From: Methanotrichaceae archaeon
Lineage (GTDB): Archaea > Halobacteriota > Methanosarcinia > Methanotrichales > Methanotrichaceae
Reading direction: 5' to 3'
DNA: 64,000 bases
NCBI GenBank assembly: GCA_963813075.1
Contig: CAWEXU010000030.1
Location: 160,001-224,000, forward strand
Position 1 is the stretch's first letter, and each line of letters begins with the position of its first letter. A model generated the notes under the pieces. The model was not told where the DNA came from. It worked only from the letters and a program-made list of their open reading frames with translations, and did not search any database. A program made the position numbers and the translations under genes. Shown one piece after another: positions 1 through 64,000 of this stretch.

Positions 1-3
1 CTA

Positions 4-486
4 TTGATCTATCATGCCAATCAGTGCGACCCCCGGAAGTGTTCAGGAAAGAAGCTGGCCCGCTTTGATCTGGTCCGGCTTACCCATCATATAAACCAGC
101 TCCGGCCCTACATTGTCCTCAGCCCGTTCTCGGAGAAAGCCCTCTCGCCGGAGGATCGAGGAGCCCGCGGTCTCGCGGCCCTTGACTGCAGCTGGGCCCA
201 TGCGGAGGAGGTATTCGCCCGGTTCAAGCTGCAGGAGAGGGCTTTGCCTTTTCTGGTGGCTGCCAACCCGGTCAACTGGGGAAAGCCCTTCAAGCTCTCC
301 ACCGTCGAAGCCCTGGCTGCAGGACTGGTGATCCTGGGAGAGAGGAGTCAGGCCGAGCTGATCCTCTCCAAGTTCAATTGGGGTCACGTCTTCTTAGAGC
401 TGAACCGCGAGCCATTGGCGGAGTACGCCGCGGCCAGGGATTCGGCGGAGGTGGTCCGGATTCAGAATGAATATATGTCGGAATAG
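4..486 (+). CDS. tsr3: Ribosome biogenesis protein Tsr3 (16S rRNA aminocarboxypropyltransferase, DUF367); true start may lie just upstream of the window
   Basis: Motifs [43 protein letters not shown]. Confidence 0.92.
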
Positions 487-513
487 ATTTAAGGGCCAAA
501 GGCCCATAATATC

Positions 514-1029
514 ATGGTGTTGAAGATGACCGCAGGATTGATTCCGGCAGAAGAATTGCGCAAGCTGCAGATCAGGATGAATAAACTGATGGAGGAGCTG
601 GGCCTGGATGCTCTCGGATCCAGGTATACCGATGAACTGGAACGGATGCAAAGGCGCATGGGAGACCTGGTGGAGGATGTGGAGGGCCCGAACCTGAAGA
701 AAGGGGTGATACGGCCCCTGGCCGATGTTCAGGAGACCGATGAGGCATTGGTCGTGACCATGGATATGCCCGGAGTGGAAAAGCAGGATATCGATATCTC
801 GGTGGTGGAGGATGAGCTGCGAGTCTCGGGCCAAAGAAAGAGCGAGGCGGAGGTAACCGAGCAGGACTACCACCGCCGGGAGAGGACCTACACCCGCTTC
901 GAGCGAAGGGTGCTCCTGCCGGCCAGCATCAAGTCGGAGGAGGCGCGGGCAACATTGAACAACGGCGTCTTAGAGATCACCCTGCCCAAGGCCTCTGTCC
1001 CGAACCGCAAGCGAATAGTCATCGAATGA
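514..1029 (+). CDS. Small heat-shock protein (Hsp20/alpha-crystallin)
   Basis: PLADVQETD...DMPGVEKQDIDI...ERTYTRFERRVLLP...ATLNNGVLEITLPK and a C-terminal I-x-I motif. Confidence 0.93.
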   Translation: MVLKMTAGLIPAEELRKLQIRMNKLMEELGLDALGSRYTDELERMQRRMGDLVEDVEGPNLKKGVIRPLADVQETDEALVVTMDMPGVEKQDIDISVVEDELRVSGQRKSEAEVTEQDYHRRERTYTRFERRVLLPASIKSEEARATLNNGVLEITLPKASVPNRKRIVIE

Positions 1030-1079
1030 GGGCTAAGGGCCAATTTCCCCGGTCTTCCTTTTTTGCTTCCCGTTCCCTT

Positions 1080-2288
1080 TTATGGCCCCTCATTCTGGAG
1101 GAGAAGGTGGTGCATTTTGTCTCTCTTGGTCTCCAGGTATCGACGGTTGACATTATTTGGCTCGACCTCTAAAGGCACCCGCTCTGCTATCTTCAGGCCG
1201 TAACCCTCCAGACCGATCACTTTACGCGGGTTGTTGGTCAGGAGGCGCATCTCCTTTATGCCCAGATCGACCAGGATCTGAGCACCAATGCCGTAGTCCC
1301 TGAGGTCAGCAGGATAGCCGAGCTTATGGTTGGCCTCTACTGTATCCGAGCCGCCGTCTTGCAGAGCATATGCTCTTAATTTGTTGGCCAGACCTATACC
1401 CCTCCCCTCCTGGCGCATATAAAGGAGGACGCCATTGCCGTTCTCGGCTATGAGCTGCTGGGCCCGGCGAAGCTGCTCGCCACAGTCGCACCGTTTTGAG
1501 GAGAAGACGTCCCCAGTGAGGCACTCGGAGTGCACTCTGACCAGGGCATCAGGGCAGCTGGGGTCTCCGGCCACCAGGGCGATATGGCACTGGCCGTCCA
1601 GGATGGACTCATAGCCTACCGCCCTGAAGTCGCCATAAGCTGTTGGCATGATCACCTCGGAGATCCTCGAGATCAGCTTCTCATACTGCATCCGATAGCG
1701 TATCAGGCTCTCGATGGTCAGCATCTTCAGGCCGTGCTCCTGGGCGAACTTCTCCAGCTCTGGCAGACGGGCCATGGTGCCGTCATCGTTCATGATCTCC
1801 ACAATCACCCCCGCTGGCTGGAGCCCTGCCAGCCGGGCCAGGTCGACGCAGGCCTCCGTATGCCCCGTCCGCCTGAGCACCCCTCCCTCCTTGGCCTGCA
1901 GAGGAAAGAGGTGGCCAGGAGTGACAAGGTCGCTCCTTCCGGTATTGGGATCGATCAGGGCATGCACAGTCGTCGCCCGGTCGAATGCGGAGATGCCGGT
2001 GGTGGTATTGATCCTGGCATCCACCGATACAGTGAAAGCCGTGCCCATGGACTCGGTGTTCTGGCTGGTCATCAGGGGAACGTCCAGCTCGCGAAGGCGT
2101 TGGGCGGTCATCGGCATGCAGATCAGGCCCCGGCCAAAACGGGCCATGAAGTTGATGGCCTCCGGGGTCACATTCTCCGCGGCCATCATCAGGTCTCCCT
2201 CGTTCTCCCGGTTCTCATCGTCCAGGATTATTATGAAGCGGCCGGCGCGGATTTCCGCTATTGCCTCCTCTACAGTGCAAAATGGCAT
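1080..2288 (-). CDS. ribBA: Bifunctional DHBP synthase / GTP cyclohydrolase II
   Basis: [56 protein letters not shown]. Confidence 0.96.
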
Positions 2289-2326
2289 ATGCACAAAGGT
2301 TTATGCGGTCTGATATTAAGATTTTG

Positions 2327-3346
2327 TCAGGACCACACTCCCGCCACCGCCGCTTTGCAGTTGGGGCAGTGCCCTTCCACCACCGAGTTTTTCATGATAT
2401 GGTATCCACGGCGTTCGATAAGGGTATTGCCGCAGGCCGGACATATGGTGCTCTCGCTCTCTCCGAGGATGTTTCCGGCATAAACGTACTTCAAACCCGC
2501 TTCGTGTCCTATGTCCAGGGCTCTTTTTATCGATTCTATTCCTGTGGGTGGGGCATCCAGCAACCTGTAGGTGGGGTAAAAAGCAGAGACGTGCCAGGGG
2601 ATATCCCGGCTGACCCCGGCCAGGAACTGGGCGATATCTGCCAGCACCTCAACTGAATCATTGTAGCCCGGGATGACCAGGGTTGTGACCTCCACCCAGA
2701 CCCCTGCCCGCCAGAACCTCTCGATGTTGCTCTTTACCGGCTCTTGCTTTGCCTTGCACACCTTGCGGTAAAACCGGTCGTCTCCCTTCAGGTCAATGTT
2801 AATGCCGTCAAGCAGGGGAATGATCCTGTCACCGGCCTCCTGGCCGATATAGCCGTTGCTGACGAAGACATTGCGCAGTTTGGAGGCGCGAGCAAGTCTG
2901 GCCACATCATAAGCGTACTCAAAGAAGATGGTGGGCTCGGTATAGGTATAGGCAATGGACTGGCAACCTCTGGAGATTGCCGCTGCCACCACCTCCTCCG
3001 GAGGAACATAATTGCCCGGCAGTTTGCCGGTCTCCTGGGGGAGCTGGGAGATATCCGCGTTCTGGCAGTGTAGACAACGGAAGTTGCAGCCCACGGTGGC
3101 TATGGAGTAGGCCAGGCTGCCGGGAAGGAAATGAAAGAACGGCTTCTTTTCAATGGGGTCCATATTGGCAGCAATGAGGTTTCCATAGACCAGTGTCATC
3201 AGTTTCCCATTCTGATTCTCACGAACTGCGCATATCCCTCTCTTGCCGGGACGGATGTGGCAGCTCTGATGGCAGAGGCTGCAGTCCACGTCCTCAGACT
3301 CCAGGTCCAGCCTCTTCCAGAATTGGGCCTCTCGAGTGCTCATCAT
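2327..3346 (-). CDS. amrS: AmmeMemoRadiSam-system radical SAM enzyme (PFL-activating enzyme-like)
   Basis: N-terminal CxxCxxxC, DPIEKKPFFHF, radical SAM motif GCNFRCLHCQN, AYTYTEP, C-terminal CPACG and CPNC. Confidence 0.9.
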   Translation of the reverse strand: MMSTREAQFWKRLDLESEDVDCSLCHQSCHIRPGKRGICAVRENQNGKLMTLVYGNLIAANMDPIEKKPFFHFLPGSLAYSIATVGCNFRCLHCQNADISQLPQETGKLPGNYVPPEEVVAAAISRGCQSIAYTYTEPTIFFEYAYDVARLARASKLRNVFVSNGYIGQEAGDRIIPLLDGINIDLKGDDRFYRKVCKAKQEPVKSNIERFWRAGVWVEVTTLVIPGYNDSVEVLADIAQFLAGVSRDIPWHVSAFYPTYRLLDAPPTGIESIKRALDIGHEAGLKYVYAGNILGESESTICPACGNTLIERRGYHIMKNSVVEGHCPNCKAAVAGVWS

Positions 3347-3577
3347 AGACTATTCACCACCTAATCTGCCTTAGTATATGTGGATACCAGATGTAATACT
3401 TATTCATGGCCGATCAGGCGCTACTCAATTGGAATCCTGCAGACCAGGATAATAGTAGAGCAGCGAATGTGGCAATATAACGAGAGAAAAACCGCAGACC
3501 ACAAGAAAATCTGAATATAACTCAGGCGAAAAAAGAGATAGTTCTGGAGAGCCTTAGCCCTCCAGCTATTTGGTCTT

Positions 3578-5695
3578 TCAGTCTCTCCTGCTAAGGACGA
3601 GGTAGGCAACTGCCAGAAGGCCAGTCAGAGCGAAGATGCTGCCAAATCCGGGTGTGACGTTGGTGGCTGCCTCAGCAGCTTCCTCAGCCTCGGCTTCGGC
3701 TGCAGCTACATCTTCTGTGGCTTCTTCAACAGCGGTTTCGGCTTCAGCTACCGTCTCTTTGGCTTCCTCAACGGCTACTTCGGCCTCTTCTACGGCTTCC
3801 TCAGCAGCAGCAGCAGCGACTGGAGCGGCGGCAGCGGGCTCAACCTCTTCGGTTGCGTTCTCGTCTGCGACACCATCTCCCTCGATGGTTACTGCCTTGT
3901 AGATGTAGTATCTGAGCTCATCGGCGTCAGCGGTCCTGATGGCCACACCAGGCATGAGGCTGATATCCTTGTTCTTGCTGAGGGTGATATCGTTGTCCTC
4001 ATTGTTCATGGTGACGGTATCAGCGGTGACCGTCTGGATGGTCATCTTATCGTACTCGGTGTTCTCAGAGACGTCCTTGGGGGTGTCAGAGAGCTGCCAC
4101 AGTCCATCAACGGTTGCCAGGTTCTGGTCAGCGCCGCGGAAGGCGTTCTTGAAGTGAGCAGCGACGAGCACTACATCCTTGGAGTCGCCGATATCCTTCT
4201 TGTAGTAGTAGGTCTTGTCCTTCATGTCGGCATTGTCGGCAGATGGGGAGATGACCTTGCTGTCAACGACCTCTCCGTCCTTGTGGAGCTCGAGGTAAAC
4301 CTTGTTACCATCGATATCAATGGACTGGATGGCCAGTTCGTAGCCCTCTTCCATAGCCAGAGGTGTGCCGGAGGTAACGGTTCTCTCATCATCGTTGTCC
4401 ACCAGGATCTGGAGGACCTGTTCATCGGAGAGAACATTCTCGTCGTCAGACTCCTCGAAGAGGACATCATTGGTGCTGTCCGCGGTGTCAAGGTATCCAG
4501 CGAAGTACTTGTCGGCCATGAAGCCGATCACATTGAAGGATCCCCATTCCTCGAACTCGAAGTCATCCTTCTGAGCGGTGGTGGTGTAGGTGACGCCATC
4601 GGGCTCCAGGAGCTTGTTGCCCTCAGAGATAGTGGCGGTCAGCTCTTCGGTCTTGATGTTGTCATCGATATCGTAGTAGAATCCAGCGAAGTTATCAGCG
4701 GTCCAGGTGTAGGTGTCAGTGGCCACATTGCCCCTCAGCTCATAGTCCCCGGCCTCGGTGATATCCTTGTAGATGTAGTATCTGAGCTCATCGGCATCAG
4801 CGGTCCTGATAGCGATGCCAGGCATGAGGCTGATATCCTTGTTCTTGCTGAGAGTGATATCGTTGTCCTCATTGTTCATCATGATGCTGTTGGCGGTGAC
4901 CGTCTGGATGGTCATCTTGTCGTACTCGGTGTTCTCAGAGACATCCTTGGGGGCGTCAGAGAGCTGCCACAGTCCATCAACGGTTGCCAGGTTCTGGTCA
5001 GCGCCGCGGAAGGCGTTCTTGAAGTGAGCAGCGACGATGACTACATCCTTGGAGTCGCCGATATCCATCTTGTAGTAGTAGGTCTTGTCCTTCATTCCAG
5101 CGTTGTCGGCGGATGGGGAGATGACCTTGCTGTCAACAACAGCTCCGTCCTTGCTGAGCTCGAGGTAAACCTTGTTACCATCGATATCAATGGACTGGAT
5201 GGCCAGCTCGTAACCCTCTTCCATAGCCAGAGGTGTGCCAGAGGTGACGGTTCTCTCATCATCGTTGTCCACCAGGATCTGGAGGACCTGCTCATCGGAA
5301 AGGACATTCTCGTCGTCAGACTCCTCGAAGAGCACATCATTGGTGCTGTCCGCGGTGTCAAGGTATCCAGCGAAGTACTTCTCGGCCATGAAGCCGATGA
5401 CATTGAAGGATCCCCATTCCTCGAACTCGAATTCGTCCTGCTGAGCGCTGGTGGTGTATGTGACGCCATCAGGCTCGAGGAGCTTGTTGCCTTCGGATAC
5501 GGTTGTTGTCAGTTCCTCGGTCTTGATGTTGTCATCAAGATCATAGTAGAAGCCGGCAAAGTCGTCTGCTGTCCAGGTGGCGCCTTCTGTGGCGACCTTC
5601 CCGCGGACCTCGACACTGTCAGCCGCTCCTACTGCCATCGCTGTTGCTAATAATAGCACCATCGATGTAAATGTAATTGCAGCTAATTTCTTCAT
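3578..5695 (-). CDS. S-layer protein with two tandem Methanosarcinales S-layer (DUF1608-type) domains, an Ala/Glu-rich linker and a PGF-CTERM anchor
   Basis: Signal peptide; WTADxFAGFYYDxDDNIKTEEL occurs twice; C-terminal TPGFGSIFALTGLLAVAYLVLSRRD; strongly biased codon usage. Confidence 0.92.
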   Translation of the reverse strand: MKKLAAITFTSMVLLLATAMAVGAADSVEVRGKVATEGATWTADDFAGFYYDLDDNIKTEELTTTVSEGNKLLEPDGVTYTTSAQQDEFEFEEWGSFNVIGFMAEKYFAGYLDTADSTNDVLFEESDDENVLSDEQVLQILVDNDDERTVTSGTPLAMEEGYELAIQSIDIDGNKVYLELSKDGAVVDSKVISPSADNAGMKDKTYYYKMDIGDSKDVVIVAAHFKNAFRGADQNLATVDGLWQLSDAPKDVSENTEYDKMTIQTVTANSIMMNNEDNDITLSKNKDISLMPGIAIRTADADELRYYIYKDITEAGDYELRGNVATDTYTWTADNFAGFYYDIDDNIKTEELTATISEGNKLLEPDGVTYTTTAQKDDFEFEEWGSFNVIGFMADKYFAGYLDTADSTNDVLFEESDDENVLSDEQVLQILVDNDDERTVTSGTPLAMEEGYELAIQSIDIDGNKVYLELHKDGEVVDSKVISPSADNADMKDKTYYYKKDIGDSKDVVLVAAHFKNAFRGADQNLATVDGLWQLSDTPKDVSENTEYDKMTIQTVTADTVTMNNEDNDITLSKNKDISLMPGVAIRTADADELRYYIYKAVTIEGDGVADENATEEVEPAAAAPVAAAAAEEAVEEAEVAVEEAKETVAEAETAVEEATEDVAAAEAEAEEAAEAATNVTPGFGSIFALTGLLAVAYLVLSRRD
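3890..5625. repeat. Internal 870-bp direct duplication within the S-layer gene
   Basis: GTAGATGTAGTATCTGAGCTCATCGGC at 3899 and 4769; the two copies are near-identical at nucleotide level. Confidence 0.9.
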
Positions 5696-6228
5696 CTTTT
5701 AACCTCCTATTTACCCTTCATGATCACTTTCAGCAGCATACAGTCTGATTATTCTTAAAACTATTGCCTGAATAACGTCTCGAACCGCCCGCTAAAGGCA
5801 TGGCGCATGGTATCTCCTGCATTGCCATTGCTTTCGAGCGCATTTCTGACATGTGTATAGCTACGTCACCCTCCTAATCCCAAAATGGGACTATAGGGTA
5901 GTGATAGAGTATTTCCCTATTATATCTTTTTTGGTCACTGTTAGCAGCTTGGTGCCGGTCTTCCCTATTCTGAGAAGGCTATTCGACCAAAGAGCTTTCC
6001 AAGGCTCAAGGCCTGCATTATCATACCTCCTTAAAAGCTTATTCTTTGGGATCAAAAATCCCAGCGGAATTTTTGGCTATAACATGATGTATGCATTCAT
6101 CTGTATGCACCAACGGGGTTCGCATTAAATGAATCGATGATGTGGGAAAAAGCACTATCTTAGGGTATATTGAAAATTTTTGATATGGAGGGAAAACCGT
6201 TTTACAGCAGGCATTCGTATATGCGAAT

Positions 6229-7248
6229 ATGAGCGATAGGAAATTCGCCCTGATCTATCATCCCATCTATCTGGAGCACGATACCGATGGCCATCCAGAG
6301 AGAAAGGAACGCCTGACGGCAATCCTGGATAGAGTAGAATCCGAGGGTCTGGATATAGAATACATTACTCCAAGATACGCGACAATCGAGCAGGTCCAGA
6401 CGATACACGGACAGAAGTATATCGATCAGGTGAGAACCATCTGCGAGCAGGGCGGCGGCCACCTCGATATTGACACTGTCCTCTCCAAGGACTCTTATGA
6501 TGCTGCCCTGATGGCCGCAGGAGGAGCCATTGCCGCGGTGGATGCGGTAATTGATGGACATCGTGGAGCCTTTGCTCTGGTCAGGCCCCCGGGCCACCAT
6601 GCCATGGCCAATCGCGGCATGGGCTTTTGCATCTTCAATAACGTGGCCATAGCGGCGAAGCATGCTCAGGCCAGAGGTCTGGAGAAGGTTCTGATCGTGG
6701 ACTGGGATGTTCACCATGGAAATGGGACCAATGCCATATTCTACTCCGACCGCTCGGTGCTGTACTTCTCCACCCACCAGTTTCCCCACTATCCGGGCAC
6801 CGGCAGAATGGACGATGTGGGAGAAGATGGCGCTCAGGGAACCAAAGTGAACGTGCCCCTGCCCTCTGGAACTGGGGACGAGGGCTATCTGATGGCCTAC
6901 CGGGAGATCCTGTTGCCCATTGCCCTTGAGTTCTCGCCAGATATCGTCCTGGTCTCAGCGGGCCAGGACCCGCATAAAGATGATCCTCTGGGCGGGATGG
7001 GCCTCACTGCCAGCGGATTTGCCGCCATCGCCGGAGTGGTGGCCCAGGTCGCAGATCTCTGTTCAAATGGAAGGGTGGCTGCCGTTCTGGAGGGAGGCTA
7101 CAACCTCTCCGCCCAGGCGGAGGCTGTTGTGGCCCAGATCAGGGCATTTCAAGGGGATGTGCCGGAGATAGGAGGATTCGACCCCAAGGTCGCCCGGCGG
7201 ATAGATGAGATAAAGAGCATCCAGAAAGCCTACTGGAAGTGCTTCTAA
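6229..7248 (+). CDS. Histone deacetylase family (acetylpolyamine amidohydrolase-like) protein
   Basis: HPERKERL, RPPGHHA, GFCIFNNVA, DWDVHHGNGT, SAGQD, LEGGY. Confidence 0.93.
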   Translation: MSDRKFALIYHPIYLEHDTDGHPERKERLTAILDRVESEGLDIEYITPRYATIEQVQTIHGQKYIDQVRTICEQGGGHLDIDTVLSKDSYDAALMAAGGAIAAVDAVIDGHRGAFALVRPPGHHAMANRGMGFCIFNNVAIAAKHAQARGLEKVLIVDWDVHHGNGTNAIFYSDRSVLYFSTHQFPHYPGTGRMDDVGEDGAQGTKVNVPLPSGTGDEGYLMAYREILLPIALEFSPDIVLVSAGQDPHKDDPLGGMGLTASGFAAIAGVVAQVADLCSNGRVAAVLEGGYNLSAQAEAVVAQIRAFQGDVPEIGGFDPKVARRIDEIKSIQKAYWKCF

Positions 7249-7283
7249 CCCGGGCAAAAAAATCGATCGGCTATCAATAGCTC

Positions 7284-8597
7284 TCAATATATCGGGGCCC
7301 GAAATTCAAGGTATTGGGCCAGAAATATCCTGAACTCCCGATCCCCGATCTTTAGGATCTCCTGGCCGGCATATATCGTATGCCCTCTGCGAATGGCTCC
7401 GGAGAGGTGCTTACCCAGGGAGAGCCCCTCCAGTTCTGCTGCCAGGAGATCCTGAGCCCGGGTATATTTGCGAGATTCCTCCACCACCACCTTGCCCTCG
7501 TTGACATAAGGCCCGGCCAGGGGATGGGGATGGGCAGCCAGGAAGCGGGCTGCATGCTCTGCCTCCCAGACGGGCGGCCCTGAGCGGCGGACAGCTTTGG
7601 ACAGCTCCCAGACCTCCATCTCAAAGAGCATCACCGCCCTGTCGCGATAGGCGAGGACATCGCTGCGCAGAACCAAGAAGCCGTTTCGAGTCAAGAGCGC
7701 CCGGATGGACTCTTCTGCTTTGCGCAGCTGGGGGTAGAGGACATCCTCCACCACATCCGGAGCCTGAAACTGGAGGATGATGGGCATTGTTCCTCGCGCA
7801 TCCATTCTGGATTGGACCTTTTCATCGGAGAGGGGCTCGTGCTCGGGAGGGAAGAAAAAATCCAGGTGGGGTCGGGCGAGAAAGGAACGGGCCGCGGCAC
7901 TGAACAGGAGCATCTTGTCCAGGGTCAGGGCTGCGGCCACATTCCGGTTGGGGTCCACCGGGTCTACCACCGTCAAAGGCTCATCATGCAACTTCGTTCT
8001 CTTTCCCTCCAGCTCCAGGAAGGTATTGGGCCTCCAGAGGGATGCGGCGCGGAGGACAGCGGGAAAGGAGCGGTAGAGTATCACCAGCAGCTCCGCCAGG
8101 TAGCCGGAAAAGCCGCCCGTCTTCAGTTCCGAGCCATAGACCCCGATTCCCTTGAGAAACTGCTTCAAAAGCAGGACCTCATCCTCCAGGCCACTGATCC
8201 TGGAGACGACATATCTGTTGTGGAAGGGGGTTCTGTCCACCGCCGACTTCAGCTGGCTGGCATCATCGACCAGATAGCAGGGGACCAGATCCACCTCATA
8301 GCCGTCCATCCGGGCATGGACATAGGGATGCTCGGCATACCTCTCCTCGTGCTCCGGAGCAGCCAGCCTGGCCAGATTCATGGCTTGGTCCAGGTCGCCC
8401 TTCTCCGGCACACCCAAAAATATGTCCAGATCATGGTCCTGGGCCAGCCAGGTGCCTCTGGCCGCAGAGCCCACCAGCATAACCTCAAGGGTCATGCCCA
8501 GCTCATCCGCCAGGCGCTCGATTTCTGCGATGATCTCTTTGGAGACGACTCGAAGCCTCTCCTTCTCCGCCGGGCTGGGCCGGACCCGGCTCAGCAC
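7284..8597 (-). CDS. cca: Archaeal (class I) CCA-adding enzyme
   Basis: VGSAARGTWL...DLDIF, YAEHPY, VDRTPFH, GGFSGYLAEL, DPVDPNRNVAAA. Confidence 0.95.
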   Translation of the reverse strand: MLSRVRPSPAEKERLRVVSKEIIAEIERLADELGMTLEVMLVGSAARGTWLAQDHDLDIFLGVPEKGDLDQAMNLARLAAPEHEERYAEHPYVHARMDGYEVDLVPCYLVDDASQLKSAVDRTPFHNRYVVSRISGLEDEVLLLKQFLKGIGVYGSELKTGGFSGYLAELLVILYRSFPAVLRAASLWRPNTFLELEGKRTKLHDEPLTVVDPVDPNRNVAAALTLDKMLLFSAAARSFLARPHLDFFFPPEHEPLSDEKVQSRMDARGTMPIILQFQAPDVVEDVLYPQLRKAEESIRALLTRNGFLVLRSDVLAYRDRAVMLFEMEVWELSKAVRRSGPPVWEAEHAARFLAAHPHPLAGPYVNEGKVVVEESRKYTRAQDLLAAELEGLSLGKHLSGAIRRGHTIYAGQEILKIGDREFRIFLAQYLEFRAPIY

Positions 8598-8604
8598 CGA
8601 TTCT

Positions 8605-9156
8605 CTAATCTCCGAGAGGGAATACTGCCAGGTCTTCGTATATGGGCCCTCCGGGGGTCAGTGTACTCTTTTTAAGATAGAATTCCCTAACCGTGAAGCT
8701 TCCCAGGTCCACTGTGGATTGCGAGCTGATCTTGGCTAAAAGCTCCCGGCTGGTCCGGGCATCAGGCCGGCCCACCCTTCCTATTGTCACATGAGGGGTA
8801 AAACCCCGCTCCTCTGGGGGAAATCCCAGGGGCTTCAGAGCCGCTTCCACCTTACTGTAGAGGGGGGAGAAGTCTCCCTCCAGGCCCAGCCAGACCACCC
8901 GCACCGACCGGCCGGGAAATGCCCCCATGCCCGCCACCCGGGCGGTGAAGGGAGCCAGTTTGATCGTAGCGAGGGCCTCTTTGACCCTCTCCACCTTAGC
9001 CACAGGCACATCCCCCAGGAACTTAAGGGTGACATGGACCAGCTCCGGCCGGACCAGTCGCAGGCCTTCCGTGGCTATGCTACCCTCTAGAAGGCCGATC
9101 TGCTCGCGCATCTCCTGCGGAATATCCACCGCTACAAAGCACCTGATTCCGGTCAT
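8605..9156 (-). CDS. thpR: RNA 2',3'-cyclic phosphodiesterase (2H family)
   Basis: Two HxT motifs ([15 protein letters not shown]); start placed at [10 protein letters not shown], overlapping the ilvD stop. Confidence 0.92.
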
Positions 9157-10808
9157 CTGAGTACGCTGCCTTTGCTGGCTGAGGTCACCGAATTTCTGTA
9201 CCGGGCCAGAACTCCGGTCTTTATGGCATTCTCCGGCATATCCGGCATCTTCCATTCCCCTCTCCTCCGCTCCAGCTCCGCCATGTCCACCTGCAGATCG
9301 AGCTTGCGGGCAGGGATATCGATGCTTATCATATCACCAGGCCGGACTAAAGCGATGGGACCTCCTACCGCGGCCTCGGGCGAGACATGGCCTATGCAGG
9401 GACCTCTGGTGCCTCCGCTGAACCGGCCATCGGTTATCAGAGCCACGGATTCGGAGAGGCCTGCCCCGGCGATGGCAGAAGTGGGAGCCAGGGCCTCTCG
9501 CATTCCCGGACCGCCTTTGGGCCCTTCATATCTGATCACCACTACATCGCCCGGCTTTACCTCGCCACCCACTATCCCGGCCATGGATGCCTCCTCGCTA
9601 TCATAGATCACTGCCGGGCCGGAATGCACGAGCATAGAGGGGGATACTGCGGTCTGCTTGACCACCGCACCCTCCGGGGCCAGGCTGCCGAAGAGTATGG
9701 CTATACCCCCTTCGGCATGCACGGGTGAGCTGATGGTGCTTATGACCCGGGAATTGGTGAGGGGGTTGATCAGCTTGAATGAGTCCAGGTTCTCGCCCAA
9801 CTTCTGGCCGGTCACAGTCAGAGCATCCAGCGCCAGTTGAGAGCGAAGGGCACTCATGACTGCAGGAATCCCTCCTGCCCTCTCCAGGTCGATGATGTGG
9901 TGAGGTCCGCCCGGCCTGAGGTTGACCAGATGGGGCGTCTCCCGGCTGAGCTCGTCGAAGCGCTTGATATCCAGATCCAGGCCGAACTCCGCAGCGATCG
10001 CCAGCATGTGCAGGACGGTATTCGTCGATCCTCCGATGGCCATGTCCACCCGGATGGCGTTATCCAGGGATGATTTTGTGACAATCTGGCGAGCAGTTAT
10101 CCCTTTTTTCACCAACTCCATGATCTTCATCCCGGATAGCTTGGCCAGACGGATCTTTCGCGCATCGACCGCATGGACGGTAGCGCACCCGGGCAGGGAG
10201 AGGCCCATGGCCTCGGTGAGGCAGGCCATGGTATTGGCGGTAAAGAGGCCGGCGCATGAGCCTGCGCCTGGACATGCCATATCCTCCAGGGCATCCAGGG
10301 TCTCGCCCCCTTTCTGCCATTCCTCGAAGACATTGATCAGGTCCAGCTCCTTGTCGCAGGCAAATCCGGGCATCATCGGACCGCCGGTTATCACGATGGT
10401 GGGCAGGTCCAGTCTGCCCGCGGCCATGATGTGTCCGGGCACTATCTTATCGCAGGTAGGGATCATCACCAGGCCGTCGAGCTGGTGGGACTCGACCATG
10501 ATCTCAATGGTGTCCTCGATCAGCTCGCGACTGGGCAGGGAATATCTCATTCCCTTATGGCCCATAGCGATGCCATCGCAGACCCCGATGGTCTGGAACT
10601 CGAAGGGAATCCCTCCCGCAGAGAGGATACCTGCCTTGACCGCCTCCCCCAGCCGGTCGAGATGAATATGTCCGGGTATAAAATCGTTACAAGAGTTGAC
10701 AACGCCGATGAAAGGACGGCGAATCTCCTCATCGCATAGGCCGGTAGCCTTGAGAAGAGCCCTGTGTGGCGCTCTCTCTATACCGACCTTGGTGACATCG
10801 CTCCTCAT
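9153..10808 (-). CDS. ilvD: Dihydroxy-acid dehydratase
   Basis: [55 protein letters not shown]. Confidence 0.97.
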
Positions 10809-10901
10809 ATCCAAAGACCTCATTCGCCTCTGCCACTTTTCCGTTTAAGTAGTTGCTGTTAAATACCACAAGATACTTGCCGCCAGGAGGTGTTTGAAAG
10901 C

Positions 10902-12797
10902 ATGGATGCCTATTCATTGTTCCTGGTTTTCCTGGCAATCTACATAGCGATCTTGCTTGGGATCGGCCTTTATCTCTCCCGCAGACAGAGGTCGGAGACC
11001 GACTTCTGGCTGGCGGGAAGAGAGCTGGGACCGATAAGCATAGGACTTGCTGCCGCTTCTGCCTGGACCACAGCCAGTGCATTGCTCTTAGCCACAGGGC
11101 TTTTCCTCCTCTATGGCATAGGCTCGATCTGGATCTGGGTATTCCCGAACATAGCCGGCCTGGCCATCATCGCCGCCATATCGGGGAGGATCAAGAACAT
11201 CCCGGCGCTGACCCAGCCCGAACTGATGGAGATAAGGTATGACCCCATGATCAGAGCGCCGGTGGCCGTCGCCGTCACCATTATGATGGTTCTCTTCTCG
11301 GTTACCGATTTCATCGGCTTCAAAATGGTGCTGGGGACCTTCTTCGGCATAGAGCCAATCTATGCCATTGCCATCATGGCCGTCTCTGTTGCCCTTTACG
11401 TCGGTGTGGGCGGCTTTCGGGCGGTAGTCTGGACCGACATGATACAGTATTTTCTGCTGGTCGGCCTTGCCGCCTATGTGGCCCATATGGCTTTAGGCCT
11501 GTCCGCGAACAAGGGGATATCCCTCCTGGCCGCATCCTCAATGCTGGGAGCAGACTGGTGGGACATCTTCTCCATGGGCGGCATACTGGGCGCGCTGGTG
11601 TTCATAGTGGCCCTGGTGCCCGGCTGGGTGGCAGAACAGGACCCCTGGCAGAAGGTCTGGGCAGCTCGCGATGATCGCTCCGCGAAGAGAGGGCTCTTGC
11701 TTGGCGCTTCTTTGCTGGCACTGGTCTATATCTTCTGTCTTCTGGCGGCCATAGGCCTCTTTGTGATCTATCCCCGGCCTTCAGGAGAGGTGGAAGCGGA
11801 GATGCTCTATCTGCGAATCATAAGCGAAAACGTCCCGGAATGGCTCTTGGGCCTGCTGACCATCGGCTTTGCGGCGGCATCCATGTCCTGCACCGATACA
11901 TTTGCCACCTCCGGGGCATCCTGCCTATCCCGGGACCTGATCCAGCGGCACCTGTGGCCCACAGCCACAGTGAAAGAGATGCTGATCGTGAACAGGATAC
12001 TGATTGTGATCATGGTCTTCATGTCCGCATTTATCGCTCTGAATGTGGACAGCATCATGGACGCGGTGATCATCGCCACGGTCATCGGCACGACATCTTA
12101 CTTCTTTCCCATCATCGGAGGTCTTTACTGGAAGAGGGCCACGAAGTGGGGGGCTATGGCTGCCCTGGTTGTGGGCGGCGGGACCCAGATCATTCTCGTA
12201 TCCTATGAGCAGTTCTGGCTGAAAGCGCCCCTGGAAAGCCTCTCCCCCTATCTGATGGAGCACGGCGTCCTGGTCGGTTTATCTTTAAGCGCCCTCTTTT
12301 TCGTAGGGGTATCATTGGCCACCCGGCAGGCGGAGGATATCCGCCTCGCGCCCTTCTTCACCGATATTGCAGAAAGGGTCTTCAAAAGCGATCTTCCCCG
12401 AGCGGACAGGACGGACCCAGACTATCCAGGAATAGCTTCGAAGATCGTTGAGAAGCGGGCAGGAGAGCGCATCCATCTCAAGCTGACCATTGAGTACTCC
12501 AAGGACGATGAAGAAAGCGCGCACCAATTGCTGATGTGGAAGCCCTTTATAGAGAAGCTTCAAGAGAGGCATCCCGTATGGTTCACCCCTACCGGAAGCC
12601 ATGTCGCATATCGCCTCAGCCAGGCGGATATGCAGGCCTGCATCAAGATGGTGCACGGCACTTCCCGGCAGATCTGGCTAAATTCAGAGCCAATGCTCGA
12701 GGGATGCGACCGCCAGAGGGATGAGCTGGTCATCGCCTACCAGGAGATAAAAGAGGTTCTGCGGGAGTTCGGCCTGGCAGCATCACCAAGGACATGA
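10902..12797 (+). CDS. Sodium:solute symporter family protein with a soluble C-terminal extension
   Basis: DFWLAGRELG, GGFRAVVWTD, QDPWQKVWAA, AASMSCTD, YWKRATKWGA; multiple TM segments. Confidence 0.9.
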   Translation: MDAYSLFLVFLAIYIAILLGIGLYLSRRQRSETDFWLAGRELGPISIGLAAASAWTTASALLLATGLFLLYGIGSIWIWVFPNIAGLAIIAAISGRIKNIPALTQPELMEIRYDPMIRAPVAVAVTIMMVLFSVTDFIGFKMVLGTFFGIEPIYAIAIMAVSVALYVGVGGFRAVVWTDMIQYFLLVGLAAYVAHMALGLSANKGISLLAASSMLGADWWDIFSMGGILGALVFIVALVPGWVAEQDPWQKVWAARDDRSAKRGLLLGASLLALVYIFCLLAAIGLFVIYPRPSGEVEAEMLYLRIISENVPEWLLGLLTIGFAAASMSCTDTFATSGASCLSRDLIQRHLWPTATVKEMLIVNRILIVIMVFMSAFIALNVDSIMDAVIIATVIGTTSYFFPIIGGLYWKRATKWGAMAALVVGGGTQIILVSYEQFWLKAPLESLSPYLMEHGVLVGLSLSALFFVGVSLATRQAEDIRLAPFFTDIAERVFKSDLPRADRTDPDYPGIASKIVEKRAGERIHLKLTIEYSKDDEESAHQLLMWKPFIEKLQERHPVWFTPTGSHVAYRLSQADMQACIKMVHGTSRQIWLNSEPMLEGCDRQRDELVIAYQEIKEVLREFGLAASPRT

Positions 12798-13951
12798 GAG
12801 AAGATATACAGCTGGCAGTGGTGGGCGCGGGTCCTGCCGGGAGCACCGCGGCCCTTGCCGCGGCCCGAGATCTGGATGTAGTGCTCATTGACAGGAAGAG
12901 CGAGATAGGCAGCCCGGTCCAGTGCGGCGGCTTCCTCCCGGAGGCCTGGGAGCTGGAGGCCCTGCTGCCTCACGCCCGGCTGCCTGAGACCCTGAAGGAG
13001 ATCCCGGATCGCTGCATACTGCATAAAACCCGATTGCAGCGTATATATTCTCCTTCGGGAATGAGCAAGGAGTTTGCCGTCGCGGGGAGGGTTTTAGACC
13101 GGCGGAGCTTCGATCGCCATCTCGCCGGCCGGGCCGCTCGCGCGGGAGCCAGGATCCTTCCCGCCACCAGGGCAACGCTGGTGGAGGGAGAGCTGCGTCT
13201 CTCTGGCCGGTATGGCGGGACAATAAGCCCCAGGGTGATAATAGGCGCAGACGGCCCCAGCTCCGTCGTCTCCCGCTATATGAATAATCCCGTACAAGAG
13301 GTGGGCATATGCCTGGAGTACGAGATGGCCGATGTGGATATCGATAGCGATGCGGCAGAGATGTACTTCTCGGCAAGATATGCCCCCGGCGGCTATGCCT
13401 GGATAATCCCCCTGGGCCCGGACACAGCCAATGTGGGGGTGGGAGTGCGTGCATCCTACCTATCCCGCAAAAAATTGCCAGACATTCTGGATGGGTTTGT
13501 GCGAGAGCATCCCCTGGCCTCGAAGAAGCTGAAATCAGGTGAGGTGCTGGCGGTGATGCGCGGCCTGGTCCCCGCGGGCGGAACTCCTGGATCGATTCAG
13601 AAGGGCAATATGATCCTGGCAGGTGATGCTGCCGGCCATGTCCTGGCCAGCAGCGGGGGTGGCATACCACTGGCTATGGTGGCGGGAAGGATCGCAGGAG
13701 AGTCTGCTCTCGAGCACCTGTTGGGCGGCAAGCCTTTAGAGGATTATCCATCGCGCATTAGGAGAGAGTTCGGCAGGGAGCTGGCGCGGTCGGTGCAGAT
13801 CAGAAGAATGGTGGACGTGGCGATGAGAAGCGACCGGCTCATCAATGCTCTTTTTGCCGCCCTCAGCCCTGAGCAGATGAAATCGGTGATGCGCGCCCAA
13901 ATACCCTCGCCACTCAGTTCTCGCGAATGGTCTGGCGGCGCGGCAGAATAG
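12794..13951 (+). CDS. Geranylgeranyl reductase family FAD oxidoreductase
   Basis: VVGAGPAG, PVQCGG, IGADG, PGGYAWIIP, GDAAG...GGGI. Confidence 0.9.
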   Translation: MREDIQLAVVGAGPAGSTAALAAARDLDVVLIDRKSEIGSPVQCGGFLPEAWELEALLPHARLPETLKEIPDRCILHKTRLQRIYSPSGMSKEFAVAGRVLDRRSFDRHLAGRAARAGARILPATRATLVEGELRLSGRYGGTISPRVIIGADGPSSVVSRYMNNPVQEVGICLEYEMADVDIDSDAAEMYFSARYAPGGYAWIIPLGPDTANVGVGVRASYLSRKKLPDILDGFVREHPLASKKLKSGEVLAVMRGLVPAGGTPGSIQKGNMILAGDAAGHVLASSGGGIPLAMVAGRIAGESALEHLLGGKPLEDYPSRIRREFGRELARSVQIRRMVDVAMRSDRLINALFAALSPEQMKSVMRAQIPSPLSSREWSGGAAE

Positions 13952-14008
13952 TCTAATTGACAAATAAAATGACAACAGGACGGCCGGCCCGTCCTTTTTT
14001 GATGCGAT

Positions 14009-14410
14009 CTATTCCGGGCTCTCTTCCTTGGGAGCCTTGCCCAGCAGCTCCTCCAGGGACTTGGCCCCTGCCTCCACTACCTTGACATTTATCTGGCCGA
14101 CGTCGCTAGATATATCCCTGCCATGAATGCTCTTCCTCTTCTTCTTCCCTTCAGCGGCGGGATGATAGCCAGTTCCAGTGGTGAGAAGGATCTTCCTTCG
14201 TTTGCTGCCAGGCAGGTCTGCACGCATGGGAAATCCTTCGCGATCACTGCCTCCGGTGACCTGCATCGAGTATCCTGGCATGCCCAGGATTTCTCCTTCG
14301 ATCTTGTCACCGATATGCTTTCCCATGAGCTTGGCCGCTCCGGGATCCTTAAGCTCTACCTGATAGGCTTTACCGCTCTTGGGATCTGAGACTACAACTC
14401 TAAAATCCAT
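14009..14410 (-). CDS. rps6e: 30S ribosomal protein S6e
   Basis: VVSDPKSGKAYQ, TGGSDREGFPMRADL, RKSIHG, QINVKV. Confidence 0.96.
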   Translation of the reverse strand: MDFRVVVSDPKSGKAYQVELKDPGAAKLMGKHIGDKIEGEILGMPGYSMQVTGGSDREGFPMRADLPGSKRRKILLTTGTGYHPAAEGKKKRKSIHGRDISSDVGQINVKVVEAGAKSLEELLGKAPKEESPE

Positions 14411-14484
14411 CTTTCTTCCTCATCAATGTAAATGTGACTTTCAGTCTAGGGATCGATGCCCTATAAAACCTTATCTTGTGGATA

Positions 14485-15477
14485 TCAGTTGAGACTGGTC
14501 ATCCGGGAGTAGTCCACCAGCGTGGATATGGGCAGGGTCTTTATCCTCGCGCCCAATTCCTCCGCAGCCACAGCCCCATTGACTCCGGCATAGAAGGCTA
14601 TACCGATCTTCCCTGCGGCCACTGGACAGCCCAGTATCGGCTCAGAGGGACCTCCGATATTTATCAGACCGCCAAAGCCCGCAGATCGAGATGCATCCAG
14701 TAGATCGAGGGCATTTTTAGCCGCCGCGACGGGCACCTCCCGCACATTGGCCAGCACTCTTCCAGATCCCCGGTGAATGGCATTGGCAACGCTTGTCACC
14801 TTCCTCCCCATGAAAACCTTCACCGGGTCCAGAGACGATCCGGCATAGGCTATGAGGTCAGTGAATCCGTATGGCTGCATCTCTTTGATCTCCGCCAGCC
14901 CGGCGAAGCTGGTGAGAACGGGAATTCCCTTCTTCATTAGAATTCCATCCATGGTTATGCTGCATACCGTCGCCACACCCAGGTATCCCGCGGGCACCTC
15001 CTGAGAGGAAAGCATGTCGCCTTCGTCGATAATCAATGCACGGCGGCTTATTGTATACCCCTCATCGAAAGCGCGAATAAGCATATCAATGACCTCGTCA
15101 GCATCCGTTTTATCCACGATGCTGGTATTGGCGATGACCTGGCCCAGGCCGCCGTGGGGATCAAAGCTGCTCTTGTACATATATTCCTCAATTCTGGTAT
15201 TCACAAAGCCCATCCGGTCGTCTATCAGAGCATCGCTCAGCTCTCTGGAGCCCAGAGGGGTGATCACCCGGCCGCTGTAGCCCTTCTTCTTGGTGAATCC
15301 CAGCTCATCGAGGATCTTGAGGTTATAGCGCACCGCCCTTTCGCCCAGATCGTAGCCACGGCTGCAAAGGATGTCTGAGATCGCCCTCGCCCCCACGGGC
15401 ATGCTGGCGCTCTCGATCACCCTGAGGATCTCTACTAGCCTTCGCTGGCTCATATGGGTCTTGGTGAGCAGCTTCAT
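14485..15477 (-). CDS. nrpR: NrpR-family nitrogen regulator (winged HTH + NRD/DUF128 domain)
   Basis: EILRVI...VGARAIS...GERAVRYNLKILDELG; ATVCSITMDG; YAGSSLDP; ANVREVP. Confidence 0.85.
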   Translation of the reverse strand: MKLLTKTHMSQRRLVEILRVIESASMPVGARAISDILCSRGYDLGERAVRYNLKILDELGFTKKKGYSGRVITPLGSRELSDALIDDRMGFVNTRIEEYMYKSSFDPHGGLGQVIANTSIVDKTDADEVIDMLIRAFDEGYTISRRALIIDEGDMLSSQEVPAGYLGVATVCSITMDGILMKKGIPVLTSFAGLAEIKEMQPYGFTDLIAYAGSSLDPVKVFMGRKVTSVANAIHRGSGRVLANVREVPVAAAKNALDLLDASRSAGFGGLINIGGPSEPILGCPVAAGKIGIAFYAGVNGAVAAEELGARIKTLPISTLVDYSRMTSLN

Positions 15478-15584
15478 CTACTCTGATCCTCCGGGAAAGA
15501 GAATATATATCTTATGGGGATAACGAGAGCCCAAGGCTCCAGGCGACAGGGGCCGCAGTGCCAATAAGAAGGCCAGGAGATGAT

Positions 15585-15657
15585 AGTCCCGTGGGGTAGA
15601 GGTCAATCCTGAGGGCCTTTGGAGCCCGCGACGGCGGTTCGAATCCGCCCGGGACTA
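15585..15657 (+). tRNA. tRNA-Gln (anticodon TTG)
   Basis: Acceptor stem AGTCCCG/CGGGACT, anticodon arm GGGC-CTTTGGA-GCCC, T-arm GGCGG-TTCGAAT-CCGCC; CCA not encoded. Confidence 0.93.
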
Positions 15658-15749
15658 CTTTAAACCCGAAGATCATCAGAAATGTAGATATATCTGGTCG
15701 ATCTCATGGGAGAGGGCCAGGCGGGTTGATTTATATCGCCTGAACAATT

Positions 15750-15824
15750 GCTCCGGTAGTGTAGCCCGGCCAATCATTTCGGCCTTTCAAGCCGAAGACT
15801 CGGGTCCAAATCCCGGCCGGAGCA
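15750..15824 (+). tRNA. tRNA-Glu (anticodon TTC)
   Basis: Acceptor stem GCTCCGG/CCGGAGC, anticodon arm TCGGC-CTTTCAA-GCCGA; atypical T-loop TCCAAAT. Confidence 0.9.
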
Positions 15825-16041
15825 TTTACCATAACTCATTCTGGATTGCTCTGCGCGGCTCTTTTGAGCCGGGGCGAAGATGGCCGCCCCGAACTCCAGC
15901 GCGCATTATTGTGATCTCTGCCCGAGAGAGGATGGCGACATCTTTCAATGAAAGCCAGGAAAAGGCAAAGGGCTATTTTGGAATACCAGAATGGCGAATA
16001 TGATCAATTGATGTCGATTTTTCAGATAAAAGCCCGATATG

Positions 16042-16096
16042 TTTATATTCCTGAAGGCGGTATTAGGTGCTCGTGCCTGAGCAAAATACTCAAATA
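16042..16096 (+). promoter_or_regulatory. Putative TATA box plus conserved start-site hairpin of paralogue P1
   Basis: TTTATAT at 16042, then GTGCCTGAG-N7-CTCAA 31 nt later; identical geometry at 17273/17304. Confidence 0.6.
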
Positions 16097-16276
16097 TAAG
16101 CCGATTAGCATGAGGATCAGGTACTCCATAAAGCAAGCGAAATCCGAGTTGCTCTGCACGAGCATGATGCTATGCAGAGAATGAGGCATCGTTGTCTTAT
16201 GGTGCCAATGGATTTGGGCCTCTGCGGACGGCTTAGATCCTAAGCATTGATGGTAAATCAAGGAGGTGGGAAAGAA

Positions 16277-16999
16277 ATGAGAAAACTAATAGCTGTTTTG
16301 ATTATAGTCGCCATGGCCGTAGTAGGCATGGCCGGTGCAGCTAACTATATGTACGAAAAGGCATCGGTCAAGGGCGTTGGATACAAGAACGTAGAGATGA
16401 TCATTTCCACCCAGTCTGGCTTTGCTGGCCAGAAGCTGGTTGAGAAAGAGTCCGGGTCCGGAAACGTGATCACCGAGAGGACCGAGCTGGAAGCCGAGAG
16501 GCAGATGGACGCCGCTGGACTTCAGATGCCCTGCACATACCCCAATACCTGCGCCATGGACTACATCAACTTCACCAAAGAAGCTGAGTTCGAGTACATG
16601 CCAGTCTCTTACCAGACAGGCACCTATGACCAGAAGTGGGTTGAGAAGCTGTGCGTGCAGAACTACAAGATCGGCGCTGTGCTGACTGAGATGTACAGCC
16701 ACGCTGAGCACCTGCAGAAGACCACCGAGGTCAAGACCAGAGGCTACCAGGACGGATGTGTAAGCAACTGCTGCACCGGTGTCCTCGAAGCTAACCTGAA
16801 CAGCAACGTCATCGGCGTTGCCCACATCGGCTGGATCTCCAGGGATCCACAGCCCAGCAGCGCTCTCAAGGGCCGCCATGCTGAGTACGGCAGATCGGTC
16901 GAGGACCTGACTGGCGTCTTCTCCATTGAGAAGTTCATCCAGCTCTGGGGCAACTCCACCTGCGGCGCCATCAGCGTTGATTGGCTGCCCTGCGTGTAA
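16277..16999 (+). CDS. Secreted Cys-containing beta-rich protein, paralogue P1 (candidate sheath subunit, possibly MspA-like)
   Basis: SD GGAGGTGG; signal peptide MRKLIAVLIIVAMAVVGMAGA; 240 aa with 8 Cys, ending DWLPCV; codon bias like the S-layer gene. Sheath function is inference. Confidence 0.8.
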   Translation: MRKLIAVLIIVAMAVVGMAGAANYMYEKASVKGVGYKNVEMIISTQSGFAGQKLVEKESGSGNVITERTELEAERQMDAAGLQMPCTYPNTCAMDYINFTKEAEFEYMPVSYQTGTYDQKWVEKLCVQNYKIGAVLTEMYSHAEHLQKTTEVKTRGYQDGCVSNCCTGVLEANLNSNVIGVAHIGWISRDPQPSSALKGRHAEYGRSVEDLTGVFSIEKFIQLWGNSTCGAISVDWLPCV

Positions 17000-17028
17000 A
17001 TAGCTAGAACTGCAAAAACTTGGATTAT

Positions 17029-17068
17029 GACTCCGGGCGGCAATGCCTGGAGTCTAGGCCACATTTTT
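17029..17068 (+). terminator. 3' hairpin and T-tract after P1
   Basis: GACTCCGGGCG-GCAA-TGCCTGGAGTC followed by TTTTT. Confidence 0.65.
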
Positions 17069-17272
17069 CAAAGTGATACTATCAACTATTGTCTGTGATT
17101 TTTGCTAAATGCTCCTGAAAAGGACTACTTCAAAGGACCATTCCTGTGATGACTTCAAGATATCTCTCTGAAGATCACCGGGTCCCAGATACGACGAGAT
17201 TTGTTCAGGGCAAAACAGGCAGATGAGGGCAGAATCCTGGAATATAAAATTCTCTTATCCCTGCTCGATAGC

Positions 17273-17327
17273 TTTATATGCCAGTAATCTAATGAGAAAG
17301 GTTGTGCCTGAGACAATTGCTCAATTA
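17273..17327 (+). promoter_or_regulatory. Putative TATA box plus conserved start-site hairpin of paralogue P2
   Basis: TTTATAT at 17273 and GTGCCTGAG-ACAATTG-CTCAA at 17304. Confidence 0.6.
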
Positions 17328-17559
17328 ATGTCTAGTGGTAATCCTGTAATCAGGCGCCTCACGCCGGATAGGATGACAGTTAACGCTTTTGGCTTATGTA
17401 CTGGAGCAGAGCGGGGCCTAGCGGCTTCATCTCTTCAGGTAAAGCGATCCTGGATCTCTGATCGAGGATCTGTATATCCAGCCGGGGTGATGTACTGAAG
17501 GATCATTTGTTGCTATCAATAGCAGCTTTCGATCCTCATGTAAAGGAGGTGGGAAAGAA

Positions 17560-18282
17560 ATGAGAAAACTAATAGCTGTTTTGATTATAGTCGCCATGGC
17601 CGTAGTAGGCATGGCCGGTGCAGCTAACTATATGTACGAAAAGGCATCGGTCAAAGGCGTTGGATACAAGAACGTAGAGATGATCATTTCCACACAGTCC
17701 GGTTTCGCCGGCCAGAAGCTGGTTGAGAAAGAGTCCGGGTCCGGAAACGTAATCACCGAGAGGACTGAGCTGGAAGCCGAGAGGCAGCTTGACGCCGCTG
17801 GACTTCAGATGCCCTGCTATTATCCCAATACCTGTGCCATGGACTACATCAACTTCACCAAGGAAGCTGAGTTCGAGTACATGCCAGTCTCTTACCAGAC
17901 AGGCACCTATGACCAGAAGTGGGTTGAGAAGCTGTGCGTGCAGAACTACAGAATCGGCGCTGTGCTGACTGAGATGTACAGCCATGCTGAGCACCTGCAG
18001 AAGACCACCGAGGTCAAGACCAGAGGCTACCAGAACACCTGTGTAAGCAACTGCTGCACCGGCGTCCTCGAAGCTAACCTGAACAGCAACGTCATCGGCG
18101 TTGCCCATATCGGCTGGATCTCCAGGGATCCCGAGCCCAGCAGGCTGCTCAAGGGCAGACATGCTGAGTACGGCAGATCGGTCGAGGACCTGACTGGTGT
18201 CTTCTCCATTGAGAAGTTCATCCAGCTCTGGGGCAACTCCACATGCGGCGCAATCAGCGTTGACTGGCTGCCCTGCGTGTAA
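17560..18282 (+). CDS. Secreted Cys-containing protein, paralogue P2
   Basis: 240 aa, differs from P1 at about 10 residues; identical SD and signal peptide. Confidence 0.8.
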   Translation: MRKLIAVLIIVAMAVVGMAGAANYMYEKASVKGVGYKNVEMIISTQSGFAGQKLVEKESGSGNVITERTELEAERQLDAAGLQMPCYYPNTCAMDYINFTKEAEFEYMPVSYQTGTYDQKWVEKLCVQNYRIGAVLTEMYSHAEHLQKTTEVKTRGYQNTCVSNCCTGVLEANLNSNVIGVAHIGWISRDPEPSRLLKGRHAEYGRSVEDLTGVFSIEKFIQLWGNSTCGAISVDWLPCV

Positions 18283-18311
18283 ATAGATAAAGCTGCAAAC
18301 ACTTGGATTGA

Positions 18312-18347
18312 GGCCCTGGGCGGCAACGCCCAAGGTCATTTTTTTTT
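18312..18347 (+). terminator. 3' hairpin and T-tract after P2
   Basis: GGCCCTGGGCG-GCAA-CGCCCAAGGTC followed by a T9 run. Confidence 0.65.
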
Positions 18348-18360
18348 ATCAGAGGAGGGA

Positions 18361-19176
18361 TTGCAAATTAATAAAACAATAGCTGTTTTGATTATAGTCG
18401 CCATGGCCTTGATAGGCATGGCCGGTGCAGCCAACTACATGTACGAAAAGGCATCGGTCAAAGGCGTTGGATACAAAGATGTAGAGATGATCGTCTCCAC
18501 ACAGTCCGGTTTCGCCGGCCAAAAATTGGTGGAGAAGGAGTCAGGTTCGGGAAATGTGATAACAGAGAGGACCGAGCTGGAAGCAGAGAGACAGCTGAAT
18601 ACTGACGGAAGCCCTATCGGCTGGATTATAGATTCCGATGGATTCCCATGTCTTTGGTGCGGATGCGACTGGCCGACGGGAACGCTATGTCCCATGGACT
18701 ACATCAATTTCACCAAGGAAGCTGAGTTCGAGTACATGCCCGTCTCATATCAGACCGGCACCTACGATCAGAAATGGGTGGAGAAACTCTGTGTGCAAAA
18801 CTACAAGATCGGTGCGGTTATGACCGAGATGTACAGCCATGCGGAGCACTTGCAGAAGACCACCGAGGTCAAGACGAGAGGATACGGCACTTATAACAGA
18901 ATGGATCCAAACAAGTACATCTTCACCTCCTGTGGCTGTCCACCATGCTGTACCGGCGTGCTTGAGGCCAACCTGAACAGCAACGTTATCGGCGTTGCCC
19001 ATATCGGCTGGATCTCCAGGGATCCCCAGCCCAGCAGCGCCCTCAAGGGACGACATGCTGAGTACGGCAGATCGGTCGAGGACCTGACCGGCGTCTTCTC
19101 CATTGAGAAGTTCATCCAGCTCTGGGGCAACTCCACCTGCGGTGCAGTCAGCGTTGACTGGCTGCCCTGTGTGTAG
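18361..19176 (+). CDS. Secreted Cys-containing protein, paralogue P3 with expanded Cys-rich loops
   Basis: TTG start after GAGGAGG; same scaffold as P1; inserts contain FPCLWCGCDWPTGTLCP and FTSCGCPPCC. Confidence 0.8.
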   Translation: MQINKTIAVLIIVAMALIGMAGAANYMYEKASVKGVGYKDVEMIVSTQSGFAGQKLVEKESGSGNVITERTELEAERQLNTDGSPIGWIIDSDGFPCLWCGCDWPTGTLCPMDYINFTKEAEFEYMPVSYQTGTYDQKWVEKLCVQNYKIGAVMTEMYSHAEHLQKTTEVKTRGYGTYNRMDPNKYIFTSCGCPPCCTGVLEANLNSNVIGVAHIGWISRDPQPSSALKGRHAEYGRSVEDLTGVFSIEKFIQLWGNSTCGAVSVDWLPCV

Positions 19177-19233
19177 ATGAAAGCCTGTCGAGCTATGAAT
19201 TATTGAATTCGGATGAAGGACGCAAAAAGGATT

Positions 19234-19285
19234 CCTGCTCCGGGCAAGTATGCCTGGGGCAGGCACTATTTTAATTTATTTTATC
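19234..19285 (+). terminator. 3' hairpin after P3
   Basis: CCTGCTCCGGGCA-AGTA-TGCCTGGGGCAGG followed by a T-rich tract. Confidence 0.55.
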
Positions 19286-19492
19286 GGCCAGGCAGCGGAA
19301 AAAAGCAGCACACCCTCAATTACGAGCTAATTCCTGAACCAGCCTATGGAAGACGATTATAATCAACAGATAGATTTATATCGAATAAAAGCATCAGCTT
19401 ATAATTGTGGCTCAAGTCCTGCAAATAAGGCAGGATTACAACATCTAAAGGGATTAATAACTGTCACGTCACGCATCGGGGGTAATTGTATC

Positions 19493-20269
19493 ATGAAGGG
19501 AGTAACGATAGTAGTTATTATAGTAGCTCTAATGGGGCTAAGCAGCATTGTGCTGGCCAATCCTCCACTGGTACCGCCAGTGCAATATGAACAATTTTGT
19601 GAAAGCCATAAAGTATCCGGTTCCGGTATTATCGATGTCTCCAATTCCATTATCGATAAAAAGATAGCTCTAGAATACTTCGATACCATGAATGGGGACG
19701 GAGACTTTGAGCTGGATCAGGAGACGGCATATTCTCAGAATGCTGATGTCCTCAAAAGGAATGTCTCCACGGTAAATGGTGGAAACAAGTCCAACCTGAA
19801 CTTCGTCCAGAACACCAAGATGACCTACAGTGGACAGACACCCTTGACCGGAGGGCGGCTTCTTAATTCCAAGGAGTTTTATGGCGGCATCGGTGCCAAT
19901 GTGCAGGAACTGTTCTCGGTGACCGAGATGGAGCAGGATGAGACTGCGTTCTTCGCCTCCACCACCCCATACAACCCGCCAGGCACAACGCCAGAGAATC
20001 TAATAGGATCGCTCGCGAGCGCGGGAAGAGATCAGGAAGCAGTTGCAGCGTTGATGGGCAACAATCCTGCCCACCTGGTGGGAATTGAGACCAAGAACTC
20101 CTTCAACGGCACATGGGGAACAGACGCCACATGGCACAGGATATTCTACAAGGATATCAAGGCTCATGAGATGTTCACCGGAACGTTCGAGGCAGAGAAG
20201 GTTCTGAAGTTCCATGAGAACCCCGTGCCTGAGAGGCAACATGTGCCCTGCGAAGGCATAGACTGCTAG
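19493..20269 (+). CDS. Secreted protein, divergent member of the P1-P4 superfamily
   Basis: Signal peptide MKGVTIVVIIVALMGLSSIVLA; motifs ESHKVSGSG, IGANVQELFS, HEMFTGTFEAEKVL; C-terminal PCEGIDC. Confidence 0.72.
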   Translation: MKGVTIVVIIVALMGLSSIVLANPPLVPPVQYEQFCESHKVSGSGIIDVSNSIIDKKIALEYFDTMNGDGDFELDQETAYSQNADVLKRNVSTVNGGNKSNLNFVQNTKMTYSGQTPLTGGRLLNSKEFYGGIGANVQELFSVTEMEQDETAFFASTTPYNPPGTTPENLIGSLASAGRDQEAVAALMGNNPAHLVGIETKNSFNGTWGTDATWHRIFYKDIKAHEMFTGTFEAEKVLKFHENPVPERQHVPCEGIDC

Positions 20270-20317
20270 GTCTAAACGACCCAGCTGCCTTTTTTCTATT
20301 TATTTCAGGGGGTTACC

Positions 20318-21496
20318 ATGATAAGATGTCTGATCATAACTGCAACAATATTGATCCTGACTGCATGCCAGGTGCAGGCTACGGTTGAGGATCCGGGAAT
20401 GGAGTTGGGTGACATTTCAGGCACCTGGTCAGGTCCCTCTACCCCATCCATTCCAGACTACCTGCCCAGTCCCTGTTCAGGAGATTCTGGTGCTCTATCC
20501 ATAGAGGTCAGCCTCACAGGACCGGAATCCGAGAAGGATAAGTCCTATACCACCCAGGGAAAGGCACTGAACTATGTGGTCACTGTAACCAATGAGGGCT
20601 CGACGGACGCCGAGGTGGAAGTGTGCGTCAAGCCGATGGACTGCGCACTGGATTGGTTTGGCTGGACCAGGACCTCCTTGAATATCCCGGCAGGAGGGAC
20701 CCGCTCCCAGGATCTGGCTGTGAAGCCGGATGCCAATGCAATCGCAGGCAAGTACAGGTTTGCAGTCGAGGCCTCGGCAAAATGCCGCACCTCTGCCTCT
20801 AAAGATGCGTCGTTCCGGGTGCAAGCATTCGATTATGCTTCAGAGACCGCAATCAGTGGCTCAGGCCAGTTCCAGATGACCAAAGACCTCAGGTCCATGG
20901 AATCGGGGATCAAGTCCACCAAGGATGTGATATTCAGCGGCAGCGTGGATGCCCTGGTCAAGAACGAGTACATGGTGGATGAAGCAAGAGGAAAGAACGC
21001 CAACTTCGTCGAACAGGATGCTGTTGACAACTACAATGCCGTGGCCAGCGGGGACGCGCTTGTGGGAACGGAGAGCTTCAAGAGCTCGGCCATATTTGGC
21101 GGCGTCGGATCCAAGGTCCGGGAGACCTATGATCTGCAACAGATGGAGTTCAAGAGCCAGGATTTCACATTACATCAGACTGGATCGCTGAAAAAGACGG
21201 CGGAGTTCAAGACGATGGACAACTTCACCGGATATTACCTCATAGATGCCAAACAGTCGATTCCCGGCCAGAAGAGTCTGAAAGAGCTTGAAGAGTACTT
21301 CGGATCCTTTGAGATCAACAGGAGGATTCTCTTCCGCAATAACGCCGAATCTGAGCCCGCCTGCCAGGATGGCGACTGCCAGGGTATAGCTACACCCGCC
21401 AACACCTCCAGGAGCCTGCCTGCTGCCAGCCCCTGCACGAGCAACTCATGCCACAACTTCGTAAATAGATTGAATAATTTCGCTCAGAAGGCATGA
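20318..21496 (+). CDS. Secreted protein: Ig-like (NEW3/CARDB-like) domain fused to a P1-superfamily domain
   Basis: YVVTVTNEGS...LNIPAGGTRSQDLAVKPD...AGKYRFAVEA; then ETAISGSG, VGSKVRETY, EEYFGSFEINRRI; Cys-rich tail. Confidence 0.7.
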   Translation: MIRCLIITATILILTACQVQATVEDPGMELGDISGTWSGPSTPSIPDYLPSPCSGDSGALSIEVSLTGPESEKDKSYTTQGKALNYVVTVTNEGSTDAEVEVCVKPMDCALDWFGWTRTSLNIPAGGTRSQDLAVKPDANAIAGKYRFAVEASAKCRTSASKDASFRVQAFDYASETAISGSGQFQMTKDLRSMESGIKSTKDVIFSGSVDALVKNEYMVDEARGKNANFVEQDAVDNYNAVASGDALVGTESFKSSAIFGGVGSKVRETYDLQQMEFKSQDFTLHQTGSLKKTAEFKTMDNFTGYYLIDAKQSIPGQKSLKELEEYFGSFEINRRILFRNNAESEPACQDGDCQGIATPANTSRSLPAASPCTSNSCHNFVNRLNNFAQKA

Positions 21497-21638
21497 GCCT
21501 CTTTTTTCTTTTTTTCTAAAATTTGCATTTTGCGACTTGAATATTTCGGCCAAAACCTTGAAATAGACTGCAGAGAAGCTTATAACGGGTGCTAGGGTTC
21601 TTAGTAGAGCGATCTTTCCGAAAAGGAGGTAGTGTGGA

Positions 21639-22349
21639 TTGAAAAGAGAATTGATTATTTTAGCGGTCATCGCCATGGCCCTGATAGGCATGGCAGGCGC
21701 TGCCAATTACATGTACGAGAAATCGTCTGTAAAAGGAGTGGGGTACAGAAGTCTGGAGATGGTCATCTCCACCCAGCCTGGCTATGAGGGCCAGAAGCTG
21801 GTGGAGAAGCAGTCCGGCTCAGGAAATGTCATCACCTCCCGGATAGAGCTGGAGGCGGAGAGGCAGCCAGCAGACTCGGATTGCGCGTGGACGAACGGCT
21901 ATCCCATGGACTACATCAACTTCACCTCGGAGCAGGAGCTGGAGTACATGCCAGTCTCTTATCAGACCGGCACCTACGACCAGAAATGGGTGGACAAGCT
22001 GTGTGTGCAGAACTACAAGATAGGAGCGGTTATGACCGAGATGTACACTCATGCCGAGCACCTGCAGAAGACAACCGAGGTCAAAACCCGAGGCTACAAT
22101 GCCCAGACCGAGACACCCTGCTGCAATGGCGTCCTTGAGGCCAACATCAACAGCAATGTGATAGGCGTGGCCCATATCGGCTGGATCTCCAGAGATCCAC
22201 AGGGCAGCAGCGCTCTGAAGGGCAGACATGCGGAGTACGGCCGATCGGTCGAGGACCTGACTGGCGTCTTCTCCATTGAGAAGTTCATCCAGCTCTGGGG
22301 CAACTCCACCTGCGGCGCAGTCAGTGTTGATTGGCTGCCCTGCGTATAA
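21639..22349 (+). CDS. Secreted Cys-containing protein, paralogue P4 with short loops
   Basis: TTG start after AGGAGGT; same scaffold, 6 Cys, ends DWLPCV. Confidence 0.8.
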   Translation: MKRELIILAVIAMALIGMAGAANYMYEKSSVKGVGYRSLEMVISTQPGYEGQKLVEKQSGSGNVITSRIELEAERQPADSDCAWTNGYPMDYINFTSEQELEYMPVSYQTGTYDQKWVDKLCVQNYKIGAVMTEMYTHAEHLQKTTEVKTRGYNAQTETPCCNGVLEANINSNVIGVAHIGWISRDPQGSSALKGRHAEYGRSVEDLTGVFSIEKFIQLWGNSTCGAVSVDWLPCV

Positions 22350-22541
22350 AGCCCTGAATTAATAGACCATCAGGATGCGCCGAAAAAAAGCGGCGCAACT
22401 CTTTTTTTCATCAATAAGATGCAATCACCTACCATGCAAATGTAAAGCTGGCGGGGCCATTATCATTGATACAGAATTATTAACAAAAATGATTTATACT
22501 TAGTCTAGTCTTAATAACTACAGTTTATGAGAGGAATAGAT

Positions 22542-23654
22542 ATGAAATTACCACTGTTTTCCGCGCATGCCGCTCTTGGCCTGATAGTAATATTGCTACT
22601 AACATCGACATGTGGAGCGGCTGAATACCCCCTGACCATCACCGACTCTGCAGAGAGAGAGGTCACCTTCACCATGCCTGCAGAAAGGATAATCGTCCTT
22701 AACATGGATGCCGCTGAGGCGGTGTCCATGCTTGGCGCTGCGGATAAGGTGGTTGGCGTCTCGGAGCTGGTAAAGAGTAAGGGCTACTACTTCCCGGATC
22801 TCAAAGACAAGCAGAGTGTTGGGAAATGGAATGCCATTGACTATGAAATGATCGGAGAGATAGCTAGCGAAGGTAAGGATGCCATTGTGCCTGATATCGT
22901 GGTCATCGGATACAGCTATCCGGGAAAGAGCTATGGCATAACCGCGGTGGAAGAGGGCCTCAAGCCCTTCGGGAACATCAATGCCCTGGCCCTGGATTTC
23001 ACCAAGCCGGAGGATATGACCGGAGAAATTGAACTCCTCGGCCTGATACTGGGCAAAGAAGAGGAGGCTTCCGATTTCATCCGCTGGCATAACGAAAAGA
23101 TGGATTCCATAAAGGACGAAGTACAGGGGCTCAATATGCCCAGGGTCTATGTGGAGTGGAGCTCCACAGCAGAACTTGCCACTCTCGGTCCAGGCTCTGG
23201 ATTTGACCAGGTATTATCTGCGGCCAGGGGCTCGAACATCGCCAGAAGCCTGAGTGACGAGTACCCCAAGGTTGGCTGGGAATGGGTGGTCAGCGAGAAT
23301 CCAGAGACAATTATCCGAAGACAGACTCAGTCCTCCGGCCAGACCCAGATCGGCTGGCAGGCAGAACCTTCTACAGATACCGTAAAGCTTGAGTCGATCA
23401 GGAATGAACTGATGGCAAGACCAGGAGCAGAGGGAATTGATGCCGTCAAGTCCGACCGGGTGTATATCATGGACTGGGATGTGCTAAACGGCCTGGACCA
23501 GGCGGTGGGCGCGACCTACGTGGCTAAATTGCTCCATCCTGAGGTCGACTTGGATCCAGTGAAAATTCACAGAGAGTACCTGGAACGGCTGGGGCTTGAA
23601 TACCCGGATGGAAGAACACTGGTCTATCCGGAGATTGAGAACTTAGCAGGATAG
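22542..23654 (+). CDS. ABC substrate-binding protein, BtuF/FepB (cobalamin/Fe-chelate) family
   Basis: YPLTITDSAEREVT...AERIIVL, KVVGVS, VGWEWVVSENPETII, DAVKSDRVY. Confidence 0.85.
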   Translation: MKLPLFSAHAALGLIVILLLTSTCGAAEYPLTITDSAEREVTFTMPAERIIVLNMDAAEAVSMLGAADKVVGVSELVKSKGYYFPDLKDKQSVGKWNAIDYEMIGEIASEGKDAIVPDIVVIGYSYPGKSYGITAVEEGLKPFGNINALALDFTKPEDMTGEIELLGLILGKEEEASDFIRWHNEKMDSIKDEVQGLNMPRVYVEWSSTAELATLGPGSGFDQVLSAARGSNIARSLSDEYPKVGWEWVVSENPETIIRRQTQSSGQTQIGWQAEPSTDTVKLESIRNELMARPGAEGIDAVKSDRVYIMDWDVLNGLDQAVGATYVAKLLHPEVDLDPVKIHREYLERLGLEYPDGRTLVYPEIENLAG

Positions 23655-23942
23655 AAAGCAATTAGCAAGTGTCCCTTCCCAGGATGTTCTCCTGGCAGAA
23701 TTGGTGGCATATAACCATAATCAATTCTGCTCAGGCGAGCATCCGCTCATAACCAAGGTGCAAACCACGATAAGATCTGCCCGGCAGTTTTGCCCAGGAA
23801 AAAATGAGACCGACAGAATCTCTCCTTGGGCAGATATCATCATCGTCCCTAACCTCAGACCGTCTCATCTGAATGGCTATGGTTTGCTGCGGGGACCCAG
23901 GGTCGCTTCTATAAATAGAGCAGTCATCTCTTATCCGGAGGC

Positions 23943-25067
23943 ATGAGGCTATTGTCCGCACCCCAACCAGTGGAAAAGGCTTACACAGATCGGAAGGCTC
24001 AGCCCAGGGCGACCCCCGCTCTGGAGTTGAGGGCGGAGTACCAGAGGTTCATCGGCAGGAAGATGCTCTTTTTAGCCGCTCTTGTTCTGGGCATTGTCCT
24101 GCTGGCAGGCTATGCCGCCACAAGGGGTTCGGCGGATATCAGCGTCTTGAATGTTTACTCCACCATCCTGGCGAAGTTCTTTCCCCAGCATTTCCAGACC
24201 ACCTGGTTTGCGGACACCATCGTCTGGGGACTGAGGCTGCACAGAATTCTCCTGGCAATCGTGGGAGGAATCGGCCTGGCCATCGCGGGAGCGGTGATGC
24301 AGGGCATCCTCAAAAACCCCCTGGCCAGCCCCTTCACCCTGGGCATCTCCTCTGCCGCGGCATTTGGCGCGGCGATGGCCATAATCATGGGAGCGGGATT
24401 CGTGGGCGGGGAATGGCTGATCATCAGCAATGCTTTCGTATTCACCCTTCTCGCTGCGGGAGCGGTTTACGGACTGGCAAAATACAAAGGGATCACACCG
24501 GAGACCATGATCCTGGCAGGAATCGCCATATCCTACCTCTTCGGGGCCATGACCTCGTTTCTGCAGTATGTCGGCCATGCCGATCAGGTGCAGGAGGTGG
24601 TCTTCTGGTCGATGGGCTCGCTGGGCCGCTCCTCCTGGGATAAGGTCTGGATAGTGAGCGCAGTCATTGCCATCTGCTTTCCCTATCTTCTCATCAAGTC
24701 CTGGGATATCAATGCCATGGGGGCAGGGGATGAGACCGCCAAGAGCCTGGGAGTGAATGTGGAGAGGACAAGAGTGATTTCTATGATGCTGGTCTCTCTC
24801 ATAACCGCCTCGGTGATATGCTTTACCGGCACCATAGGCTTCATCGGCCTGGTCGCACCCCACATAACCCGGATGGCAATTGGAGGAGACCACAGGTTCC
24901 TCCTCCCCGCCTCCGCTCTGGTGGGGGCGCTGCTGCTCTTAGGCGCAGATACCCTGGCCAGGACCATTCTCGCTCCCGTGATTCTGCCGGTGGGGATAAT
25001 GACCGCTTTCCTCGGGGTGCCATTCTTCGTCTATCTGTTCATGCGCAGGAAGAGCGAGTTCTGGTAA
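23943..25067 (+). CDS. FecCD/BtuC family ABC permease
   Basis: GAVMQGILKNPLASPFTLGISSAA, GDETAKSLGV, GTIGFIGLVAPHI, ILPVGIMTAFLGVPFF. Confidence 0.92.
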   Translation: MRLLSAPQPVEKAYTDRKAQPRATPALELRAEYQRFIGRKMLFLAALVLGIVLLAGYAATRGSADISVLNVYSTILAKFFPQHFQTTWFADTIVWGLRLHRILLAIVGGIGLAIAGAVMQGILKNPLASPFTLGISSAAAFGAAMAIIMGAGFVGGEWLIISNAFVFTLLAAGAVYGLAKYKGITPETMILAGIAISYLFGAMTSFLQYVGHADQVQEVVFWSMGSLGRSSWDKVWIVSAVIAICFPYLLIKSWDINAMGAGDETAKSLGVNVERTRVISMMLVSLITASVICFTGTIGFIGLVAPHITRMAIGGDHRFLLPASALVGALLLLGADTLARTILAPVILPVGIMTAFLGVPFFVYLFMRRKSEFW

Positions 25068-25145
25068 GGGGGCTGCAGCGACAACCAGCTCCAATCTACT
25101 TATATCATGGATATCTAATAACAATATGGCTAATGGGTGGTAATC

Positions 25146-25463
25146 ATGAATAAAGAGGTATTCCTAAAGCAGATTGAAGGATATGTATTCCCCAAGATGT
25201 TCGACCAGGACCTCCTCGATCGCGCCGCTGAGATGTTCGGAAGGTGGGGAAAGAGCGCTCATATGGACGAGAAAGAGCACCTCTTCCAGAGCTTTGGCCT
25301 GGGCTCCCAGCCGGAGGATAGCGACGAGATCCGGGCGCAAAAAGCGGCCATAAGGCATGTATCTTCCAGGATGATGGACGCGCAGATCAACCGCAGGGAT
25401 GCTGCCGATCTCATTCGAAACTTCAACCGCCTGAAAGATCCTGGCTACAAGTGGCTGGATTGA
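25146..25463 (+). CDS. Hypothetical protein (105 aa)
   Basis: Plausible ORF with GGTGGT upstream and typical codon usage; no recognised motif. Confidence 0.6.
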   Translation: MNKEVFLKQIEGYVFPKMFDQDLLDRAAEMFGRWGKSAHMDEKEHLFQSFGLGSQPEDSDEIRAQKAAIRHVSSRMMDAQINRRDAADLIRNFNRLKDPGYKWLD

Positions 25464-25514
25464 AATACAATTGAGATTGAAAAGGCTTCCGGATAGGATA
25501 GTTCGAGTGGCTCT

Positions 25515-26351
25515 ATGAAAGGGAAGATGCCAAAAGAGTCCTTATGCCTGGACAGAGAAGAGCTGGCCTTCTGGGAGCAGCAGAAGAGGGAAGGAGACGA
25601 CTGCGACCTCAAGATAGCGCGGGATCTGCCCGATGATACTCCGGAGTTCATTTTAAGCCTGCAGAGAGAGTTCGAGGAGAAGGCAGCTTCCTTCTGCTTC
25701 TCCGGTTCGAAGGGAGTGGTCCTGGATGCAGGCTGCGGCAACGGAAACCTGCTCATAAGGGCCCTTGAGAGGGAGACGATAAGAAGCAGTGAAGCCAGGC
25801 TCATCGGCATGGACTTCTCTAATAATATGCTCGGCCGGGCCAAATTCCGGGCTTCGCACCACCCCAGGGCAGCATTTCTTCGGGGAAGCGTAACCTCACT
25901 GCCCTTTCAGGATAAGTCGTTCGACTGGATTGTAAGCAGCGGAGTTTTAACCTGCCTATCCTCAACCCGCTCTATGCAAATGGCATTGCAGGAGTTCAAC
26001 CGCGTCCTTTGCCCGGGTGGCGTCCTGGTGGTGGACTTCTTCAACCGCCTCTCCCATTACACCCTGGTGAGAAGACACCTCTTCCAGGAGAGAATAGAAC
26101 CGCCTGAGTATCTCTCTTTTTCCGAATTCAAAGATCATCTGGATAATGCCGGTTTTCGGATTGAGGAGCATCTGGGGTTTGACTACAAGCTCTGCCAGGG
26201 CTACTTATTCATGAGCCGATACAGGCCGGTGGTCGACCCAGCCTATCTGCAGGAGCGCATCTCCAGATTTTTAGAGAAAAAGGTTATCCCGGCATGCCCC
26301 TGGCTTGATCTTTTGGGATACAGGATATATTTAAGATGCAAAAAAAGATAA
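25515..26351 (+). CDS. Class I SAM-dependent methyltransferase
   Basis: VLDAGCGNG, GMDFSNNML, LPFQDKSFDWIV, RVLCPGG. Confidence 0.88.
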   Translation: MKGKMPKESLCLDREELAFWEQQKREGDDCDLKIARDLPDDTPEFILSLQREFEEKAASFCFSGSKGVVLDAGCGNGNLLIRALERETIRSSEARLIGMDFSNNMLGRAKFRASHHPRAAFLRGSVTSLPFQDKSFDWIVSSGVLTCLSSTRSMQMALQEFNRVLCPGGVLVVDFFNRLSHYTLVRRHLFQERIEPPEYLSFSEFKDHLDNAGFRIEEHLGFDYKLCQGYLFMSRYRPVVDPAYLQERISRFLEKKVIPACPWLDLLGYRIYLRCKKR

Positions 26352-26426
26352 AGCTCTCTATTATCAGAAAAATTTAACTATAATGATATGTATAAAGGAC
26401 TGAGAGCATAACAGGGGGATTTAAAC

Positions 26427-27269
26427 GTGAATTATGCGAAGGAGAGGAATTACCGTAAGGTTTTTCTTATATCGGCTTTGCTGATAGCATTAATTTTCAG
26501 CTCAGCTCAGGCTATAACCACCAGAGACCTGATATTTGCCAGGAGCCCGGAGACCTCACAGCCTATCACAACTGCGGTAGCAGACGCCATGAACCAGGCA
26601 CCAGTGGTCAAAGGCCTGACTCCAGATCAGGAAGCTCCACAGACTGCAGGCTCAACAGTGGTCTGGACTGGGGACGCATTTGATTCAGAGGGCGATGAGC
26701 TGCTCTATCAGTTCTGGCTGAACGGGCCGATGACTGGAAACACCTGGATGCCTATGACCACCTGGAGCAAGAACAATACCTGGGTCTGGGCTACAAGCAC
26801 AGCGGACATTGGAGTTAATGTAATCGATATGCGAATCAGAGATGGGCGACATGAACCCCCCTGGGGACATGACAGCCATCTGGGCGCTGAATACGCCATA
26901 AGCGAGAATGCAGGCATTGCCGGCAGCTCGAAATCCAACTCCAAACCAACTCTGGTCAGCATGAAATCAGATAAACAGAGCCCGCAGGATAAGGGTGTGA
27001 CAGTAACCTGGACGGCAAAGGCGACAGACAGGGACAGGGATACGGTCCTATACCGCTATGTCCTCAAAGGGCCATCTACAGAAGAGCAGTGGGAGCCCAT
27101 GACCGACTGGACTACAAACGATGTCTGGACCTGGGAAACGAGCAAGGCAAAGGCCGGCATATACATGATCGAGGTATGGATAAGAGACGGATACCATGCC
27201 GACACCGACAACTGGGACGACTCCAAGAGGACGCCATTTGTCCTGATGCAGAAGGGAATAATCAAGTAA
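26427..27269 (+). CDS. Secreted protein with two Ig-like (Y_Y_Y/PKD-like) repeats
   Basis: Signal peptide; two ~100-aa repeats: P..PQ..G..V.WT..A.D...D..LY...L.GP.T...W.PMT.W.....W.W.TS. Confidence 0.7.
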   Translation: MNYAKERNYRKVFLISALLIALIFSSAQAITTRDLIFARSPETSQPITTAVADAMNQAPVVKGLTPDQEAPQTAGSTVVWTGDAFDSEGDELLYQFWLNGPMTGNTWMPMTTWSKNNTWVWATSTADIGVNVIDMRIRDGRHEPPWGHDSHLGAEYAISENAGIAGSSKSNSKPTLVSMKSDKQSPQDKGVTVTWTAKATDRDRDTVLYRYVLKGPSTEEQWEPMTDWTTNDVWTWETSKAKAGIYMIEVWIRDGYHADTDNWDDSKRTPFVLMQKGIIK

Positions 27270-27384
27270 ATAAGGGAAATATAATCTGAACGGCCTGCAG
27301 ATCCGGTCTATATGACCTGTCTGCATGCCTATTCTTTTTCTCTGGACGGATATGATTAGGGAGATGAATTGGATGGAAGACGCC

Positions 27385-28065
27385 ATGAGGTCGAAAGAAT
27401 CGGATTTGGGGAATGCGGTCGTCTCCTGGACGGGAGGAAAGGATGGGTGCTACTCCTGCTATAAAGCGATGCAGGAAGGATGGCGGATCACTTATCTTCT
27501 CAACTTCAGGAACATATCAAAGATCGGATCGCATGATATCAATCCGGACCTGATCAGGGCGCAATCGGAGGCAATTGGAATTCCCCTTATCCAGAAGGAC
27601 TTCACCTCTTATGAACAGGAGTTCAAGAGGGCGGTTCTGGAGCTTCGAGCCCGAGGGGAAAAGGTCGATGGCGCAGTCTTTGGGCACATCCAGACCCATA
27701 AGAATCTGGTGGACAGGATCTGCATGGATCTGAATCTTATGCTTCTCTTGCCCCTCTGGAAAGGGGATTCCAGCAATATCCTAAAGGAGATCATAGATTC
27801 AGGATTTGAGGTACTTGTGGTCAGTGCCAAAGATGGACTGCTGGGCAAAGAGTGGCTGGGCAGAAAAATTGACCGCGGATTCCTGCAGGATTTAAGGGAC
27901 GGGGATGGATCCATAGATCCGTGCGGCGAGAACGGGGAGTTTCATACCATTGTCACCGACGGCCCGATATTCAAGAAAAAGATAGTAATATCGAAAACCG
28001 ATCCCGTATTGAGGGAAGGCTATTGGTTTCTTAATATAACCGATTTTTCTCTCCAGGAAAAGTAG
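27385..28065 (+). CDS. Diphthine--ammonia ligase (Dph6)/PP-loop ATP-binding family protein
   Basis: SWTGGKDG, AVFGHI, LPLW, DPCGENGEFHT.V.DGPIF; start codon uncertain. Confidence 0.85.
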   Translation: MRSKESDLGNAVVSWTGGKDGCYSCYKAMQEGWRITYLLNFRNISKIGSHDINPDLIRAQSEAIGIPLIQKDFTSYEQEFKRAVLELRARGEKVDGAVFGHIQTHKNLVDRICMDLNLMLLLPLWKGDSSNILKEIIDSGFEVLVVSAKDGLLGKEWLGRKIDRGFLQDLRDGDGSIDPCGENGEFHTIVTDGPIFKKKIVISKTDPVLREGYWFLNITDFSLQEK

Positions 28066-28375
28066 AGGGCCTCCGCCGGTGAGCCAGTAAATAATAAAAC
28101 TAAAGTCTAATTTATATCGACTCCGTGCGGGATTTTTCGTAAATTTATTTGACGGTATTTCTCTCTTCGAGTACAGTTTTGAGCGAGATATGGAGTAATG
28201 CAGTATATTCTTCTATATAGAGCAAGATTAGCAATAGCAAAATATTTTTATCACTTGTACACAACCACTATTACATGCCTGGATTTATTCACACAAAAAA
28301 AAGGCTAAATATGAATAGACATGATTACATTCGCTAATATAGGCGAATAACGGAGGGATTTATACGAGAAAAGTA

Positions 28376-29323
28376 TTGGTTAAGATAGGGTTAGTGCTAA
28401 TTTTTTTACTACTGATCGCCGGCATTTCCGGGGCGGGAAAATATGATATGAATCCGGGAAGGGAAGCGATCAAGTACAAGCATGAGATGACCGACGATGT
28501 CACAGGGCAGGGTTTTGCTGTGGAATACAAAAGCGTAAACACGAATAACCTTTCCCTGCTGGAGTACTACCACGGCAGCGGAAATGTGGACATGGCCGAT
28601 ATACTGAACTCCGAGCAAAAGACAACTGACAGCTCCTGCTATTATTACCTGGATTACGATGGCACAATGAAGAAAGCCTCAAAAGGGGCCAATAGCATTG
28701 TCACCTACACCAGGCAGTATGATAATATCCAGTCACCCACCGCATTTGCCTATGGCACCGGCTGGTATGCCAATCATCCCATTGAGTACAACTCTCTTAT
28801 CAAGGATAAGACCGAGGCCAAGAGCTATCAGGAGTCGGCATCAATGCACCGCCAGGTGGAGTATGCCCATGCTCTGAAAGGGGACATCGCTGTAGAGATC
28901 AACTGCACCGGACCCACAGACAAAGCAGATGGCAAGGGCATTTTAAGCATGAAGATCGATGATGATATGACTCAGGGTACCCTGCACATCGGCGAATTGC
29001 TGTTGAGCCCCAAGGAAAAGAGCCAGCCGAAGACGTTTGACCCCATAATCGAGGTGGACAACGACTACATCGGCGACTTCCAGGTGCAAAAGACGATGAA
29101 ACTGGAGATAACCAAGAGCAAAGAGAGCTCTCAGGTGGACTGGCTCCCCTGCTGCTCAGGCGGATTCTTCGACCTTCCCTCCTATGACTTCGATAAACAG
29201 TACGCTGGCTGGAAGGGAATCTTCGACTGCACCTGCCGGGAGAAATCCATCTCCTCCATGAAGCCGGAGTGGAACACCACTCGCGCTCAGTTCCCGACAG
29301 AAGAGTACCGGTACAAGCCCTGA
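28376..29323 (+). CDS. Secreted protein, distant member of the P1 superfamily
   Basis: Signal peptide; DDVTGQG, EYYHGSG, LHIG, DNDYIGDFQVQKTM, DWLPCC...IFDCTC. Confidence 0.72.
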   Translation: MVKIGLVLIFLLLIAGISGAGKYDMNPGREAIKYKHEMTDDVTGQGFAVEYKSVNTNNLSLLEYYHGSGNVDMADILNSEQKTTDSSCYYYLDYDGTMKKASKGANSIVTYTRQYDNIQSPTAFAYGTGWYANHPIEYNSLIKDKTEAKSYQESASMHRQVEYAHALKGDIAVEINCTGPTDKADGKGILSMKIDDDMTQGTLHIGELLLSPKEKSQPKTFDPIIEVDNDYIGDFQVQKTMKLEITKSKESSQVDWLPCCSGGFFDLPSYDFDKQYAGWKGIFDCTCREKSISSMKPEWNTTRAQFPTEEYRYKP

Positions 29324-29420
29324 TGAAGGATTTATCTTTTTAGTTTAGATGAGGTCGATGTGGGAAAGCTGCCGGAGCGGGACAAGAGCGGCTTGTCGCC
29401 CTCATCTGCCCTCAACCCTG

Positions 29421-30869
29421 CTAGGCCAGCATCTGGGCCCTCTCCCGCGCTTCCTGGGCTTCTGTCGCCCGACCGGCCAGTTCCAGGGCATTGGCTTTGT
29501 TCGTCCAGGCCTCCAGGGAGCTGGGATTGATCTCGATGGCCCGGTCAAAGCTTTCCAGGGCCCCGGCAATGTCCTCGGATCCAAGCACCTGAGCTATCCC
29601 CCGGTTGTTCCAGGGCTCCATGTAGCTGGAGTTCAGCCCGATGGCTCTGTCGTAAGCCTCAATGGCGCTGCTATACAATTCCTGTCTGGCAAAAGCCAAT
29701 CCCAGGTTGTTCCAGCAGACGGCGCATTCAGGATGAAGCTGCACAGTCATGTTCAGAACGGCAGCCTCCTGGCGGTAATCTCCCAGCTTGTTTAAGGCCA
29801 GGGCCTTGTTGTACTGAAATCCGATCTCATCGGGATCGATTTCAATAGCCTTATCAAACCTCTCTAAGGATTCGTTGTACCTTTTCATCTGCACATAGCT
29901 GATCGCCAGGCCGTTCCAGGCCTCAGCGTTCTTTGGCTCCAGCTCAACTGTTCGGTTATAGGCAGCGATGGATTCGTTATATCTGCCGGAAAGGCGTAAA
30001 GTCAGTGCCCTGCCATACCAGGCTTCGGCATCGAAGGGTTCGATCTTGGAGGCCCTATCGAAAGCCTCACTGGATTCTGCCGCCCTCCCCAGGATGAGGA
30101 GGACTTCACCCTTCTTGACCCAGGCATCGGCATTTATCGGATTCAACTGGGTGAGATTATCATAAGCGGCAAAGGCATCGCTGTAGTCTCCCCGGCTATA
30201 CAGAGCCATCCCCAGGTTCAGCCAGGCTTCCTCACTGCTGCTGGCCAGATACACCGCTTTTCGGAAGGAGTCTATGGACTCGTTCCCCCGGTCCAGCTCC
30301 GCCAGGACCAGGCCCCGGTTGAGCCAGACGCCAGATAGATTTCCATCCAGGGAAGCGGCTCTGTCCAGGGCCTGCAGGGATTCATTGAAAGATCCCATAT
30401 TGGCGAGGCTGATACCTTTGCTGAACCAGGATAGGGCAACCTCCGGTTGGATATCGATTGATTCGTCAAAAGCGACAGTTGACTCATTGTACCGGCCCAG
30501 ATTGGCCAGGGCCAGCCCCTTGCTGTACCAGGTAAAGGCCTGCTGGGGATTGAGGCGAATGGATTCGCTATAAGCAAAGAGCGCATCAGAGTGCCTTCCC
30601 AGGCCGGTCAAGGCCTGTCCCTTCTTTATCCAGGCGGAGGCATTGCTGCCATCCAGCTCAAGGGATTTGTTATAGCAGTCCAGGGCGATATCAAAGGAGG
30701 AGTTCATCAGGAACTCATCCCCCTTTTGCAGCCAGTACTCGGCGGTATACTCGTCGCTGCATGAGCCCATATAGCACATGGATTGGGTCAGGGCTATCAG
30801 AATGAAGATGAAAGAGGCTTTGATTGTATAATCCCCCGGCAAATCGGTCCTTTGAGGATATGGATTCAT
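29421..30869 (-). CDS. Tetratricopeptide-repeat protein with N-terminal hydrophobic segment
   Basis: About 12 34-aa repeats of the form AW..KG..L..LG...E....FD.AI...P. Confidence 0.9.
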   Translation of the reverse strand: MNPYPQRTDLPGDYTIKASFIFILIALTQSMCYMGSCSDEYTAEYWLQKGDEFLMNSSFDIALDCYNKSLELDGSNASAWIKKGQALTGLGRHSDALFAYSESIRLNPQQAFTWYSKGLALANLGRYNESTVAFDESIDIQPEVALSWFSKGISLANMGSFNESLQALDRAASLDGNLSGVWLNRGLVLAELDRGNESIDSFRKAVYLASSSEEAWLNLGMALYSRGDYSDAFAAYDNLTQLNPINADAWVKKGEVLLILGRAAESSEAFDRASKIEPFDAEAWYGRALTLRLSGRYNESIAAYNRTVELEPKNAEAWNGLAISYVQMKRYNESLERFDKAIEIDPDEIGFQYNKALALNKLGDYRQEAAVLNMTVQLHPECAVCWNNLGLAFARQELYSSAIEAYDRAIGLNSSYMEPWNNRGIAQVLGSEDIAGALESFDRAIEINPSSLEAWTNKANALELAGRATEAQEARERAQMLA

Positions 30870-30893
30870 CCTATATGAGATGTGCAGTTCTGT

Positions 30894-31316
30894 CTAAAGC
30901 TCTCTTCCCAGGGAGGTGGTGGTCAATTTTACATGCTTTACTCCCTTAAGGGCCATCATCCTCTCTGCCGCTCTCCTCACATCAGGACCCTGCCCTCGGA
31001 GAACCACAACCTCCAGGCATATGTCCTGGTCCAGGTGAACATGCAAGCTGGACTGAATTGTGCTGCCGAAATCGTGCTGAATCTCAGTGAGGTTATCCTC
31101 CAGACCTCTTTGAGAGTGGTCGTAAACGATGGTGATCACACCCACCCTCTCCCCTTCCACGTCGCTCATCCATTCGAAATTGACTATATAATTTCTGATG
31201 GCATCCCTGACGCCCTCGGAACGGGAGGAGTAGCCCCTATTCATTATTATCTCATCGAACTTGTTGAGAAGACTCTCTGGCAATGAGATGCCTATCCTCA
31301 TCAGATCCTGTTCCAT
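30894..31316 (-). CDS. nikR: Nickel-responsive regulator NikR
   Basis: RIGISLP RHH strand, [28 protein letters not shown]...CLEV. Confidence 0.95.
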
Positions 31317-31452
31317 CTTTATCGCAATTGCAAATATGGTATTACATAGTAATAAGCTTATTGGAATAGGCCTTCAAAAGGGAGAATTTAATGACAAGAC
31401 CGGTCTCTGAATATAAGATAATTGCATATTTTTCAGAAGACTCGCAAATTTC

Positions 31453-31480
31453 ATATAATAATTGCCATTATTAGTAGCAA
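31453..31480. promoter_or_regulatory. Candidate NikR operator (weaker match)
   Basis: ATATAAT-N14-GTAGCAA just upstream of the ABC operon. Confidence 0.45.
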
Positions 31481-31496
31481 AAAAGGTGGAAAATTT

Positions 31497-33080
31497 ATGA
31501 GACAATCTATGCGCAAGTTGGTATCTGCTCTCATCTTCTCCCTTCTCGTGCTGGGCTCAGCCTGCCTGACGGCAGAGGAGGCGAGCGGAGCGGTTCTGAA
31601 GATTGGCACTCCCAATGTGGTGAAGTCTGCCAGCATCCACGGAGACAGCAACATGGGCGTCTTTTCCCATCTCTCCAATCCGACATTGATGAAGATGGCA
31701 GCCGATGGAAGCATCCAGGGCCTTGCGGCTGAGAGGTGCGAGGTCTCAGAGGACGGCAAGACCTGGAGCTTTATCATCAGAGACGACCTGTACTGGAGCG
31801 ATGGAAATAGGCTCACCCCTGAAGACGTGCAGTTCACATTCAACTACCTCCAAGAGAGATATCCAGCAGCAGGCTGGATGAAGGATATCGTGGAGGATAT
31901 ATCTCTTGAAGGTGAGGACCTGGTTGTCTTCAGGCTGACAAAGCCCTACTCTCGATTGAGCCTGGAGTTCGCCACCTATCCCCTCCTGGCCAAGCACATC
32001 TGGCAGGATGTAGAAGACCCAATGGAATACATCAATGAAGGGGAGATTGTGGGCTTCGGGCCATTCTTTATCACCAAAACCGATCTTGGTGCAGGAATAA
32101 TCTACTTCCAGAGGAATCCTTATTGGAATGGCACGGCACCCAATTTCGATTCCATAGAGATTCACACCTATTCCAACATGGATGTCCTATCCCTGGCCCT
32201 GGAGAAGGGAGAGGTCGATGCTTACTACAAATACGCAGGGACATATCCGTATACCAGCTTGAAAAAGCTCAAAGACACGGGCGACTTCGATTTCGTGGAG
32301 AAGGACAACATCGGCCTGATATTCTTGGGAATGAACCTCAAGCGAGAGCCTATGTCCGATATCAGCTTCAGGCAGGCCCTATCTTATGCTTTGAACTACG
32401 GCGAGATGCTGAGGCTCGATGCCCTGGGTTACGGACAGGTTCCCAATGCGGGATTCGTGCCTCCCAGCATGGATAACTTCAAGGAGACCAATAAGCTGGA
32501 GTATGACCCGTCCCAGGCCAGGGCCATTTTAGAGGATGCAGGCTACAAGGACACCAATGGAAACGGCATCTTGGATGGCAAGGATGGCGAGGATATCAAA
32601 TTGACCATTCTCACCAGGACCGACTACCAGAGGATGACTGAGCTTGTAGTTGATTATCTCAGGGACCTGGGAATCGAAAGCGAGATCAAGAACGTGGACT
32701 CCAGTACCTGGATCAAGCAGAAAGACGAAGGGGAGTACGATCTGACTGTAACCAGGAGCACTCCCTGGGGAATGCTCATGCATGCCAGCTGGGGAACTGG
32801 CTACTTCGACTCCCGCAGGACGGGAGAAGGGGTATTGCATGTGCTGGACGACCAGAAGTTCCAGGGGCTGTGCGATGATATTCTGGCAGCAGCTGACCAA
32901 GATCAGCTTGAGTCCCTTGCCCAAGAGCTGCAGGACTACTATGCACAGAACCTTCCCGGCATTCCCCTTTACTGGAACCTGGTGGTTACCCCTTACAACA
33001 AGGAGTTCACCGGCTGGATTTCCGATCCACTCTATGGAATATTCAATGTGGACAACTTCCTATCTGTGAAGAGGGCCTGA
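31497..33080 (+). CDS. NikA/OppA-family (SBP family 5) substrate-binding protein, probably for nickel
   Basis: SEDGKTWSFIIRDDLYWSDG..LTPEDVQFTF, GFGPF, RNPYWNG, FRQALSYALN; divergent from nikR. Confidence 0.88.
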   Translation: MRQSMRKLVSALIFSLLVLGSACLTAEEASGAVLKIGTPNVVKSASIHGDSNMGVFSHLSNPTLMKMAADGSIQGLAAERCEVSEDGKTWSFIIRDDLYWSDGNRLTPEDVQFTFNYLQERYPAAGWMKDIVEDISLEGEDLVVFRLTKPYSRLSLEFATYPLLAKHIWQDVEDPMEYINEGEIVGFGPFFITKTDLGAGIIYFQRNPYWNGTAPNFDSIEIHTYSNMDVLSLALEKGEVDAYYKYAGTYPYTSLKKLKDTGDFDFVEKDNIGLIFLGMNLKREPMSDISFRQALSYALNYGEMLRLDALGYGQVPNAGFVPPSMDNFKETNKLEYDPSQARAILEDAGYKDTNGNGILDGKDGEDIKLTILTRTDYQRMTELVVDYLRDLGIESEIKNVDSSTWIKQKDEGEYDLTVTRSTPWGMLMHASWGTGYFDSRRTGEGVLHVLDDQKFQGLCDDILAAADQDQLESLAQELQDYYAQNLPGIPLYWNLVVTPYNKEFTGWISDPLYGIFNVDNFLSVKRA

Positions 33081-33944
33081 TGAGCTCTGTGGACGGACCA
33101 GTGGAGGAGCTTTATCAGAGAGACCAGCTACCTGCATGATCTCCGGGCGGAGAAGATCTCCAATGATCAATTCTGGAGGGGATACGGGATCTATGACCAG
33201 GCTCTCAAGCACTCCGGCTATCCGGGGGAGGTCCTGAAAAGGATCTCCTCCTTCATCAGATCTGGCTCCACCCTCCTGGACATCGGAGCGGGCACTGGAG
33301 CCTTTGCCATTCCCCTCTCTCATCTGACCGGTGCAACTGTGGCCCTAGATCCATCGGCATACCAGCTGCAGGTTCTGATCGGCAAGGCCAGAGAGGAGGG
33401 CCTGACAAACATCGCCGTGATCGAGAAGGAATGGAGGGAGGCAAAGCCGGGAGAGATCAGCAAGCTGATCGAAAGGAAGTTCAACTGCAGGAGCGGCGGT
33501 TCCTATCGTCCTGAAATTGATCCGATAGAGAAGAGCATCCGGCCTGAAGTGGACTACGCTCTTGCCGCCTACAGCCTCTTCGACGAGGAGATAGAGGGTT
33601 TTCTGGCCAGGATGATTCATGTCGCCCGAGAGGGCATCTTCATCGTCTTTCGAGCCAGCCACCCGGACTCATTGAGCGAATTCGCCTACGGTCCCAGGCC
33701 CCAGGCAGACTACCTCTGCCTCTACAATATCCTCAAAGATATGGGCCATCAGGTCGATGTGATACTGTTCCCCAGAGACTATCAACTTCCCCTGCAGATG
33801 GTGAATAGACAGTATCGTTTCAGCATTAGGAGTTCGGAGGAGATCGCCGATCACCTGCGTGCGCAAGGGCGGCTGGAGGAGAGGGATGACGGATTGTGGG
33901 CCTCCTTCTCGACCAAAGATGCATTGCTTTATCTGATGAGATAG
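33080..33944 (+). CDS. Class I SAM-dependent methyltransferase-like protein, +1 frameshift near 33086
   Basis: Frame open from 33084: LWTDQWRSF...LLDIGAGTGAFAIPL...VALDPS; the ATG at 33080 overlapping the SBP stop is one base out of frame. Confidence 0.75.
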
Positions 33945-33959
33945 AAGGTTTCAGCAAAA

Positions 33960-34904
33960 ATGTCTCTGGCAGGAAAAAAAGCGATCCGGTACATTCTAGC
34001 CCTCTTTTTAATCGCCTCTTTGAACTTCGCCATTCCCAGGTTGCTGCCCGGCGATCCTCTCACCAACCTCCTGGGGGAGGACGTGATATTGACCGACAGC
34101 AGCGCCCAGGAGCTGCGGCTTAAGATGGGCCTGGATCAGCCCATATCTCATCAATATCTGGAATACTGGGGAAGCCTCCTGAGGCTGGAACTGGGCTACT
34201 CCTTTCATCTGCACAGATCGGTATCTGAGCTCATATTCGATCGCATGAAGTGGACGCTGCTATTGGCGGTACCACCCCTGATCATAGGAGCCGTTTTGGG
34301 GACGATTCTGGGTGCTCTTGCCGGCTGGAGAAAGAGCAGCCGCAGCCAGAGGGCCCAGACGACCCTCTTTCTGGCCATCTACTGCACTCCACCCTATCTC
34401 CTCTCCCTTGTCGTCCTCTACATCTTTGCCTTTCAGCTGGGGCTCTTCCCCTTGAAAGGATTCTATTCCACCGGGTCGATCCAGGATATTGCCCATCATC
34501 TCTTTCTGCCCGCCCTGATGATGACCCTGTTCGCTCTATCCAGGAACTATATGATCATGAGAGGAAGTGTCCTGCAGGAGAAAAGCTGCCATTACGCCTC
34601 TTTCGCCCGGGCCAAAGGGCTCTATGATAAAGAGATCCTGTTTCGTCATGTCTTCAGAAATGCCATCCTCCCCATCATCACCCTCCTCGCTTTGGACTTC
34701 GGCTTCATCCTGAGCGGGGCGCTATTCATCGAGATCGTGTTCTCCATGAACGGAATGGGAAGCCTCATCTATGATGCTCTGCTCTCCCGGGACTATCCGG
34801 TCCTGCAGGGATCGTTTCTGATCATCACCATCATGGTGGTTTCTGCCAATCTGCTGGCCGATCTACTCTACAGCCGTCTGGACCCCAGGGTGAGGTGGCA
34901 GTAA
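33960..34904 (+). CDS. NikB/OppB-like ABC permease
   Basis: PRLLPGDP, MGLDQP, ARAKGL...HVFRNA, IEIVFSMNGMG, RDYPVLQG, LDPRV. Confidence 0.92.
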   Translation: MSLAGKKAIRYILALFLIASLNFAIPRLLPGDPLTNLLGEDVILTDSSAQELRLKMGLDQPISHQYLEYWGSLLRLELGYSFHLHRSVSELIFDRMKWTLLLAVPPLIIGAVLGTILGALAGWRKSSRSQRAQTTLFLAIYCTPPYLLSLVVLYIFAFQLGLFPLKGFYSTGSIQDIAHHLFLPALMMTLFALSRNYMIMRGSVLQEKSCHYASFARAKGLYDKEILFRHVFRNAILPIITLLALDFGFILSGALFIEIVFSMNGMGSLIYDALLSRDYPVLQGSFLIITIMVVSANLLADLLYSRLDPRVRWQ

Positions 34905-35830
34905 TGCCTGGCCTGAATGCTGATCCAGCCACCTGTGGCCCGATGGCGATCATCAGAGAAGAGGAATGCGAAAAGTGCTGCTCCCGGAAGGCTCCTCCTG
35001 AAAGGCCGTGGAGAGGGCTTGGGGCGGGCAGGGCCAGCAGCCTTGGCTTAGCCCTATTTTTAGCCTTCCTGCTCATGGCTGCCTTCTCTCCTCTATTGGC
35101 CCCCCATGACCCCTGGATGAGGTTTGAGCCTTACCTTGGACCGAGCTTGAATCATCTCCTGGGGACGAACGATATGGGGCATGACATATTTTCAGAGCTG
35201 ATCTATGGCTCTCGGGTCTCTCTTTTTGTGGGATTCGGAGCGGCTTTGATGGCGACGATCATCGGCACGGCGGTGGGGCTGCTCTCCGGCTACTTCAAAG
35301 GCACATTGGACGAGATTCTGATGGGAGTTGTCGACATATTTCTCATGATCCCTCAAATCCCTCTGATCATCGTCCTGGCCGCGTACCTCCGTCCCAGCTT
35401 CTGGCTGGTGGCTCTCCTCATGGGGGCTTTATGGTGGACCTCTACAGCGAGAGTTGTGCGCTCAAAGGCCCTGCAGATCAGGGAAATGGGCTATGTGCAG
35501 GCCAAGAGATCCCTGGGCTTCTCCCACTTGAATATCATCCTATCGGATTTGCTTCCCAACATCTCCCATGTGGTGATGCCCAAGTTCATGCTCTCCATAG
35601 CCTCGGCCATGATTGCCGAAGCCTCCATATCCTTCCTGGGCCTGGGAGATTCCTCCATGAAAAGTTGGGGTATGATGATCAACTTCGCCTTCAGCCGGGG
35701 AGGATTCATAAACGGCTACTGGTGGTGGTACCTGTTTCCCGGTCTGTGCATAACTCTATTTGTGCTATCTGTGGTCCTAGTGGGCTTTGTCCTGGAAGAG
35801 AATGATGAAGCGACTCTGAGGCTGGAATGA
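34895..35830 (+). CDS. NikC/OppC-like ABC permease
   Basis: HLLGTNDMGHDIFSELIYGSRVSL, EASISFLGLG, SWGMMI, WWYLFPG; start uncertain. Confidence 0.9.
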   Translation: MAVMPGLNADPATCGPMAIIREEECEKCCSRKAPPERPWRGLGAGRASSLGLALFLAFLLMAAFSPLLAPHDPWMRFEPYLGPSLNHLLGTNDMGHDIFSELIYGSRVSLFVGFGAALMATIIGTAVGLLSGYFKGTLDEILMGVVDIFLMIPQIPLIIVLAAYLRPSFWLVALLMGALWWTSTARVVRSKALQIREMGYVQAKRSLGFSHLNIILSDLLPNISHVVMPKFMLSIASAMIAEASISFLGLGDSSMKSWGMMINFAFSRGGFINGYWWWYLFPGLCITLFVLSVVLVGFVLEENDEATLRLE

Positions 35831-36807
35831 TCGTATCTCATCCCTCTCCGCATAACCGAGATCCGCTCCTTAAGGTCGATGGACTATCAGTCAGCTTCAA
35901 GACCGCCATGGGCCAGGTCCAAGCAGCGCAGGATGTATGCTTCGAGCTGCAAGAGGGAGAGACACTGGCTATGGTGGGGGAGACGGGCTGCGGCAAATCG
36001 GTGGTTGCAAGCGCCATAATGCAGCTTCTTCCCGGCAATGCCTCTGTAGAGGGCCGGGCCATCTTCCGGGGAAGGGACCTTCTCCTTTTCAGCGAGAGGG
36101 AGATGGCCCGCATCAGGGGCAGGGAGATCGCCATGGTGTTTCAAAATCCTTCTTTGGCTCTAAATCCCATCATCCCGGTGGCCGAGCAGATAGCAGAGCC
36201 GCTGGAAATCCATGAGAGCCACCCAAGAGATCGATCTGTTCGCATGGCTGTGAATATGCTCCGCAGACTGGGCCTGGGAGCAAGAGGGATTGGCAGGATG
36301 TATCCATTTCAGCTATCAGGGGGCATGAATCAGAGGGTGATGATCGCCACATCCATGATGCTCTCCCCAAAGATAATAATTGCAGACGAGCCCAGCAAAG
36401 GACTGGACGCTTCCCTGGCCACAGAGGTCATGGGCGAGCTGGCCAGGGTCAAAGATGAGATAGGAGCCTCTCTTTTGCTCATCACCCACGACCTCATGCT
36501 GGCAAGGGATATCTCTGACCGGATGGCGGTGATGTACTGCGGGGAAATTGTGGAGACTGGCCGCTGCCGGGAGATCTTCAAGAGACCCCTTCATCCTTAT
36601 ACGAAGGCTCTCTTTAACTGTCTTCCGGAGAAGGGCTTTCAGCCCATACCGGGAAGCTCGCCCTCCATGATCGAGCCGCCCAAAGGCTGCAGGTTCCATC
36701 CTCGCTGTTCGAGAGAAGAGGAGAGGTGCAGAGGACGGCCAAAGATGATTCAAATGAATGGGAGAGAGGATGAGCTGGCCAGGGAGGTGAGATGCTGGCA
36801 ATACTGA
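35827..36807 (+). CDS. NikD/OppD-like ABC ATPase
   Basis: GETGCGKS, LSGGMNQR, ADEP, ITHD, HPYTKAL, C-terminal GCRFHPRC. Confidence 0.93.
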   Translation: MIVSHPSPHNRDPLLKVDGLSVSFKTAMGQVQAAQDVCFELQEGETLAMVGETGCGKSVVASAIMQLLPGNASVEGRAIFRGRDLLLFSEREMARIRGREIAMVFQNPSLALNPIIPVAEQIAEPLEIHESHPRDRSVRMAVNMLRRLGLGARGIGRMYPFQLSGGMNQRVMIATSMMLSPKIIIADEPSKGLDASLATEVMGELARVKDEIGASLLLITHDLMLARDISDRMAVMYCGEIVETGRCREIFKRPLHPYTKALFNCLPEKGFQPIPGSSPSMIEPPKGCRFHPRCSREEERCRGRPKMIQMNGREDELAREVRCWQY

Positions 36808-37481
36808 AGGCTGTGAATGTCAGCAAGAGCTATGAATCCGGACTGATCTTTAAAAAGCAGCATCAAATCATCCAGAACATATCCCTGGAGATGGAGGAGG
36901 GCAGGACCCTGGGATTGATGGGAGCCTCCGGCAGCGGCAAGACCACTCTGGGTACCATCCTGGCCGGCCTGGAGAGGCCATCTTCCGGTTGCGTCCTCTT
37001 TCAGGAGGAGGATATCCGCAGTCTGCGGGGAAGGGAGTATCTCGCCTATAGGAGGGGAGTGCAGATGGTCTTTCAGGATCCAGAGGGATCACTTAACCCC
37101 AGGAAGAGCATCGGGCGCTCGATATTTGAGGTCTTTTCCCTGCTCAAGATCCCAAAAAGAGAATGGCTGAAAAAAGCCTGCGAGATCCTGGAGAGGGTGG
37201 ACTTGTCCAATGAGCTCCTCTGCCGCTATCCGGCCCAGATCTCAGGAGGGCAGTGCCAGAGGGTAGCCCTGGGCCGGGTGCTGCTCCTGGAGCCCAAAGT
37301 CATCATCCTGGACGAGCCAACATCAGCTCTTGACATATCGGTCCAAGCCCAGATTCTGAATCTCCTCCGGGACCTGCAGATGGATTTAGGGCTGACATAT
37401 CTTCTCATCTCCCATAGGCCTGAGGTGATCCGTTTCATGGCCCATGAGACTGTGATACTGGAGAGCGGTGCTATCCTATGA
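36792..37481 (+). CDS. NikE/OppF-like ABC ATPase
   Basis: GASGSGKT, QMVFQDP, ISGGQCQR, LDEPTSALDISVQAQIL. Confidence 0.92.
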   Translation: MLAILKAVNVSKSYESGLIFKKQHQIIQNISLEMEEGRTLGLMGASGSGKTTLGTILAGLERPSSGCVLFQEEDIRSLRGREYLAYRRGVQMVFQDPEGSLNPRKSIGRSIFEVFSLLKIPKREWLKKACEILERVDLSNELLCRYPAQISGGQCQRVALGRVLLLEPKVIILDEPTSALDISVQAQILNLLRDLQMDLGLTYLLISHRPEVIRFMAHETVILESGAIL

Positions 37482-37659
37482 ATAGGGATGGGTCAAAATC
37501 CCGGGCCGCTGGCAGAAAAAAAAGGAGAGCAGAGTTCGATACCCATTGAGCGTTTAAAAGGCATGCATAAGATCATGGACGTAGATCAATACTCGATATG
37601 ATGCATGCCAGACTCGCAAAGATGGAGTGTTGGTATCGACTCGGCATTAATACTAAGGT

Positions 37660-37687
37660 ATAATACTATAAATGGTTTTCGTAATAC
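37660..37687. promoter_or_regulatory. Candidate NikR operator
   Basis: ATAATAC-TATAAATGGTTTTC-GTAATAC, a 28-bp dyad. Confidence 0.65.
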
Positions 37688-37856
37688 AAAATTTTAAAAT
37701 ATTAAGTTAATGCTTCCAGGAGATAGACCCGGGGAATCTGCAAATGAAGATGAACTCCCAGATATCGACCAGACACAATTCGCCATGAAGTTCAGCATAA
37801 AGCCGGGCGAGCCGCAGCCGGATGTCGTGAAGCAATACTAACATAATTAACACATA

Positions 37857-37884
37857 TTATTACTAATCAAAAAGTATTTAACAA
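37857..37884. promoter_or_regulatory. Candidate NikR operator overlapping a TATA-like sequence
   Basis: TTATTAC-N14-TTAACAA, 30 nt before the ATG at 37914. Confidence 0.45.
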
Positions 37885-37913
37885 CAGAAGACTGATAAGG
37901 AGTGGTGAATTCC

Positions 37914-38717
37914 ATGAAGAAGGCTTTGTTTGTGTTACTGCTCCTGATTGGGGCGGCAACCATGAATGCAAGTGGCCACAATGTGTGGCTGGAATCGCGG
38001 GATCAGGCAAATGTGGGAGATAACCAGACTCTGTATGCTCTCTATGGCCATCTCGATGATGTAATTGGCATAACCGCTCCAGCTATTGAATCAGCCTTTT
38101 TGCTGGCCCCGAATGGTCAGAAGACAGACCTGACAGACCTGGAGACAAATACTGGCGACTGGCTTCCAGGATACGGCTGGATAGGTTATGCCTGTAGCAA
38201 CGTGACCTATTCCCTGCCTGGCGACTACCTCTTCGCTGTCGCTCGAACCCCCTCCGTCTATGATCCCGCCTGGCATGGCAGCGGGCCCAGCACCCCCAGG
38301 CTGGGCTATAGCGTGGCCAAAATGGTGATCAATGTGGGAAACGAGAGCAATAAAACCAGCTGGGATACAGGAACCGCATTTGACATCAATCCCGATAAAG
38401 CGCCCTATGCGATACATGCAAAAGAGAATGTGACCTTCCTGGCCAAATACAACGGCCAGCCTGTGAATGCCACCTACTCTGCCTTCCCCAATAGCGCCAT
38501 GACCCTCACTCAAACCGGGTCCACCGGAAGTGACGGCTCATTCAGGGTCAACTTCAGCCAGGGTGGATTGTGGCAGGTCAGCGCCAGCTATGATATCAAC
38601 GAGCCGGCAACCTGGACCGCAACAATGGAGAGCGCAGGCCACTACAAGGTCGGTGACGTGGTACCCTACAATACAACCAGATACAGCACATACATGATGG
38701 TATATGTGAGGAAGTGA
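37914..38717 (+). CDS. DUF4198-like secreted nickel-uptake accessory protein
   Basis: Signal peptide then HNVW...LYGH; AKMVINVG; YNGQPV; TGSDG. Confidence 0.75.
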   Translation: MKKALFVLLLLIGAATMNASGHNVWLESRDQANVGDNQTLYALYGHLDDVIGITAPAIESAFLLAPNGQKTDLTDLETNTGDWLPGYGWIGYACSNVTYSLPGDYLFAVARTPSVYDPAWHGSGPSTPRLGYSVAKMVINVGNESNKTSWDTGTAFDINPDKAPYAIHAKENVTFLAKYNGQPVNATYSAFPNSAMTLTQTGSTGSDGSFRVNFSQGGLWQVSASYDINEPATWTATMESAGHYKVGDVVPYNTTRYSTYMMVYVRK

Positions 38718-38782
38718 GGCCCCCACCATTTTCCCCTTTTTTTTCTCAAGAATATGATTTAATTCTAATATGGAAAGGTTTT

Positions 38783-38810
38783 TTAATACTGAAGGACATC
38801 TCGGTATATG
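38783..38810. promoter_or_regulatory. Candidate NikR operator
   Basis: TTAATAC-N14-GTATATG, ending 5 nt before the ATG at 38816. Confidence 0.55.
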
Positions 38811-38815
38811 ATATT

Positions 38816-39600
38816 ATGAGGACGATTGCTTTGTTGATACTGTTGGGATTGATGATATCCTCTGCAACAGCTCATTCTCTCTATGCCGAGTTTCCCCAGG
38901 ACCTGGGGGCCGACTCCGAAACCGAATTCTGGATCGCTTATGGCCATGGAGGATCTGCCGATTCCCAGATAGAATCATTGCCCCTGGCCCGGCTGATCTC
39001 TCCAGATGGCAGCGAGAGCGAGCTATCTTTAGAGCCCTATCAGGACGGGCTGAAGGGATCTGTGGCCTTCGATGAGCCGGGCTGCTACATCATGGACCTG
39101 CAGATGGAGACGACCTTCTTCGATCCCTCCTGGTTTGGAGCAGCGGGCAAGAAGAGCCTGGTGGAGAAGTACGGCCGGGTGCTCATGCCCTTCCAGTCCG
39201 GCGAGGGTTATGACTGGTCCAGCGGAAAAGGCCTGGAGATTGTGCCCGAAACCGATCCCTATCAGCTCGAATCCGGTGAGGACTTCAAGGCCCGTGCCCT
39301 CTAGAACGGCAAGTCCGTGCCCGGCAGCTACAGCGCAGTCATCACCCGATCTCCTCAGGACGTCCTGGTGGTCCAGCATGCCCAGGAGAGTGAGATCTCC
39401 GGGGAAAGCGAGGACGGCGTCATCCGCTTTGCCACCGGAAGAGCAGGATTATGGGTGCTGACATTTGAGGCCACCATTGTGAGAGCGGAACCTGGACTGC
39501 AGTTGAGGATGATCCTTCCGGGAACTACAACAAAGGCGACCAGCTCGAGTACGATGAGGTCGCTCCCACCGCTTACCTCACCATCTGGGTAAAGGACTGA
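38816..39600 (+). pseudogene. Second DUF4198-like protein, interrupted by an in-frame TAG (39302-39304) and a 1-nt deletion near 39480
   Basis: HSLY...AYGHGG, LEIVPETDP; KARAL*NGKSVPGSYSA aligns with LAKYNGQPVNATYSA of the upstream paralogue; the shifted frame gives ESGTWTAVEDDPSGNYNKGDQLEY...LTIWVKD. May be sequencing error. Confidence 0.7.
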
Positions 39601-39608
39601 GGCGATAA

Positions 39609-40239
39609 ATGGTCCATATCTCCGATGGCGTCCTGCCCCCGACCATGCTGGCGGCAGGATTCCTCTTCACTACTTATCCTGCTCGTTCTCTCTTTGAAGA
39701 GCATACAGATAGAGGAGATTCCCAAGATCTCATTGATCACAGCCGCGCTGTTCGTGGCCAGCCTGGTCCACTTCCCTGTGGGCCCCACATCAGTTCACCT
39801 GATAATGAACGGTCTCGCTGGCATACTGCTGGGACGAAGGGCCTTTATCGGTGTCTTTGTAGCCCTGACACTGCAGGCGGTCTTCTTTCAGCATGGAGGC
39901 CTAACCGTGATGGGGGTCAATGCCTTCAACATCGGCGTGCCCGCCTTGCTCGCCTGGCAGCTATTTGAGAAGAGAAGAGGCCTGGAGTCCCCCCGCCTGG
40001 AGGCGGTCTTCGGTGCTCTTGCCGGGGGACTGGCCGTCCTGGCGTCGGTGCTAATGGTCTCCCTGGAACTGCTGACTCTGGGTGAGGCATTCAATGAGAT
40101 ATCGCTCCTGGTGATAGGCGCTCACTTGCCGGTGATACTCATAGAAACAGCAGTGGTGGGAGGAGCAGCAGGATTTCTCTTAAAAGTCAAGCCAGAGATG
40201 CTGGCGGATAGCAATAGAGGGACTATGGAGGTAAATTGA
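39609..40239 (+). CDS. cbiM: NikM/CbiM ECF substrate component, frameshifted near 39668
   Basis: MVHISDGVL N-terminus in one frame; FVASLVHFPVGPTSVHL, LQAVFFQHGGLTVMGVN in the next. Confidence 0.85.
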
Positions 40240-40240
40240 G

Positions 40241-40561
40241 ATGAGGTGGATACCAGCTTTGATTATTGCCGCCCTGCTCCTGGCGGGAGCGGCCAGTGCT
40301 CACAGGATGTTTGTAGGCCAGCAGATAACCGTGGACCTGTTCGTCTTCTATGACGATGGCAGCCCGGCAGCCAATGCCGAGGTGAGGCTCTATCAGGAGG
40401 GAGAGCTTTATGCCGAGAACGTCACCGATGCCACAGGAAGGTTTACCGTCACCCTTCCGGGAAAAGGAACGGGAAACTGGAGCTATGAGGTCCAGGGAGG
40501 AGGACATACCGAGAAGGGCTTCATAAGTATCAACAATACTCTCTCAGGAAAAAGCAGGTGA
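40241..40561 (+). CDS. Small secreted prealbumin/carboxypeptidase-regulatory-like fold protein (NikK/L-like)
   Basis: Signal peptide then HRMF; YDDGSPAANAEV, TDATGRF, GGGH. Confidence 0.65.
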   Translation: MRWIPALIIAALLLAGAASAHRMFVGQQITVDLFVFYDDGSPAANAEVRLYQEGELYAENVTDATGRFTVTLPGKGTGNWSYEVQGGGHTEKGFISINNTLSGKSR

Positions 40562-40565
40562 TGAG

Positions 40566-40973
40566 ATGAAGGCCCTATTGGCCCTGGTTTTCCTTCTCCT
40601 CCTGACTGTTCATCCTACCTGCGGCCACAGGATGATGATGGGCTATCAGGTAAATGAGATTCAGGTGACCGCTCTTTATGACGATGGAACCCCGGCTCAA
40701 GGAGTGGAGATCGAGGTTCAGAGCGAGGGCGAGACCATAGAAAAAGGGGTGACGAACGATAAGGGCACCTATGTCGTCCGGCCTGACGAGGGAACGGGAG
40801 ATCTCACATTTGTGAGCTACTCGACCGGACACAGGGCAGAGCTCGACCTGGACCTGGTGCAGAAGGAGGCACAAGAGCAGGTCTCAAGGCCCCTCCGAGT
40901 GGCAGCAGGCCTTGGCTATCTGCTGGGAGCTGCAGGGTTGGCCATGATCTTCATAACCAGAAAGAAAAGATAA
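40566..40973 (+). CDS. Membrane-anchored NikL/CbiL-like protein
   Basis: Signal peptide then HRMM; YDDGTPAQG, TNDKG, TGH; C-terminal TM AGLGYLLGAAGLA followed by RKKR. Confidence 0.68.
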   Translation: MKALLALVFLLLLTVHPTCGHRMMMGYQVNEIQVTALYDDGTPAQGVEIEVQSEGETIEKGVTNDKGTYVVRPDEGTGDLTFVSYSTGHRAELDLDLVQKEAQEQVSRPLRVAAGLGYLLGAAGLAMIFITRKKR

Positions 40974-41034
40974 AAAGCCGGGGGAAGATAAGAGCGCATG
41001 GTGAGTCAAGAGCGGACAGTGAGCAGAGGCGAGC

Positions 41035-41785
41035 ATGAGCAACTTTAACCCAGAGAGGTACTCAGACCTTAATTCGCCTTTACACCGCTGGGAGACGCGG
41101 ATCAAGCTCATCTCCCTCTTTGTGCTGATCGTCTCCATTGTCATCGCGGAAGAGGTCAGCCAGGCTCTGGCAGGGCTAATAGTAGCAATTCTACTGGTCC
41201 TGATATCAAGGCTTCCATTCCACCACGTCCTGAGATTCATGAAGTGGCCCTTCATATTTCTTCTGCCCTTGCTGGTCATCCTTCCCTTTACCGTCGAAGG
41301 GGCAGACTCTGTTCAGCTACCACTCTATTACATTCAGCCGCCAGGGTCTGCATCTCGGACTGCTGTTTATGATCAGGGGAATTGCCGCCGCCCTCCTGGC
41401 CCTGATTATGGCGGGAACAGCTCCATTCAATGTGAACATCAATGCCTTAAAGAGCCTTGGCATGCCCGGTCCTCTCACCCAGATCTTCCTATTCGCCTAT
41501 CGCTATATCTTCCTCTTGAATGAAGATCTGCAGACCATGAGAAGGTCTCTTGCCTCCAAGGGATTCGAGACGAGGTCATCTACCAGATCGGCCCGCATAA
41601 TGGCGATGGCTGTGGCAATGCTTCTCATCAGGAGCTATGAGCGATCGGAGTATGTCTTCAATGCCATGCTCTCTCGTGGCTACCAGGGAAGATTGCCCTC
41701 CGGCCGGAAGATGATGATCAAAGGCATCGATCTGCTCAAGGGATTTTCGGTTGTGGCAGCGGCTCTGTTAATTCAGTTTGTCTAA
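41035..41785 (+). CDS. cbiQ: NikQ/CbiQ ECF transmembrane component, +1 frameshift at G-run 41299-41302
   Basis: SPLHRWETRIKL...ILPF, then FAYRYIFLL, LLIRSYERSE, AMLSRGY. Confidence 0.85.
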
Positions 41786-41819
41786 GGATATTCATTTGAT
41801 CGCGAGATTGGCAGGTAGT

Positions 41820-42653
41820 ATGATGAATCTGGAAAAAGCCATAGAGGTTGAGGATCTCAGCTACAGCTACTCTGATGGAACGCGTGCCCTGGATGGGGTC
41901 AGCTTCTCCCTGGCAGAAGGAGAGTCCCTGGCTCTGCTAGGGCCCAATGGAGCGGGCAAGTCCACACTGCTGCTTCACTTGAATGGACTGTTAAGAGGGC
42001 AGGGAAAGGTCAGGATTCGGAACAAAGAGATCAGCGATGAGAGCCTGAGATGGGTCCGAAGCCAGGTGGGAATGGTCTTTCAGGATCCGGATGATCAGCT
42101 CTTCATGCCCAGTCTGGATGAGGATGTGGCCTTCGGTCCGGCGAATATGGACCTGTCCCAAGAGGAGGTGGATGAGAGGGTGCAATGGGCACTGCAATGC
42201 GTTGGCCTCTCCGACCTGGAGGCAAAGGTGCCTCACCACCTGAGCTTCGGCCAGAGGAAGAGAGCCGCTTTTGCCACCGTCCTCTCCATGAGGCCTCAGG
42301 TGTTGGTCCTGGATGAGCCCACCTCGAACCTGGATCCCCGCTCCAGGATGGAGATGGTCTCCCTCATCCGAGAGCAGCAGAGAAAGGGAACGGCCATCAT
42401 CACCGCCACCCATGATGTGAACCTGGTGGCTCTGCTGGCGGACAGGGTTCTTCTTCTCAATAAGAGCATCGTGGCCGAGGGTAGTGTTCATCAGATCATG
42501 AGCAGGAGGGATTTGATGGATGATCTGGACCTGGAGGTGCCCATCCTTGCCGATCTATTCAAGACTCTGCAGGAGGAGGGACTGTATTCTGGGGCCATTC
42601 CCTTCAAGAAGGATGAGGCCATTGGGGCGATAAGAGAGATGCTCCGGATCTAG
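41820..42653 (+). CDS. cbiO: NikO/CbiO ECF ATPase
   Basis: GPNGAGKST, FQDPDDQLF, DVAFGP, LSFGQRKR, LDEPT. Confidence 0.92.
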   Translation: MMNLEKAIEVEDLSYSYSDGTRALDGVSFSLAEGESLALLGPNGAGKSTLLLHLNGLLRGQGKVRIRNKEISDESLRWVRSQVGMVFQDPDDQLFMPSLDEDVAFGPANMDLSQEEVDERVQWALQCVGLSDLEAKVPHHLSFGQRKRAAFATVLSMRPQVLVLDEPTSNLDPRSRMEMVSLIREQQRKGTAIITATHDVNLVALLADRVLLLNKSIVAEGSVHQIMSRRDLMDDLDLEVPILADLFKTLQEEGLYSGAIPFKKDEAIGAIREMLRI

Positions 42654-42758
42654 GCGTGAATTCTCAGGCAATTATGCCCTTTTTGGCCAGCGCTAGAAAG
42701 CCAATGGAAACGGTAAAAGGCCAAAAGAGGATGAAGCCCAGGAAATAATCCCCGGGCT

Positions 42759-43628
42759 TTAAAAGTCGGTTCTCAGGACCACAGTCGCCCGATAGACGGG
42801 GCCTACAAATGTCTTCTCATTGGAGTCCTCACCGCTGAGGTGCGTCCTTGGCCTCCACCACCCGGGTGTCCATGAGGGTATCGGCAACAACCACCCACTC
42901 GCTCAGCTCATCTGTGCTGGACAGGTTGAGGCTCACCTTTCCTTCTGCATCGGTCATGCCTCTTATCTTCGTATCATCGCCAACCTTCTGAGCGATCAGC
43001 TCCATGTCGCTGAAGGGCTGGCCCTGATACAGAACCTGGAACTGGAAGTCGCCGTTGCCCACCTCGGTGATATTGGTGAGGGGCACGATCTCCAGTATCT
43101 GTCCCACGGGCTTTGAGGCAATGGAGTAATCAGAATCAGGACCGGCTATGAATGACTTGCCATAGGTGTGGAGGGGATAAGATCTCTCGACATACCAGTC
43201 ATTGGCCCAGCCGGTCTTGTTGATGGCGTCAAAGTCGATCTCATCCACTGTGCCAGCCTCCCAGTATCCAGTTGCCGGAGGATTGGTGATGATGTGAGTC
43301 CAGGCTCCACCGCCGTTATAGGAGGTTATGACGTACAATCCCGGGTGCTCGACATCGAAGCTGAAGATGGGCCAGTTGCCCATGGTATCGATCTTTTCAT
43401 CGAGAATATGATCGATCACCTCGCCATCCTGTCTGATTATGGTCAGGTTGGTCAATCCCTCAGGCATCTCTGTGGAGGAGGTGTTGTGACCGGCGGCCAC
43501 AGGCAGTATGGCTGTATCTCCTAATATTCACAAAGCCGGATATGGGCCGGACGAATATCTGATGAGCGTTCACTGCTGCCGGAGAAAATAGCATTAGCAG
43601 CACCAGCTATTAGCAATAGTCTTCTCAT
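42759..43628 (-). pseudogene. Third DUF4198-like protein, three +1 frameshifts (near 43607, 43523 and 42838)
   Basis: Reconstructed MRRLLLI-LVLLMLFSPAAVNA|HQIF...AAGHN...PVGQILEIVPL...FQVLYQGQP...TDAEGKV...GPVYRATVVLRTDF. Confidence 0.7.
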
Positions 43629-43674
43629 ACTCTGTACACCGATCTGATTTAGGATATCACACTATACTTAAACT

Positions 43675-43702
43675 TTGCTACTAAATTAGAGAAATGTAAT
43701 TT
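43675..43702. promoter_or_regulatory. Candidate NikR operator next to the TATA box of the 43628 gene
   Basis: TTGCTAC-N14-GTAATTT. Confidence 0.55.
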
Positions 43703-43859
43703 CAAATCGTATTATTAATCTGTATATCGATAAGCAGCCCAAAGATTCAGGCAGATCATATAAGATCATCCCGAGCGGCTGGCAGTAGGCGGCTACCTCC
43801 AGTCTAGGTACAGCAGGTTGCCGGTAGAAGTTAAAGATCAAGTGATTGAGTAGAAGAAT

Positions 43860-43916
43860 CAAAAAATAAGGACATTAATGCTGCTCAATTCTGAGAGCCA
43901 GAGAATTGGCTCTCAG
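43860..43916 (-). terminator. Perfect 10-bp hairpin over the stop codon of the His-rich microprotein, followed by a T-tract
   Basis: CTGAGAGCCA-GAGAAT-TGGCTCTCAG (43891-43916); A6 at 43861 on + reads T6 on -. Confidence 0.65.
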
Positions 43917-44038
43917 TGTTTGTGGCAGCACTTATGGGTGTGATTATGATGCTCTTTGTCGTGAACATGTTCGTGCTCATGCATCTTTCCATCATGCTCA
44001 TGGCATGCGACGTGTTTATCGCCGGTATGACAGCACAT
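43913..44038 (-). CDS. 41-aa His/Cys-rich microprotein (Hpn-like candidate nickel-storage peptide); absent from the ORF track
   Basis: MCCHTGDKHVACHEHDGKMHEHEHVHDKEHHNHTHKCCHKH (14 His, 5 Cys); SD GGAGGTGA 6 nt upstream; AAAGCTTTTATA BRE/TATA-like box at about 44101-44089; terminator hairpin. Confidence 0.85.
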   Translation of the reverse strand: MCCHTGDKHVACHEHDGKMHEHEHVHDKEHHNHTHKCCHKH

Positions 44039-44391
44039 TTGTTTTCACCTCCGATTTTACTTTCACAATATAAACTCGATCAGCAGGCTATAAAAGCTTT
44101 ACTGTTATCGATAATCGCTGAAGCTGTTTAAATTTTTTAAAGGAAGATTTTGTTGTCGTCATAATTACAGTGATTGTAATAGAGAAAAAATCATCTAAGA
44201 ATCCCTATTCGTATCAATTAGTATTACCACATCCAGCTTCACTCCGCTAACTAATAGCGGGAATAATCGATCATCGAGACCTTAGGATCTCCTCCAAATC
44301 AGGGCCACAATGAACCGCCAGACTGAGGACTATTCACCTGCCTACAGGCTTATTCTTCTCCGAGAATTCCTCGCGCAGGGATCATGTCGGA

Positions 44392-44631
44392 TAGCCCATC
44401 CCAGAAATCCTCCAACTTGCTTCACATTGGACACCAATCTGGGGAATGAAATTGAATGCCAATTCTGAAAATAGAAAAATTCGCAAGTATATACCAAGAG
44501 GTAGCAATCATTCTCTTGGCCGGGGCGATTTTATATTTGATAAGTCCGAGCTAGAGATACAGAGCGCCGCTTTCTGATGCAGCATTAGATCAATGGAATT
44601 TAAAATTCATCCCCCGCAAAATGAGGATTGC
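44392..44631. mobile_element. Possible MITE or IS-end remnant
   Basis: Non-coding ~240 bp bounded by imperfect inverted ends TAGCCCATCC...GGATTGC; resembles, from memory only, a dispersed Methanothrix repeat. Unverified. Confidence 0.3.
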
Positions 44632-44750
44632 AGGAAAAGGGCACCGCAAATGGAGTGTTTTGATGGACCATCTCCCCGCCGCATAGATGATTCCGAGACG
44701 GCGTGCTGCCTGGACAGCCAGAGCGGGCAACGTCAGGCATCCGTGCACCC

Positions 44751-45126
44751 TTACAGCTCGTCATCCAGGCCGCATAGAGAGCAGCGATGGTGCCATTTGG
44801 GCTCGGCCACGAACTGGACAGGATCGCCGCTGGCATAGCGGTTGGCACATCGGCTGAATTAGCTCTGGCGCCTCCGAGGGCGATATGCTCCCGGGCTTGA
44901 TCCTTCCCAGCTCCCGCCCCAGGACGCCAAAGCGACCCTCTGTCTTATCGACGGTTACGACAGCATATTCAGGGGAGACTTCGCTCTCGCCATCGCTCAA
45001 GAAGAGCAGCTTATCATGATAGAAGCTGCAGCAAAGAGGCCAGCTGCAATAGAACATCGCTTTTATCAGCTCGTCTTTGCTCTTTATCTCCTGGAAGGAG
45101 AACGCACGATCTGGATGATTCATCAT
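44751..45126 (-). CDS. Hypothetical protein with C-terminal HHxCxxC, frameshifted near 44850
   Basis: MMNHPDRAFSF...WPLCCSF...; the shifted frame gives ANRYASGDPVQFVAEPKWHHRCSLCGLDDEL*. Confidence 0.6.
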
Positions 45127-45295
45127 ACTCACCTTGCTCTTTTGGACCTGAAGATAGATCTCTCTTTGATCCAGCAACAGATCTAATTATTACAATATTA
45201 TATACTATTCTTACAACATAAGATCTTTTCGGTGTGATTTATGAAAAGCGGTTTATCCAGCCCGACTGAGCGAGCGATGGATCTCATATCCCAAG

Positions 45296-45781
45296 TTATT
45301 CCTCTTTTCTCTTCTCCAGCACCCGAATCATCTCAATTACCGTCTCTGGATAGTTGCCCGTTTTGTCCTTCTCCAGATACTTGACCATATCCCAGATGTT
45401 CAGCAGTGCCACGCTCACACCGGTGAGAGCCTCCATCTCCACTCCCGTTCTTCCAAAGGAGGTCACTGTGACTGTGGCCCAGACTCTGATCTCCTCCAGC
45501 TCGAATCTTATCTCCAGACCGGTTATGGGAATGGGGTGGCAGAGAGGAATCAGACGGGGAGTATCCTTGACTGCCAGGATGGCCGCCAGCCTGGCGGTAG
45601 CCAGGGGATCACCCTTCTTTATATCTCCACTGCGCATGGCCTGGAGTGTAGACTCCTTCAGCCTTATCGATCCCGTAGCAGTGGCCTTTCTATAGACCGG
45701 CGGCTTGGAGGTGATATCCACCATACCCTCAAGCTTTTCTGCCCCGACAACCTCTATTGATCCCGCTTCCTCTTCCTTCAT
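45296..45781 (-). CDS. moaC: Cyclic pyranopterin monophosphate synthase
   Basis: MVDITSKP, KKGDPL, LIPLCHPI, TGVEMEALTGV, IWDMVK. Confidence 0.95.
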   Translation of the reverse strand: MKEEEAGSIEVVGAEKLEGMVDITSKPPVYRKATATGSIRLKESTLQAMRSGDIKKGDPLATARLAAILAVKDTPRLIPLCHPIPITGLEIRFELEEIRVWATVTVTSFGRTGVEMEALTGVSVALLNIWDMVKYLEKDKTGNYPETVIEMIRVLEKRKEE

Positions 45782-45854
45782 CCTCTCTCCCCCGATTCTC
45801 AGATCTTGTCCCCTTCTCTCACCGGCCTCAGTTTCCCACATTGCATTCGCTTTC

Positions 45855-47252
45855 CTAGATTCTCATGGCCCGAGGGATCGATTCCACCAGATCGGTGGCC
45901 AGCATACCGAATCCCTTCTCCAGATAGACCAGATCGCCCGCCCTACCATTTACGAAGGCTGCTGCGCTCGCCGCCCGCAGGGCAGATGTGCGGGCATAAA
46001 AGGCGGCCACAATACCCGCCAGAACGTCGCCCGTCCCGCCCACGGTCATCCCTGGGTTGCCGGTGGTATTGGCCCTCATAACCTCACCATCGGTGATCAG
46101 GTCGACCTTTCCCTTGAGCAGAACGGTTATGCCCTTCTCCCGGGCATAGCCCTTCAAAGGCTCGGTCCGTTCCTTATAGTCCAGGTCCAGTAGAGATATG
46201 CCGCTGATCCTCTGAAACTCTCCGGCATGGGGGGTGATAATGCCCTTCAGGGGAAGGTCCGGCAGGAGGGCATCGGCATCGATCACCACCTTCTTGGCCA
46301 GCGGGATTATGCATGAAAGTGCTTCAAGGGTATCGGTATGTCTTCCCAATCCCATGCCCATCACCACCACATCGTGAGCTGCGACTAGATCCTGCAGTGC
46401 CGGCAGATCACTGGAATTGAGGTGATCTCCAGATAGCTCTCGCACAATCAGGTCCGGCGAGAAGCCGGAGATGGTCTTTGCCGCCCTTCTTGGCGCAGCC
46501 ACGGTGACTATATCCGCCCCCGCCCGCAGAGCAGCCAGGGCAGTGAGAGCAGGAGCGCCGGTATAAGGCCCGCCACCTATGACCAGGATCCTGCCGCTAT
46601 CCCCTTTATGACTCTCCAGTGATCTCCTTCCCACAAGCCGCAGGTCTCCGGGCCCCACGAAAAGCTCGGCCTCTGGAGGTATGCCGATATCTGCCACAAC
46701 AACCCCCTCCCCCAGATCCGGTTTTGGTCGGTGAAATGTGACAGTATAATCAGCCCGCACCACCTTGTTGGTCCCCAGACCGCTGGGAATGTCCACCGAT
46801 AGCACCCTCTTGCCTGAACGGTTGATGGCATCGATCGCTGCTGCCTCAAGGCCGGCCACCCTTCCTTTTACTCCGGTCCCGAAGATGGCATCCACAATCA
46901 GGTCGCATTCAATGAGCATAAGGTCATCGACATCCCTTACCTCTCGCAAATCCCAGTGCAAGCGCTCCAGGATCTCCCAGTTCCTCTTTGCCTCTCCGGT
47001 GGATATATCGCGGGAGCGGCCCAAAAGGTATACGGTAACACCAAAACCTGCTAAATGGCGGGCAGCGACGAAGGCATCGCCGCCATTGTTTCCCCGGCCG
47101 GCAACTATTGCAATTCTCTTTCCCGGAGATATTGCCGCGATCTCTCGGGCTATGGCAGCACCAGCATTTTCCATCAGCTGGAGAGGGAGCAGCCCGAAGT
47201 ACTGGCAGTTGGCGTCCACGGCCTGCATCTCTTCGCGGGATATCATTCTCAT
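45855..47252 (-). CDS. nnr: Bifunctional NAD(P)H-hydrate epimerase/dehydratase (NnrE-NnrD)
   Basis: LMENAG, GRGNNGGD, DAIFGTG, SVDIPSG, SHKGDSG, ITPHAGEF, GGTGDVLAG. Confidence 0.94.
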   Translation of the reverse strand: MRMISREEMQAVDANCQYFGLLPLQLMENAGAAIAREIAAISPGKRIAIVAGRGNNGGDAFVAARHLAGFGVTVYLLGRSRDISTGEAKRNWEILERLHWDLREVRDVDDLMLIECDLIVDAIFGTGVKGRVAGLEAAAIDAINRSGKRVLSVDIPSGLGTNKVVRADYTVTFHRPKPDLGEGVVVADIGIPPEAELFVGPGDLRLVGRRSLESHKGDSGRILVIGGGPYTGAPALTALAALRAGADIVTVAAPRRAAKTISGFSPDLIVRELSGDHLNSSDLPALQDLVAAHDVVVMGMGLGRHTDTLEALSCIIPLAKKVVIDADALLPDLPLKGIITPHAGEFQRISGISLLDLDYKERTEPLKGYAREKGITVLLKGKVDLITDGEVMRANTTGNPGMTVGGTGDVLAGIVAAFYARTSALRAASAAAFVNGRAGDLVYLEKGFGMLATDLVESIPRAMRI

Positions 47253-48262
47253 ATAGATCGATTTATCTCCTGCAACTGCCTTCTCTTTTCCCTATCCGCC
47301 TTTCCCCAGTCCTTGTAGGTATACATCTTCGCATCATAGCCGAGCATCGTCAGAGAAAACCACATCACAGAGGCCTTGGTCCCTGTGGTGGTGAAAACGA
47401 CCACCGATTTGTTTAAAGTTAAATTGCTGAAGATCCCTTCAAGCTCGCTTTTCCCCCGGATTAACTTATTATCCAGGACTTCATCATAGGGAATATTGAT
47501 GGCACCAGGTATCGATCCGTACTCGAACTCCTCTTTGGATCTGGCATCCACGATCTGAGCCTCTCCACTCATCACATAATCATAGGAGGCATACAGCCCC
47601 TCATTCAGGACAGGGGAATAGGTGCTCATTGGCCGGGTTATGGATGAGTTTTCAACTGGCAGTCCCGCCTGTACCCAGGCATCTATCCCGCCGTTTAGCA
47701 CCCGGATATCCTCATGGCCCATATAGCGCAGCAGCCAGTAGACATAGGTAGCAGTAGAAGGACCTCCCCCGCAGGGCTGGCATTCACCATAAACCACCAG
47801 CGGATCGCTGCGGGAGATGCCAGCATCTCCCAGAATACCAGCGATATCAGAGATGTTCTTGAGGGAGGCGGTGTTGTTATTGTCCACGAATTCCCGGTAT
47901 GAGATCTGGACAGCGCCGGGAATGAATGAGGCCGGATTGTCGCTGCCATCCAGGATTACATCCTCCTTTGAGATCTCTTGAGGTGATACAAGCATACCGC
48001 GAGCGGATTGGCTCCCGGATTCCATCCCATCCTCAGATGGCACTGATTTCACCTCCAGACCGGGCTGGCTGGCTGGAGTGGCACTGACTTGCTCGGACAG
48101 GTAATTTCCGGTGATTTTATGGATCGCCTCATTTATCCAACTATCCACAAAATTGCAGGTGGAGCACTCGGCGCTGGCGGATGAACAAAAGATCGTCATC
48201 GTCAAAAGGATTATTCCAAGCGCCATTATTGCGCTCTTGGCGGTTGATTTGATTTCAGACAT
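47249..48262 (-). CDS. Secreted tandem-domain rhodanese/sulfurtransferase-like protein
   Basis: Signal peptide; FIPGAVQI, YWLLRYMGHEDIRVLNGGIDAW, IVDARSKEEF, SIPGAINIP. Confidence 0.85.
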   Translation of the reverse strand: MSEIKSTAKSAIMALGIILLTMTIFCSSASAECSTCNFVDSWINEAIHKITGNYLSEQVSATPASQPGLEVKSVPSEDGMESGSQSARGMLVSPQEISKEDVILDGSDNPASFIPGAVQISYREFVDNNNTASLKNISDIAGILGDAGISRSDPLVVYGECQPCGGGPSTATYVYWLLRYMGHEDIRVLNGGIDAWVQAGLPVENSSITRPMSTYSPVLNEGLYASYDYVMSGEAQIVDARSKEEFEYGSIPGAINIPYDEVLDNKLIRGKSELEGIFSNLTLNKSVVVFTTTGTKASVMWFSLTMLGYDAKMYTYKDWGKADREKRRQLQEINRSI

Positions 48263-48479
48263 GAATCATCGTTCCTCTCTATAGCAGATTCCATCTTTCC
48301 AGGGAGCTATTCATAAATTGTGAAGATGGATCCCAGTTAAAAAATCCTTCCATCCAGAATTGGTTTTATCAGCTTATGAATTACTGAAATGAAACAATTC
48401 TGTATAAATTCGATCTTAAGGTTCCATACCATTTATACAGCAAAAAGATCAACTAATAAGGCAATTGGATGGTAAATAA

Positions 48480-49470
48480 TTGGCCATCATCCTGAGGATT
48501 GTTCAAATGAGATTCGTAGTGAGATTTATCCTCTGCATTCTGGCAGCTATATCACTAATAGCAATACCAGAAGCAGCAGAAAGCTGGATCATACAGACCG
48601 TCAGCCAGGAGATAGAGGATGCGGAAGGCCTGGGATGTCTACAAAACAGCATCCAGATTTCAGGCAGCAACGGGGGCGATATCTTCTCAGTCCAGCAGAT
48701 GAATCAACTGCAAGGCCGGATCAATCCCAGCGGAACATTTGAATTTGCCATTACCAGCAATGGTATTGTGGCCCAGGGAATTAGCGCCGAGAACTTAACG
48801 GATATCATGGAGGATATCAGGAATAAGGATAATGTATCCGGCATCAACTTTTGCAGAATGAGCATTCCGGCGATAGATTCTCTGCCAGATGTGCCAGGAT
48901 AATGATCCCGAGGACGGACTGCAAGAAATAGATATGAACTCCAGCCGGGATATGATTGCCTGGGCAGAAATTCTCATGGCAATTTCATTGTATGACTTTG
49001 GTGATGCTCCGGAGAGCTATCACCTTCTCCCCTCCAATGAGGCCCGACACCAGGTCGTTCCAGGATTTCATCTGGGCGGAGGTGTTGATGGGGAAGAAGA
49101 TGCCCTGCCTGGACCAGATGCATCGGGAGACGATATGGACGGCCAGGATGATGAAGACGGCGTGATCTTTTCCGACCCCTTCGAGCCCGGAAGGGAGGCC
49201 CGTATTATTGTTTCGTCATCTCAGCCTGGTTTTCTCAGTGCCTGGATGGATTTTAATGGCGATGGAGAATGGAGCAATGAAAGTGAGAGGATATTCTGCG
49301 ATCAGTTGCTGGATAGGGGAGAAAATCACCTCACCATCAGAGTGCCGGCAGGAGACCTTCCCGATCAGGTATACTTACGCTTTCGCTTGAGCAGCAAAAA
49401 AGGATTGCTGCCCGATGGGGCAGCCCCAGATGGTGAGGTGGAGGACTACTCTGTCGTTGGGTTGTCCTGA
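48480..49470 (+). CDS. Secreted GEVED-domain protein, probably one gene split by a frameshift near 48893
   Basis: The 5' ORF has a signal peptide; the 3' ORF has DFGDAPESY, DDEDGV, AWMDFNGDG, YLRFRLS, GEVEDY. Confidence 0.7.
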
Positions 49471-49590
49471 TTCACCTGTACGCCGGTCGCATTTAGCCTG
49501 TACTGCATGACCAGAGTTCTGTTGGTCTCAGGCCTCCAGAAACCATCGTTCCAAAGAATCTCCCCCTTGGAATTGACTCGGAGCGGGAAT

Positions 49591-50403
49591 TCATATGTGC
49601 CATTTTGCCCGATCAGGGGAAAACTTCGGCGCCATTATAGAGCTTTTGCCTTCGATCCAGGATGTTGCACTCCTATTTCCGGGAGTGATGGCAATATTTA
49701 CCCCCGATACTGCATAATCCCTCTGAGAGCTGTAGCCGGTCCATTTATACTTCAACGGAACGCTTCCCGCATTATTTCCATCCGTGTCCAGGAAAGCGTT
49801 TATCTCACTGAATTTATCCAGGAATTTCATTGAGATGTTATGCCTCAAACTGCTCGGGGCATCAACGGTGCATTCTCCATCCCCCAGGGAGTATCCTTTT
49901 AAATTGAATACCGCAAAATCTCCTTTGTATGAATTATTATTTAGTTTAATATCTTCTTTCATCATGGACAGAGGAGTAAAATAATCCAGCTGCACGTTGC
50001 CGGAACCGGCCCGATAGGAGAAGACAACAGAGTTTGATTCCCCGCCGGCCATGCTTCGAGTGTAGTTCAGATCGCTGGCATCTATCAATAGGCCTGCCCC
50101 TTGATTACCCTCCTTGGTTTTCATGTAGGCGACATCCTCAAAGCGGCTGCTGTTGGCGTTCTCGGCCATTGTAGTTGCGGAATTGGCGGAGAAAGAGGTC
50201 TGATAAACGCTGGCTGTGTTCGTGTAATCCACCCCATGCAGGTAAATGTTCTCCAGGACCTCACTGCCACTGGTGGCGTAGGTGTTCTGCAGTCTCACAT
50301 CGGCCGATGCAATGGATATCATGGAGATGATTGATAAGATAAACACCGCTACGATCATTGTTTTTTGGTTATTCAATATTGATGGCAGATCAATTACGTC
50401 CAT
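49591..50403 (-). CDS. Secreted beta-rich hypothetical protein; may extend to 49446 through a frameshift near 49612
   Basis: Signal-like IVAVFILSIISMISIASA; Ser/Asn/Thr-rich; the alternate frame continues GQNGTYEFPLRVNS... Confidence 0.6.
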   Translation of the reverse strand: MDVIDLPSILNNQKTMIVAVFILSIISMISIASADVRLQNTYATSGSEVLENIYLHGVDYTNTASVYQTSFSANSATTMAENANSSRFEDVAYMKTKEGNQGAGLLIDASDLNYTRSMAGGESNSVVFSYRAGSGNVQLDYFTPLSMMKEDIKLNNNSYKGDFAVFNLKGYSLGDGECTVDAPSSLRHNISMKFLDKFSEINAFLDTDGNNAGSVPLKYKWTGYSSQRDYAVSGVNIAITPGNRSATSWIEGKSSIMAPKFSPDRAKWHI

Positions 50404-50954
50404 ATAACATCGCCTCCAGCAGATGACTCTTTTTTTCCATTTGAGAATTCAACCACAATAAAATTTGGCTGCGATGGCGTAAATAGATTTTCCCGAATGG
50501 TTGTTTCATTAATCATGGCCTTCTCCTCACTGAGGTTTCCTATTGGAGGGAATTTTAGGCGGGCAAGTAGGATGGGGATCCTCTCGGTTCCCAGTGAATG
50601 GCTCATTTCGCTGTATATCAAGGCAAGATCATGGCTTTCAACCAGATCTATGCCATCTTTGCCGCTCTGCTCGTCCCTGGATAGATCCTCCAGTCTTTTC
50701 AAGGCCGAGGATATTGCCACCTCTCCGATTAATAATAGATCCTCTCTTTTCGATGGCTCATCCGGCAGGACAATACTGGCAAGAATTATGTTTGACTCAT
50801 TGACCACCCGGCTGATGTCATAGCCCTCCATATTGTCAGGGCTCACGCTATCAGATGGATAATCAGATACTGACACATCACCCTGCCCATTCGCAGCCGC
50901 AGGACAGAGGATGATTGCCAGGATGATAAAGAAAAAGAGGTTTAATGGGGTCAT
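50394..50954 (-). CDS. Secreted hypothetical protein
   Basis: Start placed at MTPLNLFFFIILAIILCPAAANG, 7 nt after the upstream stop. Confidence 0.6.
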   Translation of the reverse strand: MTPLNLFFFIILAIILCPAAANGQGDVSVSDYPSDSVSPDNMEGYDISRVVNESNIILASIVLPDEPSKREDLLLIGEVAISSALKRLEDLSRDEQSGKDGIDLVESHDLALIYSEMSHSLGTERIPILLARLKFPPIGNLSEEKAMINETTIRENLFTPSQPNFIVVEFSNGKKESSAGGDVIWT

Positions 50955-50961
50955 AATTATT

Positions 50962-51828
50962 CTAGGTCGTTGTACCCCATTTGCAGCAGACTCCGCCATT
51001 GCAGTCGCCGAACATATTTTCGATTGTATTGAACTTATCTTCATTTTCCTGCTCTTGTCTTTGTCTCTCCAGCTGCTCTTTAGCGAAGTCATTGAACATC
51101 TTCATGATCTCTGGGTTATTAAAGATACTGCCGAACTCAGACCATATATCCCCGAACATGCTCATATCCAGGGTTGACTCATTCATCGGGTCCAGGCTTC
51201 CCAACTCTGGATCATATCTGAACAGCACCTCGTCTACAGTGCTTGACTCTCCAAACGCCCTGTTCAAAGCATCAATATCATAGCTTTCATAGAAATCCTC
51301 GTATAACAATAGCCGGGTCACAGAGACAGAATCCAAGGCCTCATTGTTCATCATGGACAGGTCGGACAGAGTTATCATATCCTCTCGAATTACGGCAAAA
51401 GGAAGCATTGCATCCTTTAGAGAGGTGTTTATGTAATATCCGTCACTGTAGAACTCATTTCCGAGTTGATCCTCGGCAATCAACCAGGAGAACTCCTCTA
51501 TATTCATCAGCTCAGAGCCATAGGAAAAAAATCCAGATTCACGTGACTTCTTGAGAGTGCCGTCATCTTCCAGAATATTTGTATTCATCGCACTCCACAG
51601 ACCCAGGGGACCATTGCTGAAGGTTGAGATGCTCTGCACATCCTTGGAGCTGACGATCAGTGCATCTTCAGCGTCATCTATGGGCATCCCAGTCGTCTCA
51701 AGGTCAAGATCAGAAGAATCATTATTGGTGAACTCCTGACAGGAGACACACTCGAGGGATAGTCCCCCCAATAAGACCAGCGCCATCATCAGGATGAACG
51801 ACCGACAGAATCCGAAGACTTGAGACAT
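50962..51828 (-). CDS. Secreted acidic hypothetical protein with a Cys-rich tail
   Basis: Hydrophobic N-terminus; C-terminal GDCNGGVCCKW. Confidence 0.65.
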   Translation of the reverse strand: MSQVFGFCRSFILMMALVLLGGLSLECVSCQEFTNNDSSDLDLETTGMPIDDAEDALIVSSKDVQSISTFSNGPLGLWSAMNTNILEDDGTLKKSRESGFFSYGSELMNIEEFSWLIAEDQLGNEFYSDGYYINTSLKDAMLPFAVIREDMITLSDLSMMNNEALDSVSVTRLLLYEDFYESYDIDALNRAFGESSTVDEVLFRYDPELGSLDPMNESTLDMSMFGDIWSEFGSIFNNPEIMKMFNDFAKEQLERQRQEQENEDKFNTIENMFGDCNGGVCCKWGTTT

Positions 51829-51853
51829 AATCGTAATAAATAATTTAAGGAAT

Positions 51854-51880
51854 AAGGCGGGGCTTCGCGCCTCGCCCTAT
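51854..51880 (-). terminator. Hairpin downstream of the 52610 gene
   Basis: GGCGGGGC-TTCGC-GCCTCGCC, then TTATT on the minus strand. Confidence 0.5.
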
Positions 51881-51928
51881 TCACATTGTTTGCGTTCTTA
51901 TGGCGTTTCCGCTAATGATCCGGTATGC

Positions 51929-52610
51929 TTAAGGATCCTTGGCGGCGACGGTGATGTTAACGTCGTTGACTACACTGCCGGTAGACGCCTGGCTGTCGGT
52001 TGTGGCGGAGTCTGCGGTGGCGGTGATGTTGATCACAGTCTGCAGGTCATCCACGATCATGGCCAACTTGTTGTCGACGTTCAGGATCTTGGCTTCCTCA
52101 CGGCTGTCGTAGTCGTATATTCTCTGGCTGGTCTGGTTGGTGGTCTGGCCGATGTAAGCGCCTTCCTTTACCCAAACGAGCTCGCCGTCAACTTCTTCCT
52201 GCTCCTTGAGGCCCTGGTTAGCGATCCAGGCAGCCTGAATAGCCTTGTTCCAGGTGAGGCCCTTTGCGCCTTCTTCACCAAGAGGCGGTCTCTGCAGATC
52301 CCAGGCCGGAGATCTTCTGGTTCATGACCTGATCGATTCTGGCGAAGCCAGCAACCCTGAAGACGCTGCCATTAGCGGCATCCTGGAACTTGGGTGTGAC
52401 AATGATAGCTGCGGAGAGACCCTCGTTTCCAACGCCGACCTTGTCGTTCTCCAGGTCCAACTCGTCAGCCACTCCGATCTTGACATCCTCGATCATCTGA
52501 TTATCAGTCTGGGTGATAATGTTTGCATAGCAATCTACACAAACCGGTACATCTGCACTTACTACTCCCATTGTCAGGAGAAGCATTAACGCTGCTAGAT
52601 ACTTCCACAT
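51929..52610 (-). CDS. Secreted ~226-aa protein with three imperfect Q/N repeats, +1 frameshift near 52286
   Basis: SD AGGAGG; signal peptide; after ...GLGSAET the shifted frame reads PLGEEGAKGLTWNKAIQAAWIANQG...VNITVAAKDP*; strongly biased codons in both halves. Confidence 0.75.
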
Positions 52611-52832
52611 AGCTTTTTTGCCTCCTAATATTCCTTATGTAATTCTTCCCCAATCCATGGAAAGGACATGTTCCCTTCCCAGGTGGTCATACATAACTTG
52701 CACCTGTAATTTATTAAAGGAATAGGAACCATGCATAAGTAACCTCATTACTTATAAGTAATATGGATTTTTTTTATATAGGATCATGCAGAGTAGTTCT
52801 TTATCGACAAACAGCCAGTGATGCCATTGAAT

Positions 52833-54296
52833 ATGAAGCATCTCTTCATCTTGCTGATATGCAGTCTGGAGATCTCTTTAGCGGTAGCTGCGGAGGATCC
52901 CATGAGCCAGGAAAATTTGCAGTTCACGATGCCGCTCAACGGTGCCAATATCACCCATCAATACGAAAATCTGACCGAATGGGACTGGTTTGCCTCATTC
53001 TCCATCCAGGAGCATCCGGATGCCCTTGCATCATCAGTGCACGCGGAAGAGGTGGAATCGCTGCAATTCTCTATAAACGACCTCTTTGTGATGGAAGAAG
53101 GAGATGGTGGGATCCAGTTCCCGAAATTTGACTCATCAGCCTATAGCTATCTGCCAGAGATCGAAGAGGAAGGGTCAGGGATGAATGAGCTTCTCAGCCG
53201 CTCGAGCAGAAGCACAAGCTCTCCCGAACTGCAATATATTTATAAAAATAATAAAACCCAACAATGGCTGCTTGACTATAGCTCATCCATTGGCATGCTT
53301 GAGGAGAGCAGGATCGCTTATGCAGATAACGAAATTGTTGATAAATCCATTGCTAAGATCGGTGATATTGATCCTTTGAAAACGGAATTTGGGGATATGC
53401 TCGGAACAGGCTACTCCTCAGACCGTCAGCTGCTGATGCCGGAGCGAATTGCCCAGCTATATGAGACATCCCTTATGGCACCCCATAATGTTGGTTTAAT
53501 TCCCGCCCCAGAGGGAAATGATCAGATCCTGAATCCTTTTAGCGGCTCGTTTGATCCCCATACGATGGATGAACTCTCCAGCGCAGGTTACAGCTATATT
53601 CCTGAAACGCTCCCGTCCCCACGAAATAAGAAGGAGCTAAAGAATTATGCCATAGTTGTGGGGATTGATGAGTACAAGGACAGAATGAGCCTTCATACCT
53701 GCGCGAATGATGCCAGATCGATGGCAGATCTCATGGAAGAGATGGGCTATGATGTTGTACTGATCAGCGACCATACCAATGAGAAGCCGACTAAAGAAAA
53801 TATCCTGAACATGGCATTCGAGGAGATAAGAGAGAAGCCGAATGTGGGTAATGTGATATTTTATTTCTCAGGACACGGGGTGAAAGCGGAAAATGAAGTG
53901 TTCTATCTGATACCCCAGAATGCCAATGGAACTGTCTCCACCTATATCAGTGAGAGTGAGGTCAAAGAGCAGATCATGAGCTTTAAAAATTTTGCTATGA
54001 TCATCGATGCCTGCAATAGCGAAGGTCTGAGCCGGGCAATAGGAGATGGCCAGCTCATAATAGCCTCATCCATGTATAATGAATCCAGCAATGGAGAATG
54101 GACCGGTTCCATGAGCGTCTTCACCTCTTATCTGATCAAAGCGATCAGAGAGGAGAAGGAGAGAAGCAACCGAGTCCTCCTGCAAAGGTGCTTCGACAAG
54201 GCCCAGAGCGATACCGTGAGATGGTCCCAGAATCATCTGATCAGCCAGACCCCGGTGATTCTGGACAACACCGGTGGAATATATTACATAAACTAA
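52833..54296 (+). CDS. Secreted caspase-like (peptidase C14) protein with a long N-terminal region
   Basis: Signal peptide MKHLFILLICSLEISLAVAA; YAIVVGIDEY, CANDA, FYFSGHG (His), IIDACNS (Cys), SVFT..L, SQTP. Confidence 0.88.
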   Translation: MKHLFILLICSLEISLAVAAEDPMSQENLQFTMPLNGANITHQYENLTEWDWFASFSIQEHPDALASSVHAEEVESLQFSINDLFVMEEGDGGIQFPKFDSSAYSYLPEIEEEGSGMNELLSRSSRSTSSPELQYIYKNNKTQQWLLDYSSSIGMLEESRIAYADNEIVDKSIAKIGDIDPLKTEFGDMLGTGYSSDRQLLMPERIAQLYETSLMAPHNVGLIPAPEGNDQILNPFSGSFDPHTMDELSSAGYSYIPETLPSPRNKKELKNYAIVVGIDEYKDRMSLHTCANDARSMADLMEEMGYDVVLISDHTNEKPTKENILNMAFEEIREKPNVGNVIFYFSGHGVKAENEVFYLIPQNANGTVSTYISESEVKEQIMSFKNFAMIIDACNSEGLSRAIGDGQLIIASSMYNESSNGEWTGSMSVFTSYLIKAIREEKERSNRVLLQRCFDKAQSDTVRWSQNHLISQTPVILDNTGGIYYIN

Positions 54297-54451
54297 AATA
54301 GAATGCGAGCAAATGAATCGCTCGCAATCCAAAGGCCTTTTTTACTTCTATAATATCGAATCGCAGGTCAGGCCCGCTAATCTGACCAGGGCTTGATGCA
54401 TACGATTTTCTCGCCATCGTCTCCCAGGTCGAGGTGACGGGATCGCAGCCC

Positions 54452-55810
54452 CTATACGAGGTTGTTGATATCGACATATCCGTAATCCTCGCTCACCGGG
54501 CAACCCTCATGGCTGCAGCTGAGGGTGTAAGGATAGTGGCCCGCTGTGCCTGGGGTGACGTTGATCAGATCTATGTTCAGTTCAGAATCGCAGTCCCCGC
54601 AATTGGCAACTGATCTGACCTCAGATTCGATGTCCTCCAACGAAGCCCCGGCAAAGAGGCAGACATCCGGAGCACTGGCCTGGCAGGAACATGGCAAAGC
54701 TGAGCAACCGGTGAAGAATACCGGGATGGTGCACAGAGAATCGCATCCCACTGGACCTTCTGCCTGGCAGGTGACATTGATCCAATATACGCCCTCCTCC
54801 ACGAATCCGGAAATGGGATCTATTTGCCAGTCAGGGAACTGGAACTGGGGCGTTTCATCGCACTCGCCGCAGGGAGCAGGATTGATCTCCAGGATCAAGC
54901 CCTCCAGCTCAGCGGGATACATGCATGCACCGGATGTGAAGCCGATCAGCTCACAGCTGCACATCTGGATGACGGTGATAGTGCCCGAATCAGAGGCCAG
55001 GCAACCGCCATCCCCACAGGAGGCACTGTAACTCCCTCCAGTTACATATCCCTCTTCATCCATGATAACCGGGGAGAAGTCCAGGACAGCAGTCTGCTCA
55101 CAATCTGAGCAACTGGCATTTTCTGCCGCCATAACCATGAAATCCTCCAGCGTAACTGTTCCCTGGCAGAATGAAAAATCAGGAGCATTGGCCTGGCACA
55201 TCGCCTGAACGGTCACACTGCCCCTGGCAGGATGGCATGAGCCGCATCTTATGGTGTAGTCATATATTCCTGGCAACGGCACCCCGTCCCCATCAAGGTA
55301 CAACTGGCGGAGGTCCAACACTGGTGTGATATCACCGCATCCATAGCATGCTGCCCCAGCTTCCAGGAGCCCCGCCCGGACCTGTTCTACACTATCTGGT
55401 GAGCAGATGGCTGCCTGGGCGACATGAGGCTTGCAAGAGCAGGTGACAAGGAACTTGGCCGTGGCCGGATATTTTGCCGCGCAATCCCCATTGATGGCAT
55501 TGTACTTGAACTGCACATAGGTGCCCGGCTGAATATCAGGAGACGGGTCATAGACAAAGGACCCATCAGCAGCAACTTCAAGGGTCCCATATTTGGGGTC
55601 CACGGTGATCCTCTCCGGATTTATGACGGCAACGGCAGCAGGATCATTTGCCAGAATTCCCGCGGTCCTTGGGACCTCTTTTATAACCCCGCATTGAGCG
55701 GAATATAGCTCCCCCCGGAGAAACCAGGGACAGGTTGCTGAGGATAGAGAAGCGAAATATATTATCAGAATCGCCACTACTATACAGCTACTCGAAAAGC
55801 TCTTATGCAT
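54452..55810 (-). CDS. Secreted Cys-rich modular protein (CPWF paralogue C): Ig-like Big_9-type domain plus four Cys-rich modules
   Basis: Signal peptide; CPWFLRGELYSAQCG...GILAND...DPKYG...DGSFVY; repeated CxC...CxxC(D/E/G)...GxY...C modules. Confidence 0.8.
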   Translation of the reverse strand: MHKSFSSSCIVVAILIIYFASLSSATCPWFLRGELYSAQCGVIKEVPRTAGILANDPAAVAVINPERITVDPKYGTLEVAADGSFVYDPSPDIQPGTYVQFKYNAINGDCAAKYPATAKFLVTCSCKPHVAQAAICSPDSVEQVRAGLLEAGAACYGCGDITPVLDLRQLYLDGDGVPLPGIYDYTIRCGSCHPARGSVTVQAMCQANAPDFSFCQGTVTLEDFMVMAAENASCSDCEQTAVLDFSPVIMDEEGYVTGGSYSASCGDGGCLASDSGTITVIQMCSCELIGFTSGACMYPAELEGLILEINPAPCGECDETPQFQFPDWQIDPISGFVEEGVYWINVTCQAEGPVGCDSLCTIPVFFTGCSALPCSCQASAPDVCLFAGASLEDIESEVRSVANCGDCDSELNIDLINVTPGTAGHYPYTLSCSHEGCPVSEDYGYVDINNLV

Positions 55811-56044
55811 ATTTTCCCTCCAGATGAAGAATTACCTTCATCAATAAAAGCCTCAGATTCTGAAACATAAATATAGAGACTAATTCCAAATCAGTTGCGA
55901 AGATAATAAATTCTGTTAAATAATCCAAATCATCAGGTTCAAATCCTCTGGCGGACTCTGGACTGCTTTTGGAGAAGCATAAATCGAGATTTATAGATTA
56001 AAAAGAGGAGGTGGGAGCGAAAAGATTTGCTCCTTCTCAGGATT

Positions 56045-57496
56045 TCAGTGGCAATAGCCCTCAATGACAGATATCATTCCCGTAGCCTCATCGTAGCAGT
56101 CTATGCCCTCGCACGTGACAGTGTATTCATATTGGCCAGGTTCTGTCCAATCGATGCCGGGCGGAATGACTATCGTCTCATTATCACAGCAGCCTGAGCA
56201 GCCCCCATTAGCAGCGGCAAACTTATCGTAGAAATCTGTATAGCCGTTATACTGGTTATAGTAGTCCAGGCAGCAGATATCTACTTGATTGGGGTAATTG
56301 GAGTTAAGCAGGCAGCATGGCGTGCAGATGATGGAAAGGCAGATGTCAGGAGCATAGGCCTCGCAGGGGCCACCCTCTTGGCAGGTAACTTGAACCTCTC
56401 CATAACAGGTGGAGTCGCAGTCCACCACCGTCTCATCTTGGGCATGACAGGTTACACTAAATGTATAGACTCCGGTTTCTACGAATCCAGTTGTCTGGTT
56501 TACCTGCCACTCAGAGAAGTCCCATTCGGGAGTATCATCGCAGTCGCCACCACAGGGTTGGGAATTTATATCTTTTATCATAGCCTCCGCATCTTCAGGA
56601 GTCATGCATGCGTCTATTGTGAAACTTATAGTCTCACAGTCGCACTTGCGCACGATGGTGATGTATCCAGTATCAGATCCGCCGCAGTTGTTGACGTCTC
56701 CACAGGTGCCGGTGAAGCTGCCCCCATCCACGAATCCATCAACTACCTCAACACCGGAGAAGTCCATTACCGGGGTCAGGTCGCAATCTATGCAGCGAGC
56801 ATCTCTTGTGGCCATCTCCTCGAACTGCTCAAGGGTATAGTATCCCTCACAGAAGGTGTAGTTCTCGACCTGGGCATCACACCGGTCGATGAGCACTATC
56901 TCTCCGCAGGCGAGCTGACATCCGGGGCACTTTATGCAGAACTCATAAGTTCCTGCCACGGGCATGCCGTTCTCATCCAGTTCGATTATGCCCAGATCGA
57001 TGGGAGTGGTGACATCGCCGCAACCGACGCATCCAATCTCTGCCTCTTCCAGGATATCTCTGATCTCATCCAGGGTTACAGGCAGGCAGATGGGCGGTAT
57101 GGGGCCGACATGAGCCTTGCATGAGCACACTATCTGGAACTTGGCTGTGGCCGGGTATTTTGCCGCACACTGGCCATTGGTTGCATTGTACTTGAATTGC
57201 ACATAGATGCCTTGCTGGATGTTCTTGGATGGTTTATAGACGAAAGAGCCATCTTCTGCAACCTCTATTGTTCCATACTTCGGATCAATTGTTATCGATT
57301 CTGGATCCAGCACCGCGACCCCCTGGGGATCGTTGGCCAAAATTCCCTTGTCTGCACCGACGACCTTATCCACTCCGCAAGTGGCGGAGTAAAGCTCGCC
57401 CTTCAAAAACCAGGGACATGTTGCTGCCGATAGCGAAGCGAGAGATAAAAGCAAGATCGCCACAGCTATGCAGCCATTCATCATTCTCTTGTTCAT
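56045..57496 (-). CDS. Secreted Cys-rich modular protein (CPWF paralogue B)
   Basis: CPWFLKGELYSATCG; same architecture as 54452-55810. Confidence 0.8.
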   Translation of the reverse strand: MNKRMMNGCIAVAILLLSLASLSAATCPWFLKGELYSATCGVDKVVGADKGILANDPQGVAVLDPESITIDPKYGTIEVAEDGSFVYKPSKNIQQGIYVQFKYNATNGQCAAKYPATAKFQIVCSCKAHVGPIPPICLPVTLDEIRDILEEAEIGCVGCGDVTTPIDLGIIELDENGMPVAGTYEFCIKCPGCQLACGEIVLIDRCDAQVENYTFCEGYYTLEQFEEMATRDARCIDCDLTPVMDFSGVEVVDGFVDGGSFTGTCGDVNNCGGSDTGYITIVRKCDCETISFTIDACMTPEDAEAMIKDINSQPCGGDCDDTPEWDFSEWQVNQTTGFVETGVYTFSVTCHAQDETVVDCDSTCYGEVQVTCQEGGPCEAYAPDICLSIICTPCCLLNSNYPNQVDICCLDYYNQYNGYTDFYDKFAAANGGCSGCCDNETIVIPPGIDWTEPGQYEYTVTCEGIDCYDEATGMISVIEGYCH

Positions 57497-57907
57497 ACTT
57501 TGCCTCCATATGAAGAAATTAATCTTCGCTCATAATATCTGATTGCTGAGACATAAATAGACACTAATTTCTAATCAGATCTCACAATCATAATTCCAAA
57601 TAATATATCATGTTCGTGTTTTATATATTTATTAATTGTTGATTATTTTTCCTTAATACGGGATTGATTTAGGGCGGAAATCAGAGACCATTGACATGGC
57701 AAAAAAAAAGGTCATTATGTATTAATTATAATAACAAATCCGTTATTCATTTTATGTTTTATAGTATATTTATAAAAGAAAATATCGATCATTATGAATA
57801 TATCCTCAGACAATTCTATTAAAAAAAATAGAGAGTTAGAGCACATGAAGATGCTCTAAATCCATTTAGCAGAGCCCTTTGCAGCCCCATGGCCCACAGT
57901 TTCGTTT

Positions 57908-60900
57908 TTATTTGAAATCGAGAGATAGGCTTCCGACATCAGAACTTGAGATGGCTCCGCTGGCATCCAGGCAGAGCACTTTGTATTCGTATCTTCCCGG
58001 CTCACCCCAGTTGATATCTGCTGGCAGGGCTACGCTCATCTGAGCACAATCGCCTGTGCATGCTCCTCCGGCATTCGTCACCTTCTGCTTCATTTCATTG
58101 CTGTACCTTGGCAGGCTGTAGTCTTTGCAGAACATGCGATCGCAGCCCTTTGCACATATTATAGGCAGACTGATGTCAGGAGCATAGGCATTGCATTCGC
58201 ATTCAACTATCACATTGCCCGTGGCAGCGGGGCATACCTTCGGTTGCGGGCTGCAGTCAACCGCGTAGCTGCCGCCGGTCACAAATCCCGTATTGGCATC
58301 ACTTGTCACACTACCAAGATCGATCTGAGGCATCTGGTCACAGACCTGGGAGCCTTTGCCCTGGCAGTTGGCCACAATCAGAGCCGCCAAATCCTCTTTG
58401 GTCAGGTCACAGCCAATAGTGATATCTTCCGCATAGGCCACACAGGAGCATATATCTGGCTCGCAAGCAGATATGACCTGTCCGGTGCAGGTGGATTCGC
58501 AATCCTCCAGATCCTCCAGGACCTCATATCCAGCACCTGCATGGCACAGAACGCTGTATGTATAGTCGTCTGCCAGCACATACCCCGTTTTCTGATCCAC
58601 TGGCCAGTCAGGGAACTGCCAATAAGGAGTCTCATCGCATTCCCCACAGGGTGCAGGGTTTGACTGCATGATAAAAGCTTCCATCTCATCCGGATACATG
58701 CACCCATCCTGCGACAGGCTGACCAGCTCGCAATTGCACTTCATGACCACGGTGATACTGACCGTTCCCTGGTCACAATCGCGGTCATCGTCGCAGATCC
58801 TGTAGTTGAAGCTATCTACGCCGCTCCACCCTCTGTCAGGGGTATAGGTGTATGTACCGTCGTCGTTAAAAACCACATCACCGTTTGCGGGATTCGTCAA
58901 CCTGGACCAGGTGTTGCCTCCATCCTCAGAGAGGTAATCGTTGTCTGCTGCACTTCCGCTCACCGGCTTATCCTGGCATGTGCTGGCTGTGTCGCTGACG
59001 GCAGTGGGAGCGTCGTCGATGCACTCTACTGTAATGATAACAGAGGCGGTATCGGAATCGCCGTCGTTATCGGTCAGAGCATAGGTGAAGCTGTCCTTGC
59101 CGCAATATTTCTCAGATGGGGTATAAGTGTATGTGCCATCTGGATTGAAGATCAGATCGCCATTTACTGGATCCGTCAGCTTGGACCAGGTGTTTCCTCC
59201 ATCATCGGATAGCTCATCGTTGCCTGATACGCTGCCGCTAACTGAAGTATCTTCGGTGGTTGAAGCTTCATCGTCGTTGGCCACCGGGAGGTCATTGACG
59301 CACTCAATGGTGATTACCACCTTTGCCGTATCGGAATCGCCGTCGTTATCGGTCAGAGTATAGGTGAAGCTGTCCTTGCCGCAATATTTCTCAGACGGGG
59401 TATAGGTGAATGTGCCGTCCGGATTGAAGATGCAGTCGCCGTTGACGGATCCGTCAGCTTGGACCAGGTGTTTCCGCCATCATCGGATAGCTCATCGTTG
59501 CCTGATACGCTGCCGCTAACTGAAGTATCTTCGGTGGTGGAAGCGGTATCGTCGTTGGCCACCGGCAGGTCATTGACGCACTCAATGGTGATTACCACCT
59601 TTGCCGTATCGGAATCGCCATCGTTATCGGTCAGAGTATAGGTGAAGCTGTCCTTGCCGCAATATTTCTCAGACGGGGTATAGGTGAATGTGCCGTCCGG
59701 ATTTACAGATGCCGTGCCGTGGGCGGGAGCCGGTTTTCATGGACCAGGTGTTGCCGCCATCATCGGATAGCTCATCGTTGCCTGATACGCTGCCGCTAAC
59801 CGGAGTATCTTCGGTGGTTGAAGCTGTATCGTCGTTGGCCTCCGGCAGGTCATTGACGCACTCAATGGTGATTACCACCTTTGCCGTATCGGAATCGCCA
59901 TCGATTATCGGTCAGAGTATAGGTGAAGCTGTCCTTGCCGCAATATTTCTCAGACGGGGTATAGGTGAATGTGCCGTCCGGATTTACAGTATGCCGTGCC
60001 GTGGGCGGGATCGGTTTTCATAGACCAGGTGTTGCCGCCATCATCGGATAGCTCATCGTTGCCTGATACGCTGCCGCTAACTGGTGTATCTTCGGTGGTT
60101 GAAGCCGTATCGTCGTTAGCCACCGGCAGGTCATTGACGCACTCAATGGTGATTACCACCTTTGCCATATCGGAATCGCCATCGTTATCGGCCAGAGTAT
60201 AGGTGAAGCTGTCCTTGCCGCAATATTTCTCAGACGGGGTATAGGTGAATGTGCCGTCTGGATTTACAGATGCCGTGCCGTGGGCGGGATCGGTTTTCAA
60301 AGACCAGGTGTTGCCGCCATCATCGGATAGCTCATCGTTGCCTGATACGCTGCCGCTAACTGAAGTATCTTCGGTGGTCGAAGCGGTATCGTCGTTAGCC
60401 ACCGGCACGTCATTGACGCATTCAATGGTGATTACCACCTTTGCCGTATCGGAATCGCCGTCGACATCGGTCAGAGTATAGGTGAAGCTGTCCTTGCCGC
60501 AATATTTCTCAGACGGGGCATAGGTGAATGTGCCATCCGGATTTACATATGCCGTGCCGTGGGCGGGGCCGGTTTTCAAAGACCAGGTGTTGCCGCCATC
60601 ATCGGATAGCTCGTCGTTGCCGGATACGCTGCCGCTAACTGGAAGTATCTTCGGTGGTCGAAGCGGTATCGTCGTTGGCCACCGGCAGGTCATTGACGCA
60701 CTCAATGGTGATTACCACCTTTGCCGTATCGGAATCGCCATCGGCATCGGTCAGAGTATAGGTGAAGCTGTCCTTGCCGCAATAGTTCTCAGACGGGGTA
60801 TAGGTGAATGTGCCGTCCGGATTTACATATGCCGTGCCGTGGGCGGGGCCGGTTTTCAAAGACCAGGTGTTGCCGCCATCATCAGATAGCTCATCGTTGC

Positions 60901-62148
60901 CAGATAGGCTGCCGCTAACTGAAGTATCTTCGGTGGTTGAAGCTTCATCGTCGTTAGCCACCGGCAGGTCATTGACGCACTCAATGGTGATTACCACCTT
61001 TGCCGTATCGGAATCGCCGTCGACATCGGTCAGAGTATAGGTGAAGCTGTCCTTGCCGCAATATTTCTCAGACGGGGTATAGGTGAATGTGCCGTCCGGA
61101 TTGAAGATGCGATGCCGTGGGCGGGCTCGGTTTTCAAAGACCAGGTGTTGCCGCCATCATCAGATAGCTCATCGTTGCCGGATAGGCTGCCGCTAACTGA
61201 AGTATCTTCGGTGGTAGAAGCGATATCGTCGTTGGCCTCCGGCAGGTCATTGACGCACTCAATGGTGATTACCACCTTTGCCATATCGGAATCGCCGTCG
61301 GTATCGGTCAGAGTATAGGTGAAGCTGTCCTTGCCGCAATATTTCTCAGACGGGGTATAAGTGAATGTGCCGTCCGGGTTTACATATGCCGTGCCGTGGG
61401 CGGGCCTGGTTTTCAAAGACCAGGTATTTCCACCATCATCGGATAGCATATCATTGCCGGATAGGCTGCCGCTAACCGGGGTGCCTTTGGCGGTTGCCGC
61501 TGTGTCATCAACGGCATCGGGCACACCATCTGCACAATCTCTGAGGATTATCTGTCCACAGCGGGATTGTGTTCCCGAGCAATCTATGCAAAATGAATAC
61601 GTTCCCGCCACAGGACGGCCGTTTTTATCCAGGTCGACATCGTCTAGATCGATGAGTGCGGTGACATCTCCGCATCCAATACAACCCGCGCCTGCCTCTT
61701 CGAGGATATCTCTAATATCATCTAGATCCGCAGGCAGACAGATAGGATCTATGCTGGGAATATTGGTCAAACATGAGCATGATATTTGGAGCTTGGCTGT
61801 CGACGGGTACTGTGCCTTACATTCGGCACTGGTGGCATTATACTTGAATTGCACATAGGTGCCCTGCGGGATATTCGGGGATGGCGAATAGACAAAAGAT
61901 CCGTTTGCCGCAACCTTTATGAATCCATATTTGGGATCGATCGTAATCGATTCAGGATCCAGAACTGCAACCGCTTGCGCATCGTTTGCCAGAATTCCCT
62001 GGCTTTCGGGAACCACTTTTATAACCCCGCATTGGGCGTAATATAGTTCGTCCCGGATAAACCAGGGGCATTTAGCTGATGAGAGAGATGAAACTAAAAT
62101 TAATAGAATTGATATAATAAGAACACGTTTAATCCATGAAATACCCAT
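57908..62148 (-). CDS. Large secreted adhesin-like protein (CPWF paralogue A, ~1410 aa reconstructed) with ten tandem-95/cadherin-like repeats; broken by about 6 single-base indels
   Basis: N-terminal CPWFIRDELYYAQCG; 93-aa repeats NDLPVANDDTASTTEDT.VSGSVSGND...HG..VNPDGTFTYTPSEKYCGKDSFTYTLTD.DGDSDTAKVVITIECV; C-terminal Cys modules. Confidence 0.82.
58745..61530. repeat. Ten tandem ~279-bp intragenic repeats
   Basis: Anchor (C/T)TCAATGGTGATTACCACC at 59303, 59581, 59861, 60142, 60421, 60701, 60980 and 61258, with a variant at 59024; spacings 278-281. Confidence 0.92.
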
Positions 62149-62310
62149 GACATCTGCCTCCGTCCAAGCCATAAGTAGTTCTGCATCCTATTAAGCAGAG
62201 ACGAATAGTTGGTGCGGATGACAGTTAATGGCTTTAAGTTCCACTCGACTACCAATGGTATGCTAACTTCTTATCAAGGCAGCGCAAAAAAATTAAGGTT
62301 CACATCATCT

Positions 62311-62850
62311 TTAATCAAAGATGAACTCGGCTTCTGCTTTGCCCAGATTGTAATATTCCACGCTGTAGTTCAAGGCATCCATGCCGGCTGTGGAGTATTT
62401 TGATTTCCTGGTTTCAAATAGTTTCGCCATATTGTAAAGATATATGTTGAAATATTGCATGGAATTTATAGTATAGTTATGGAAATCTCTATATTCTTCT
62501 GATGGCGTAATGCTCTGCGCTTCGGCCAGGCCCTGCGAATTCAGAACCAGTAGGGAAGCGAAAGCAACCATAGAATCTCTCCTGATGGATTCGTTCGTAG
62601 TATTGCTCTGTTTTGTGGCATTCAGTATCTCGAACTGATAGTCCAAATTCTCAACAAAAGAGTTCCAGATCCTTCTCTCCGCCACCTCTTCAGCCGTCTC
62701 AGTCTCCTCTTGTACCTGCATGACCTTCAGAACAGGCTGATCTACCACAGGTGATGAGCTTGCATCCTGTGCAGATGCCGCCTGCATGCTCAACATTGCA
62801 GTTGCAACCAGTATTAGTAGCGCCAATAAAGCATTTATTCTCGATCTCAT
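62311..62850 (-). CDS. Secreted helical hypothetical protein
   Basis: Signal peptide MRSRINALLALLILVATAMLSMQAASA; ITPSEEYRDFH motif typical of helical bundles. Confidence 0.65.
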   Translation of the reverse strand: MRSRINALLALLILVATAMLSMQAASAQDASSSPVVDQPVLKVMQVQEETETAEEVAERRIWNSFVENLDYQFEILNATKQSNTTNESIRRDSMVAFASLLVLNSQGLAEAQSITPSEEYRDFHNYTINSMQYFNIYLYNMAKLFETRKSKYSTAGMDALNYSVEYYNLGKAEAEFIFD

Positions 62851-62878
62851 TTCAACTCCTCATTCAATTTATCTTAAT

Positions 62879-63760
62879 TCAATTTATTGTCAAGCTTGAA
62901 TCATTCAGCGCCGAACGGCACAGGCATGACCAAGCGGCTCTAAGCGAATAGTCCAGCCCGGGATAGGCAGAGGGACAGCAATCCAGCATGTCCCCCATAT
63001 CGTCCTCCTTAAATTGGAAACTATGCTCGGAGGTAACCTTTTTGCTCATCTCGAATGAGCCAATGTAATCCTCCTCGATATATTCGTCTGGTGATTTGAA
63101 TTTGAATCCTGAATAAATATCTGACTCCGAGGCCAGTTGAAGCACTGTGCTATAATTCTCTCCCACAAACTCATCTATACCACTGGGGACAACCTCTGCC
63201 TTGATCAGTGCATTCCTATATTTTGCAAGGAAAGCGGACGATTCAGAGAATTTCTTGGCTTGGTAGCGGGTCATTATTTCTTCATCATTATTTTTGAAGG
63301 TATTCCTTTTAGATATGCCCTCTCCTCTATACATGATCTCGTCAACGCTCATCAGATAAGATGGCATGCTCTCATTTATATCTACGTTATATTTTTCGGC
63401 GTTATTTGATACAACTTCCTCAATAGTGACATAGTTCACGGAGCTTCCTGCGGATATAAGGCTGTCTTCCTTAAGCCGGCCCTCTTTTGTATAGGTGTTC
63501 TCCTTAAAACTAACGTCATCTAGCCCCTTGAGAAATACGTACTTGGAAGAGTTGCCATCGCCCTTGTAGTGGCTTTCTGAGTTGAACTCATAGACCGATG
63601 TGAAACGGCTCCGGCTCCAGGAGGTACTGTTGCTGCTATCGTTGACGGTGACGGAAATATCGTACCCAGTCCTACCCTCGGCCAATAATAATGTCATCAA
63701 CATTAATATGAAAACGCAAATTACCCCGGATCTGATATTCTCTCGCCCTCCTTTGGCCAT
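62879..63760 (-). CDS. Secreted protein, distant member of the P1 superfamily
   Basis: ESHYKGDG, MTRYQAKKF, EEDYIGSFEMSKKV, tail DMLDCC...WSCLC resembling DWLPCC...FDCTC of 28376-29323. Confidence 0.65.
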   Translation of the reverse strand: MAKGGRENIRSGVICVFILMLMTLLLAEGRTGYDISVTVNDSSNSTSWSRSRFTSVYEFNSESHYKGDGNSSKYVFLKGLDDVSFKENTYTKEGRLKEDSLISAGSSVNYVTIEEVVSNNAEKYNVDINESMPSYLMSVDEIMYRGEGISKRNTFKNNDEEIMTRYQAKKFSESSAFLAKYRNALIKAEVVPSGIDEFVGENYSTVLQLASESDIYSGFKFKSPDEYIEEDYIGSFEMSKKVTSEHSFQFKEDDMGDMLDCCPSAYPGLDYSLRAAWSCLCRSALNDSSLTIN

Positions 63761-64000
63761 ATTCCTGTTAAGCTTTTTGATACATATATCTTTTGCTGAT
63801 GCTTAATTGAAATAAGGATGATATTCTCTGAAAATTAATTGCACATTATTTTAAAAATAGGAGATGATGACTGCAAAATCATCAAGCTCAGCGGTAAAGC
63901 TTCCAGATACCAGTCTTATCACCGTTTCCTAAAGCGCGCTTCTCGCGGGTGTAAGAGTGCATAACTTGTCCGGTATCTTTAGAAAATTCTTTCTTGCCGT

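Follow-up and report, generated by a model that had tools for sequence, protein, structure and literature searches.

A conserved His/Cys-rich peptide gene shared by Methanotrichaceae and Desulfobaccales-type bacteria, with a proposed role in metal buffering tied mainly to nickel

At the edge of a nickel-type gene island in a Methanotrichaceae archaeon lies a reading frame for a 41-residue peptide rich in histidine and cysteine. Is this a gene, and what might so small a protein do? Here, we address both questions from the 64,000 nucleotide stretch of DNA in which it lies (hereafter the window), from the genome to which the window belongs and from related loci in archaea and bacteria. The features of the window to which we refer are as follows.

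43913..44038, minus strand: His/Cys-rich peptide gene, 41 aa, with the family motif MCCH...(HxHxH-G-xx-HxHxH)...HxHxCCH
44045..44052, minus strand: Shine-Dalgarno sequence GGAGGTGA, 6 nt upstream of the ATG
44088..44100, minus strand: A-rich BRE/TATA-like element, a sequence pattern
43891..43916, minus strand: 10-bp hairpin that overlaps the stop codon and belongs to a longer predicted stem
43860..43869, minus strand: T-tract, beginning 22 nt beyond the hairpin
43916..44131, plus strand: hydrophobic 71-aa antisense ORF, unconserved, which shadows the His codons
44221..44227, minus strand: lone NikR-like half-site GTAATAC, at about -190
42829..43628, minus strand: downstream gene of the DUF4198 type, broken across frames; a candidate NikR-like dyad of its own lies at 43681-43654
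44751..45126, minus strand: upstream gene of an unnamed 122-140 aa family, frameshifted here, with a W-P-L-C motif and a C-terminal HH-x-CxxC
30894..42653: the island, comprising nikR, an SBP_bac_5 ABC operon, two DUF4198 genes, a cbiM/nikM-type S component, two small Ig-like genes, cbiQ and cbiO

The ORF at 44038-43913 translates exactly as the preliminary description of this DNA had it, into 41 aa with 14 His and 5 Cys; its Cys-Cys pairs are residues 2-3 and 37-38. That description also credited the ORF with a complete expression unit. The Shine-Dalgarno sequence, the TATA-like box and the hairpin are all present, and the hairpin region folds with z = -5.9 against 200 shuffles of 96 nt. The T-tract, however, stands 22 nt off, and a terminator scan called no minus-strand terminator at the hairpin or T-tract. 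The hairpin at the stop codon is likely a 3′ end or stability element, and the T-tract is a possible archaeal terminator. Among the 18,648 ATG-started ORFs of 25-70 aa in its own genome the peptide is the richest in His (34%). Only 10 of these ORFs reach at least 20% His, and among those 10 a Shine-Dalgarno sequence is found only at the window peptide. Its place at the top of the ranking, together with the sole Shine-Dalgarno sequence among the His-rich ORFs, argues that it did not arise by chance.

The peptide belongs to a family. Used alone as a query, the peptide sequence found matches in 17 of 41 relatives at E <= 10 and in 49 of 105 Methanotrichaceae genomes at E <= 0.01. An alignment of 45 full-length copies contains 16 invariant columns, namely the start Met, 3 Cys, 11 His and one Glu; C2, C37 and C38 are invariant and C3 is kept in 44 of the 45. 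Synonymous divergence exceeds non-synonymous divergence (pS > pN) in 990 of 990 pairs, and the median dN/dS is 0.12, taken from the 176 pairs with pS < 0.7, the remainder being saturated and excluded. Orthologues keep the His/CC pattern, whose loss the preliminary description had named as a refutation. Lengths are fixed at 38-43 or 53 aa with 4 Cys and 12-21 His, the His alternating as HxH and making up about one residue in three with a longest run of 2-3. For comparisons between loci we used the 67 with a complete MC[CG]H...CCH reading, of which 55 are from Methanotrichaceae, 9 bacterial and 3 from Methanospirillum. All 67 keep a ribosome-binding site (GGAGG in 64, GAGGTGA in 3). A raw pattern count finds a TATA-like sequence in 43 of the 55 Methanotrichaceae loci, mostly 46-78 nt before the start, and the downstream region folds with z < -2 at 23 of the 67. 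Judged by its sequence, the ORF is a real gene, conserved and under selection. The preliminary description had called the 71-aa ORF on the opposite strand spurious, and so it proves. Among 45 orthologues this antisense frame stays open for anything from 10 to more than 70 codons and in 3 it stops inside the span of the peptide, whilst its median identity is 47% compared with 74% for the peptide frame. We therefore reject it as a real gene.

The window copy has one peculiarity, a fifth Cys (C12) found in no other copy where the typical member has four. Position 11 is Ala there and His in 44 of 45 aligned sequences, and the Ala11-Cys12 codons differ from those of close orthologues in the way expected if one base had been gained and another lost in compensation. 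Moreover, genes are split over frames at 11 of 85 places tested in the assembly, cfbB and cfbC included. Given this pattern and the frequency of split genes, the fifth Cys may be an assembly error. Within 38714-45126 of the window the split genes are DUF4198, the start of cbiM, cbiQ and the unknown gene upstream of the peptide; cfbB and cfbC are split at C10:46065-48261 of the genome. These are likely indel errors of assembly, not decay. Sequencing depth in four sets of assembled contigs was flat through the gene and the silent flanks of one orthologue (L044:7000-8500). This region is contained in 23 runs, one of them recorded as RNA, in every case as contigs, and flat depth in such contig data is uninformative about transcription.

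Annotation has largely passed the family by. Pfam gave no family at E <= 0.01 for the peptide, there was no match to the family in NCBIfam or among plasmid sequences, and HMM searches of PDB sequences returned none. A profile search of 1.84 billion protein representatives yielded 6 hits, all from the family itself, of which three begin at a wrong start and one diverges at its end; the two database hits that we looked up are both called ‘hypothetical protein’. The preliminary description had placed the gene below the cutoff of the ORF track. All 8 genome-derived sequences tried (seven of the family and one Cys-free His peptide) are missing from 15 billion called proteins. The nearest ESM Atlas clusters are unnamed hypothetical proteins of 53 aa (scores 0.90 and 0.85), which we regard as leads, and a homologous-protein search with the bacterial form returned 2 candidates, neither scored. 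The literature searched contains no description of the family; subscription papers lay mostly outside its coverage, and supplementary tables could list members. Gene callers usually miss so small a gene, and the family is a mostly unannotated one that spans two domains.

Within Methanotrichaceae, the profile matches 53 of 104 other genomes, a figure that includes partial, decayed or fused hits (L082, L167, L169, L170, L172) and a second type of peptide. This second type is 37-39 aa long with a fifth Cys (L164, L165, L166, L168, L171) and lies in a conserved cluster with a CDF transporter and an FrhB-like gene, joined in L168 by MCR component A2. None of the 287 genomes from seven other families of the same class was matched by the profile. 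Beyond it, matches occur in 5 of 401 genomes of the archaeal class of Methanospirillum and in 55 of 83 genomes of the bacterial class of the Desulfobaccales-type hits. Among 361 genomes drawn from the phylum of that bacterial class there were 11, of which 10 belong to the same class and one is a weak hit in a long frame. By record titles, carriers are Methanothrix, Methanosaeta, Methanotrichaceae, Ca. Methanocrinis, three Methanospirillum and several Desulfobaccales-type bacteria, Desulfobacca acetoxidans among them; of the 58 loci in the cross-taxon search, 3 (L127, L140, L141) are merely parts of long proteins that happen to be rich in His. In bacteria the peptide has 53 aa in 79 of the best 80 metagenome loci (130 were confirmed), the central turn being longer by 14 residues, and in 30 of 35 distinct sequences from bacteria TTGAC is found 40-80 nt upstream. 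The description of the peptide as archaeal is too narrow, since the 53-aa form is common in one class of anaerobic bacteria. The gene is absent from about half of Methanotrichaceae genomes and four copies are decayed (L082, L167, L169, L170), which together imply that it is dispensable. Its patchy spread over two domains suggests horizontal transfer across them. We claim neither donor nor direction; 38 low-complexity positions are too few to root a transfer.

AlphaFold2 predicts a two-strand hairpin for the window peptide (residues 8-15 and 18-25, pLDDT 61) and a four-strand meander for the 53-aa bacterial form (pLDDT 62). With low confidence, the beta-hairpin would place the alternating His on one face, an arrangement that fits both the invariant HxHxH-G-xx-HxHxH and an insertion exactly at the turn. 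Foldseek found no match for the 53-aa model in the PDB at E <= 0.001. Complex prediction of a homodimer with four Zn scored 0.00, which weighs neither for nor against a multimer. The peptide sequence has no visible signal peptide or membrane segment, and the peptide likely stays cytoplasmic.

We next consider the neighbouring genes, taking DUF4198 to be a NikK-like component and PDGLE a NikN-like one. The window gene lies at the edge of its nickel-type island, with nikR 12.6 kb away. Across the 67 loci, whose relatedness means that neighbour counts overstate independence, a cbiM/nikM-type gene (Ni/Co ECF) lies within 7 kb of the peptide gene at 24: 18 of 55 in Methanotrichaceae, 6 of 9 in bacteria and none of 3 in Methanospirillum. 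As a baseline, 1.65% of the window's genome falls within 7 kb of such a gene, and Methanotrichaceae genomes carry about 2.5 of them each. One is also near the peptide gene at 8 of 15 further long-flank bacterial loci, a set partly overlapping the first. The commonest ECF type is MHIPDG/PDGLE without CbiN (12 loci), compared with 6 loci of MHIMEG with CbiN; the available text of PMC2667541 treats CbiN as a mark of Co uptake. Moreover, cfbC and cfbB, both above their NCBIfam cut-off, lie directly upstream of the peptide gene in three related loci (L068, L069, L081). In one genome (G042, L172:5457-6359) a PDGLE-type operon encodes an ECF ATPase whose long His tail terminates with the C-terminal two thirds of the peptide, including the CCH; this tail aligns to the peptide with a local score of 122 against a shuffle mean of 53. 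After the fused gene come a CbiN-type ECF operon and a CDF transporter whose ends are rich in His. At least four distinct Ni/Co-related contexts can be told apart, namely the PDGLE-type ECF, cfbC-cfbB, the island of the window and the bacterial ECF.

Some metal gene is found at 48 of the 67 loci, a tally biased upward because the probes were picked from these neighbours. No tested metal gene lies within 7 kb at 19 of 67 loci (some on short contigs; L044, L047 and L048 included), or at 9 of the 44 with long flanks. Among those without one is L044, which at 85% identity is the closest orthologue, whilst the second closest, L045, has only a DUF4198 gene. An Rfam search of 28000-48000 of the window gave 0 matches, so neither a NiCo nor a cobalamin riboswitch was found there. 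The unnamed 122-140 aa family represented upstream of the window gene occurs within 7 kb of the peptide at 14 of 67 loci (e.g. L066:8832-9215) and at three places in the window's genome. It has no name in Pfam, NCBIfam or ESM Atlas and is likely a metal-binding protein. A RiPP precursor was also considered and rejected, as no modifying enzyme recurs among the neighbour clusters scanned.

Is the gene under the control of NikR? In the nikR promoters of Methanotrichaceae a GTARCAY-type half-site immediately follows the TATA box and has a weaker partner 14 nt further along (18/30), and the half-site just behind the TATA box takes the form GTAGCA in 9 of 30. These half-sites are akin to the delta-proteobacterial NikR signal GTGTTAC-N13/14-GTAACAC as given in the accessible part of PMC545781. 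Candidate operators of the form GTARCAY-N14-weak partner (L238-L267; window 31319-31345, 37660-37687 and 43654-43681) lie directly behind the TATA box of nikR genes that look leaderless, and close to the promoters of DUF4198 and SBP genes; their partner site is the weaker one. In the peptide promoters TGCTAC, the reverse complement of GTAGCA, occurs at -150..-110 in 26 of 54, compared with a mean of 0.3 and a maximum of 2 in 1000 shuffles; this test is post hoc, the motif having first been noticed in these same promoters. Its distance from the TATA-like box is 67-70 nt in all 24 promoters with a called box, under different upstream genes. Enrichment of the full NikR-like dyad, scored by a matrix trained on nikR promoters, is modest at best: it reaches at least 10 bits in 12 of the 54 peptide promoters, compared with a mean of 5.0 and a maximum of 9 in shuffles, in 6.7% of 357 control promoters and in 1 of 26 bacterial promoters. 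Three identical copies of a secreted-looking gene on different contigs (MRTRVFAL start; C21:10761, C22:27747 and C26:4866 of the genome) carry NikR-like dyads that rank near the top of the control set. The promoter in the window scores 7.8 bits, below threshold, and lacks the proximal TGCTAC half-site of its relatives. A symmetric dyad (GTRWYAC-N13/14-GTRWYAC) shows no enrichment, occurring at no more than 2 mismatches in 1 of 55 Methanotrichaceae promoters (shuffles 3.0) and in 0 of 27 bacterial ones. All 5 loci of the class of Methanospirillum, two of them nearly identical, have a dyad close to the published signal at -79..-83.

These sites are a lead: NikR may control the peptide gene in many relatives. 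The half-site lies upstream of the TATA box and not over it, which would suit activation, as described for hpn in the part of PMC4671568 available. Many of these genomes have two NikR paralogues, and one methanogen NikR has been suggested as a zinc sensor in the accessible text of PMC3087415. The preliminary description had tied the peptide to the neighbouring NikR/Nik locus. At the level of the family this tie stands, through the ECF operons, cfbC-cfbB, the ATPase fusion and the half-site. For this island it is weaker than proposed, given the distance to nikR, the neighbourhoods of L044 and L045 and the sub-threshold promoter.

Hpn of Helicobacter was the comparison first proposed, with the reservation that the likeness would be convergent. 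By every search run the family is not homologous to Hpn, all 6 profile hits among the 1.84 billion representatives being of the MCCH family; homology was judged by profile search and against Pfam and NCBIfam. Both the peptide and Hpn or Hpn-2 are very small, rich in His, equipped with CC pairs and overlooked by annotation. According to the available text of PMC4671568, Hpn has 60 aa, 28 of them His (about 47%) and mostly in stretches, with CC motifs at one end; it binds 5 Ni along with other metals, sequesters Ni, is upregulated by NikR and is reported there only from gastric Helicobacter. In contrast to its clustered His, those of the peptide family alternate strictly, at fixed lengths and in a predicted hairpin, and where Hpn has one or two CC motifs at one end the family has one CC at each. 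Instead of gastric Helicobacter, the family occupies Methanotrichaceae, Methanospirillum and Desulfobaccales-type bacteria. Hpn is upregulated by NikR; in the peptide family a half-site shared with nikR promoters occurs in 26 of 54 relatives and is missing from the copy in the window and from 25 of 26 bacterial promoters. By analogy, the peptide would work like Hpn but is not an Hpn.

Two other groups of proteins invite comparison. Bacterial metallothioneins (SmtA/BmtA, MymT) are small and dominated by Cys in CxC/CxxC clusters. The peptide is likewise small, contains Cys and His and presumably sequesters metal, but it has 4 conserved Cys as two CC pairs with 12-21 His and lacks a Pfam match. 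UreE, HypB, SlyD and CooJ carry His-rich tails. HspA also has one, according to the part of PMC4671568 available. In such tails, whether of HspA or of an ECF ATPase, His serve as a metal-binding extension, and in G042 the peptide is itself such a tail. It is normally, however, a free-standing gene with its own Shine-Dalgarno sequence and promoter-like element, and has terminal CC pairs. By inference, we propose a new family among the small His-rich metal-sequestering proteins, cross-domain and mostly unannotated.

What, then, might the peptide do? The reading that we prefer, and consider somewhat probable, is a cytoplasmic buffer or store of several metal ions, tied mainly to nickel uptake and use; the genomic contexts favour nickel as the metal. 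Rows of His would bind Ni(II), Co(II) or Zn(II) and the CC pairs would supply additional thiolate sites. Surplus metal from NikMNQO-type transporters would be taken up by the peptide and passed to F430 and CODH/ACS maturation, and in many relatives Ni-loaded NikR, bound some 68 nt upstream of the TATA-like box, may increase transcription of the gene. A bolder version, which we offer tentatively as possible, is that this is the first dedicated archaeal nickel storage or relay peptide, a His-lined hairpin with CC caps, kin to the His tail of the Ni ECF ATPase, shared through horizontal transfer among acetate-using methanogens, Methanospirillum and Desulfobaccia, and activated by Ni-loaded NikR from upstream of the TATA box.

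Alternatively, the peptide may play a metallothionein-like part, buffering metals in general or with a bias to Zn and Co, and its gene may travel between metal-transport islands with no particular link to nickel. We regard this reading as doubtful. Cys pairs favour Zn, Cu or Cd. Other metal neighbours at the 67 loci include ZnuA/ABC-3 at 8, FecCD-type genes at 9, CDF at 6 and cbiK at 4, in addition to the 6 loci with a CbiN-type ECF, and a scan of 11 bacterial loci revealed cobalamin riboswitches at 4. However, the riboswitches lie on the strand opposite the peptide gene and cbiK is convergent with it, so neither shares a transcript with it. The PDGLE-type ECF operon is the most frequent single context, and the adjacency of cfbC-cfbB and the ECF-ATPase fusion point to Ni. 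That Hpn binds Zn, Co, Cu and Bi in vitro, as stated in the available text of PMC4671568, again speaks for generality.

Rather unlikely, in our judgement, is a dedicated chaperone or detachable cytoplasmic module of a Ni ECF transporter that carries metal from the ATPase to maturation proteins. A natural fusion to the C-terminus of the ATPase exists in G042, unfused ATPases of these operons end in a tail whose His alternate in the same way (local score 77, shuffle mean 41), and in many loci the peptide gene follows nikO in the same direction. Yet this is one fusion among all the loci read and could be a deletion between similar His-codon tracts, whilst the gene, which has a Shine-Dalgarno sequence and a promoter-like element of its own, frequently lies at a distance from ECF operons. 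Moreover, a Cys-free His peptide from the same loci scores as well (109 against 61), such that the likeness may be compositional. A leader peptide, which would sense histidine or metal during translation and control the downstream gene through the stop-codon hairpin, would account for that strong hairpin in the window and for the metal-uptake-type gene next on the same strand. This is very improbable and we consider it largely refuted: the downstream gene varies and is often convergent (L046, L067, L068, L072, L135, L139), the downstream DUF4198 gene has its own promoter-like region, and conservation is in the amino acids, not the RNA letters. That the ORF is non-coding, a low-complexity chance frame or a shadow of the antisense ORF, would suit its low complexity and the absence of all 8 tested sequences from called proteins, but is scarcely credible with a dN/dS of 0.12, with start, stop and Shine-Dalgarno sequence conserved over three lineages and two domains, and with an antisense frame that is not.

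Methanogens have a high nickel demand. A buffer of the kind that we prefer, tied mainly to nickel, would fill a role for which apparently no protein has been described in these microbes, and the form in which methanogens hold nickel is called an open question in the accessible part of PMC10617489, a study of Methanosarcina barkeri. The peptide family cannot be the general methanogen answer, as it was found in none of the 287 genomes in other families of the class. A peptide of 38-41 residues can be synthesised, however, making the question of how nickel is held testable for Methanothrix-type acetoclasts, the trace-metal-sensitive organisms of digesters. If our reading is true, an Hpn-like protein would have arisen a second time, independently, and the family would offer a possible case of an archaeal NikR acting as an activator.

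Lastly, we note two further features. At several loci (L046:6864-7046, L049, L054, L062, L063, L076, L080, L176, L177, L179) a small Cys-free, His/Glu-rich ORF of 27-119 aa with varying HE repeats lies between the ECF ATPase and the unknown upstream gene. It matches nothing in NCBIfam and has no counterpart in the screen of 25-70 aa ORFs of the window's genome. It has its own Shine-Dalgarno sequence and TATA-like box, together with a half-site, GTRTTAC, near -125; a 5′ inverted repeat (TAGTCA...TGACTA) is also conserved. Elsewhere in the window, the minus strand of 54452-59320 encodes several large, Cys-rich and secreted-looking repeat proteins that share their N-terminal regions.
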